The notes under the pieces: generated by a model
Databases searched by the model: none
Told to the model about the DNA's origin: nothing
What the model saw: the letters and a program-made list of their open reading frames with translations, nothing else
In this document: piece by piece, positions 1-64,000 of the stretch
Layout: the number at the start of each line of letters is the position of its first letter
Position numbering within the stretch: position 1 is the stretch's first letter
NCBI RefSeq assembly: GCF_963921235.1
Contig: NC_086097.1
Span: forward strand, 31,064,001-31,128,000
From: Mobula hypostoma
Lineage: Eukaryota
Reading direction: 5' to 3'
DNA: 64,000 nt
Made by a program: the position numbers and the translations under genes

Positions 1-109
1 ACTGTGCTTCTTTTGAGCTACTATTGTTGCAAACTGCAGCCTATAATTTCCCTTTAAGAAACATACTTCTGAACCACCTAAACAAATTAGCGATTTTAGG
101 GAGGAGCGG

Positions 110-397
110 TCCCCTCCTCCTTCCCTTTCTCCTATAGTCCACTTTCCTCTCCTATCAGAGTCCTTCTTCTCCAGCACTGGACCTGGCTTGCCCTATTACT
201 TTACAGTTAGCCTCCTTCCCCTCCTCCCACCGTTTTATTCTAGCACCTTCCCACTTCCTTCTCAGTTCTGAAGAAGGGCATCGGACCAAAACATCGACTG
301 CTTATTCATTTCTATAGATGTTGCCTGACCTGCTGAGTTCCTCCAGCACTTTGTGTTTGCTGCTCTGGATTTCCAGCGTCTGCAGAATCTCGTGTTA
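110..397 (+). mobile_element. Penelope-like element 3' end / pseudo-LTR fragment
   Basis: Pyrimidine-rich tract, ctgaagaagggcatcggaccaaaacatcgactg and gcctgacctgctgagttcctccagca; same sequence follows the GIY-YIG ORF at 46875-47540. Confidence 0.7.
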
Positions 398-1324
398 ACG
401 ATTTTATTATTTTTTTGTATTTCCACAATTTGTCTTCCTTCGCACATTGGTTGTTTGTCCCTCTTTGTGGGTGTGTAGTGCTTCATGGATTCTATCATAT
501 TTATTTGTTCTACTGGACACACATGAAAGAAAATGAAACTCAAGGTAGTATATGGTGACATATATTTACTTTTATAATAAATTTACTTTGAAGTTTGGAA
601 GATTACCGGGTGAGAGCAGGAGAGTGGGGTTGAGAGGGTTAATAAGTCATCCATGATGGAATGGCAGAGCAGACTTGATGGTCTGAATGGCCGAATTCTG
701 CTCATATGTCTTATGGACTTACACAGAAAGAAGCACAGAACTGTGCGATGCCAAAATAACACACAAACACACAGAGCAGCAGGATACATTAAATATTTAT
801 GAAAGCCAAAGCTAATGGCTGGCGTTCTGTCGTGAGTCATTTAACTGTGATTAGGGTAAACAACCAAGGGAGGGCCGCAGTCCTGAACTGAAAGACATTT
901 AGGACTGCGTGTCCTAAAGTGGTAGAGGTCCTGTAGTAACCTTTATATTCACAGCCACCAGACATGGGTCGCAGTCTTCAACACTCTTATTTTAGTACTG
1001 ACAGGCAAGGACTCGCTGACCTAATTAGACTCAGATAGAGATTAGCTGACTACACATCTCCGCTGTGACTTCTCCCGATGGTTTTTTTTCATCGAGATTA
1101 TTACTAAGCTATTTCTGGGCCTCACAGGGCTGCACCGAATGAAGGCAAGGTCGTTCCCAGCATCATGGATGAACGGATTAAGCAGTTGCATCCATCTCAA
1201 ACTGATCTGCAATGATGTGCTGTTACCTCAGAAAGGCAATTATACATTGAACCTGGGCCAGGTTCACTAAGTTGCTGCTAATGGCCTGGGTGTGAGAGTA
1301 TAACAAACAACATAAAAAGACTAT

Positions 1325-1640
1325 AAGAAAATAAGGCAGAGGAGCAGAATTATGCCATTCAGCCCAAAGAATCTGCTCTCTCCTTTGATCACAGCTGATT
1401 TATTTTGCCTCTCAAATCCATTCTCCTACCTTCTCCCCATAACCTTTGATGCCTTTACTAATCAAGAACCTGTCAACCTCTGGTTTAAATATAGCCAATG
1501 ACTTGGCCTCCACAGCCATCTGTGGCAATGAGTTCCACAGATTCACTACCCTCTGGCTAAAGCAAATCCTCCTCATCTCAATTATAAAGGGACGTCCTTT
1601 TATCTGAGGCAGTGCCCTCTGGTCCTGGACTCCCCCACTA
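1325..1640 (-). mobile_element. CR1/HER1-type LINE 3' end
   Basis: ggagcagaattatgccattcagccc... tail, repeated at about 12144, 49180 and 61595. Confidence 0.7.
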
Positions 1641-1989
1641 CACCCCGGTGAAAGAGGGATATGGCTGCCCTAGCACGTGAAGTCAGCTCCAGTGGACTGG
1701 ATGGATGAGATCTACAGTGAGATCCAATAGCCAGGAAGGGCATGACAAGTCATGGTCATCCACGGTAACTAAACAAGACACCAGTTGTGATGCTTGTTCG
1801 TACCACTGGACTTGGACTTCTGAGATCGTGAGAGTGGAACTGCCCCAGTGCAACAGCTTTCCCACTTTAAAAATTCTCCCGCACACTGTGTTATCAGACA
1901 CAACGGATAACCACCATATAATGTGAAATTTGTTATTTTGTAGTTTATTATAATAAATATTAATAATTTATAGTAATAAATATAACTGG

Positions 1990-2310
1990 TTCCCCTGTTC
2001 CTCTTTCTTCTATGGTCCACACTACTCTACTATCAGATTCCTTCTTCAGCCCTTCGACCTATCCCTTCCCTGCTACTTACTTCATCCTCCTTCCCCACAA
2101 ACCCATCTTCCTCTCACCTGATCTCAGCTATCATCTGCCAGCTTGTACTGCCCCCCCCCACCTGATTCTTCCCCCTTCCTTTCCAGACCTGATGAAGGAC
2201 CTCGGCCCAAAACGTCGACTGTTTACTCCATGCTGCCTGATCTGCCGAGTTCCTTCAGCATTTTGTGTGTGTTGCTCAAGATTTCCAGCATCTGCACAAT
2301 CTCTTGTATT
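1990..2310 (+). mobile_element. Penelope-like pseudo-LTR fragment with hammerhead-like motif at 2184-2221
   Basis: cagacCTGATGAaggacctcggcccAAAACGTCgactg followed by the pLTR tail. Confidence 0.75.
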
Positions 2311-2469
2311 TGTGTACATACTGTGCAAAGACATTACATTATTATAAATTAAGAAAGAAATAAATGTTGCACAGAAAAGAAACATTGAAGTTCTGTTCAT
2401 GGACATATCAGAAAGCTGACGGCGAAGGGGAAGAAACTGTCCTGATTCCTAACATTATAAAATACTTGA

Positions 2470-2720
2470 AAATGCTTCACAGAAGCATAACTGTTACATA
2501 AGCATACCGAGCCACATGAATAAATATGAGAACAGATAAGTAAAAGCTTGGCCAAGTCTAAGCTTCAAGTACAGGAGGCAAATACGAAAGGAGGGGATTG
2601 CTGCTGAAGGAATTGCAGGGTTTTAGCAGCTGAAGGCACAGTCAGCGAAGGTATAAGGGAAATAAATCGAGGGTGCTTAGGGGACCAGAACTGGAGGTGA
2701 ACACTCATCGGCGAGAGCTG
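2470..2720 (-). mobile_element. Old L2-like LINE 3' remnant
   Basis: gcttcacag...accgagccacat...aaaagcttggccaag...gcagctgaaggcac; recalled L2 tail pattern, related pieces near 19540 and 21880. Confidence 0.45.
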
Positions 2721-2744
2721 GGGGTCTAAATAGAGGCAAAGCGA

Positions 2745-2955
2745 GCAACTGCCTCATAGCTCCAGAGGCCCACGCTCAATCCTGACCCTGAGTGCTCTCT
2801 GTGTGGAGGAGTTGGCACATTCTCCTGTAACAGCTTAGGATTCCTTTGGGTATTCCGGTTTCCTCCCACATGCCAAAGACTTGCAGGTCAGTAGGTTAAA
2901 TTGCCACTGTAAATTGCCTGTATGTATCTGGGAGTGTTTGAATCTGGGGGGAGTC
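2745..2955 (+). mobile_element. HE1/V-SINE-like element (degenerate)
   Basis: V-domain-like gtgtggaggagttggcacattctcc...ccggtttcctcccacatgccaaagac. Confidence 0.65.
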
Positions 2956-3654
2956 CAGAATCAGAGTCAGGCTTATTATTACTGACATAGGCAATAAAAT
3001 TTGTTATTTTGTGCCAGCAGTACAGCGCAAGACAAAAAAAATACTGTATCAAAAAACAAGTAAATAGTGAGTGCAAAAGACGGACACTGAGGATTTGTTC
3101 ATGGGTTCATGAACCATTCAGAAATCTGATGGCGGGGAGAAAGAAGTTATTCCTGAATCACTGAGGGTGGGTCTTCAGGCTCCTGTACCTCCTTCCTGAA
3201 GGTAGTAAGTGAGAAGAGGGCATGTCCCTAAAGGGAATGCAGGGAGAGTAAAAGGGGACTGATGTAGAATTTGCACAGATGGACTGATATAGGATTAGTT
3301 TGGTTGATCAGCATGAGTCTATGACAGGAGAGGACGCTGAACGATTAGACCAGAAGGTTTATAAGTTTAAAATCAAGGTCATGAGATAATGCAGCTTGTC
3401 CCCTGTTACTGTTCTTACTGCATTTCAGCCTGAATTTAATCTTGCAGTGTGCGCACCCGATTGAGCATTGTCCTAAAGACAGATCAGGTACGGGGCTCTG
3501 GTCCACTGGAAGGGCTTTTGCTGTCTCAGCTTTAGGTCAATTTATTCAGACTCAGCAGCATGTCGTCTCCCTGTCTCCTGCCCTCGCAGTTGTGTGAATT
3601 TAATGCATCAATGTTTGTTCCCATTTCCATGCTATCTCAAAATGGCACAAAGCA

Positions 3655-4100
3655 CAGAATGAGAAATGGGTTTATTGTCACTGACTGATGTCATGAAATT
3701 TGCTGGTTTGTGGCAGGAGTTCTCCGCAATATATTTTTAAAAAACTCTAAATTATAATAAGAAAGAATGAATGGATAAATAAATAAGTAGTGCAAAAAGA
3801 GAGTAAAATAGAGGTAGCGTTCATGGGTTCATGGACGGTTCAGAGATCGGATAAAATGTTGATTGTGTGCCTTCAGGCTTCTGTACCTCCTTCCAGAAGG
3901 TAGTAATGAGGAGAGGACATGTCCTGGGTGGTGGCAGTCCTTAATAATGGACACAACCTTTTTGAGTTATCGGCTTTTGAAGATGCTGTCACTCGTGCCC
4001 GTGATGGAGATAGCCGAGTCTACAACCCTCTGCAGCTTTTTCGGATCTTGCGCACAGGCGCCTCTACACTAGATAGATGGTGATGCAACTGACCAGAATG
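3655..4100 (-). mobile_element. Rex1/Babar-like LINE 3' fragment
   Basis: cttcaggcttctgtacctccttcc and atgcaactgaccagaatgc motifs shared with many copies (26830-27260, 35915-36470, 62580-63200). Confidence 0.65.
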
Positions 4101-4257
4101 CTGCTCCGGCTCGTAAGAGCTTCCCTCCCGAGGTACGACAGCAGTGTCGGTCAGCTGCCCTTCCTCAAGCAGGCAGCAGGCTCACAGTCCATTGCAGTTG
4201 AGGCTCCACTCTGTCACACAGCCTCCCAACACAGGGAGTTGGTCAATTACAGCTGTA

Positions 4258-4570
4258 GGGGGGGCGTAGCGGATAGCATAACGCTTTACAGTGCCAGCAG
4301 TAATATCAGAGTTTTCAGTTCCCACTGCAGTATGTAAGGAATTTGTACATTCTCTGTGACTGCATGAGTTTCCTCTTAGTGCTCTGGTTTCCTCCCACCT
4401 TCCAAGACGTACGGGTCAACGTTATTAAGTTTTGTACATGCTATGTTGGCACCTGAAGCATGGCAACATTTGCACAGCACAACTCAATATTTTGATTTGA
4501 AACAAGAGGTGCATTTCACTGTATGTTTCAATATTTCAATGTACACATGACAAATAAAGCAAATCTTTCA
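4258..4570 (+). mobile_element. tRNA-derived V-SINE (HE1-like)
   Basis: ggcgtagcggatagc head, V-domain gtttcct...gctctggtttcctcccac, tail gtgacaaataaagc. Confidence 0.75.
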
Positions 4571-5047
4571 TCTTGGAATGTGTAACAGAAAGTGAGTGAA
4601 GGAGTTCCTTCACTCCACCCCAACCTTGTTGTACTGAAACACCCACTATTCCTAAGGTCAATATCGACAGCTGCACAAACCAGAGAAACTTTCCTCATCT
4701 GAGATACACCGAGATACAGTATTTATCCACTGATGAAGTATAGAGTGACAAAGCACGCAAACTGCTCCATGTTGACCACAGTATCATATCTGCTACATCC
4801 AGTTGCCCACATTCGGCCCATAATTCTCCACGCCGCTCCCCTCCACGCACCTATCAAAATGTCTTTTAAACGTTGCAAATGAACCCACCAAGTCCACTTA
4901 TTCTGGTAGCTCATTCCAGGTACCCTATCAAAAGAAATTACCTTTCCGGTTTCTTTTAAATCTCACCACTCTTTCTGAGCCCACTGGTTTAGGATTCCTC
5001 AACCCTGGGGAAAAGACGATGACCATCCACCTTATCCATATCCTTCG

Positions 5048-6990
5048 TACAGTCATCGAGAAGTACAGCACAGAATCAAGCCCTTCAGCCCATCTAGTCC
5101 ATGCCAAAGCCATTTAGCCTGCCTATTCTCATCGAACTGCACCAGGATCGTGGACCTCCATTCCCCACTATCTATGAATGTACCTCTCCAAACTTCTCTT
5201 AAATATTGAAATCAGGCTTGCATTCACCACGTGCTGGCACTTCGTTCCACACTCTCACAACTCTCTAAGTGAAGAAGTTTCCCCTCATGTTCCCCTTAAA
5301 CTTGTCACTTTTCACCCTTCACCCATGACCTCTGGTTGTAGTCCCATCCGACCTCAGTGGAAAAAGCCTGGTTGCATTTACCCTACCTATACCCCTCATA
5401 ACTGTATATACCTCAATCTTCTATGTTCTAAAGAATGCAGACTTAATTTATTCAATTTTTCCTTATAACTCAGGTCCTCCAGGCCCAGCAACATCCTTGT
5501 AAATTTTCTCTATAGTCTTTCAACCTTATTTACATCTTTCCTGTAGGTAGGTGACAAAAACTGCACCCAATACTCCAAATGAGACCTCACCAATGTCAAC
5601 TGCAACAAAAACATCCCAAATCCTGTTTTGGCCATTTATGGCCAGTGTGCCAAAAGCTTTCTTTATGACCCTATCTATCAGTGACGCCACTTTCAACAAG
5701 ATATGCACCTGTTTTCCCAAATCATTTTGTTGTACTGCACCCCTCAGAGCCCCACCATTTACTGTGTAAGACCTACCCTGGTCGGTCCTACCGAAGTGCA
5801 AAACCTTTCACTTGCCTGCATTAAATTCCATCTGCCATTTTCTCAGCCGACGTAGATCTCTCTGCAAGCCATGGTAATCTTCCCTGCTGTCCACTACACC
5901 TCCAATGTTGGTGTCATCTGCAAATTTGCTGATCCAGTTAACCATATTATCATCCAGATCATTGACATAGATGACAAACAGCAAAGGACCAGCACCAATC
6001 CCTGTGGCACTCCACTAGTCACAGAGCTCCACCTCTACTACCACTCTCTGGCTTCTCTCACAAAGCCAATGTCTAATCCAATTTACAACCTCATCCTGAA
6101 TGCCCAGTAACTGAACCTTCTTGACCAGCCTCCCAAGCAGGACCCTGCTGAAGTCCATGTAGACAACATCCACTGCCTTGCCTTCATCCAGTTTCCTGGT
6201 AACTTCCTCAAAAAAAACTCTATAAGATTGGTAAGACATGACCTACCACACACAAAGCCATGTTGACTATCCTTAATTAGTCCAAGTCTGGTACCCTAGA
6301 ACACCGTCCAATAACTTTCCCACAAATGATGTCAGACTCACCGGCCTATAATTACCTGGTTATGTTTAGAGCCTTCTTTAAACGGGAGAACAGAACACAT
6401 TGGCTATCCTTCAATCCTCTGGTACCACTCCTGTCACTTAAGAATGATTTAAATATCTCTGCTAGAGCCCTGGCAATTTCTGCACTTATTTCCCATAGTG
6501 TCCGAGGGAAACACCTAGTCAGGCCCTGGCCATTTATCCACCCCTGATTAGCCTCAGGGTCGCAAACGCTTCCTCCTCTGCAATCTGTACAGGGTCCATA
6601 AAGTTGATGTCACTTTGCATCACTTCTATAGATTCTGTAACCACCTCCTGAGTAAATACAGATGCAAAGTATTCGTTTAAATCTCCTCCATCTGTTTTGG
6701 CTCCACATATGGATTACCATTCTGGCCTTTCTCCAATTTAGAATCTCAACCCACAGAACAGACTTATCTTTTTCCATATTTACTTTGAAACTAATGGCAT
6801 TATGATCATCATATGTAAAGTGTTTCCCTGCACAAACTTCTGTCACCTGCCCTGTATCGTTCCCCAATAGCAGATCCTGCATTGCAAGCTCTCTCATTGG
6901 GAGTTCTACGTACTGACAAAGGAAGCTTTTCTGAACACATTTGACAAACTCTATCCCATGGTATGGGATTCCCAATTAATATGTGTAAAG
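5048..6990 (-). mobile_element. CR1/HER1 LINE ORF2 (RT) fragments, degenerate
   Basis: Translations FFEEVTRKLDEGKAVDVVYMDFS, MHFGRTDQGRSYTVNG and QYVELPMRELAMQDLLLGN; frameshifts and internal deletions. Confidence 0.9.
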
Positions 6991-7051
6991 TTAAAATTGA
7001 TTTTATAAACTTCTACAAGGTCACCCCTCATTCTCCTGTGCTCCAAGCAAG

Positions 7052-7440
7052 GGCAACATTGTAGTACAGCGAATAGTGCAGCACTTTACGGCGCCAGCAA
7101 TCACTGACCAGGGTTCAATTCCCGCCACTGCCTGTAAGGATTTGGTATGCTGTCCTCATGACTGCATGGGTTTCCTCCGGGTGCTCTGGTTTACTCCTAT
7201 ATTCCAGAAAGGTATGGTTTAGGATTAGATAGTTGTGCGCATGCTATATTGGTGCCAGAAGCATGGCGATAATTGCAGGGTGCCCCAAGCACAATCTTTG
7301 ACAGTAAATGTCGACCGTTTACTCTTTACCAGAGATGCTGCCTGGCCTGCTGAGTCCCTCCAGCGTTTTGTGTGCACTTCAACGCATTTCACTGTATGTT
7401 TCAATCTACATTTAACAAATGAAGCCAATCTTTACATCTT
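7052..7440 (+). mobile_element. V-SINE (HE1-like) with a short Penelope-repeat insert at about 7302-7378
   Basis: B box gggttcaattcccg, V domain tgggtttcctccgggtgctctggttt, tail acaaatgaagccaatc. Confidence 0.75.
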
Positions 7441-7645
7441 TATAGAATAAAGATCCAGTCTGGCCAACCTTTGCCTATAACTCAGGCCCTCTAGTTCAGG
7501 CATCTCTCTTGCACCCGCTCCATCTTGACAATGTATTTCCTATAAAACGGTGACCTAAACTGTAAACACACATGAGCACCTGTAAGTTCATACAGAAACA
7601 CACAAAAGCACATTAACATCTCCCAGTGATAGCAGGCAGCCCTAC

Positions 7646-7920
7646 CTCTTGCCCAGGTTGCTGACGGGTGCAGCCAGTTTCCGGGAGCTGGCAGCCGTTC
7701 GTCGCTGGGTGGCTCCCCTCTTGCCACCGCTGGCGCTGCCAGCACGGTTACTGCTGTCGCTCTCCTCTTGAACCGGCGAGCTGCTGCCCTTGCTGTTCAG
7801 ATCCCTCAGCACGTCGTAGTTTATCTTGCTGGAGATCTTCTTCTGTTCCAGCATCTTTTCTATGGCTTCGCCTGCCGTACTGGCTTGGATTGGCTCACGT
7901 TTCTTTGAGGATTTTCTGGG
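7646..7920 (-). CDS. BRF1: BRF1 coding exon (275 bp): [41 protein letters not shown]...PVSNLGK(R), homology block III plus Ser/Gly-rich linker
   Basis: ttcaaAG|CCC...AAGAG|GTagg; [26 protein letters not shown] is diagnostic of BRF1; phase 0 to phase 2. Confidence 0.96.
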
Positions 7921-8801
7921 CTTTGAAGGAGATGGAGAATAGTTTACAGTAAATTCCCTACCCAGTTATTTATCTGTTTATTTATAGATACAACACGATA
8001 ATAATCTCTTCTAACCCAATGGGTCCACACTGCCCAATTACACCCATATGACCAATTAAACTACAAACCCTGTACACCTTTCGAATGTGGGAGGAAACCC
8101 TCACAGTCACAGGGAGAACGCACAAACTCCTCACTGACAATGAAGTAAACTGAACCTGGGTTGCTGGTGCTGAACAGTTTTGCTGAATGAGAAGGGCTTC
8201 TCATTCAGAAAGAAAGGCCATGGCGTTCAAAATCTTGGATAGATTCACATATTTTCCCACTGGTATTTAATTTCTAGTTCAGCTGGAAAAATAAGAGAAG
8301 CTCCAAGGGTGGGAAGAATAACTGGGGTGACATGAAGATTGGGGTTTCACCATTGGCACTTTAATAGGATTGAGGAAGATAGACTGTGTCGGGGACGAGA
8401 ACGTCAGAGGATGTGGTGAAGTTCCAGTTTGGGATAGAAGTAGGAAATGCCACTTTTCTTAATTACAGCAGGGTGGAGGCTGGCAAGGGAGGGCAATGAG
8501 AGCTAAGAAGAAAGAATGGAAATTCAGGGAAGTTATTTCTTTCCTACCAGTGATCACTGGACAGTAACAACATGTGCTCGTGTGCATCTTGTGTCTGCAC
8601 ATACACGTACTTACACAAACATGCATACACACACACGATCACACAGACATATGCGTGCATGCGCGCGCACACGGACAGAGGCACAGTGAGGGCCAGGCAC
8701 GAACATTAGGAAGGTTTGAGCAAGACACACAAAATGCTGGCAGAATTCCGCAGACCAGGCAGCATCTATGGAGAGGAACGATGGACAAAGACTGACGAAG
8801 G

Positions 8802-9636
8802 TAGTACCAGCAACAGCACCACCAAGAGCAATATTCTCAAGATGGCTCACGAAGAAATTTCTTTCATTCTTTTTATGTCATCTTTTTCTTTTAGAAGTGG
8901 TCTGCTACCGTTGGAGCCTGTTATCGACATTCTGGTGATGTGTCTTTGGGTTGATTGGGCGACCAGGTGCTCTGCTGTCTCCGAGAGGGTACCACAAGGC
9001 AATGAGCAAAGTGTGCAGCATGGAGGTCAGGAGGCCTGGAGAAGGGCTGTGAGTCCATGACTGACTCTATCACTCGCTGATTAAAGCAGCCAGTAAGAAT
9101 GAATTCATCGAGGTGGGTGGGGAGGTGAGCGAGTGTTCAGCGTTGTCTACCAGCATCTCGCTCGTTGCTGCCGGAGGAGGGTTCCTCCTTTTCGCTCGCT
9201 GCTCCCAAAGGAAGGTCCTTGCGTTCGAATGATCTCTCTTTCCCTCAATGCTGTTGAGGATGGTTCCGGAGCGATTTGTGGATTGTGGACTCTAATTCAC
9301 ATTTATGATGTGCTTCTGGTTTCTGGTTGCTCCTTTTTTAGTTGCTAGTTTGGGCAATTTTGAATTGGGGCACCCTGCAGAAAATGAATACTGAGCTGAA
9401 CTGAAAAATGCCTTCTGATTTTGAATTTTATGTCTGGTGTTTTTGCTCATTTTTATTTGCTATTTGTGCGATTTGCTTTTGTTTTTGCGTGTGGGGGGTG
9501 GGTTTGATGTGTTTCTTTTCTTTGAACAGGTTGGGGTATCATGGTTCTTCTTTGTTTAGTGACTCTCTGCGGGGAAGGCAAATCTCTGAGTTGTATACTG
9601 CAAACATACTTTGATAATAAATGTACTTTGAACTGT
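8802..9636 (+). mobile_element. Non-coding ~0.8 kb retroposon with LINE-like tail, inserted into a Penelope repeat
   Basis: caagatggc near 5' end; ends tttgataataaatgtactttgaact like the tails near 590 and 14410; splits ctgacgaagg|...gggctcggctgaaac. Confidence 0.55.
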
Positions 9637-10035
9637 GAAAGGGCTCGGCTGAAACACTACCTGCTTATTCCTCTCCGTAGAATAAGGTCTCGCTGACTGA
9701 CCTGCTGAGTTCCTCCAGCATGTTGTGTGTGTTGCTCTGGATTGCCAGCATTGTCAGAATCTCTTGTGTTTATTAGAAAGGCTTGGCCTTTTCTCTTGGG
9801 AGTATTACAATAATCACACCACAAGCATTGTTAGTGACAAGTGACACATCAGAGTCAGGTTTTATAATCACTGCCTTATACGGCAGGAAATATGTTGCTT
9901 TGTAGCAACAGCAAAAACAGTAGAAAGTAGCAGTAGTTGCAACAAGATAAAGGACAGAGGGAGGGAAAGAATCAAGAAAGAACTGTATGTTAGCGACTGC
10001 GAAAGGCTACAGCTGGGGACTCCAGTAAATATTAC

Positions 10036-10091
10036 CTTCTGCTCTTTATAAATCCCAAGTTCCTTCTCTTTGGCTATTCGCTCTTCCTTAG
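10036..10091 (-). CDS. BRF1: BRF1 coding exon (56 bp): (A)KEERIAKEKELGIYKEQK
   Basis: ttgcAG|CTAAG...CAGAAG|GTaat; near-identical to BRF1 KEARIAKEKELGIYKEHK; phase 1 to phase 0; lies within ORF 9868..10158. Confidence 0.96.
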
Positions 10092-10134
10092 CTGCAAGGA
10101 AAGTAAAAGCAATGCGGTAATAGCAAAGGTTCCA

Positions 10135-10870
10135 GCTCACGTTCAAGTTTATTGTCATTCATCTGTACACATGTATACTGCCAGAAGAAATAACCTTCGT
10201 CTGGGCCAATGTGCACACACAGTACACTCACATATGTAATGCATAAAACAATATTACCACAAATAAATTAACAAATAATAAGGTGCATTTACAACACATG
10301 TTAAAAAGTAAACAGTAGAAGGCCACTTGAGTTCATGAGTGATGAGATCTGGGTAGTGGCAGGGAGTTCAGTAGTCTCACAGCCTGGGGGAGGAAACTGT
10401 TACCCATCCTAACGGTCCTTGTCCTAATACTATTGTACCTCCTGCTGATGGTGGGGGAAGGGGGGGGGTCAAAGATATTGTGGGACGCTTGTGAGGGATC
10501 ATTGACAATGCTAAGGGCCCTGCATATGCAGCACTCATGATAAATATCTCTGATGGATGGATGATCCTCTCAGCAGCCTTCACAATCCTTTGTAGGAATT
10601 TGTGGTCAGATGCTTTGCAATTCCCGTACCAGACAGTGATGCAGCCTACAGACCGACTTTCAACTATGCTCCTGTAAAAATTTAGAATGGTGGGGAGGGG
10701 GGAGGGTGTGAGACATGCTGCTGAGCTTTCTTGACTAAAGAAGGAGTGTTGAGGTGAGATCATCCATTATGTGCACTCCCAGGTCTTGCTGCTCCTTATT
10801 CTCTCCACGGAGGACCCATTTATGTGCAGTGAGGAGTGGTTAACCTGCATCTTCCTAAAGTCTACAATCA
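10135..10870 (-). mobile_element. Rex1/Babar-like LINE 3' part
   Basis: TILNFYRSIVES..GCITVWYGNCKASDHKFLQRIVKAAERII in ORF 10377..10763. Confidence 0.85.
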
Positions 10871-12143
10871 CAGGTTTCCCCCGCCATCCAAAGGTAGAGC
10901 GTTCCTATGAAACAGTTCGTAAGCCAGAATGTCATAAAGCAAAGAAGCAATTATCATTTATCTGTTCCTTTGACAACAGCATCTGCATATTATTTTGTGT
11001 TTACCATTTATTTATATGGGAAAAATTTGTGAGCATTTGCAGACCCAAAAAATAACCTACCAAATCATGCCAAATAACACATAAGACCTAAAATAACAGT
11101 AACATATAGTAAAAGCAGGAATGATATGATAAATACACAGCCTATATAAAGTAGAAATACTTTTCCACAATCATTGCCGCACTGTTCTCCGTAGCAAAAA
11201 TCTCACGCAAGCGCTCTCAGCAGAAACACTCTCTCCAGTAACCTTTAAGCTATGAAGCTGCCAAATCATACCAAATAACGCATAAAAATACACAGCCTAT
11301 ATAAAATAGGAACAATGTGCCTCTGATCTGGGCTGACATTTACGTGCCGGGCGGCACCTAATTAATTAGCTTGTTTATTTCGGCTTTTTTCTTAAAGATG
11401 TGCTGGGTGCGTCCCGGCTACCGCTGCATTCTCCGTGGATCGGTATCGGTCCGTGGCCCGGGGGTTGGGGTGGTGGGACACTGGGGTGTCATCTCATCGT
11501 CGTCTGTTTCCATCAGGGCAGGCAGGTCATCTTCTTCTATGTCTGCCTGCCTCGATGTCGAAGGTCGAGGCTCGTCGTCTGCTGTGGCTGATGTGGAAGG
11601 CTTGAAAAACGACAGTATGCTTGACTACTTAGCCTCACGCATTTTTCTATCATCTCACGCAGTTGCTTCACGTTCAGTTCCTGGACAACTTCACTTTCGG
11701 TCCGTTCGCTACTGCATTCAGTTTCGATTGTTATCCTTTCCTCTTCCATTGCATCAGCTCTTCATCTATCAGTTCTTGGTCATGGGATGCCAAAACCTCT
11801 TCAACATCATCTTCGTCAGCTTCCACAAGCCAAACTCACTTTGTTCTTACTTCGTTCACCACAATCGAAACGCTTAATTATGTCTAGTTTTACGCTAAGT
11901 GTAACACCCTTATGAGCTCTTTCAGGCTTTTCCAATACCTTAGAACTCATCTTGCAAACAGATGCTCAAAATAAATTGACATAAAGCACAGATGCTCACA
12001 GGCACGTGTTTAAGCAATGCCAGCTAGAATGCAGTTCCGGGGCAGGAGCTTGGCTGCGCGGGGCGCGCGCTGCCTTTTTTCGTAACAGTGAAAACACTGT
12101 TACCTGAAAACAGGTAGCTAATGTAGGTCTTTCATAACAACGA
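10871..12143 (-). mobile_element. Tigger/pogo-like DNA transposon deletion derivative with transposase C-terminal remnant
   Basis: End caggtttcccccgcc; minus-strand EADEDDVEEVLASHDQELIDEELMQ at about 11750-11830 resembles the Tigger1 C-terminus; both ends homologous to the MITE at 30553-31244; far end cut by CR1 at 12144. Confidence 0.8.
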
Positions 12144-12607
12144 GACCATAAGACCATAAGGCATAGGAGCAGAATTAGGCCATTCAGCCCATCGAGTCTA
12201 CTCCGCCATTCCATCATGGTTGATCCCGGATCCCACTCAACCCCATACACCTGCCTTCTCATCATATCCTTTGATGTCCTGACCAATCAGGAAACAATCA
12301 ACTTCCGCCTTAAATATACCCACGGACTTGACCTCCACCACAAGCTGTGACAGGGCATTCCACTGATTCACTACTCTCTGGCTTAAAAAATTCCTCCTTA
12401 CCTCTGTACTAACAGGTCACCCCTCAATTCTGAGGCTGGGCTCTCTAGTTCTGGATACCCCCACCATAGGAAAGACCCTCACCACATCCATCCTATCTAG
12501 TCCTTTCAACATTCAGTCAGTTTCAAAGGAATTCCTCTAAGTTCCAGTGAGTACAGACCCAAAGCTGCCAAATACTCCTCATATGTTAACCCCTTCATTC
12601 CCAGAAT
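12144..12607 (-). mobile_element. CR1 LINE 3' end
   Basis: gaccataagaccataag tail and cataggagcagaattaggccattcagccc. Confidence 0.8.
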
Positions 12608-13499
12608 ATTTTATTTTGCTGTCAATTTCTGATCCCGTTCCTGGCATCAATGTGGTGAGCATTTGGGCCATGATGACAGATGAGAAAAGATAATTTATCT
12701 CAACTGCTGTTTTTATTTTGTGACAAGCACAATAACAGACAGAGTGCAACAGCTCGGAGAGAACTAACTCAGTCACATACAGACAGGGGAGGTGGTTATT
12801 AAGCATCCCGGTTACAGTCAGGATGGCACACAAACACACAAATGAATAACCATGTAGCCCGAACAAAAATAGATGAACTTGAACATCTCACCATAATTCT
12901 ACTCAACACGCACACAGCGAACGCATTTCAAAACAGGAACGATAAGTAATGCTGGTCACCAGGAATGCTGGGGCGAACTGTCAACCAAGCCCCCGGAGCG
13001 CCACAATATCATTCCTTTGTAAAACACTATTCTCATAGAATTGCCAACTGCTAGGGTTGAAGCTTTTTAATAATAAGCAGCAAAACAAAATAAACTGCTC
13101 AAGAAACTCAGCTGATCAGGCAGCATCTATGGAAAGAAATGGACAGTTAATGCTTTGAGCAGAGCATTTCATCATAAAGGCGGGCACTGTGGCTTATAAA
13201 CCCCTAACACTGCAAGTAGCCAACACAGTCACGTTGGCAAGAATATTGGAGAAAATAGCCTAGGATGGGATACAGGATGAACGTCTCTCAATCTAGTTAT
13301 TTCTCCTGTTTGATTCTGTTCCACAATGGTTGGAGAAAGTCCGGTTAATCTTTATCTGGTCAGGAAGATAACAAAGAGATAACTTGGTTATATGGCTACA
13401 AAAGCAAACTACTGCAGATGCTAGAAATCTGAAATGAAAGAAAAGATTAATAGCTGAAAATACACAGCAGATCAAGAGGTTTCATAAAGTGAACGTTCA

Positions 13500-13860
13500 C
13501 AAAGCGAGGGACACCTGCATCTCTTTGGTCATGTCCACATTGAAACCCATGCTGTTGTGCTCGCACCATTCTACCAGCCACTCTATCACCTCTTTGTACA
13601 CCGCCTCATAGTACAGAGAGGTTATGTCGGCAAACGTAATAATACAGTTCAAACTGGATCTAGCAGTGCAGTCATGCATAAGCAGCTGGCTCAGGACGCG
13701 GCCCTCGGAAGTGCCGGTACTCAGCGTGATGGAGCTAGAGATTTTACTGCCAACACAGAGTGGCTGTGGTCTTTCTCTTAAGAAGTCCAAGATCCAGTTA
13801 CAGAGAGAGGTGTTGCGAACCAGTAAGGAAGTTTATCCACCAGTTTCTGAGCTAATTAGA
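13500..13860 (-). mobile_element. Rex1/Babar-like RT fragment
   Basis: DFLRERPQ...[17 protein letters not shown]...HDCTA...ITFAD. Confidence 0.8.
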
Positions 13861-14854
13861 TGAACAGCATCCTGGCGTATGAGGCACCATGTGAACAGTG
13901 TAATAGCAGAGATCAGAGAGCAGAAAATCCCAACTCTGTGACCATATTTTGCAGGCTGCCCCCAGCACATAATGTTGGTTGTTAATGCAAATGATGCTTT
14001 TCACTGTATGTTTTGATGCACATGTGATAAATAAATAAATCTGAATACTTAATGAATTTGGGCTGTCTGTGAAGGGCAAATACTACTGGGGCCAAGGTGG
14101 AATGCACTAACACCCGATACTATCTTATCTTGATATTACCTATTGCCCCTGTACCTCCTGCCCAATGGATATTCATCACTACTCTGAACTGATTCCACAA
14201 CCTACAAGCTCACTTTCAAGGACTCTTTACAACTCAGTATTTTTTCATTTGCACAATCTGTCTTCTTTTGCACATTGGTTGCTTTCCCATTTTTGTCCAT
14301 GTATAGTTATTCATCAATTCTACTTTATTTCTTTATTTTCCTGTAAATGCCTGCAAGAAATGAATCTCAATGAAGGATATAATAACATAGGTACCTTGAT
14401 AATAAATGTACTTTTACTTTGATTGTGATACTTGTTCAGGTCGAGTAGACTGCAAGCCAGTGTCGAATTGGATTTGGAATTGGTTTCAGTGAAAAGCCTG
14501 TCTTGCATACTATTCATACAGCTCAGATTATTATACCAGTTCATTGAGGTAGAACAAGGTCAAGTGATAACAATGCAGAAGTTTGAACTGCAGGCTCTTG
14601 CTCTCATCTGTGTGTGATCATACGTTTGTGAGACTGTAATTGGCATTGAACAGTATTACCATCACTGAAAGCCCAGAATCAGTGTCCTGGATGTTACCAT
14701 TGACCAGAAACTCAACAGGACCAGCCAGGGAAGACAGTATTACAGTGAATGACTCAACTCCTGATACTGTAAGGCACAGTACTTGTTTCAAACTTGGCTA
14801 AAAGTGTGGAGATTGCCACTTTTTTATCTTTGAAATAATGGTCTTAGAACCTTT

Positions 14855-15530
14855 TAGAATGTAGAACACTACAGCGCAATACAGGTTCTATGGCCGACAA
14901 TGTTGCGCTGACCTTTTTAATTTATTCTAAGATCAATCTAACCCTTCTCTACCACGTAGCCCTCCATTTTCCTCCATTCAGGTTCTTATCTAAGAATCTC
15001 TTAAATGCCCCTAATATATCTGCCTTTACCACCATCCCTGACACTCTCTGTATAAAAAGTCTACCTCTGACACCCCCCATACTTTTCTCCAAACACTTTA
15101 AAATTAATCCCCTCTTATTAGCCATTCCCCTGTGGGGTAAGAAGTCTCTGTCTATGCCTCTTATCATATCGTACAGCTGTATCAAGTCACTGCTCATCTC
15201 CCTTTGTTCCAAAGAGAAAAGTTCTATCTCGCTCAACCCATCCTCATAAGACACGTTCTCTAATACAGGCAGCATCTTGGTAAATCTCTGCGCCCTCTCT
15301 AAAGTTTCCAGATCCCTCATATAAGAACTGACCTCTAACTGGAGTTTTATAGAGCTGCAACATTACCTCACGGCTCTTGAACTCAGCCTAGCTAATGAAT
15401 GCCAACACACCACATGGCCTTCTTAACTATACCTTGTGCGGCAACTGTGAGGGATCTATGGATGTGAACCCCAAGATCTCTCTGTTCCTCCACAGTACCA
15501 TTAACCCTGTATTCTGCCTTCAAACTCAAC
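14855..15530 (-). mobile_element. CR1 LINE 3' fragment
   Basis: LERAQRFTKMLPVLENVSYEDGLSEIELFSLEQR (ORF 14949..15320). Confidence 0.85.
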
Positions 15531-16368
15531 CTTTAATAGACATTCCATTCTGCAACTGGGTGGATATCCCATTGACAAAAACAAATCAGTCCACAAGAGG
15601 TCTGATGGTTTTACAGAATGAATAGCATAAGTAGTTTAACTTACAATGCAAGGGAAAGCAGTTAGAACGAGGGCCTCCTCCAGGGTCTTGTCAATTTTAT
15701 GAGTGATAACTAAACACATGGAAATTTCAGTATATATATCAGAAAGGAAGCTGGACCTGAAAATGTTAACTATCAAAGACCTCACTTGCCCCAGACATTC
15801 TCTCATCTCCCCCCTCCCATCAGGAAGAAGATACAAAACCCTGAAAGCACGTACCACCAGGCTCAAGGACAGATTCCAGCCCGCTGTTATCAGACCCTTG
15901 AACGGACCTCCTGTACAATAAGATGGAATCTTGGCCTCACAATCTACCTCATTATGATCTTGCACTTCATCATTTGTCTGCACCGCACTTTTCTGGTAGC
16001 TTTTACACTTCATTTTCTATTGTTATTGTTTTAACTTGTTCAACCTCAGTGCACTGTGCAATGATCTAATCCGTACGAACAATATACAAGACAAAACTTT
16101 TCACTGCATCTTGGTACATGTGACAATAATAAGACAATACTCAATAACTGTTTGCCTCTCCACAGATGCTGCCTAACTTGCTGAGTAGTTCCAAACCTTG
16201 ATTTCAGACTCAGCCCCTGCAGGTTTTGATTTCTTTTCATGAAGCATTTGAAACTGCACTAGGATTTGAGGCAAAATTATGGGCAGTGGATGGAGATGCA
16301 AATGCTCCTCTCCATCTGCCCTTCCATTTGCACCCCCACCCCCGCCGTTCTTTCTCAGGAACACTCAC

Positions 16369-16450
16369 CTTTCTGCTCTTCCAGATAGTCTGCATTCTCT
16401 TTCAGCCACAGCTCCGTCTTCTGTTCCACCTCTTCCTCATTCAGTAGGTA
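16369..16450 (-). CDS. BRF1: BRF1 coding exon (82 bp): YLLNEEEVEQKTELWLKENADYLEEQK(A)
   Basis: gtgcAG|TAC...AAAG|GTgagt; matches human [26 protein letters not shown]; phase 0 to phase 1. Confidence 0.96.
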
Positions 16451-16567
16451 CTGCACAAAAAGCACAGGCCACAATCAGGCTGGAGTCTGCCTGACCACCA
16501 AACCTTCAGTGCGGCTCAGAGAAAGACACACATGGCGCTGCTCTTTGGCAGATCAATGAGAACTTGT

Positions 16568-17262
16568 CATAGAGCACTCTAACACAGAAACAGGCCCTTC
16601 AGCCTATCTAGTCTGTGCTGAGCTATTATTCTGCCTAGTCCCATCGACTTGCACCTGGACCCTAGACCTCTGTAACCCTCCCACCCATGGACTTAAACAT
16701 CTTTTAATGTTACAACTAAATCTGTATCCACCACTTCGGTTGGCAGCTCATTCCACATTTGCACCACCCTCTGGGTGAAGATGTTCTTCCTCAAGTTCCT
16801 CTTAAATATTTCACACTCCACCCTTAACCCAAGACCTCTAGTTCTAGTCTCACCTAATCTCAATGTAAAGAAAGCCAGTTTGCATTTACCCTATCTATAC
16901 CCTTCATTATTTGGTAAACCTTTATCAAATCACCCCCCATTCCCCTACACTCCAGGGAATAAAGTCCTAACCTATTCAACCTTTCCCTATAACTCAGGTC
17001 CTCAAGTTCTGGCAACATCCTTGTAAATTTTCTCTATACTCTTTCAACCTTATTGATATCTCTCCTGTAGGTAGGTGACCAGAACTGCACATATTACTCT
17101 ACTTATGGCCTCACCAATGTTTAATAGAATTCAGTATAGCATCCCAACTCCATGTATTCAGTACTCCGATTTCTGAAAGCCAAAATACCAAAAGCTCTTT
17201 ATACAGCCCTATATATTTGTGGTGTCACTTTCAAGTAACTATGGATCTGTATTCCCTGATCC
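16568..17262 (-). mobile_element. CR1 LINE 3' fragment
   Basis: Homologous to 5048-5750 (ctataactcaggtcctc...cctgtaggtaggtgaccagaactgcac). Confidence 0.85.
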
Positions 17263-17294
17263 CAGGCAGCCACAGGCATCTTGTACGGCTCCAT

Positions 17295-17420
17295 GACTGG
17301 TTAGTTGCTGCCTGTTTTGCTGCTGCTGTTTAGGGCAGCAATGAAAGTCCTCCATCTCTTCTGTCCTTGGCCATCTTCTCTACTGTGCCCCAGATATGGT
17401 TCAAGGTCCTCATTTCCATG
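17295..17420 (-). mobile_element. RTE-clade LINE extreme 3' fragment
   Basis: Minus-strand EMRTLNHIWGTVEKMAKDR...WRTFIAAL resembles the RTE C-terminal motif. Confidence 0.55.
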
Positions 17421-17584
17421 ACCAGAGCCCACTCTTAAACCTTGGCCTGGAAACTGCAGCACAGTTTATCTGTGCTAGACAATCCCATTTCAATTAAGAA
17501 AATAATCAACCTCAGAGGAAAATTGCAGTTACACAGTGACTGTGTTCATTCCCAACTTTTCATGTGCATGATGTACTAACATAA

Positions 17585-18010
17585 AGACAAGAGATTCTGA
17601 AGATGCGGGGAATCCAGAGCAGCACACAAAAAATGCTGGAGGAACTCAGCAGGTCAGGCAGAAACTCTGGAGGTGAATAAACAGTTGATGTTTCAGGCTA
17701 AGATTCTTAATCAGGACTGGAAAGAAAGGGAGTAAAAGCCAGAATAAGAAGGTAGGTGATAGGGAGGAGTACAAGCTGGCAGGTGATGGGGGAAACAAGA
17801 TGAGGGGGAAGGTGGGTGGGTGGAAGTGTGGGAATGAACTGAGATAGGTGGAAGAAGTGAAGAGCTAAAGAAGAAGAAATATGATAGAGAGAACAGTGGA
17901 CCATGGAATAAAGGGAAGAAAGAGGAAACCAAAGGGATGTGATGGGCAGGTTAGGAGAAGAGAAGGGGAACCAGAGGGGAATGAAAAGAGAGAGATCAGA
18001 GGGGGGAAGA
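17585..18010 (-). mobile_element. Penelope-like pseudo-LTR fragment
   Basis: aaatgctggaggaactcagcaggtcaggc plus purine-rich tract; hammerhead-like motif at about 17683-17719. Confidence 0.75.
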
Positions 18011-18986
18011 AATAATGCCTCCACTGATTGACTCTTATGCATGCTTAGCCTACAGAAGGTGCAAACCACTGTGCATCCTGAACTCATAGTTCAATACATT
18101 TCTACAGTACAGAATTGGATGGATGGACACTCAAGGGAGAACAATCTGCAGGCTTACAAGGAAAGGGAAGACTGATTGCTTTTCTCAGTGCCAATGTAGA
18201 CTCAGAGGGCTGAATAGCCTCTTGTGCCATTAAAAAGATATATGATTCTAAAGCATCTTTAATAGAAAGAACATCCAAAGCAAAGTTTGTCCTAATAACT
18301 CCCAGGGCAGAGATTTATGAGAATGTTGCTAGGACTAGAGGAGAGGTTACACAGGATAGGCCTTTATCCCTCGAAATGTAGAAGACTGGGAGGTGATCCC
18401 AAAGAGGTGAATAAAATCATGAGGGGCACAGACAGGGTGAATGCACTTAGTCTTTTTCTCGGGGTTTGGAGAATAAAAAATTAGAGGTTTAAAACCAGAG
18501 ATTTAAAAATCAACCTGAGGGGCAACTTCTTTGCATAGGTTTAGTGGGATACGGACTAAATGGGACTACGTTAGCCGGCATGGATCAGTTGGGTCAAATG
18601 ACCTGTGTCCGTGCTGTATTAGTCATACAGGTGAGGTACTAAGCTCAGGTCAGAGAGCGGCTGCGGGGAAAGTGTGGCCATCTCCCTAAAATGCACTATG
18701 ATCTAGCTTCCAAAGCTGAAAAGCCAACAACCTGCCCACACTACTTAGTTCCACAGTAGTTTCACCAGTAACAATAAACTATTATATAAAGTTACCTCTC
18801 CCAAAAGAGCGCCTACAAAAAGAAAAGAGAAACCATCAAATGTGATTACAGGATTGAAACCAGATTCTGAACAATTCGATGGTGCAGATGGCTAGAGAAG
18901 TGTTATTGTTTAGTCCTTTCTTTTAGTACAGCAGGTGATCTACAATCTCATATTTCCCAGTAATAATGACTGCACAATGAGCTTAC

Positions 18987-19048
18987 CCTATCGATTTCCT
19001 GGTCATCAATCCCATTCAGGTCAAGTTCACCTTTCTGAGGATCGGCTC
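18987..19048 (-). CDS. BRF1: BRF1 coding exon (62 bp): xADPQKGELDLNGIDDQEIDR, start of Brf1 homology block II
   Basis: Minus strand cctcacAG|GAGCCGAT...ATCGATAGG|GTaagc; matches vertebrate BRF1 GELDLSGIDDLEIDR; enters in phase 1 and exits in phase 0, compatible with the next exon. Confidence 0.95.
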
Positions 19049-19608
19049 CTGTGAGGAGAGAGAATAAACAACATTTTCAGTGCATAAGGTGCCCCTTATG
19101 TGCTCGGCTCTCTGGCCCGGTTCAGAAGCAATATTTACTTTTGTACTACATTGAACACACAGCAGTACAGCACAGTCCAGGCCCTTCAGCTCACGATGTT
19201 TTTCCAATATTTTAACATCCTCTAAGATCAATTTAATCCTTCCCTCCTATATAGCCCTTTATGCTTCTAATATCCATGTGCCTAATGTATCTGCCTCTAC
19301 CACCACCCCTGGCAGGGAGTTCCACATATCTGCCACTCTTTGTGTAAAAGAAAACTATTTCTGATGCTCCCCCCCATACATTCCTCCAACCAGCTTAAAA
19401 TTATCTCCCCTTCTTGTATTATCCATTCCTGCTCTGGGGAAGGTTATCTCTGGCTGTCCACTCTATCTATGCCTCTTATCATCTTGTACACATCTATCAA
19501 GTCACCTTTATGTACCATACTTAGATATGATCTCTGAATAAACCCCGGAACTTTCAAGGAGAGTCAGTAAACACTTAATCAGATAAAGGTTTAGTCAAAC
19601 AGGAGGTT

Positions 19609-21598
19609 GTTGTTGTGCAGTCGTTAAGACAATTCTGACTCTCCGTGACCTCACGGAGTCCTGCACACCAAGCCTTCTTGTTGGAAACTGCCTCTCTAAG
19701 ATCACCCAAGGTCTGAGTAATATTATCTATGCATCGTAGCTTCTGTCATCCTCGTCTTACCTTCTGTTTTACCTAACATGAGAGTCTTCTCCAAGGAATC
19801 CTGTCTTCTCATGATGTGGCCAAAATATTTGAACTTCTATCTTACTTCAGTGATTGGTAAGTTGATGGAAAAGATCCTGAGAGGCAGGATTTATGAACAT
19901 TTGAAGAGGCATAATATGAATAGGAATAGTCAGCGTGGCTTTGTCAAAGGCAGTTTGTACCTTACGAGCCTGATTGAATTTTTTGAGGTTGTGACTAAAC
20001 ACATTGATGAAAGTAGAGCAGTAGATGTAGTGTATATGGATTTCAGCAAAGCATTTGATGATACCCCATGCAAGGCTTATTGAGAAAGTAAGGAGGCATG
20101 GGATCCAAGGAGACATTGCTTTGTGGATCCAGAACTGGCTTGCCCACAAGAAGGCAAAGAGTGGTTGTAGACGGGTCATATTCTGCATGGAGGTCGGTGA
20201 CCAGTGGTGTGCCTCAGGGATCTGTTCTGGGACCTCTACTCTTTGTGATTTTTACAAATGGCCTGGATGAGGAAGTGGAGGGATGGGTTAGTAAATTTGC
20301 TGATGACACAAAGGTTGGGGGTGTTGTGGATAGTGTGGAGGGCTGTCAGAGGTTACAGTGGAACTCTGATAGGATGCAACACTGGACTGAAAAGTGGTAG
20401 ATGGAGTCCAACCCAGATAAGTGTAAGGTGGTTCATTTTGGTAGGTCAAATATGATGGCAGAATATAGTTTTAATGGTAAGACTCTTGGCAGTGTGGAGG
20501 ATCAGCGGGAGCTTGTGGTCTGAGTCCATAGGACACTCAAAGCTGCTGCACATATTGACTCTGTGGTTAAGAAGGTATATGGTGCATTGTCCTTCATCAA
20601 TCGTGGGATTGAGTTTAAGAACCAAGAGGTAATGTTGCAGATACATAGGACCCTGGTCAGATCCCACGTGGAGTAATGTGCTCAGTTCTGGTCTCCTCAC
20701 TACAGGAAGGATGTGGAAATCAGAGAACGGATGCAGAGGAGATTTACAAGGAGGTTGCCTGGATTGGAGAGCATGCCTTATGCGAACAGGTTGAGTGAAC
20801 TCGGCCTTTTCTCCTTGGAGCGACAGAGGATGAGAGGTGACCTGATAGAGGTGTACAAGATGATGAGAAGCATTGATTGTGTAGATAGTCAGAGGCTTTT
20901 TCCCAGGGCTGAGATGGCTAGCACAAGAGGGCACAGTTTTAAGGTGCTTGGAAGTAGATACAAAGGAGAGGTTAGTGGTAAGTTTTTTAACGTAGAGAGT
21001 GGTGAGTACGTGGAATGAGCTGCCAGCGATGGTGGTGGAGGTGGTTATGATAGGGTCTTTTAAGAGACTCCTGGATAGGTACATGGAGCTTAGAAAAATA
21101 GAGGGCGGGTAACCCAGGCAATTTCTAAGGTAAGGACATATTTGGCACAGCTTTGTGGGCCAAAGGGCCTGTATTATGCTGTAGGTTACCTATGTTTCAT
21201 AATCAAGCCTCCTAGTAAGCAGTAAGGCTGCATTTCTTCAACTTTCTCCAGCATCCAAGTTCAAAAGCATCAATTCTTTTGTATTCAGCCTTACTAATAG
21301 TCCAGCTCTCACAGCCATACATCAGAACCGGAAATATCATAGACTTGACTACACGGATCTTTGTAGCCAATGTTATGTCTCTGCTCTTCAGTATTTTATC
21401 TAAATTTGCCATTGCTGCCCATCCCAGAAGTAAGCGCCATTTAATTTTGTGGCTGCATTTACCATCTATAGAAATCTTTGAACCGAGGAAGACAAAATCT
21501 GTCACTGCTTCCACTTCCTTTCCATTTATTAGCACAAAGTTAATAGGGCTGATTGACATAATCTTGGCTTTCTTAACAATGAGCAACAATATTACAAG
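19609..21598 (-). mobile_element. BovB-like RTE LINE (5'-truncated), interrupted by a CR1 insertion
   Basis: FLGSKIS..G.CSH.IK.RLLLG..AM.NLDKILKSRDITLATK...YGCESWT..KAE.KRIDAFEL.CWR (21212-21589) continues across the insert as KFKYFGHIMRRQDSLEKTLMLGK; (CAA)n tail; AGGAGGTT duplicated at 19601-19608 and 21599-21606. Confidence 0.9.
19839..21193 (+). mobile_element. CR1/HER1 LINE ORF2 RT 3' ~1.35 kb, frameshifted
   Basis: LTSVIGKLMEKIL...VDVVYMDFSKAFD; SGVPQGSVLGPLLF...KFADDTK; ends ctatgtttc. Confidence 0.93.
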
Positions 21599-21629
21599 AG
21601 GAGGTTAGGAGAGGCTAAAAAGAATAAAC

Positions 21630-21860
21630 TCAAGAGATTCTGCAGATACTGGAAATCGTGAGCAACACAAGTGAAATACTAGAGGAACTCAGCAGATCAG
21701 ATAGCATCTACGGAGGGGAATAAACAGTTAGCATTTCGGGCTGAGACCCTTCATGGCGATGATAGGTCCTGATGAAGGGTCTCCACCGGGAGTGTCAACT
21801 GTTTATCCATCTCCATAGATGCTGCCTGACCTGCTGACATCCTGCAGCATTTTGTGTGCT
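21630..21860. repeat. Inverted (head-to-head) pair of Penelope pLTR ends
   Basis: gaggaactcagcagatcag...gagacccttcat / atgaagggtctc...ctgacctgctga; arms are reverse complements around a short spacer. Confidence 0.75.
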
Positions 21861-23083
21861 TTACTTACGTATTATCTCCGAACAAGCCCAGGAGCTTTTG
21901 AGGAGTGTTAGTAGGCACTGAATCAGATAAAGGCTTGGTCTAAGAGGCAGGTTAAAAGAGAAACGAGGTAATGAGATTAAGGGTGGAGTTATGAAGGCCA
22001 ATGAACCAAAAGTTCTCTTTACTTACAGAACATTAAACATCACAGCACAGTAAGGCCCTTCAGCTCACGATATTGTGCTGACCTTTTAACCTGCTCGAAG
22101 ATCAATCTAACCCTTCCCTCCTACAGAACCCCCCCGCCCAATGTATCTCTATTCCATGTGCCTATCTAAGAGTTTCTTAAATGTTTTTAATGTACCTGCC
22201 ACTACCATTACCTCTAGCAAGGTGTTTCATGCACCAACCACTCTCTGTGTAAAGAACTTACCTTTGACGCCCCCTCTATATTTTCCTCCAATCACTTTGT
22301 ATTAGTCATAATACTTCTGCTCATCGACAATGTACAATATTCTTGCCAGTTTCTAGCCAACAATCAGTGTATTCTAATTGTTCAAATATCCAAATTTAAA
22401 ATGATAAACATATTATTAGAATGAAACAGAAAGGGCTCCTCTTGTTCTGCAAGAATTCTCAGCAAGTGCACAGTGAGTCTTTCACTACTCCAATGTTTCT
22501 ATTAGATGTGACCCTGCTTTAGTGAGTGGGTTGTAATGGAGGTGAACTTGGAGCAGGTGAAATAATCCAAATTCTCCCTTTGGGTCTTCGCTCCGGGGGA
22601 CAGCACTGAGATAACACAATAATTGAACACAGCCATCAAGCAGCTGCTGGTACAATGCACCTCGCCTTGTTTTGAAACCCCATCCACAGGACTGAAACTT
22701 TTGTTTTTTGAAGAGCTGGGTGTTTTAAGTGGCCTCATTAAAGTGCAGACTGACCCTGCCTGAGGGGGATTTCCTCAGAAAGGGAGAACCAGTCCGGTTT
22801 TTTCAAACCACAGCTAGAACAGGGTTATGGTAACACTGTGCTGAAGCTGCTGGACAAGCAAACAAAGGCTTTGACTACTGATCCGATGATGTGGATATGA
22901 ACTTCATCAAGGGAGCTCAAATAATTAAATCAGTCTGGAATTAAGAGATAGTCTCAGATTGTTATAAACCACCCCCCCCCCATTGCTTCTTTTAATGTCC
23001 TACAGGGGAGGAAATTTACCATCCTCACCACTCTAGTCCATCCGTGACTCCAGACTCATTAATGCAGACAAATGACCTGAGAC

Positions 23084-23346
23084 GGCCGGCTGGTGGCGCA
23101 ACAGCATCAGCGCCAGACTCCGGAGCAAAGGCTCCAGAGTTCAAATCCCAGTCACCCCCCCCGCCCCCCGAGCACGCTTTCCATCCGTGCTGGGTTGAGC
23201 GTCGAGCTAGCCACTCGGCCTCGTAAAAAAAGGGTTGAGACAGGAACGTTCATATTGTGACCCGGTTAATCCGAAAGGAGACCAATCCTGACACCACGCG
23301 CCAGACAAGAATGGCTGACTGTCTGGTGCGACACGCTAAAACAAAA
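23084..23346 (+). mobile_element. tRNA-derived SINE (~260 bp) with TSD ACCTGAGAC
   Basis: A box tggcgcaacag, B box gagttcaaatcc, A-rich tail; TSD at 23075-23083 and 23347-23355; second copy at 62042. Confidence 0.9.
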
Positions 23347-25384
23347 ACCTGAGACAACCTATAACAAAGGTCAGAAGGGAATCACTTTAACAAACTTCTG
23401 CAGATGTTCTGTTGAAAGTCTCCTGACTGATTGTGGCATGGTCTGGTACAGCAATGCAAATGCACAGGAACATAAGAAGTTGCAGTGAGTAGTGGACCCT
23501 TCCCAATACATCACGGGCACATCCCTGCCCACTACTGGTGGTATCACAGAAGATGCTGCCTCAAGAAAGCAATGTCCATCATTAAGGACCTCCCCCCCCC
23601 CCCATCCAGGCCATGCCATTTTCTCACAGCTACCATTTGGCAGGAGGGACAGAAACATGAGCTTCCACAACACTAGGTCCAAGAACAACTCCTTCCCTCC
23701 AAATATTCTGTTCTTGAATAAATGAACTAAACCCAATCACTACAGTTTTAGCAACACTATGGCCATTTTGCACTAAAGTACACTTGATATTTTTGTTCTA
23801 ATTGTGTTTTCTTGTAAAACCATGAATAATTTAGGTTTAATTTAATGTAGGCCTGTCCTGAGGTTGGAGGACTGTTTGTGTGTATGTGTGAGGGAGGGAA
23901 GGAGGAACAAGACTTGTGTATCTGTTGCAGTTTTGTCACTTGCTGTGTTCTGTGTTGTTCTGCCAAGCACGGTGGGCATGCTGTGTTGGCGCCGGAAAGT
24001 GTGGTGACACTTGCGGGCTGTCCCCAGCATGTCCTTGGGTGTGTTGGTTGTTAACGCAAATGACACAATACACTGTATGTTTCAATGTACATGTGATAAA
24101 TAAATCTTAATCTGAAACTCCAATCTGAATTTATATTTGTCTTGTGCATGCTGATTATCTGATGCCCTGTGCCTGTGACACTGCTACAAACATTTCACTG
24201 TACCTGTGCCTGCACGGACTTATGCAGATGACAATGAACTTGACCTTGACTTTGAATTAGAAGCGTAGCAGAAATTCTACACCATCCAAGTCCAACGAAT
24301 GATGAAAAATTGCAGCTCATCGCTCAGGCTAGAAATTCGTGCTGTTTCATTTGTTCAAAATTAGAATATCGGACAGGGATGGTTTAATGGCACCCAGGGG
24401 TTCCGCACACCACTCCCCTCCGTACCTGCACCTCTGCACCAACTCAACAATTCATCTAAAGCCAACATTTGGGTGCCCCTTTTTTACCCAAAGTCTCATT
24501 CCTGTCATACCAGGAATCAGCATTACATCATTATATTAATATCCAAAGTCTACATCAAAGAAAAAATTATCTATCTATCTAGACCAACAAAAACCAATGT
24601 GCAAAAGAAGACAAATTGTGCAAATAAAAGATAATACTGAGAACATGAGTTGTAAAGACCTCAAAAGTCATGGGTTGTGGAATCAGTTCAAATTTGAGGT
24701 GAGTGAAGTTATCCATGCTGGTTCAGGCACTTGATGGTTGAAGGGTAGTAACTGTTCCTGAACCTGGTGGTGTGACCTCAGGCTCTTGTACCTTCTGCCC
24801 AATGGTGGTAGTGAGAAGAGAGATGGCCTGAATGGTTGAGGTCCTTGATGACAGATACTGCTTTCTTGTAGCAGTGCAGCTTGAAAATGTGCCCAGTGAT
24901 GGCGAGGGCTTTGCCTGTGATGGACTGGGCAGTGCCAACCACTTTCTGTAGATCCAAGGCTCATTCCAGCACCATCATGGGCTCCATCAAACATCGAACC
25001 TGACCATACTGATCCTGTGTTAGATGTAGGTTACAGAGCAAAGCAGCCCAGATAAAGGCCCTTCGGCACAATGGGTCCATGTTGACCATGGTGTCCACTC
25101 AAAATGTTCTTTCCAAAATGTCAGCATCTTACAAACATGTATTCCTGGAGCTGAACTAAACCTTACATCACAGAGACAAGACACTGGAGCTAATTTCTCA
25201 GCATCATGCAAACCTCCTTCCCTGCAGTCCCCACTCCCCTCTCCCACTCAACACTTGCTTGACTCCCATCAGCATTATCTTTTCTGATGAAGGTATAAAG
25301 TAGACATTGACTCACTTTCTCCTGAACCACCTCTTTAGCCACATGTTAAACAGCATTATCTTCCTATTTCTGGCCTGACTAGAT

Positions 25385-25810
25385 GTGGCACGGGTAACAA
25401 TCCTGAGATCACCACCCTGGAGATCCTGTCCTTTAACTAAGCACCTAACTCCATGAACTCACTTTGCTGGACCTTATCCCCCTTCCTACCTACCAATGTC
25501 ACTGGTACCAATATAGACCACACTCTGGCCACTCACCCACCCACTTAAGAATGCTATGGACTTGATCTGAGATGTCCCTGCCCTGATACCCGAGAGGCAA
25601 CATACAATCTGATGATCTTGTTCTCGTCCACAGAACATCCTTTCTGTTCTCTTAACCAATGAATTTCCTATTCACCTTGCCTCTTTTCCCCTTCTTCCCT
25701 GATGAGCCAAAGAGCCAGACTCAGTGCCAGAGACCCAACTGCTGTGGCTTTCCTCTGTTGGGTCAACCCCTCCCTCACCCCTCCAAAAGTATCCAAACAT
25801 GTTCTTGAGA
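25385..25810 (-). mobile_element. CR1 ORF1 (SGNH esterase region) remnant
   Basis: Reverse-complement homology to 50540-50880 (atcctgagatcaccaccctggag, ggtaccaat, ctgagatgtccctg). Confidence 0.65.
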
Positions 25811-26199
25811 GGAATGATTACCTGGTTACAAGTTCATGGTTGATCTGACTGAAATTTCAATTCTGTATTCCTGCCTATCTGTTATCCTTGAGCCCCACCC
25901 TACAACTTATCAAGATTCTACCCAGCTCTGCTTCAAGAATATTCAAAAGCTCTGACGACATTTTTCTATGAGAAAGAGAGATCACAAACCCTGCCAGAGG
26001 AGGACATGTTTAAGAGGCATTTACATTGGACAAAGCACAGAAGGATATGATCCTAATCTGGGCAAATAGGATGAGTGTCGCTTGGCAAAAGGGTTATCAT
26101 AGACAGGGTGGACTGAAGGGCCTGTGACAAGAGAGTGCAGATACTGGAATCTGGAGCCATAATCAATCTGCTGGAGGAACTCACGAGGGTGAGCAGCAT

Positions 26200-26500
26200 A
26201 TGATAGCATAGTGTAACACTATACAGTGCCAACAATGCAGGTTCGATTCCAGCTGCTGTCTGTCGGGAGTTTGTACATTCTCCCTGTGACCATGTGGGTT
26301 ACCTCCGGGTGCTCCGGTTTCCCCCCATATTCCAAACGCATACAGATTAGAGTTAGAAAGTTGTGGGCATGTTATGTTGACGCGGGAAGCGTGGCGACAC
26401 GTGGGCTGCACTTGGCACAGCTTCGGACGATGCTGGTTGTTGATATAAACAACACATTTCACTGCATGCTTCGATGTACAAGTGACAAATAAAGCTAATC
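26200..26500 (+). mobile_element. V-SINE (HE1-like)
   Basis: B box ggttcgattcc, V domain ctccgggtgctccggtttcc, tail gtgacaaataaagctaatc. Confidence 0.8.
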
Positions 26501-28404
26501 CTTAATTGTCAATGTTTTGGTTCGAGCCTCTGGATTCCCCAACAAATTTACGTTAGATATTTACATTTGTGTCCCTGATTTTGGTACCTTGCAAGTCTAG
26601 GACCAGAGAACACAGCCTCAGTATCTACACTATGCTACCTGTCATTACCATTTGCCACTTTCCAGAGTAAATAATTGCAGATCCCCCAGTCGTTTATCTT
26701 GTTAAATCTCCTGTACACCTTCCCAGTGCGTTTATGCATTATTGCTAAACCGATGCCAGATCCTAGACTACATAGGTAAAAAAAAAAGGTGACAGATTCT
26801 GGAATCTGGAGCTTATAATAAACTGAGAATCAGATTCACAATTATTATCACTGACTTAGATTATGTGTTTTTTTTGTTTTGCAACAGTAGAGCAGTACAA
26901 ATATATAAAATGATCACACAAATAAATAGTGCAAAAAGAAGAAATAATGAGGTAGTGCTCATGGACTGTTCAGAAATCTGATTGTGAAGGGGAAGAAGCT
27001 GTTGTTGAATCATTAAGTGTGGGTCTTCAGGCTCCTGTAACTCCACCATGATGGGGCAATCAGAGGAGGCCATGTCCCAGATCGTGAGGGTCTTTAAAAT
27101 GGATGCCACCTTTTAGAGACACAGCCTCTTGAGGTTGTCCATGATAGTGGGAAGGGTTGTACCGTGATGGAGCCGGCTGAGTTTACAACCCTCTGCAGGT
27201 TTTTCCAATCCTGTGCATTGGAGCCTCCATACCAGGCAGTGATTAAACCAGCCAGAATGCCAAGCAGCATCTATGGAGACCCAGCATCAGCATCTATTGA
27301 CTAAACCTTTGCTTCCACATATGCTGAGTGCTCCACAGAGTTGCTGCAGTGACTTGTTTATTGCCCCTAAGGTAAGGAAGTTACTTAAAGAATCCATCAA
27401 TCGCACAGATTGCTGAACACTTTCTGTAGAAGTACAGAATCTAACAACTGGGAGAAAGATAAAACTGAGGAAGATTAAGTGAAGCCCTACAGCAAGACTG
27501 AATGGTATTATCTCATCATACTGTGCGGTCCCCTTCTCTCTCTGCAGATCAAACCTGCCTCCATGACAGATTCCCTGGAGCACTGAATCAGAACAGCAGG
27601 ATTCCCTGTACATAGTGTGTAACAACCAGCAAACGCTCACAGTCCTGAGGACAGATCCTAAAAGTCTCTCCTTCTGAGAAAAACACTTTCAACTAAATAT
27701 TAGAATCATAGACCATAAGATATAAAATATTCAGCCCATCAAGTCTGCGAGCACAGGAACAGCTTCCTCAACCCATCCAGTCCATGCGAAGCGTGTTATT
27801 CTGCCCAGTCCCACCAACCTGCAACCGGATTGTAGCTTTCCATACCCCTCCCATCCATGTATTTACCCAAACTTCTCCTACATTTTGCAGTAGAACCTGC
27901 AGCCACCACTTCTTTCTGACAGCTCGTTCCACACTCGCACCACCCTCTGAGTAAAGAAGCTCCCCCTCTGGTTCCCCTTATCCAAATGTTTCCAATAGTG
28001 GAAGAGTCCAGGACCAGTGGGTACAGCCTCTGAATACAAGTGCAGGCCTTCAGAACTGAGTTGAAGAGGAATTTCTTTAGCTGGAGGGTAGTGAATCGGT
28101 GGAGCTGTGAAGCCCAAGTCATAAAGTATATTTAAAGCAGAGGACAGGTTCTTGATTAGTAAGGGCGTCAAAGGAAAAGGCAGGAGAATGGGGTTGAGAG
28201 GGAAAATAAATCAGCCATGATGGAATGGCAGAGCAGGCTCAATGGCATAATTCAGCTCCTACGTCTTCTGCCTAATGGATTCAGGACCACGTCTAGTAAG
28301 TTACTGAGTGATATAAACTGAAAGAGTCCCAGCTTGAGTCCCAGTCTCCACAGGGTTCTATTTCAACCTTGGATAATAGATATAGTGTTATTATTAGTTT
28401 CTGG

Positions 28405-28545
28405 ACGTTTGCAAAAGAGCCTTTCAAAACTGCAGGACATCCCAACGGGTTTTACAGACTGTGACGCATTTTGGAAATGCAGTTAATCACTCCTTTAGGA
28501 ACAACTGCAGTCAGTTTATTCAGAGCAAATTCCTGCAAGCAGCTG
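28405..28545 (-). mobile_element. Ancient Deu-SINE (SacSINE1/AmnSINE1-like) 3' relic
   Basis: gcctttca...caggacatcccaa...ttttacag...gcagtcagttt...agcaaattcctgcaagcagc aligns by eye to the recalled Deu-SINE tail. Confidence 0.45.
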
Positions 28546-29589
28546 GAGACACAAGAGACTGCAGATTATGGAACCAATCAGATGAATGGGCTAGGGCCCA
28601 AAGCTCCGACCGTCCATTTCCTTCCACAGATACTGCCTGACTTGCTAAGTTCCTCCAGCATTTTATGTGCGCTGTTGAAGATTTTCACCGTTTGCAGAAT
28701 TTCTTGTGTTTCTGCAGAGGGTGGAAAACGCTGCACATATTGGTATTGTGGAACCTGTAAAAAGCAGGTACAGATTTGACAGCTGTCTATTCCATTGGCA
28801 CGTAGAATTACAATGGATTTACAGCAGTGAAACAGACCATGATGATGCTCCGCAGGCGATCTTCTCCAATTTATGTCATCTCACTCTCAGTAATCCTTCT
28901 ATTTTTGTGTATATCCAGTTTCCTCCCAAACCAATCTATGTTATTTTTCATAAAGGTCTCCATGATCAACCATTCCAGTTAGTAATGCATTGTGAACACT
29001 CTAGTCCACTACATATTATTCTGTTTACATTGCAAATACATGATGATATAAATGTATTTATGCACATTTATTCAATATCTGTACTTTAATCTCTAACTTC
29101 CAATTTTTTGTATAATTCCTTCTACTTTATCATCGTTGAAGGTTGTCTTTTGTTGCATGTTGTGCCCTGACCAACACACCACAGTAAATCCCTAATACAT
29201 GTAAATGTATATGGCGAATAAAGTTGATCCTTGATGTAATCTCCTTGACTTACTCTGGGAAAGAAGTTACAGAAAGTTGTAAAATTAGTCAGCTCAATCA
29301 TGGGTACTAGCCTCCGTAGTATCCAGGACATCTTCAAGGAGCGGTGTCCATTATTAAGGAACCTCATCAGCCAGGACATGCCCTCTCCTCACTGTTACTG
29401 TCAGGAAGGAGGTACAGAAGCTTGAAGGCACACATTCAGCAATTCAGGAACAGCTTCTACCCCTCTGCCATATGATTCTGAAATGGCCACTGAACCCACA
29501 ACCACCACCTCACTTTTTAAAAAACATATTATTTCTGTTTTGCACTATTTTTAAATATAACTATTTAATATACATATGCATACTGAACA

Positions 29590-30420
29590 CGAAGGGCAGA
29601 GCTTAGGATGATGGCACCTAACGGTGACTCCTTTTCTTGCATCTTCGGAAACAGTTCTATTTCTACCTTTAATATCTCTCTTTTTCCTTTTCAGGGTTCT
29701 TCTGAAGACCCTGACCTGGAGATACACACTGACTTCGGTTCTTTGTGGGAATGGGACCCGCTCTCAGAGCCTCACGACCTGCCGCTTTTCAATATGCCAA
29801 GGACGCGGCCTGAAAGACTAGTGTGCCGTCAGGGTGCTGGACTTTTGTGGCTCTGGAGATGGGCGGATTCGAGGTCTGTGCTGCTGCAGAAAACTGGTGT
29901 GTCATAGGAGTACATGGAAGATCGAAAGCAGCGAGCTGGCTGCTGGCTGCGTGCCCAGGGAACCGAGTTCTTTCAGCACAGAGCTCGGAAAAAGTGATAC
30001 AACAGACTTTTAACACCATAAATTGGCAAGTTGTTTTGTTATGTCTCTCCTCGCGCTGTGAAATGGGGACACCCCTTTTTCCCTTATTAGGGACAGAGCG
30101 AGCCTGTGGTATGTCAAATTACCAGGTGAACGAATAGTCTTTGGGGTACTGCAAGTCTGTGTCTTTATTGATGCTTTGCTGCACGCTTGAGTGCTCGGTG
30201 GAGGGTGCAGATGCTTTTTTGCTGGTGGGGGGGGTCATCACTTTACTGCTGTTTATGCATAGGGGAGCTGGGGGGGTTTTGGGGTTCTAACATTTAACCA
30301 TCATTTATTCTTTGGTGAACTCCTCTGCTTTTCGTGGATGATTGCGAAGAAAAAGAATTTCAGGATGTATATTATATACAATTCTCTGACATTAAATGTA
30401 CCAATTGAAACCTATTGAAC
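29590..30420 (+). mobile_element. Non-coding CpG-rich ~0.8 kb retroposon nested in a Rex-like tail
   Basis: gatgatggc head; ends cattaaatgtaccaattgaaacctattgaac; Rex tail resumes at about 30421. Confidence 0.55.
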
Positions 30421-30552
30421 TTCTTGTAATTGATTCACTTACTTTTTTCTTTTTATATTATCATGTATTACATTGAACTGCTGCTGTTAAGTTAATAAAT
30501 TTCACGACACACGCCAATGATAATAAACCTGATTCTGATTCAAGAATAACTA

Positions 30553-31244
30553 CAGGTGTCCCCCGCTTTTCGAATGTTCACTTTACAAAACCTCACTGTT
30601 ACGAAAGACCTACATTAGTACCCTGTTTTCGCTAACAGAAGGTGTTTTCACTGTTACGAAAAAAGCAGTGCGCAAAAAAACCAGCGCGCGATAAAAGGCA
30701 GCGCGCGCCCCAAGCAGCCGCTCTCCCCCGGATTTATAACTGCAATCTCCCCGGCATTGCTTAAACACGTGCCCGTGAGCAGACCATCAGTGTGCTCTGT
30801 GCTTTCCCGATTCCGGTAAGTGATACTACACTGTACATACATTATTTCTACTTTATATCGGCTGTGTATTTTTACATGTTATTTGGTATGATTTGCAGCT
30901 TCATAGCTTAAAGGTTACTGGAGAGCGCTTGCGCTGTGTTTTTGCCGACGGCGCTTGTGTGAGATTTTCGCTACGGAGAACAGTTCAGGCAATGATTGTG
31001 GAAAAGAATTTCTACTTTATATAAGCTGTGTATTTATCATATCATTCCTGCTTTTACTATATGTTACTGTTATTTTAGGTTTTATGTGTTATTTGGCATG
31101 ATTTGGTAGGTTATTTTTGGGTCTGCAAACGCTCACAAAATTTTCCCATATAAATAAATGGTAATTGCTTCTTCGCTTTACGACATTCTGGCTTACGAAC
31201 CGTTTCATAGGAATGCTCCACCTTCGGATGGCGGGGGAAATCTG
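30553..31244. mobile_element. Tigger-family MITE, 692 bp, TA target duplication
   Basis: TA|CAGGTGTCCCCCGC ... GCGGGGGAAATCTG|TA imperfect TIRs; collinear (inverted) with both ends of 10871-12143. Confidence 0.88.
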
Positions 31245-33334
31245 TAACTTATTTATTTGGCTCTTAGTTTTGGAATCTCTAAGGGTAAAACATTCCCATC
31301 AAGAAGGGAGCTCACTGCCTCCTTCTTGAGGGCAATTAGAGATGGGTAATTAAATGTTGACTCAACCTGTGAAGCCCACTTCCTTGAATAAAGTGAATAA
31401 AAAGGATACCTTACCAAACTTTTCAAAGATCTAAATTCCCTGAACTTTTCTGATCAGCTTAAATTCTCTGTTCTGCAACCACTCTAAGAAGGCTCTTTCT
31501 TAGCCTACTCCAGTCTCAGATTCTTTCTGTAACATGAAGAGAACTACGCTACAGTACAGCAGTGGGATCTGGCTCACGTTCAACAATAAACCAAACTGAC
31601 CAGCTATATTATGAGAGAAGATTGAGAGATGATGTTGTACCAAACCAGACAGTATGAGCTGATTTAGTATACCATCCTCTCACAGACAGACCACCACCAC
31701 AGCAAGCTGGCAGGTCAGTAGAAAAGATCATTGGCTGCAGTCTACCATCACTGCAGGACTTGCATGTGTCTGACACAAAGAAGTGGGCAGGAAAAATCAT
31801 TGGAGACAATGCCCACTTTGCAAAAATGCATTTTCCAAAAGCTCCCTTCTGGAAAGCGCTAGAGGGTTTTTAAAACAAGTTTCTTCTCCCTGGCAGTCAA
31901 TCTGATGAACCATTCTTGTTGGACTCCCCACCTACACATGTATTACCCCCATCACTGCACTGCACTGCACCATAAACCACTTTTTATAATGCTGTTTACA
32001 TTGTAAATACATCACTGGTATTTATGCACGTTTTATTCCATATCCATACTTTAACCTCTAACCTTATTTTTATATAATTCTTTATTCTTTATAATTGCTA
32101 AATTATGTTGTTTTTTTGTTGCATGTTGTGCCCTGACCAACACAGGTAACTGTATATGGCGAATAAAGTTGATCCTTGATCCTAATAATGGCTTAGTGTG
32201 CTGGATTAATTATTAAACCCTAATCACTACATTTTAGCAACATTATGACCAACTTGATCACTTTGCATTAAATGGACCATGCTTTTTTTGTTCTAGTTGT
32301 GTTTTTTTTCTTGTAAAATTTGCCGTAATTTAAGTTTAGAGTTGTGAAGCATTGCAGCACAGAAACAGGCCTTTTGGCTCATCTAGTCCTTACTGGACTG
32401 TTAATTTGCCTCATCCCATCAACCCACACCTTCAGCATGGCCCTCCATTCCTCCCATTCATGTACCTATCCAAATTTCTCTAAATGTTGTAAAAGAACCT
32501 GCATCCATCACTGCCGCTGGCAGTTCATTCCACACTTGCAACACCCTCTGAGTGAAGAAGTCCCCCCAATGTTCCCCTTCAATATTTCGCCTTTCACACC
32601 TACCCTATGACTTACTTAATTTGTGTTTGCTTGTGAATGTCTGTGCTGCTGTTTTTCACTGTTTCTTGGTACATGTGACAATAATAAACCAGAATAAAAG
32701 TTATGAGAGTGAGCAAGGGAGAGAATGAAAATTTCTATGAATGTGATCATATGATAGGGGAAAGAAAGTGGAGACAGTGCCTGTGGGAAAAAAATACAAG
32801 AGGCACAGATCAGATGGATAGTAACAATCTTTTTCCCAGGTGAGGGGAACCCAAAACTAAAGGGCAGAGCTTTAAGGTAAGTCTAAGAGGCAACTCTGTC
32901 ACACACAGGGTGGTGAGTATATGGAACGAGCTGCCAGAGGAAGTGGCTGATGCAGGTAAAATAGGTACATGGATGTGTGGGGCTTAGAAGGATATGGGCT
33001 GAATGCAGGAAATTGGGATGAAACAGGTGGGACACCATGGACTAGTTGGTATGAGGGGCCTGTATCTACGCTGTATTGTTCTATGGCTCTAATCACAAAG
33101 TTTGACAGATAGAAGACAGGATTCAAAAGAATAAAACTGTCCTAATGAGGTTCAGAAAGCTGTAGCGTGAACAGAGAGAAATGTCACAATGACTGTGTCA
33201 GTCCCATCCCAGATTTCACAATGCTGATAAATGCTGACTTTTATTGCCTTGTATTTGGTGAACAACACACCCATTCTCAGGGCTGAGTAATCCTCCAAAC
33301 CTAGGGAACAGGGATGTGGAGGAGTTAGAGGTCG

Positions 33335-33584
33335 ATGCTCAAAATCCAGCAATGTGGACGAGTGATGAAAGACCTCTGCAGTCCAGGCCTCTGCTCTGTG
33401 CTCAAAGACCAGCGACATGGTTCGGTGACAAAAGATATTTGCAGTCCAGGCCTCTGCTCTGTGCTCAAAGACCAGCTACGTGGTTGGGTGACAAAGGACA
33501 TCTGCACTCCGGGTCTTTGCTCTGTGCTGAAACATCAGCTACGTGGTTGGGTGACAAAAGATATTTGCAGTCCAGGCCTCTGCT
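33335..33584. repeat. 63-bp minisatellite, about 4 units
   Basis: tgca(g/c)tcc recurs at 33377, 33440, 33503 and 33566 (period 63). Confidence 0.92.
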
Positions 33585-34194
33585 TGAAGGTCAGCAAACA
33601 GTAGTCTGTGCAACAGGAGCCATGAGGAGGCACGATTTACTGATTTGTTTTGTTGTCTGTTGTGTTCTCTTTTGTTCTGTTCTATGTCGTTCATTGTGGG
33701 CACACTATGATGGCGCTGGAATGTGTGGCGACACTTTTGGACTGTCCCCAGCACACCCTTGGGTGTTGGTTGTCGATGCAAAGGAAGTCATCCATTGTAT
33801 GTTCTGACGTACTGTACACGTAATAAATAAATCTGAATCTGAATCCAGTCTGATCTGAATCAGGAGTCCATGGACGAAGTGGGTGCATCTACATGCTTCT
33901 AATTATTTAATGAAACAGAAATACCTGAACATACGAAAAGCTGGAGGAACTGAATGGGTCAGGCAGCATCTACGGAGAGCAGTGGACAGGGCTAAAAGCA
34001 TTGACTGCCTATTTCCCATAACAGGTGCTGCCTGACTCAGTGAGCTCCTCCATAACTTTGTGTGTCACTTAATATTTCTAGCATCTGCAGTCTTGTATGC
34101 CTGCACTCAACCTTACCACTGTTCACTATTCATGGGGTCTCACTGTGTCCCAGATGTTTATCACGTCCACCAGGATACATTACTGCTCTCCGCA

Positions 34195-35040
34195 AATGAC
34201 AAATAATTGGGGGTGTAGTGGACAGTGAGGAAGGCTATCAAAGCATGCAGCAGGATCTCACCCAACTAGAAAAAATGGGCTGAGAAATGGCAGATAGAAC
34301 TTAATGAAGACAAGTATGAGGTGTTGCACTTCAGGAGGACAAGCCAAGGTAAGACTTACACAGTGAATGGAAGGGCACTGAGGAGACAGCAGAACAGAAT
34401 ACAGATTCAAGATTCTTTGAAAGTACTGACGCAGGTAATTATGATGGGATCATAAAGGCACAATGGCCTTCATAAATCAAAGTACTGAGTATAGAAGTTG
34501 GAATGTTACATCAGAGTTGTATAAGATGTCGGTGAGGCCTAATTTGGAGTACTGTGTGCAGTTCTGGTCACCTACGTACAAGAAACATACCAATAAGATT
34601 GAAAGAGTACAGAGAAAATTTACAAGGATGTTGCCAGGACTTGAGGACCTGAGTTACTCGCTGAAGTGTTGGAGAATGAAGGGAGATTTGATGATGCATA
34701 CAAAATTATGAGGGGTATAGATTGGGTAAATGTGAGCAGGTTTTTTCCACTGAAGTTTGGTGAGACTAGAATTAGAGGTTACAGGTTAAGGGTGAAAGGT
34801 GAAATATTTAAGAGGAGCCTGAGGGGAATCTTCTTCACTCAGAAGATTAAAACAAATTCCCAGTGGAACTGGTATATGCGGGTTCTATCTCAACATTTAA
34901 GAAAGGTTTGAATAGGAACATGGATGGAAGTGATATGGAGGGCTATAGTCTCAGTGTGGATCGATGGAACGAGAGAGAACAACAGTTCTGCATTGACCAG
35001 ATGGGCCAAAGGGCCTATTTCTGTGTTGCAGTGCTCTATG
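34195..35040 (+). mobile_element. CR1 LINE 3' fragment
   Basis: VRPNLEYCVQFWSPTYKK...IERVQRKFTRMLPGLEDLSY. Confidence 0.88.
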
Positions 35041-35914
35041 AGTGAGTGAAGTGCTCTGAAGCAGCAGAGGCACCTAGTAACGCTGTATAAGCCTATCCTC
35101 TGGTATCTGATACAACCACCCATCAGAAGTTTAATACAATTACATAAATAAAAAAGTATAGATAATTTAAAACAGGAAGTGAATATGAATGGTAACCCTA
35201 TCCTGAGGATCGGGTGACTTAACAAAAACATTGAGACCTGCCTTGGGGAGGCTAATGGCATCATTGAAGCCCCCGACTAAGTCACAGAGGTAGGATTGCC
35301 ATGTACAATTATCCTCCATTATTCTCCACTGTCATTTAAAATTCCAGTCGGTGTATGATGTAAGTGGCATCTTGAAAGCATGTGGATTACCATCTGGTGA
35401 TGGGCACCTTAGGCTTAGGGATGAAACCAAAGTGTTTGGATTTTGATGTGATCGTTACTAATGGATCAGATTTCCACACTGACAGGATAGTGCCGCAGGG
35501 CACAGGTAAAGCTCCAGTCGAACACCGAGAGTTCATTCACTGCTCTGTTTGCCACTGAGCTCTCGTGTTATATAATTAAAGCTGTCGATGAGAAGCATGC
35601 AGGCACCTCTTTGCTGCTCTGCATCACAAGAGCAACATTTAAAATCCTGAGGAATGGGGAGTTTCTAATTAGCATGCAGGTCTGTGCAGTCAAGAGCAAG
35701 TGGGAGAACGTGTGTAAGTGTTAATGGGTTAGGGTTCTGATATGATCAATATCACCTTCAACCATGTATGAGCATGGCAGTTGGATGGCACATTTCCTCC
35801 TGGGAGGATCAGCTTCTCCAAGGAACAAGATCTCGTTTAAAACTACATAAAAACCACAGCACTGGAAGAGGGTGTTGGACTCATGGGTTTACGGCAGTCG
35901 ACTTTTTTTCTCTC

Positions 35915-36470
35915 CATTAAAGCTATACTTCGTTAGGAGTTTGAGGAGATTTGGCATGTCACCAACGACTCTACTAATTTCTACAGATGTACCACGGAGA
36001 GCATTCCGACTGGTCGCATCACCACCTGGTTTGGTTGCACCAACGCATGGGATTGGAAAAATCTGCAGAGGGTAGCAGACACAGCCAGCTCCATCACGGG
36101 CACTAGCCTCTTCACATCGAGGACTTCTTCAAAAGGAGATGTCTCAGAAAGGTGGTATCCATTATTCAGGACCCTCACTACCCAGGACATGTCCTCTTCT
36201 TCTTACTACCGTCAGGCAGGAGGTACAGGAGCCAGAAGACACACATTCAATGTTTTAGGTACAGCTTCTTCTGTTCCACCATCAGATGTCTGAAGGGTCC
36301 ATAAACCCATGAAGAACACCTCATAATTCTCATCTCTTTTTGTACTAATTTATTTTTTGTATTTCTTATTGTAACTTGTAGTAACTTTTTATGGATTACA
36401 CTGTGCTGCTGCTGCAAAACAAATACATTCCATGGCATATTTCAGCGATAACAGACCTGATTCTGATTCT
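35915..36470 (+). mobile_element. Rex1/Babar-like LINE 3' end
   Basis: LYFVRSLRRFGMSPTTL..FYRC; tail cctgattctgattctga. Confidence 0.85.
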
Positions 36471-36974
36471 GAAACCTTCCTTCAATACCCACTTGTCCCA
36501 CACAATTATCGTGACAAAAACTGTACACTGTACTCTAAGGACTGCCTCTGCAATCACATATACAACTGCAACATAAACTTACCACTGGAAGTCTCTCTGC
36601 CATTCACCACAGCCACTCTCTATGTGAGCAAGTTTCACACTCTGTCCACTCTTTGGGCAATCAAGTCTCAACTGCTCTCCTCAGTTTGGTGTGAGGAAAC
36701 CTCAGAGTTCAAAGTTGGAGGTAAATGTATTATCAAAGTACATATATGTCACCTTATACAAATGTAAGATTCAATTTCTTGTAGCATTCACATTAAATAC
36801 AAGAAACACAAGAGAAACAATGAAAGACTGTACACAACAGAATGGACAAACAACCAATGTGCAAAAGACAACAAACTGCAAATTCAAAAAGAAAGAAAAA
36901 ATAATAATAATAAACAAACAATAAATATCAAGACCATGAGATGAAGAAGGTGTAGGATGTGTTGGCACTTATTA

Positions 36975-37520
36975 GTTGGGGAATTGAGTTCAAGAGCCGC
37001 AAGGTCATGTTTCAACTCTATAAAACTCTGGTTAGGTCACACTGAGTTTTGTGTTCAATTCTGGTCAGCTCATTATAGGAAGGATGTGGAATCATTAGAG
37101 AGAGGGCAGAGGAGATTTACCAGGCTGCTGTCTGGATTAGAAAGCATGCCTTATGAGGATAGACTGAGTGAGCTAGGGTTTTTCTCTTTGGCGCCAAGTA
37201 AGATCAGAGGTGACTTGATAGGTGATAAGAGGCACTGATAAAGTGGTTAACCAGACTTTTCTCCCAGGGCAGAAATGGCTAATATGAAGGGGCATCATTT
37301 TAAGATGATCGGAGGAAAATATAGGCGGCTATCAGAAGTAGTTTTTTTTTACAGAGAGTGGTGGGTGCTGTCGGGGGTGGTGATCGAGGCAGATACATCT
37401 GGAGCATTCAAGAAACTCTTAGGTAAGACACATGGTGATAGAGTGATAGATAAATGGGAAGGGTTAGATTGATCTGAAGAGTATGTAAGTAGATCAGAAC
37501 AACATTGTGGGCTGAAGGAC
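36975..37520 (+). mobile_element. CR1 LINE 3' fragment
   Basis: EFCVQFWSAHYRKDVESLERGQRRFTRLL. Confidence 0.85.
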
Positions 37521-38259
37521 TGTAGTATTCTATGTTCTACAGTGATTGCATCTGACTTGAATTTAGTTGCATTTTTTTACTGAAGGAATAAAAACAGATA
37601 ACTAAGACAATGTGCATTAAATGTCACTGGTAACTGCTTTATGGGAAAAAGACAGACAGGAGGCAGGAAAGAGAAGAATATACGGGGGCGGAATCTAAAT
37701 GTACTTTGCACAGAAGAGTACTGACTCACTCAGACACAACCCACTCAAATGCCAAATAGGAATGAATTATCCTCTTCCACCTCCTTGTTCGGGAGCTGAC
37801 CAGACACAGGTATACCCAGTCTTACACCTACTCCAGCAGTCTGTTGGTAAGCCCTAACATAAGCTGAACCTGCCTCCATTACAAGCAGCAGTTGGGCTTT
37901 ACATTTCAACGCAGTCCATCTATGTTCTCACAATTTCTGAGCAGTGTTGGTTTGCGGTTCGAAGGGTCTGAATTGGTTTTCTGCTCTCCATTCCCAAATG
38001 TGAAAGAGAGAACAGATTATGATTAGAGTAACACACATAAAATGCTGGAGGAACTCAGCAGGTCAGACAGCATCACAGGAGAGAAATAAAGTTGTCGTTT
38101 CTGGCTGAGACCCTTCATCACAATTCTGATCAGCACCCAAAATCTCGGCTCTTTATTCCTTTCCATAGATGCTTCCAAATCTGCTGAGTTCCTCTACCAT
38201 TCTTTGTGTGTTACACTGGATTTCAAGCATCTGCAGCACCTGTTGTATTAAAGATAAAG

Positions 38260-38582
38260 ATTACCTTTATTTGTCACATGCACATCGAAATGTCGAATAT
38301 ACACTGAAACGCTCCTTTTACGTCAATGACCAGCACAGTCCAAAGATGTGCTGGGGACAGCCCGCAAGTGTCACCATGCTTCTGATGCTAACATAGCATG
38401 TCCTGAACTTACTAACCCAAATTTGTACATCTCTGGAATGTGGGAGGAAACCGGAGTGCCTGGAAGAAACCAACACGGTCACGGGGAGAAACGTACAAAC
38501 TCCTGATAGACAGTGGTGTGAATTGAACCCTGAATGGCGGTTGCTGGCACTGTAAAGGGTTGCACTATCCACTATGCTACCA
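38260..38582 (-). mobile_element. V-SINE (HE1-like)
   Basis: Reverse complement of SINE: ggaatgtgggaggaaaccggag...aattgaaccc...ctatgctacc. Confidence 0.8.
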
Positions 38583-39935
38583 TGTCATCCTCAAGGGCAA
38601 GAGTTTGAATTTATCAAGGCCTGAAGGTCAACCAGAAGTCTAAACCTGATAGCTGATGGCTACAACCCTGGATCTACAAGCCTGAGAGTCCACCTGGGAA
38701 GTCGGAGGCTCCTAGTCTGCAAGTCCTCTGGGAGGCTGCCAGTCCTGGAGTTGGAGGACTCTGTGTTTGAGTGGGTGCGTGGGAAGAAGGGAAGGGGCTG
38801 TTGTTGAACACTATCTACTTTGCTGTCTTTTTGCAAAACTTATTTAATTTTAAAGTTTTATATATATTTTTATTTGTAATTTATAATATTTTTTATGAAC
38901 TGCAAATGGACTACTTCTGCAAAAGAACAAGTTTCACAACATACGTCAGTGATAACAAACCTGTTTCTGGATTAGGCACACAGAATATAAACTGAGTCTA
39001 CAATTGCCTGACTCAGCTGGCCACAATGTTTATGGTTATTCTTAGAAGTGAAATATTGATAGCAAAGGAACAAAACATTTCTGTGTACCATGACCCTGTC
39101 CTCTCGCTCCCACACTGAGTCACAGGTTGCTTGGTATGGATCATGTCTTAACTCAGTTTTCATCATGATCAGCACAATCTCACTGAGTCAGAAGCTTGTG
39201 AGCCCAAGTCACAATGTGAAAAACACGTGCTGAACCCAGTGTAGTGACTAGGCAATGTCTGGGCTGTCAGCTTTGGGATAAACCAAGGCTAGAGGCCCAG
39301 AGGCAGACTGTCATGTGGTTGGAAGACTGACTGTGTGTGTGAGTAGATTGGTGTTGAGTTGCTGTTTTGCTGCTTGTCGTGTTCTGTTGTTGCTCTGCCG
39401 AGCATGTTGAGCATATGATGCTAGCACTGTACCGTATGGTGACACTTACAGGCTGACCCCAGCACATTACAGAGGCATCAGATAAACAGTATTCACAGCT
39501 AACAACTAAATTAATCATAATTGACATACAGTTTCTACAAGAAGAACACAATTAGAACAAAAAGAACAAAGTCTATTTTGGTGCAAAGAGATCAAAGTGG
39601 TCAGAGTGTTGCTATACTAAGATGGGGATTAGGGTTCTGCCAGCTGGTTAGAGAACCGAATGGTTGAAGGGAAGGTAGCTGTTCCTTCAACCACTCAGTT
39701 CTTCAACCAACTGGTAAAACCCTCATCACAACCTCAGTATAGCAACACGACCACCACTTTGCATTACAGTTGTTCTAAATGCATTCTTTCTAGCATAATT
39801 TAATATAATTTAGGTTTTACGCTTTTCTTGTGAGTGTTGCTTATAGGAAGCCATGTACCTGTGGTGCGGCTGCAAGTAAGTTTTACATGGCATCAGCGCA
39901 AACGTGTCCTTGTGCATATGCCATTAAAATGGAGC

Positions 39936-40625
39936 AGCATGGTAGTGTAGCAGTAAAACCACACTTTACAGCGCCAGGGTTCAGCAATTCCCACCACTGT
40001 CTGTATGACGTTTTTTACCATCTCCCCTTGACCGTGTGGGGTTCCTTCAGGTGCTCTGGTTTACATAGAACATAGAACACTACAGCACAGTACAGTTGCT
40101 TTGGCTCACGATGTTGAGCTGACATTTTGACCTTCTCCAGTCTAACCCTTCCCTCCCACATCCCAGCATTTTCTTTCATCCATGCTGTGCTTCTACCACC
40201 ACCCCGGCAGCACATACCACTGACACACTCACGACTCTCTGTTTAAAAAACACCTACCTCTGACATTCCCCCTATACTTTCCTCCAGTCACTTTTAAATT
40301 TTGCCTTCAAGAATTAGCCATTTCAGCCCTGGGAAAAAGTCTCTGGCTGCTCACTCTTCTATGCCACTTATTATCTTGTATACTTCTCTCAAGTCATCTC
40401 TCATCCTCCGTGTCTCCAAAGAGAAAATCCCTAACTCACTCACCCTATCCCCCCATATCCAAAGACATATGGGCTAGGGTTATAAGTCATGGGCATGCTA
40501 CGTTGGTGCCAGAAGCATGGCGGTACTTGTAGGCTGCCTCCAGCACATCTTCAGACTGTGTTGGTCATGATGCATTTCACTATATGTTTCGATGTTTCAA
40601 TGTACTTGTGACAAATAAAGCTTTC
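39936..40625 (+). mobile_element. V-SINE interrupted by an antisense CR1 3' end (about 40064-40450)
   Basis: SINE breaks at gtgctctggttt and resumes at catatccaaagac; insert starts catagaacatagaac. Confidence 0.7.
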
Positions 40626-43129
40626 TTTAAACTCGACCTTGCCAGATTATGTACTAACCAAACCACACTGTGAGAGATGACAGAATGGATGCACATGATT
40701 TCGGATTTGTGGCTTTTCGATGAAATAAGGTGCAAGCAGCACCGAGAGTGTTGCTTTGACATCAGCACAGATGACGTAAGTAACCCAGTGACGTGTATCA
40801 TTATAACTGCATGCATTATTTGAATTCCTCCTCAATGTCAGCAGTCGGCTGCCTCCAACAACACCAATCAGTGAGTTAAACCTACTTACACTAACAGATG
40901 TGTATGACAAGTACAAGATAGTGACAACCATAATCTTCCCTATTGTTTCAAATTTTGAAAAGAGGTCACAACACATGGATTCAAAACCAGAGGGAGTGGA
41001 TTAGATTGAATGGTTGACACCACACTGTGGGCTGAAGGGTCTGCTGAATTGTCATTACAGGAATGGAAATAAGTACACATTTTGCTGCAGCACCTTCACC
41101 TTGTCAACGAAAAGTAAACGATCACTCCAATTGCAGAGGGTAACCAATTAGGTTCAATTCCTCTGTCGAACCATGTCATTCCCACTGTCCGCCCACACAA
41201 CCCTGGCCGCCTCCAGCCACCAACATTAAATAAGCCGTTCCCATTCAGAGCGCACAAATAAAACCCGGCTGTCTTGCTGATTGGGAATCCTTTTCAGAGA
41301 CGCTTGGAACAAAAAGGCAGACACATTTCAGTAAGGGAATTATACAATCCAACTGGACCACCACAGTATTTACTCTTCAGCCCTCTCCTTGTATTTACTG
41401 GTCTTGATTGTTGAGCTAGTTTCTGTCTTAATCAACAACCCCAAAAAAGCATAATTAACCTTCATAAAAAAAACTCCTCCTGCTAATTATTGTCTTGAAC
41501 TAAGACCCTTCAACCACTGGAGACAACTTAAACTTGGACTGACTTACTATAAGGGGTTTAAGTATTACATCTGGGGAGCCTATAACCTGATGGCATAAAC
41601 ATCTTTTTCTCCAACTTCTGGTAAGTTCTCCCCACCCCATTCTCTTTTTCTATTCCCCATTCTGGCTCCCTTCTTACCTCTGTCCAACACCTCCCTCTGG
41701 ATCCCCTCCTACTTCCCTTTCTCCCATGGTCCACTGTCCTCTCCTATCAGATTCCTTCTCCTTCACTCCCTTACCTTTTCCATCCATCCCTTCCCAGCTT
41801 CTTACTTCATTCCCCCCACCTTCCCCCTCATCCAGTCTCACCAATCAACTGCTGGCTTGTACTCCCCCCAACTACTTATTTAGGATTCTGATCCCCCTCC
41901 AGTCCAGTTGAAGGGTCTCGGCTCAAAATGTCAACTGTTTATCTCTCTCCATAGATGCAGGCTGACCTGCTGAGTCACCCCAGCATTTTGGACTTTAGAA
42001 AAGAGATGAGGAGGAACCTCTTTAGCCCAGATGGTGGCGAATCTGTGGAACTCATTGCCAAGAATACCTGTAGAGGCCAAATCATTGGTATATTTAAAGT
42101 GGAGATTGATAGGTTCTTGATTAGTAAGGGCATCAAAGATTACAGGGAGAAGATAGGAAAAATAAATCTGCCATGATGAAACGACAGAGTAGACTCAATG
42201 GGCCAAATAGCCTAATTCTGCTCCAGTGTTTTGTGGTCTTCTGATTGTATGTGTTACTCTGGATTTCTAACAACTGCAGACCCTCATGTTTATGAATATT
42301 CAAGTATTTCTTTGTACGTTACAGTATCGAGCGTTCTTCTGACTCTATTCAATCCTCAGAAAGGTCTCAGTCTCCCTTCCAGCTTGGAATCCAATGGGGC
42401 ACGTTCTCCAACTGAAGTCTTAGGGCTCTGTTTATCATTACTAGCTGTCCATCATGTGGCAGAGTAAAGACCACCACACCTTTCAGTGCGCAGCGAGCGG
42501 ACGGATTGATGCGTTGGCGGTTACCTCTGGTGTCTCTCGCTCTCCACCTCCCACTCACATTCAGACACACAATCAAGTGGAAGAGACAAGAAAGATCCAC
42601 GCACAAAAATGGGTGAGTCAGCCTGAGACTAATTACTGGAGAGGTGAATTGAGGTTGACAGTGTGGGAGGCTATCAAGCATGCTTGGAATCACTCAATAA
42701 TTCCAAAAATAACTTGTATCAGTGGGACCACTTTAACACATCAAATTAATTTGTACATTACCAAGGCCCCATCATCGGTGCAATCAATGGTTGAATAGTG
42801 AAGTAGTGCAAAAAACAGGAAAATTTCTTCAATGGTGTGGCAGTGAGTGCCCATAATGGACCTGGATGAGTTTATAACCCTCTGCAGCTTTTACCGATCC
42901 TGTGCTGTGACTGCTCCATACCAGATGGTAATGCAATCTGGTAGAATTCTCTACAATGGAACTCTGCAGAAATTTGTTACAGCCTTTGGTGACATACAAA
43001 ATCTCCTCAAACTCCTAGTGAAATAGAACGGCTGTTGTGCCTACTTTGTATTGAGTGGTAACCAACTGGGAACATGGGGTGCTGTGACCCAACCACAAAG
43101 ATCTATTTCCATCTTGCATTCAGTCTTTT

Positions 43130-43675
43130 TCCCCCAGAGTTGGACAACTATGAACTAGAAGGCACAGGTTTAAGCTGAGAGGGGAGGTATGCAATAGGAA
43201 CTTCAGGGGCAACAGTATTACACAAATAGTGGTACTGAATGTGGAACAAGCTGGGAATGAAAAGGTTATCATATGAGGAACGTTTGATGACCCTGGGTCT
43301 GTACTCGCTGGAACTTAGAAGGATGGGGGGGGGTCTCATTGGAGCCTTTCAAATGTTGAAAGACAGACAGAGGAGATGTGGAAAGGATGTTTCCCATGGT
43401 GAGGGAGTTTAGGACGAGAGGGCACGGGCAGAGAAATTTCTTTAGCCAGAGGATGGTGAATTTGTGGAATTTGTTACCATAGGCAGCTGTGGGGGCCAGA
43501 TCGTTGGGCGTATTTAAGGCAGAGACTGATACACTCTTGATTGGACACGGCATCAAAGGTTTTGGGGAGAAGGCCGGGGAATGGGGTTGAGAAGGGGATG
43601 AAAAGGATCAGCCATAATTGAATGGCGCAGCAAACGATGGGCCAAATGGCCTAATTCTGTTCCTATGTCTTATGA
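43130..43675 (+). mobile_element. CR1 LINE 3' fragments
   Basis: atatgaggaacgtttgatgaccctgggtctgtactcgctgg...ggcctaattctg tail. Confidence 0.8.
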
Positions 43676-44739
43676 TCTAAAGCATGGCTCGAAACTGTAT
43701 CAGAGCTTGAAGCTGGGGCTGAGGCAGCCTGTTGAATGCAGTCCGGCCTGTTTCTCTTTATCCACTGACGGGGTTGGATCGTTTGTACACTGAGGTACTT
43801 CACCAGACCAACTGCCCTCAGCACAAAGGGATCTCTTGTTCTCAAGTCACAGTTGTTTAACCTCAAATGAAAGACTTTCTGCTGTTTTAATTGCAACTTT
43901 AATTGCATCCTATTAAAATAATAACCACACAAGGCAAAAATCAAATCAAAATGAGTTCCAGACCAGAGTTTGAAAATTTAGCCAGGATCATCCAGAAGAC
44001 TCCCAGCCCAGACTTCCAGCTGAAGCATATTGAGGGGGTAATTCAGATTCTGATCCAGAATTATATTTGTCACATGTATATCAAAACTTCTAGTGAAATG
44101 TGATGTTTGCATTAACAAACAACACAACCTAGCGATGCCTGCAAGTGTCACCACACATTCTGGTGCCAACGTAGCATACCCGCCATATTCAAAAGAACAA
44201 CAGCAAAACAAGACTCTTCTCTCCCTCTCATCCACACACCCACTCACTCACACACACAGCCAGTACTCCAACCCCAGGACAAGCTGTCTCTGGGCCACCA
44301 ACCTCCAGTCCCCGGCTCAGACTCGGAGACAAAGGCATACCAACTTCTGAACACACTGACCTATTTATTTATCACATGTACATTGAAACATACAGTGAAC
44401 TGTGTTGTTTGCATTGACAACCAAAACAACCTAAGTATGTGCTGGGGCGTCCCACACACGTCGCCATACATTCCTGTGCCAATGTCCACAATGTTGACAT
44501 CAGCATTCCTGGAGCAGAGGGGAGGTACAGTCTGTAGTCCTTATGATAACCCACTGCAAAGTGGTTTTACTAATTTTAGTCAGATGCAATGTCAAATTGT
44601 GTCACACTTCACCAGGATCGGGTGGGATGCGCAGTGGTGTAAACTGATAATCAAGCTCCACCGACGGTTCAGTAATGATGGAGCAGTGCACTTTTGTACG
44701 GGGCAGCGACAGGGTAAAAGATCCTTGTGTACTAGTGCT

Positions 44740-44920
44740 CCCAGTACCCTCTTTACCCTTCACAAAATATCACTGAAAGGAGATTACCTGGCCACCTTCA
44801 TCACAAAGTGACTGCTTGTTTTTCTACATTACAACAGAAGCTACCCTTAAAGACACTTCAGTGATATAAAAGCACTCTGTGATGTTGAGATTATGAAGAG
44901 TACTGTAGAAACGGCAGCCC
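44740..44920 (+). mobile_element. Ancient Deu-SINE-like relic
   Basis: atcactgaaaggagattacctggcc...tttctacattacaacag...aaagcactctgtgatgttgag resembles the recalled SacSINE1/AmnSINE1 3' half. Confidence 0.45.
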
Positions 44921-45976
44921 TACCTTCTATGCACCGATGTTGGTGGTTCTGAATGATTCATTTAGTCCTCTGCCCCAGTCACCAACATCAGTAGTACAAC
45001 CCAGGGTATTAAGGGCAGGTTAGGAAGCACAGACTCTGCTGAGGAATTCATACTTCCTTTGGGCTTTGCTTTTATGTGTGTCGACTGGATGATGGGCTAT
45101 CTTTACACAGGGAAATCAGAATCAGGTATATTATCACTGACACGTGTCGGGAAATCTTTAAACTATGTTGTTTGCTGGGTTGAGTGGTGCTGCATCAACA
45201 GCTTTGCACTCAATTAGGGACATTTAAGAAACTCTTAGACAGGCACATGGAAGGATAGGAAAATGGAGGGCTATGCGGGAGGGAAGGGTTAAAAGATCAC
45301 CTCAAAACCATGGGCTGAAGGGCCTTTACTGTGCTGTACTGTTCTATGTTCTAATATCAGTAAGACCAAGAACTGCTTGTGGACTTCAGGAAGGGGAAGC
45401 TGGGAGAACACACAACAGTTCTCAAATCGGTCGGCACAGAAAGACAAGCAGCCAAAGTTCCCGGGCATCAACATCAATCCTGGGCTACCGATGCAATCAT
45501 GAAGAAGGCACACCAGCAGCAATACTTCTAAAGACCATACCTAAAGTGTTACAACATCAAAATACTCCACGGTAGGATATCAGATTGATCTGCATTCTAC
45601 TTTAATGTTTTCAAATGTTACAGCTTCCGACCTTCCTCTCAGAAGATTCTGAATATGCTTTTCATCTGCTATTCAAAGTGAAACCAATCAATAACTTATT
45701 ACACACACCACCAAGCAGCGTACTGAAGCTTACATTCCTGTGTCTCCCTGGTTTGTGATATGATTCAGTTTACACTCTGTGCTTATGTCTAGTGTCTGGA
45801 TACTCCAGCAGAAGACAATTATATGAGTGGATGTGGATGGCTGTTAATTACCTTCCTATAGAAGATAAACACTCACAAAATGCTGGAGAAACTCAGCAGG
45901 TCAGGCAGCATCGATGGAAACGAATATTCATTTTGATAGATTCTGCCTGACCTGCTGAGTTCCTCCAGCCTTTTCG

Positions 45977-46874
45977 CAACACACACAAAATGCTGGAGGA
46001 ACTCAGCAGGCCAGGCAGCATCTACGGAAAAGAATACAGTCGACGCTTTGGGCTGAGACCCTTCATCAGGACTGGAGAAAAAAAGATGAGGAGTCAGAGT
46101 AAGAAGGTGGGGGAGGGGAGGAAGAAACACAAGGTGAGAGGTCAAACCAGGAGTGGGGAAGCGGGTGAAGTAAAGAGCTGGGAAGTTGATAGGTGAAAGA
46201 GATACAGGGCTAGAGAAGGGGAAATCTGATAGCAGAGGACAGAAGGCCATGGAGGGAAGAAAAGGGGGAGCAGCACCAGAGGGAGGTGATGGGCAGATAA
46301 GGAGATAAGATGAGAGAGGGAAATGGGAATGGGGAATGGTGTAGAGGGGTGGGCAATACCTGAAGTTTGAAAAATCAGTGTTCATGCCATCAGGTTGGGT
46401 GCTGTCCAGATGGAATATAAGGTGTTGTTCCTCCAACTTGAGTGTGGCCTCATAGCAATAGTAGAGGAGGCCATGGACTGATGTATCAGAATGGGAATGG
46501 GAAGAGGAATTAAAATGGGAGGCCTCTGGGAAATCTTGCTTGTTCTGGTGGACGGAGTTTAGGTGCTTGGCAAAGCGGTCTCTCAATCTACATCCAGTCT
46601 CACCGATAAATAGGAGGCCGCATATGGAGCATCAGACACAGTATATGACCCTAACAGACTCACAGCTGATGTGTCGCCTCACCTGGAAGGACTGTTTGGG
46701 CCCTGGATGGTACTGAGGGAGGAGGTGTAGGGGCAGGTGTGGTACTTGTTCCGGTTGCAAGGATAAGTGCCAGGAGGGAGATCAATGGGGAAGGACGAAT
46801 GATCAAAGGAGTTGTGTAGGGAACAATCCCTGTGGAAAGCAAGAACTGGGGAAGTGGGGGGGGGGAGAGGGAAA
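45977..46874 (-). mobile_element. Penelope-like element: GIY-YIG endonuclease region plus pLTR
   Basis: GTYPCNRNK..TCPYTSS...IYC..CS.CGLLFIGETG.RLRDRFAKHL...SHFNS.SHS...LEEQHLIF.L...QPDGMN. Confidence 0.9.
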
Positions 46875-47540
46875 GAGCACCCACGCTCCATCCGCCAGAG
46901 AAAACGGAATCCCCCAGAGGCCACCCATTTTAATTCCACTTCCCATTCCCATTCCGACACGTCAGTCCATGGCCTCCTCTACAGTCACAATGAGGCCACT
47001 CTCAAGTTGGAAGAGCAACTTCTTATATTCTGTCTGGGTAGCCCCCAACCTATTGGCATGAACATCGATTTCTCGAACTTCTGGTAATGTCCCTGCATCC
47101 TTCACCATTCCCTATTCCCATTTCCCTCTCTTACCGTATCTTCTTACTTGCCCATCACTTCCCTCTGGTGCTCCTCCCCCTTTTCTTTCTTCCATGGCCT
47201 TCTGTCCTCTCCTATTAGACTCTCCCTTCTCCAGCCCTGTATTTCTTTCACCAATAAACTTTCCAGCTCTTTACTACACCACTCCCCCTCCCAGTTTCAC
47301 CTATCACCTTGTGTTTCTTTCTCCCTTTTCCCCACCTTCTTACTCTAACTCCTCATCTTTTTTCTCTTCAGTCCTCATGAAGGGTCTCAGACCAAAATGT
47401 CAACTGTACTCTTTTCCATAGTTGCTGCCTGGCCTGCTGAGTTGCTCCAGCATTTTGTATGTTTGCTTGGATTTTCAGCACCTGCAGATTTTCTCTTGTT
47501 TGTTATTTTCCTTCAGCATTTTGTGTGTTTTGCCTTGGAT
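46875..47540 (+). mobile_element. Inverted second Penelope copy (GIY-YIG C-terminus plus pLTR)
   Basis: EHPRSIRQ...ATHFNSTSHSHSDTSVHGLLY...LKLEEQLLIFCLGSPQPIGMNIDFSNF (ORF 46812..47087). Confidence 0.9.
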
Positions 47541-47875
47541 TATGAGATGATGAGAGGCATTGATCATGATGATAGTCAGAGGCTTTTTCCCAGGGATGAA
47601 ATGGCTAGCAGGAGAGGGGACAGTTTTGAGGTGCTTGGAAGTAGGTACAGAGGAGATGTCGGGGTAAGTTTTTTACGCAGAGAGCAGTGAGTGCGTGGAA
47701 TGGGCTGCCGGCAATGGTGGTGGAGTCGGATATAATAGGGTCTTTTAAGAGACACCTGGACAGGTAAATGGAGCTTAGAAAAATAGAGGGCTATGGGTAA
47801 CCCTAGGTAATTTCTAAGGTAAGGACACGTTCCGCACACCTTTGTGGGCCGAAGGGCCTGTATTGCGCTGTAGGC

Positions 47876-49083
47876 CAGCGGTCCCCAACCACCGGGCCGC
47901 AAGGCATGCGCTACCGGGCCGCGAGGAAACAATATGATTTGGCGATATGAATCAGCTGCATCGTTCCTCATTCCTTGTCACAGCCACTGTTGAGCTTGAA
48001 CGCAAGCAAGGTCATTACCCGTGCATCATCCATGTCAGCGCGGGAAGGAGATCAACTCCTCGAGCTTGCAAATGACGGCGGGCTGAAAAGTATGTTTGAC
48101 ATAACATCTCTGCCGGTATTCTGGATCAAAGTCAAGGCTAAATATCCTGAGATAGTCAGGAAAGCACTGAAAACGTTGCTTCCGTTTCCAACATATCTCT
48201 GCAATGAATGCAACGAAAACTAAATTGTGGAATAGGCTGGACATTAAGGAACCCCCTTCAAGTATTGCTGTCTCCCATCACCCTTCGATAAGACCATCTT
48301 GTTGCAGGAAAACAAGTATTTAGCCCAGGGTTCCCACTGATTCAGTGATATTGGTGCGTTGCAATGATTTTATATGTTCATACGAGGAAAATATGTGCTG
48401 TGTGTCTAATATCCAAACGTTACTTAAAATGTTATGATGCTATTATAAGTGACTTATATAACCATATAACAATTACGGCGCGGAAACAAGCCATCTCTGC
48501 CCTTCTAGTCCGTGCCGAACGCTACTCTCACCTCGTCCCACCGACCTGCACTCAGCCCATAACCCTCCATTCCTTTCCTGTCCATATACCTATCCACTTT
48601 AACTTTAAATGATAATACCAAACCTGCCTCTACCACTTCTACTGGAAGTTTGTTCAACACTTACTTCAAGCTCCCCTGTCCTCCCCTGATAATTGTCTTA
48701 TCGCTATATTCATGCGAAGAAAATATGTGCTGTGTGTTTAATATTAAATTCATTAGATAAACCCTTTTAGAAACGAAATTGAATGTATTAGCCACTTATC
48801 ACCTATATTCCGGTCGTGATTAACACCCCCCCCCCAACAGAATTGGCAAAAACGATTTTGAAAAAATTGGCATGTACACACATGCACAAGTTACCCATGC
48901 GCACTGGTGCCCGCGCAAGGCTTCATGGTCATTGTAGTCTTTCCTGGGGTAAACACAACGTATTTGACTGCTACTCTTGTACGTTGGCAACCCTAACCCC
49001 CCCCCACCCCCCGCTCCACCGGTCCGCAAGAATATTGTCAATATGAAACCGGTCCGCAGTGCGAAAAAGGTTGGGGACCCCTG
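47876..49083 (+). mobile_element. Charlie-type hAT non-autonomous element, 1208 bp, 8-bp TSD CTGTAGGC
   Basis: TIRs CAGCGGTCCCCAACC / GGTTGGGGACCCCTG; TSD at 47868-47875 and 49084-49091; hATC dimerisation remnant LLELANDGGLKSMF...FWIKVKAKYPEI..KALKTLLPFPTYLC; inserted in a CR1 tail. Confidence 0.93.
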
Positions 49084-49684
49084 CTGTAGGCTTTCTATGT
49101 TTCGATGTTTCCAGCATCTTCAGATTTTCCTGTGTTTGTGTTCCCACAGAAGTTTGATATCTGTTCAAGGAACGCCTAAGACTATAGGATATAGGAGTAG
49201 AATTATGCAATTTGGCCTATCAAGTCTGCTTCATCATTATTTCATGGCTGATTTACTATTCCTCTCAACCCCATTCTCCTTCTTATCTCCGTAATCCTTA
49301 ATGTCCTCACTTATCAAGAGCCTATCAAGTTCCATGTTAAATATACCCAATGACTTGGCCACCTCAGCTGTGTATGGCAATGACTTCTACAGATTCACCA
49401 TTCTCTGGCTAAAGAAATTCCTCCTCACCTCTGTTCTAAAAGGACGTCCCTGTATTCTGAGGCTGTGCCCTCTGGTCCTACACTTCCCCACTATAGGAAA
49501 CATGCACTCTATGGCCACTCAATATTCAACAGGTTTCAATGAGATCCCCTTACATTCTTCTAACACAAGGACGATGGGGAAAATGTGCAGATTATCTGAG
49601 ATCAAAAAAAAGAAACCTGGAAGTCAGTAGGTCAGTCAGCACCTGTGGATAGAGAGAGTTAATGCTTCAGATCAATGACCTGCT

Positions 49685-50200
49685 TATACTACAAACCAAA
49701 TCATCAAATTTGCAGATGAGACAACTGTGATTGGCCTAATCACAAACAATAACGAACCTGCATATAGAAAGGAGGTGCTGAAATTTTCAGATTGGTGCAG
49801 GAACATCAAGAAGACAAAAGAAATGATAATTGACTTCAGGAAGGCGAAAGGTCCTGAACAAACCTCACTATTCATAAATGGTGAGGTAGTGGAAAGGGTC
49901 TCCAATTCCAAGTTTTTGGCAATGAGCATCACTGAGGAGCTCTCTTGGTCTGTCACTGCAACCTTGATGGCAGGGAAGGCACAACAGTGACTATATTACC
50001 TGAGGTGCTTAAGGAGAGCTAATATGCTCCAAATATTGCTGGCCAATGTTTATTGATGTGCAATAGAGAGCATACTGACATACTGACTGGTACTCTAGCT
50101 GCAGCAAGATAGATTACAAAGCACTCCAACGGGCGATTAGGGCGGTTCAGCACATCATTGGGGCTCAACTACTGGGCAAACTACCAGACAATCTACAACA
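49685..50200 (+). mobile_element. Rex1/Babar-like RT fragment
   Basis: IIKFADETTVIGLITNNNEPAYRKEV...WC...KTKEMIIDFRK. Confidence 0.88.
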
Positions 50201-50204
50201 TGGG

Positions 50205-51070
50205 TTTCAGATGTGGGAATCCTGGGAATCTTCCAGTCTCCCAGTGGCCACACCTGCGCCAGGTGCACCGAGATGCAGCTCCTGAGAGACCGTGTTAGGG
50301 ATCTGGAGGTGCGGCTTGATGACCTACAGCTTATTAGGGAAAATGAGCAGGAGATAGATAGGAGATAGGAGCTACAAGGAGTTAGTCACCCTGAGGCTGA
50401 AGGAGTTAGATAAGTGGGTGACTGTCAGGAAAGGGATGGGAAGAGCTCAGATAATAGAGAGCACCCCTGTGGCCATCCCCCTCAGTAATTGTTATCTCAT
50501 TTTGGAATCTGTTGTGGGGGTGTGACCTGACTGGCACTGAGACTGGCTCCGTGGTGCAGAAGGGAGAGAAGATAAGGAATGCGGTAGTCATAGGGGATTC
50601 CATAGAGAGAGGAACAGACAGGAGGTTCTGTCAACTTGATAGAGATACCCGCATGGTGTGTTGCTTCCCAGGCGCCAGGGTAAAGGATGTCTCAGATCGG
50701 GTGCAGAATACTCTGAAGGGAGAGGGTGATCAGTCAGAAGTCTTGGTACATGTTGGTACCAATACCATAGGTAGAAAAAGGGTGGAGGTCCCGAAGAGAG
50801 AATTCAGGGAGTTGGGTAGAAGGCTGAAAAGCAGGACCTCGAGGGTAGTAATCTCGGGATTGCTGCCTGTGCCACGTGCTAATGAGCGCTAGAATAGCAT
50901 GTTCAGGCATAAGAAATAAAATGGATGATCCTGAAATTCACCTACATATTGGCAAGTATGACATTGTGGCCATCTCTGAAATTTGGCTAAAGGATGGCTG
51001 CCATTGGGAATTGAATGAACAAGGATATAAGGTGTATCGGAAAGCTAGGTTAGTAGGCAGAGGGGTTGGT
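50205..51070 (+). mobile_element. CR1 ORF1 (SGNH esterase) joined to ORF2 N-terminal endonuclease fragment
   Basis: AVVIGDSI...VCCFPGARVKDV...LVHVGTN...VVISGLLPVP, then IRNKMD...YDIVAISEIWL...GYKVYRK. Confidence 0.88.
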
Positions 51071-51071
51071 G

Positions 51072-51700
51072 GGGCTACTGCATCCAGTGTCCCCAGTGCA
51101 GCCTCCTCTACATTGCTGAGATCTGATGTAGATTGGGGGAATCAAGCATTTTTGCTCTGTCTGCAAAAGACAGGATATCATAGTGGCCAATCATTTTAAT
51201 TCCACTCCCCATTCCCATTCCAACATGTCTGTCCATGGCCTCTTCTACTACCACAATGAAGCCACTCACAGATTGGTAGAGCAACAACTCATATGACGGC
51301 ACGAATATTAATTCCTCTAACTTCTGGTAATTTCTCCCCTCTCCTCCCTTCTCTCGTCTTTCCATTCCACATTCTGGCTCCTCTCTTACCCTTTCTCTTT
51401 CCCTACCCTCTGGTGCTCCTCTTCCTTCCCATTCTCCCATGGTCCACTGTCTTCTTTTATCAGATTCCTTCTTCAGCCTTTCCTCTCCCAGCTTCGTACT
51501 TTATCCCCACCCACTCGACTGATCTCACCTATCACCTGTCAGATTGCACTCACTCCTTACCCTCCCCTCATTCTGGCTTCTTCCTCCTTTTTTCCAGTCC
51601 CGATGAAGGGTCTCAGCCCAAAACATCAATTGTTCATTCCTCCATATGTCCGACCTGCTGAGTTCCTCCAACATTTTGCGTGTGTTAAATCTCGTGTTAA
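51072..51700 (+). mobile_element. Penelope-like GIY-YIG plus pLTR fragment
   Basis: YCIQCPQCSLLYIAE; cattttaattccactccccattccc; pLTR with ccgatgaagggtctcagcccaaaac. Confidence 0.8.
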
Positions 51701-53172
51701 TGAACCAAGCATTTAATTTCAATGCTGCCATCTCTTCTGAGGGACCCTCAGACAGCAGCTTTTAAACACTCACCATTTACACTGAGCTGGTTAATAGCCT
51801 TACCATTTACAAATTGGTGCAGTTTAAAAGGAGAAGGAACTACAGAGGGTGTGAAGAAATGATTGATTGACCAACCTCGAAAGAAATTCCTCAAAGGCCT
51901 ATTCATCAAAGTCTCTGAATCATTTTGCTTCACCAAGCAATGCTCCAGCCACATTATATTAGACTTCTCTCTGGAGACTTGCAGATTTATTGTGAGGGGA
52001 AGACATTAAAGCATAGGTTACAACTAAATTATCTTTCACCAATATTCCTTCACACTGTTTTCCCTCATTTGGCTTCTCATTAAACATTCTAGCCTCACAG
52101 CCCTCTTCCTTATTTCGGTTTTCTGATTTCAAATTGAAGAGTTGATTCAGCTGTCATACCAGGTTTCTTTTCTTTCCCCAGAAATTAAGGAGCTGGTCCA
52201 TCTGTGGCTATTACACGCTCACCTCTTAACCCAACACACTTAGCCTTAGTGATGTACTATAGTTCTTGTCTCCCAAGAGCTTTGAATTTTTAAATTATCT
52301 CCTTTATCATTGCCTGGCCCCGTTACCCCTCCCCTTCCCTCTTGATCCGATCACATCTCCTTTCCTTTACTCTATGACCCATTGTCCTCTCCTATCAAAT
52401 GCCATTTTCTTCAGCCCTTCTGTCACTTCCATGCATCACCTCCCAGCCTCTTACATTATTCCCAATCTCCCCCACCCTCAGCTGCCTAACACTCCCCACC
52501 CCAACCCGGAACCATCCAGCACTCACCAGCCCTCATTCCACTCCTTCTACCAATCTCTTTCTACTTGCTATCCCATCTATCTTTTTAGTCCCAATGAAGT
52601 ATCTCAACCCAAAACTTCAACTATCCAGCGGAACACACACAAAATTGCTGGAGGTTTTAATAAACAGTCAGCACTTTGGGCTGAGACACTTTATCATCCT
52701 CGAATCATTGACTGTTTATTCCCCTCCACAGATGCTGCCTGACTTGCTGAATTTTCTTCAGCATTTTGTGTGTGTTGCTCAAAATTTGCTCCATCTGCAG
52801 AATCTCTTGTGTTAAACATTTGCTATCTATTTCCCTCATAGACATTGCCTGACCCATTGAATTCCTCCAGCATTTTGTGAGTTGTTCCAGATTTCCAGCA
52901 TCTGGAATTTTATATCTCATTAAATAGTTAAATCCCTCTCTTAGCAGCCCACTCCAGCCTCCTTTTAGTTTAGTCATCAACAATGCCAAGAACACCTTCT
53001 CTGAACCTCTCTCTTACTATTTAACATGGATCATTGAACACTACAACACAGTATAGGCCTTTCGACCCACGATGTCGTGCCAACCTTTTAACCTACTCTA
53101 AGATCAATCTAACTCTCCCCCCCCCACATCGCCCTGCATTTTTTTATAATCCACATGACTGTCCCTAATGTA

Positions 53173-54864
53173 CAGTGGCATGCAAAAGTTTGGGCACCCC
53201 TGGTTAAAATTTCTATTGCTGTGAATAGCTAAGCGAGTAAAAGATGACCTGATTTCCAAAAGGCATAAAGTTAAAGATGACACATTCCTTTAATATTTTA
53301 AGCAAGAAAACTTTTTTATTTCCATCTTTTACAGTTTCAAAATAACAAAAAAGGAAAAGGGCCTGAAGCAAAAGTTTGGGCACCCTGCATGGCAGTACTT
53401 AGAAACACCCCCTTCGGCAAGTATCATAGTTTGTAAATGCTTTTTGTAGCCATCTAAGAGTCTTCAATTCTTGTTTGGGGGATTTTCACCCATTCTTCCT
53501 TGCAAAAGGCTTCCAGTTCTGTGAGATTCTTGGGCCATCTTGCATGCACTGCCCTTTTGAGGTCTACCCACAGATTCTCGATGATGTTTAGGTCAGGGGA
53601 CTGTGAGGGCCATGGCAAAACCTTCAGCTTGTACCTCTTGAGGTAGTCCATCGTGTATTTTGAGGTGTGTTCAGGATCATTATCCTGTTGTAGAAGCCAT
53701 CCTCTTTTCATCTTCGGCTTTTTTACAGACGGTGTGATGCTTGCTTCCAGAATTTGCTGGTACTTAATTGAATTCATTCTTCCCTCTACCAGTAAATGTT
53801 CCCCGTGCCACTGGCTGCAACACAAGCCCAAAGCATGATCGATCCACCCCAGTGCTTAACAGTTGGAGAGGGGTTCTTTTCATGAAATTCTGCACCCTTT
53901 TTTCTCCAAACATACCTTTGCTCATTGTGGCTAAAAAGTTCTATTCAAAAAGTTCAAAGGAACATCTAAACAGGCCTGATGCATTTTGGAAGCAAGTCCT
54001 GTGCACTGATGAAGTTAAAATAGAACTTTTTGGCCGCAATGAGCAAAGGTATGTTTGGAGAGAAAAATTGTGCAGAATTTCAGAACACCTCTCCAACTGT
54101 TAAGCACGGGGGGTGGGGGGGGGAATCGATCATGCTTTGGGCTTGTGTTGTTGCCAGGGGCATGGGGAACATTTACTGGTAGAGCAAAGAATGAATTCAA
54201 TAAAGTACCAGCAAATTCTGGAAGCAAACATCACACCTTCTGTAAAAAAGCTGAAAATGAAAAGAGAATGGCTTCTACAACAGGATAATGATCCTATGCA
54301 CACCTCAAAATCCATGATGGACTACCTGAAGAGGAGCAAGCTGAAGGTTTTATGATGATTATGAAGACACGTAGTCCTCTTTTATTGTCATTTAGTAATC
54401 CATGCATTAAGAAATGATGCATTACAGCCCTCACAGTCCCCTGAACTAAACATCATCGAGAATCTGTGGACAGACCTCAAAAGAGCAGTGCATGCAAGAC
54501 AGCCCAAGAATCTCACAGAACTAGAAGCCTTTTGCAAGGAAGAATGAGCGAAAATCCCCCAAACAAGAATTGAAAAACTCTTAGCTGACTACAAAAAGCA
54601 TTTATAAGCTGTGATACTTGCCAAAGGGGGTGTTTCTAAGTACTGCCATGCAGGGTGCCCAAAATTTTGCTTCAGGCCCTTTTCCTTTTTGTTATTTTGA
54701 AACTGTAAGAGATCGAAATAAAAAAGTTTTCTTGCTTAAAATATCAAAGAAACGTCTCATCTTTAACTTTATGCATTTTGGAAATCAGTTCATCTTTTAC
54801 TCGCTTAGCTATTCACAGTAACAGAAATTTTGACCAGGGGTGCCCAAACTTTTGCATGCCGCTG
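53173..54864. mobile_element. Tc1-family (IR/DR type) fold-back element, TA TSD, two inverted transposase 3' halves
   Basis: TA|CAGTGGCATGCAAAAGTTTGGGCACCCC...GGGGTGCCCAAACTTTTGCATGCCGCTG|TA; inner DR gcaaaagtttgggcaccc at 53368; QQDNDPEHTS...[15 protein letters not shown] on the minus strand (53454-53831) and the homologous motifs on the plus strand (54113 onward). Confidence 0.95.
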
Positions 54865-55143
54865 TATCTGCTGTTTCTACTACCACACATGGCAGCGTAT
54901 CCCATGCACACATCACTCTCTGTGTAAAAAACGTACCTCTGACATCCCCCCTACACTTTCTTCCAAACATCTAAAATATCTCTTGTGTTAGCCATTTCCA
55001 CCTGGTGAAAAGTCTCTGACTGTCCACTCTGTCAATGCCTCTTATCATTTTGTACACCTTTATCAAGTCACCCCTCATCCTCCTTCGCTCCAAAGAGAAA
55101 AGCCCTAGCTCGCTCAACCTATCATAAGAGGTGCTCTCTAATC

Positions 55144-55907
55144 CAGCGGTCCCCAGGTACTGGGCCGCAAAGCATGTGCTACCGGGCCATGAGGAAACGA
55201 TATGAGTCAGCTGCACCTTTCCTCATTCATTGTCACGCACTGTTGAACTTGAACATAGGGTTGCCAACTGTCTCGTATTGCTGGGACTTCCCGTATACTG
55301 GGCTAAATTGGTTTGTCCATTACGGGACCGCCCTTGTCCCCTATTTCCCCCGCTAAGGTAGAGCGTTCCTATGAAACCTTTCCTGCCGAAATGGCGTGAA
55401 GCGACGAAGTAATTACCATTAATTTATATGGGAAAAATTTTTGAGCGTTCCCAGACCCAAAAAATAACCTAACAAATCATACCAAATAACACATAAAACC
55501 AAAAATAAATAACACTAACATACAGTAAAAGCAGGAATGATATGATAAATACACAGCCTATATAAAGTAGAAATAATGTATGTTCAGTATAGTTGGGAAG
55601 ATGAAGGTAAAACCGATTTGTGGGGGTAAAAAATCAGCACGTACGCGCATGCGCACATTACATGCGCATGTCACGCATGCGCACACAGGTGCCCGTGCAA
55701 GGCTTCATGGTCATGGTAGTCTTTCCTGGGGTAAAGTGTCTCGGGATTTTACTGCTACTTTTGTCCCTTACTTGGGGGTGAGAAAGTTGGCAACCCTAAC
55801 CGTAAAAGACATGTTGAGGTGAGTTTAACCCTCCCCGGTCGGCCAGTCCGCAAGAATATTGTCAATATTAAATCGGTCCGCGGTGCAAAAAAGGTTGGGG
55901 ACCCCTG
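55144..55907 (+). mobile_element. Charlie-type hAT composite MITE, 764 bp, 8-bp TSD CTCTAATC
   Basis: Same termini as 47876-49083; TSD at 55136-55143 and 55908-55915; inserted in an antisense CR1 fragment. Confidence 0.92.
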
Positions 55908-56574
55908 CTCTAATCCATGCACCATCCTGATAAATCTCCTCTGCACCCTCTTTAAAGCTTCCACATCCTTCCTATAAGGAGGTGACCAGAACCCAACACA
56001 ACGATCTAACCAGGGTTTCATAGAGCTGCAACAACAAGTCGCAGCTCATGAATTCAATCCCCCGATGAATGAAGAGCAACATGCCATATGCCTTCTTAAC
56101 CACCCTATTTTAAGAGCAATCTTAAAACGTAACCAGACCCAGTTTGCATTCAGGACTTGTGTTATGTCTTTTGGCTCAAAGCCCATTTCCCGTCCTCTTG
56201 TAAAGCAATTTGCAAAGCTTTTCTAACTTGAGGATGCCATATAAACTCTCTGTGAATCACCCAAGTTCTCACACTTCCATCTGCTTCTTTGCAATATCCT
56301 GCGTCATAGGCATCAAAGAATATGAAGCGATGGATTCTCACTCCAGTGACTACTTTCTGGCAAGTGCATAGAATCAGAGTCTGAGTTCTCTGTCATCACT
56401 AACACATTCAACCCCCAGAGACACTGGATTACAATGCATGTATTTAGATGGTGTCTTAAATGGAGGAATGATGCAGAGAGGAGTCTAGGCAACAGAGAAG
56501 GTGAGGTAGGGAGTCGTTTTGGGTCAAAAAACTTCCACTGCGCATTTCTAAAAGCAGAATCAGATTTATTTCAT

Positions 56575-57450
56575 AGAAACAGAAAACTTACAGCACAATA
56601 CAGGCCTTTCAGCCCACAATGCTGTGCTGAATATGTACTTACTTTAGAAATTACCTAGGGTTACCCCTAGCCCTCTATTTTTCTGAGCTCCATGTACCTA
56701 TCCAGGAGCCTCTTGTAAGACCCTATTGTATCTACCTCCACCACAGTCACCGGCAGCCCATTCCACGCACTCACCACTCTCTGCGTAAAAAACTTACCCC
56801 GACATCCCCTCTGTACCTACTTCCAAGCACCTTAAAACTGTGCCCTCTCGTGTTAGCCATTTCAGCCCTGGGGAAAAGCCTCTGACTATCCACACAATCA
56901 ATGCCTCTCAACATCTTATACACCTCTATCAGGTCACCTCTCATCCTCCGTCGCTCCAAGGAGAAAAGGTCAAGTAAACTCAACCTATTCTCATAAGGTA
57001 CTCCCTCTAATCCAGGCAACATCCTTGCACTCTCTGTATAGTATCCATATCCTTCCTGTAGTGAAGTGACCAGAACTGAGCACAGTACTCCAAGTGGAGT
57101 TTGACCAAGGTCTTATATAGCTGTAAAATTACCTCATGGCTCTTGAACTCACTCCCACGGTTAATGAATGCCAACACGCCATGTGCCTTCTTTACAACAC
57201 TGTCAACCTGTGCTGCAGCTTTGAGTGTCCTATTGACACGAACCCCATGATCTCTCAGATCTTCCACACTGCCAAGAGTCTTACATTTATATTACATTCT
57301 GTCTTCAAATTGGACCTACCAAAATGAACCACTTCACACTTACCTGGTTGAACTCCATCTGCCACTTCTCAGCCCAGTTTTGCATCCTATCAATGTCGCT
57401 CTGTAACCTCTGACAACCCTCTAGACTATCCACAACACCCCCAACCTTTC
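56575..57450 (-). mobile_element. CR1/HER1 LINE 3' fragment
   Basis: LVKLHLEYCAQFWSLHYRKDM; MLPGLEGVPYENRLS..LFSLERRRMRGDLIEVYK; same subfamily as 19839-21193. Confidence 0.9.
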
Positions 57451-57924
57451 AACCAATTTAAGTGTTGTGAAATTTGTTGCTTTGTGGCAGTAGTACAGTG
57501 CAAAGACATAAAATTACTTTAAATTGCTGAAGTAAACAAACAGTGCAAAGTAAAAGGAATAACAAGGTAGTGTTTATGGATTCATGGTTTGTTCAAAAAT
57601 CTGATGACAGGGAGGAAGAAGATGTTTCTGAATTGTTAATTGTAGGTCTTCAGGTTCCTGGTAGTAACAAGAAGGGGGCATAGGTGGGAATGAGTCCCTG
57701 GTCAGACCAGCCATGATCTTATTGAATGGCGGAGCAGGCTCGATGGGCCAGATAGCCTATTCTTGCTCCTGCTTCTTATGTTCTTATATCCCAGACAGTG
57801 AGGGTCCTTAATGTTATAAAGTTATACCATTATACGAGTGGAGAGGCACGAGACCACAAAAGTTAAAACATCAGACAGAGTAATGGTTGATGCTGGAGAA
57901 CCAGAGGTCAACATGTATACCACC

Positions 57925-58240
57925 CACATGATAGTGTAGTGGTTGGAGCGATTGCCTTACAGTGCCAGATGATCACCAATTGAGGTTCAATTCCTGCCGC
58001 TGTCTCTAAGGAGCTTGTATGTTCTCCCTGTAACTGTGTGAGTTTCCTCCGGGTACTGCAGATTCCTCCCACATTCCAAAAACGTATGGGTTACTAAGTT
58101 GTGGACAAGCGCCGGAAGCATGGCGACACTTGCAGGCTGCCCCCAGCATAATCCTTGGACTATAATGATCGCTAATATACAATAACACATTTCACTCTGT
58201 GCTTTGATGTACATGTAAGAAGTAAAGCTAATCTGATTTT
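57925..58240 (+). mobile_element. V-SINE (HE1-like)
   Basis: tagtgtagtggtt head, ggttcaattcc B box, V domain, tail taaagctaatc. Confidence 0.8.
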
Positions 58241-61200
58241 ATTTCTACATGGATTCATGAACAGAACTGACTGCCAAGGTCATTGTGTTCTCGGACCCTG
58301 AAGAATCTTCTTTTCTTGTGTAAACTTCACTTCAGTTTGTACGAGGGGACAATGTTAAAGAAAGTAAATATTTCTGGAGATAAACTGGAGTATAGCCAAG
58401 GCGGGTGTGGAGATTCTCTTACGATTGAAGTGCATGATTTTTGTCTATATGAATTTGTATTGAAATCAACATGGCCAGTTTCCAAAGGAGACATTGACCA
58501 TAATAATGTTGTTAGGGGTCGAGAAACAAGTTGTGGTAAAAGGGCAAGAGCAGTCTTGTAAGCTATGAGCAGGCTGATGTGAACAGCTGTGATCTGGCGT
58601 GCAGAGATAGAGTGTTCAAATGCAGCAACCCCCAAGCTGGTCAATCTCAGATGGAAAAGCAAGTGGCAAGAAAACACAGCTCAGTACTCCAGTCTATAAA
58701 GTAGTTGTACATGGTTCACTGCAGGTAGGAGTCATGGGTGGGCAGGGTGGTGAAGAAGGCTTTTGGCATGCTGGCCTTCATCAGTCAGGGCATTGTGAGC
58801 AGTTTTGGGGCCCATATCTAATAAAGGAGTGTGTGGGCATTGGAGAGAGTCCAAAGGAGGTTCAGAGAATGATCCCGAGAAGGAAAAGATTAGCACAGGA
58901 GGAGCTTTTGATGGCTCTGGGCCTATATTCGCTGGAGTTTAGAAGAATAAATGAGTTTTATAAGGAGCGTCTTGGATTAGATGCGTCCCATGGTTCCTGT
59001 TAATTCAAAGCAAATCCTTTTCCACTAAATGCTCACATATTCCCATTTGCTGCTTTCAACAACAGACATTCAGTAATGTTTCACTGAGAGAGTAATGACA
59101 AGTCCACTTCAAACATTCGGCCCATTATAATTCAAACAGAAACACGCTTCAAGTGGAGTACCGATCTATGTGGTAAAGATGCTGGATCAGTGATCAAAAG
59201 ACAACCTTCCACGGCAGTGAAGGATCTTAGGTTTAAGCATGGTAGAAGGAATGAGGCTCTTCTCATTGCCACCATCAGGGAGGGGGTACAGGAGCCTGAA
59301 GACACAGTCTCAACTTTTTAAGAGCACCTTCTTCCCCCCGACAATCAGATTTCTGAACAGACAATGAACCATGAACACTACCTCACTACTTTTGCCCTCC
59401 TTGCACTTCTTATTGTAACAGTCATTCTTCACATATTGTACTGTCACAAAACAACAAATTTCATGACTTGTCAGTGCTAATAAAGCTGATTCTGATTCCA
59501 TGTATGAAAGAAAACACATACCATGCATAATGCAGAGTAACACATATAAAATGCTGGAGGAACTCAGCAGGTCAGGTGGCATCCATGGAAAGGAACAAAC
59601 AATCAATGTCTGGGCCAACACCTTTCAACAGGACTATGCATTATGCATATGCAATTCTACGCACAAACCCATAAATAAATTGCCGAATTATAGGTCACGT
59701 CTTTACCCTGCAATTCTCGGCTGAACAGTATTAATGCAAAATGCAGCAAAAATTAAATGAACGACAGTATTCCCCATCACACAAATCTTCAAAGAAAATG
59801 TACCCACTCAGCGGCCTACAAATGCAAATTAATCAAATTTACATTGCGATTAAATGTAAATTACTAAAATGTCTTTTCTCATTTAGTTTGCATAACACTT
59901 GAAATAAAATTCACTGTTCGAGCAATTTATGAAGTTGCTTAATCTTCTTAGAATTTTTTTTGACTTGTGTGAGAATTCCAGATGAAATGATAAATCAGAT
60001 AAACAAAGAGCTCAGTGTAAATAAATAAATCTGGAATTTAAGATATGAAGATTAAAAAATGTTCCTCTCAATAAGCGACAAACCACTGACTTATCACAGA
60101 ATTAAAGTCACTCAGGGAGAGGAATTTGTTATCCTTCTCCACAGAGTGGTGGGTGCCTGGACCAGGCTGTCCAGAATGGTGTTTAACTCTGGACTGGAAA
60201 CAGCTACAATAGTGGTGTTTAAGAGGTATATGAACATAGAGAGAATGGAAAGATACGGATCATGTGCACTCAGATAAGCTTACTTTAATTAGGCTTCATG
60301 GTTGGCACATGCATCACAGGACGAAGCTCTTGAACTACACTGTTCTATCTTCCCTGTCCTTCATCAGGACAGGGAGATGCTGGTAATCCAACTGTACGAC
60401 GAGAACACTTTCACCACACACACAGAATGCTGGACATTTCCAGAGATACTGCCTGACCTGCTGAGTTCCTCTAGCATTTTGTGTGTTTTGCATTGGATTT
60501 CCGGCATCTGCAGATTTTCTCATATTTGTGACACTTTTTACAGAGCTCGAGCCCAAAGCAAGCGGTAAACTGTATTCAATTGAATTTAAGGAAGGAAATC
60601 AGCAACGAGGAGGTGCACTCCCCACCAGTTCAGTGAGTCATAGGCAGGGGAAGGTGGGAAGTGGGGATGCTGGGAGGTGATAGGTGAAAGAGGAAATGGG
60701 CTGAGAAGGCGGACTCTGATAGGTTAGGAGCATGGACCATGGACCATGAAAGAAAGGGAATGAGGTGGTAGAGAGAGAGAGAACAGAAGACGATAAGATA
60801 GGTTGTGAGGACAGGGGAGGGGGAAAAAGAAGAAGTAATGAATCCAGAGACGTGAAGGTGGGAGAGTATTTAAGGATGACCAGTAGAGGATTTAGTGAAG
60901 AGCATCTTGAGAAGGGCATTAGTAAAAGAGATTAGTGGAAGGCTAATCCACAGGGATTGTTGGACCATGGACCATGTTGGACCACGGGGGTGTCATGGGA
61001 TTAAGCTCTATTAGGAGTGACTGAGAAAATGCACTGAGAATGCAGAATATAACTGGAGAATGGAAGGGAAGGATATGGTGATATTAAGTTACAGTGAAGA
61101 GCCTGCTTCTGCCCTCTGAAATTCACCACCATTCTAAATAATAAATGTGACAACTGCCCAGACTGACTGGTGGCAGGATGTCCACACTGTTCTGGCTGGT

Positions 61201-62041
61201 CCAACAACCAACAGACTGACAACAACAACAGCAAGAGCTAAACGCAGCAAGGGATTTCACAGGCTTAGTCACACAGAGTACCTGCTGTCTTACCACTGTT
61301 GAATGTCAGGCCCATCAGTTCACTTCCTTCAGTGAGTGTGTCTATGATAACCCAGAGCTTGGGGACTGAGGTTCACTGTGCTCCAGCAATAAGCTGATAT
61401 GCAACGCTACAGCAGGGTGAAAAATGTGTTAGGGCAGAGATGTAGCTTGGCTCAACACCAGTCTGCATTAAGACTGGTCCTGTTGCTTCCTCATTTCCTG
61501 GTGCGCTTCCTGAAATCCTGTCTTTGCAGATACAGTCCCATAAATCCTCCCTTTCCTGAAGCCCTTCCTTTTCATCTTCCCTTTACTATAGGACCATAAG
61601 ACATATCATAGAAGCAGAATTTGGCCATTTTCCCCCATCTCGATTGCTTCGCCAATTCTATGACTGATTATTACCATTCCCAACCCATTCTCCTGCCTTC
61701 TCCCCATAGTCTTTGATGCCTTTACTAATCAAGAATCTATAAAACTCCATTTAAAATATACCAATGATCTGGCCTTCACAGCTGTCTGTGGCAATGAATT
61801 CCACAGATTCATTACTCTCTGGCTAAAGAAATTCTTCCTCATCTCTGTTCTAAAGGGATGTCCTTGCATTCTGAGAGGAGGACGTGCGCTCTCCACACAG
61901 ATAATACCAGAGGGCAGGAGTGAACCCTAGATCCAGGAGCTGTGAGGCAGTGGCTTTACCAGATTTGTGCCACAGCGCTGTCACTGGCAGGATGATGGGT
62001 GGAATGTCCCCTTTGTTTTCCTTCTGTGCAGCAACAGACAC

Positions 62042-62297
62042 GACCGGCTGGTGGCGCAGTGGCATCAGCGCCGGACTCCGGAGCGAAGGCTCCCGAGTTC
62101 AAATCCAAGTTGGGCCACCCCCCGAGCAGCCTTTCTATCCGTGCTGGGTTGAGCATCAAGCTAGCCACTCGGCCTTGTAAAAAAAGGGTCATGTCAGGAA
62201 CATTCATAACGTGACCCGATTAATCTGAAAGGAGACCAATCCCGACACTACGTGACAGACTAGAATGGCCGACTATCTGGTGCAACATGCTAAAAAA
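62042..62297 (+). mobile_element. tRNA-derived SINE with 12-bp TSD AGCAACAGACAC
   Basis: A box TGGCGCAGTGG, B box GAGTTCAAATCC, poly-A end; TSD at 62030-62041 and 62298-62309. Confidence 0.92.
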
Positions 62298-62579
62298 AGC
62301 AACAGACACTGCTTTATGAGCTTTTCACAAACCGCCTTAAAACAAAAGGGAGAAGGTTATGCCTCAGGAACAAATTTCACTATTGCAGCAGAACTAGGAG
62401 AGCATGAAAGCTCAGTTCCCTGATAGGAATAAACCACCTCGACTTAACAGGTTCAGATTTATTTGTCACATGTACATCAAAGCATACAGTGAAATGCATC
62501 ATTTGGTGTAACAAACAACACAGCCCAAGAGTGCGCTGGGAGCAATCAACAAGGGTCGCCACACATTCCAGCACCAGCA

Positions 62580-63200
62580 CAGAATCAGAATCAGGTTTAT
62601 TATCACCAGCACGTGTTGTGAAATTTGTTAACTTAGCAGCAGCAGCTCAACGCAATACATAAGATAGACTAAAAAGAATAAAAATAATAAATAAATAAAT
62701 AAATCAATTACAGTGTACGTATATTGAATAGATTTAAAATCGTGCAAAACAGAAATATATATTAAAAAAGTAAGGTAGGATTCACGGATTCAACGTCCAT
62801 TTAGGAATCAGATGGCAGAGGGGAAGAAGTCGTATCTGAATCATTGAGCGTGTGCTTTCAGGCTTCTGCACCTCCCACCTGATGGTAACAGTGAGAAAAG
62901 GACATGCCCTGGGTGCTGGGGGTCCTTAATAATGGATGGCCTTTCTGAGCCAACGCTCCTTGAAGATGTTCTGGATACTTTGTAGGCTAGTGCCCAAGAT
63001 GGAGCTGACTAGATTTACGACCCTCTGCATCTTCTTTTGGTCCTGTGCAAAAGCACACCACCACCACCCCCCCCCCCCATACCAGACAGTGATGCAGCCT
63101 GTCAGAATGCTCTCCATGGTACATCTATAGAAGCTTTTGAGTGTTTTTGTTGACATACTAAACATCTTCAAGCTCCTAATGAAGTATCGTAGCTGTTTTA
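62580..63200 (-). mobile_element. Rex1/Babar-like LINE 3' end
   Basis: YFIRSLKMFSMSTKTLKSFYRCTMESILTGCITVWYG; (agaatc)n tail. Confidence 0.88.
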
Positions 63201-64000
63201 CCATCAAAACAACTGCAAAACAAGCCACTTTCCCAGACACACACACACACACACAAACCAAGCTTCCAACATCCAGTGCTTGGCCCCAGACTCTCACTCG
63301 CAGACAATGGGCCGACTTCCAGTCTCTGGCCTGGTCTTGCAGACATTGGTGATGGCCAGGGCAGAATTAAAATATGGAAGAAAACGTCGAACTCAAGGAC
63401 AGTGGAAGCAGATAAACCAATTGTCTTTGTTCTTACCATGAGATCAAAGGAATGGAGGCTGCCATTTTGTGAAACAGCTCTGCGTCCTCTATTTTGTGAG
63501 ATGAAGTTGCTTGGTTTGATTAATGTTTTAAAGTAGACACAATGATGCTCCTGGTAATCTGCTGAAGCAGAGATCATACCCAAATATTTAACTATTTATG
63601 GTTCTATTACTATTTATTATTTATGGAGCAACTGTAACGAAAACCAATTTCTCCCGGGATTAATAAAGTATGACTATGACTATGGGGTCTGTTGTCTACC
63701 CTGAGTGATTCAAACTGGTTATTGGTTTTGTATATGATTTTAAACAAAGAACCATAAATTACTAGCTGTCAGTTGTCACTTGTGGAAGAAGGATAATAAA
63801 TGGATGCTGGCAGAGCCAATAAGAAAGTGTTAAAGGTCACTCAGATGACCCATAGCCAACAACATTGAAATGTAACGTTTGAACTAGTGAAGAATGAGTA
63901 TAAAACCAGAGGTTTTCAGATACAAGATATATAGATAGAAAGATATTTTATTGATCCCAAAGGAAATTAGTGTCACAGCAGCATTACAAGTGCACAGATA

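Follow-up and report, generated by a model that had tools for sequence, protein, structure and literature searches.

Decayed copies of a Penelope-like element end with a probable minimal hammerhead motif in the BRF1 region of the ray Mobula hypostoma

Introduction

Minimal hammerhead ribozymes were described in the pseudo-LTRs of metazoan Penelope-like elements (PLEs) by Cervera and De la Pena (2014, PMC4209133), and the family from the ray Mobula hypostoma presented here adds a member to a kind of element that has been in print since then. The ray motif, rebuilt from decayed copies, shares with the minimal hammerheads of that study the type I topology, a 5-bp stem I, the core CUGANGA followed by one extra base, the G10.1-C11.1 pair, GAAA, a palindromic CG without a loop III, a U-rich 5' flank, and an occurrence mostly as single dispersed copies from truncated elements. 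It differs in its short stem II, where 4 bp, one of them U-G, enclose a loop of 4 nt, and in its core variant, which is A6 to C (A6C) in the ray run data and U3-A8 in the published set. The 56 motifs in Fig. S3 of that study include no cartilaginous fish.

PAc, a Poseidon element of Anolis carolinensis (Frangieh et al., 2024, PMC11167929), likewise carries a hammerhead in its terminal repeat, and its insertions pass the cut site into the tail, as they do in the ray. PAc belongs to the Poseidon clade and its ORF starts within the hammerhead, whereas the ray element has a Cys linker and is known from sequence alone. The anole ribozyme is reported to cut only with the protein of its element, and ribozyme mutants leave insertion in vitro unaffected (PMC11167929); in published assays from other species, monomers showed no cutting and dimers low cutting. 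Neptune and Nematis elements (Craig et al., 2021, PMC8557442) share with the ray family a C-terminal GIY-YIG domain, a Cx2-5CxxC linker, and inverted, 5'-truncated partner copies, whereas the ray window holds damaged remnants only. [quoted passage not shown]

Type I hammerheads linked to PLE terminal repeats also occur in the non-LTR retrozymes, which are reported in one chondrichthyan genome (bioRxiv 10.64898/2026.07.22.740005), and the ray family may already be in the supplements of that preprint. Retrozymes are head-to-tail tandem units, whereas the ray family occurs as dispersed and head-to-head copies: in the window (the whole 64-kb stretch of DNA analysed here), whole hammerheads do not form tandem pairs, and the closest same-strand whole motifs lie 991 and 1921 nt apart and are broken. 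The hammerhead of phage Bcep176 (Naghdi et al., 2020, PMC7151607) carries the same A6C substitution that makes up 6-19% of ray run depth, the former being a single phage ribozyme tested in vitro and the latter a share of a retroelement family with 0 copies in the window. A search confined to the literature found no paper on Penelope in Mobula, on a hammerhead ribozyme in elasmobranchs, or on the ray family.

Results

The reading frame at 7645-7965 on the minus strand contains the Pfam BRF1 domain, and its best match was the BRF1 named for Mobula hypostoma, with 93 residues identical. Approximately residues 444-603 of BRF1 could be assigned to four minus-strand exons running from 19051 to 7646, at 18987..19051 (about residues 444-465), 16369..16450 (about 466-492), 10036..10091 (about 493-511), and 7646..7920 (about 512-603, with the Pfam BRF1 domain). 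No block matching residues 1-443 or 604-688 was found within the 64-kb window, and I infer from this that the whole window lies inside BRF1. Minus-strand copies of the element are thus sense to BRF1, as a first-pass annotation of this DNA had proposed, provided that BRF1 continues intact outside the window. The 45 kb from 19052 to 64000 carry no BRF1 exon for residues 1-443, which would imply a very long intron in an intact gene.

Copies of the 3' end of the element were searched for in the window using an nhmmer profile built from seven long copies and a cut-off of E<=0.01. This yielded 30 copies, equal to 5.5% of the window, three of which appeared by eye to come from a related family and were retained in the counts. 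Of these, 21 copies span 10 or more of the 38 motif columns, and seven span all 38. All nine hammerhead sites of the first-pass annotation were recovered in place or within a few bases, while its estimate of about 10 copies proved too low. Every copy is either a tail piece or extends beyond the cut site, 22 of the 30 are short, and copies are joined head-to-head in no fewer than five pairs, which fits the PLE architecture of 5'-truncated copies and inverted partners with a shared tail. Target-site duplications were unconvincing, with shared words of just 5-7 nt at 7 of 10 insertions.

Since the full core is present in none of the 21 copies that cover the motif, each is termed a relic here. The relic first flagged, at 2184..2221 on the plus strand and therefore antisense to BRF1, lacks G12 and has one mismatch in stem I and one in stem II, and it is the only one of the 21 copies in which positions 15.1-17 are intact. 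It sits in an insertion spanning 1986..2310 (plus strand), in which a pyrimidine-rich 3' untranslated part is followed by the hammerhead and then by a tail of about 90 nt. Further plus-strand relics were found at 263..300 (core 10/11, G12 lost; insertion at about 114-395), 9636..9663 (5'-truncated, with G12), 28579..28612 (with a short inverted tail ahead of the motif), and 41900..41937 (insertion from about 41584), and the 3' part of a hammerhead at 7306..7317 within an insertion at 7306-7384. Relics on the minus strand, sense to BRF1, lie at 13144..13173 (5'-truncated), at 17682..17719 (G12 present, G8 lost, stem II broken; insertion at about 17587-17983), and at 59600..59635, where the insertion starts at the outer edge of stem I; a hammerhead part at 49656..49681 (minus strand) belongs to a more divergent copy, by eye from the related family. 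Inverted arrangements occur at 21631..21865 (short copies, head-to-head, with hammerheads at 21725-21755 on the minus and 21766-21801 on the plus strand), 33924..34083 (one partial hammerhead, 33990-34007, plus), and 38025..38229 (38090-38120, minus, and 38136-38151, plus). A complex cluster at 52326..52906 contains hammerhead pieces at 52586-52622 (plus), 52665-52696 (minus), and 52701-52714 (plus).

The window holds other repeats as well. Large inverted repeats at 53171-54866, 87-94% complementary, flank a DDE_3 transposase fragment that I take to be Tc1-like, and LINE reverse-transcriptase fragments (RVT_1), presumably CR1-like, lie mutually inverted at 19721-21015 and 56589-57291. A 130-codon frame at 21215-21604 (minus strand), without a Pfam match, adjoins the palindrome at 21.6 kb and presumably represents a piece of an RTE-type LINE. 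At 33336-33584, a 63-nt tandem repeat lies within long open frames that had no Pfam match. A hairpin at 39637-39717 with weak Rfam microRNA scores below the gathering thresholds is probably a fragment of an inverted repeat.

The earlier proposal that this repeat is the end of a PLE was borne out by GIY-YIG remnants directly upstream of three copies and by full-length homologues with reverse transcriptase (RT), Cys linker, and GIY-YIG. The longest copy, at 45973..46840 on the minus strand and sense to BRF1, comprises a linker Cys motif and a GIY-YIG remnant (46359-46840) with a frameshift and a stop, a pyrimidine-rich spacer of 285 nt, a hammerhead at 46037-46074, and the tail. Its inverted partner at 46830..47486 (plus strand) has the same order of endonuclease end (46830-47084), spacer, hammerhead (47369-47406), and tail, as does the copy at 51076..51697 (plus strand; remnant 51076-51293, hammerhead 51595-51632). 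A fourth copy, the insertion around 41900..41937, keeps the last ORF codons, and the distance from the ORF end to stem I is 271-288 nt. The three remnants match the protein P0123 at 53-67%; their relatives include proteins of 813 and 609 residues with RT and GIY-YIG at 41-44% identity, homologues matched both Pfam GIY-YIG and atlas GIY-YIG clusters, and RT together with GIY-YIG is present in the homologues P0173 and P0233. A Pfam search with the window remnant alone gave no match, and no RT remnant was found within the 64-kb window. A linker of the Cx2-5CxxC type occurs in P0123, P0173, and P0260; it is intact in P0123, the closest match, and damaged in the window at 46691-46771. This linker marks Neptune and Nematis alike (PMC8557442), and the sequence points to a PLE that is likely of the Neptune type, with a linker that it would have in common with Nematis.

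The region 45865-47543 around the longest copy is a nested insertion, in which two long inverted arms join near 46835 within the endonuclease, and which also contains a tail piece that is repeated and a short palindrome of tail sequence. The palindrome, at 45865..45974, consists of two tail pieces without a hammerhead and adjoins the long copy; microRNA-like Rfam matches at 45868-46045 correspond to this palindrome of the element.

Positions in the motif are given in the standard hammerhead numbering scheme. As noted in the first-pass annotation, no copy is perfect: 10 of the 11 core positions are kept in three copies (263, 2184, and 17719) and all 11 in none, and the commonest lesion is G12 to A (13 of 20 copies). 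G12 is retained at 17694, 21737, and 38101, as claimed there, and additionally at 9651, 21789, 49668, and 52702, so that it is present in 7 of 20 copies and absent from the window majority. The consensus that had been put forward, CAGTC-CTGATGA-A-GGG(TCTCRG)CCC-GAA-AC-GT-C-GACTG, is therefore a reconstruction that differs from the plain majority, which has A at 12, A at 1.1, and a tie at 16.2, yet it is supported by the pattern of CpG decay. Four CpG sites (in loop II, at 11.1/12, at 15.2/16.2, and at 17/1.1) gave 15 CG, 15 TG, 35 CA, 5 TA, and 9 other dinucleotides in 79 cells, while none of the 115 cells at six control CA sites held TG, and G at position 12 (7/20) exceeded the A-to-G background of 17/358 (p=2e-5). 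CpG decay thus explains the loss of G12 from the window majority. CA nevertheless outnumbered TG at the CpG sites (35 vs 15, p=0.007), and this excess, together with a G12 share of just 39% in one run (X9, below), hints that part of the G12 loss was inherited from source copies and did not arise by neutral decay, a pattern to which reference bias could contribute.

The decay of the hammerhead after insertion proceeded at the rate of its flanks, with a core identity (143/169) equal to that of the flank (1322/1561, p=1.0) among window copies. Of the 21 window copies, 7 carried G in place of A15.1 (p=4e-5 without correction), a change far rarer in the runs, and 4 carried the mirror change of U16.1 to C; both changes were above the background and the run level.

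Contigs from 4 of 24 listed public runs (X1, X5, X9, and X16) were then aligned to 45975-46214 at 80% likeness; X16 is RNA by guess and the other three are DNA runs. The DNA runs contributed 124,643, 143,703, and 152,571 aligned contigs, which are fragments and not copies. G12 made up 66, 66, 39, and 51% of depth in the four runs even though the reference carries A, A15.1 made up 88-96%, and losses at 15.2, 16.2, 17, and 1.1 amounted to 11-29% each (depth-weighted, four runs). In each of the four runs, the loose-end consensus rows at 46036 retained both G12 and the GAAAC stretch, and no accumulation of contig ends was listed. The contigs thereby restore a GAAAC/GUC core, and the main test proposed in the first-pass annotation, whether a genome-wide consensus would lack GAAAC, came out in favour of the hammerhead. 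Contig depth dropped upstream of the motif and then climbed at a conserved block; its use as a truncation curve was set aside because of this second rise.

At the core position A6 (reference 46066), C accounted for 17, 16, 19, and 6% of contig depth across the four runs, and C at N7 (reference 46065) for 20, 20, 10, and 6%. C6 was found in none of the 15 window copies covering A6. The A-to-C background in the window is just 5/358, so C6 was likely inherited by a subfamily, and its share of 6-19% of depth suggests an amplified subfamily whose ribozyme would be crippled. The substitution is reported to harm Mg2+-dependent cleavage and to spare cleavage with Mn2+ (PMC7151607).

The family consensus, from column counts with the CpG test and from the genome-wide letters, has the core CUGANGA, GAAA, and U16.1-H17, and an extra base following A9, the pair G10.1-C11.1, a palindromic 15.2/16.2, and a U-rich 5' flank, all listed in PMC4209133, recur in the rebuilt motif. 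The motif thus fits every element of the published metazoan consensus, and its assignment as a minimal type I hammerhead was upheld. Stems I and II can pair, alongside a palindromic minimal stem III, with 80% of 81 cells paired compared to 11-41% when slid, for a structure that was derived from the same sequences. Compensatory change, expected earlier as covariation, was seen in just 1 of 9 pairs among nine window copies, which 352 of 500 shuffles also reached in what is a weak test; its lack is expected among decayed copies of one family, and it is consequently the agreement with the published consensus that speaks for the structure. When the rebuilt motif was folded with nearest-neighbour models, which ignore the core, an inactive rod was preferred (-12.7 against -10.5 kcal/mol; hammerhead fold p=0.02) and the dimer form was not favoured. 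The suggested scan with hammerhead models turned up nothing, as the 18 Rfam matches in the window at E<=5 included no hammerhead. A strict descriptor run over the window had no match at 0 or 1 core mismatch, and at 2 core mismatches it had 4, one of them a real copy, compared to 0-3 in 8 shuffles; individual window copies, taken alone, are not above chance. Metagenome, viral, and prokaryote contigs, each scanned with a pattern, gave 0 matches, which is uninformative for a vertebrate repeat.

The spacer upstream of the hammerhead resembles an intron in some respects, with donor-like and acceptor-like sites called by the splice-site consensus. In the longest copy, a candidate intron of 288 nt at 46072..46359 (minus strand) would open with a donor-like GT where the ORF ends and close with an acceptor-like CAG, whose three bases are also the first of stem I. 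Spacers of 271-288 nt, all pyrimidine-rich, give further candidates at 47084-47371, 51327-51597, and 41621-41902 (all plus strand). A donor-like GT stands at the ORF end in 4 of 4 copies, and all eight long copies have YAG, after a pyrimidine tract, as the first stem I bases. The resemblance to an acceptor is weak, however, since the spacer is about 80% pyrimidine throughout and has 3-5 AGs. A weak search for predicted proteins extending into the hammerhead exon found none, and an intron that opens at the ORF stop codon and closes within stem I appears somewhat unlikely on these sequences.

The 5' ends of copies were not evenly placed. In a count that omits two copies starting further downstream, joins one long copy from two pieces, and includes inverted pairs that are not independent, 20 of 28 5' ends fell within 49 columns, which reach from the edge of the motif to 17 nt beyond the cut, and the 195 nt upstream held none (naive p=4e-9, or 6e-5 with just 10 independent events). 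Nine of them lie at columns 120-131, the outer edge of the motif. A peak at the cut site itself was considered and rejected, as the nearest starts among the 20 are at columns 152 and 153.

Discussion

Taken together, the repeat is very probably the 3' end of a PLE that had a minimal type I hammerhead in its source copies, while the copies in the window are mutated and likely do not cut. That the hammerhead is an artefact, a short GC-rich hairpin turned into a ribozyme by picking minority bases, has in its favour the window majority without G12, the silence of Rfam and the strict descriptor, and the absent covariation. Yet the bases picked coincide exactly with CpG partners, run depth restores G12 in three of four runs and G16.2, C17, and G1.1 in all four, and the location of the motif within the terminal repeat is the published one; with the genome-wide contigs already contradicting it, this reading is barely credible. 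An effect of sense hammerheads on the host gene, hinted at in the first-pass annotation, fared no better. Eight hammerhead-bearing copies lie on the BRF1 strand within its introns, and three copies from the earlier list keep G12, so that they might be imagined as working ribozymes which regulate BRF1 by cutting its pre-mRNA, be it singly, as dimers, or in trans together with RNA of the element. None of the eight, however, has the full core or A15.1-C15.2-G16.2-U16.1, neighbouring sense copies are 3.0-16.4 kb apart, the core is no more conserved than the flank, and the strand is unbiased (12 of 30 copies sense, p=0.36; 2 of 8 long copies, p=0.29). As all eight are broken and at least 3 kb apart, cleavage of BRF1 pre-mRNA by the window copies is unlikely, and its regulation by them can be given hardly any weight. 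Selection against sense copies was rejected on the same strand counts, which were not significant.

Two further readings concern the way in which the family spread. The short copies could belong to a non-autonomous element of its own, with its transcription start or a splice site at the hammerhead's 5' edge, and not be random truncations, which would account for the crowding of 5' ends in the 49-column hammerhead zone with none in the 195 nt upstream, for the nine starts at columns 120-131, and for the acceptor-like YAG after a pyrimidine tract in all eight long copies. The starts are not sharp, though, being spread across 12 columns, and many are inverted junctions and thus not independent; a spliced genomic copy was not found by eye among the 30 copies, and the acceptor is weakened by the pyrimidine content and AGs of the whole spacer, leaving this an improbable account. 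The other reading accepts the motif as real and is compatible with a hammerhead-bearing PLE, differing on whether cleavage matters: it may be irrelevant to at least some sources, with core-changed subfamilies (A6 to C, perhaps G12 to A) having been amplified. This is suggested by the depth shares of C6 and of C at N7 against the low A-to-C background, by the reported harm of A6C to Mg2+-dependent cutting (PMC7151607), by the anole ribozyme mutants with unaffected insertion in vitro (PMC11167929), and by the CA excess at 11.1/12 (12 vs 3). Against it, C6 is in 0 of 15 window copies, the shares are of contig depth and not of copies and depend on the reference copy, and the majority still has A6 and an intact core. 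I consider dispensable cleavage a tentative possibility that falls short of an even chance. The joint proposition, in which an A6C subfamily (about a sixth of the element's hammerheads) spread though crippled or metal-switched and stem I also straddles the acceptor of an intron at the ORF stop, is doubtful; if true, it would be genomic proof of PLE spread without its ribozyme or with a metal-switched one, and splicing would rewire the ribozyme and the protein end together.

For the favoured hammerhead-bearing PLE, a life cycle may be outlined by analogy with the described elements. In an active element, read-through RNA of tandem copies could let two motifs pair via the palindromic ACGU, or alternatively the element's own protein might fold a single motif, and by either route C17 would be the site of slow cleavage. 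RNA that escaped cutting would be the template for reverse transcription, which would begin about 90 nt downstream, and the extension of copies about 90 nt beyond the cut site fits such a start; frequent early stops would then give rise to short and head-to-head copies. After insertion, the four CpGs in the motif likely decay by methylation, with G12, G16.2, and G1.1 being lost first.

With this family, rays join the animals whose PLEs carry minimal hammerheads, and as found it is otherwise of little import. The role of PLE hammerhead ribozymes is an open question (PMC8557442), and a family this abundant permits the success of intact-core and altered-core subfamilies to be compared within a single genome. 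An A6C subfamily, if young and amplified, would constitute in vivo evidence for dispensable cleavage, in agreement with the lone in vitro result.
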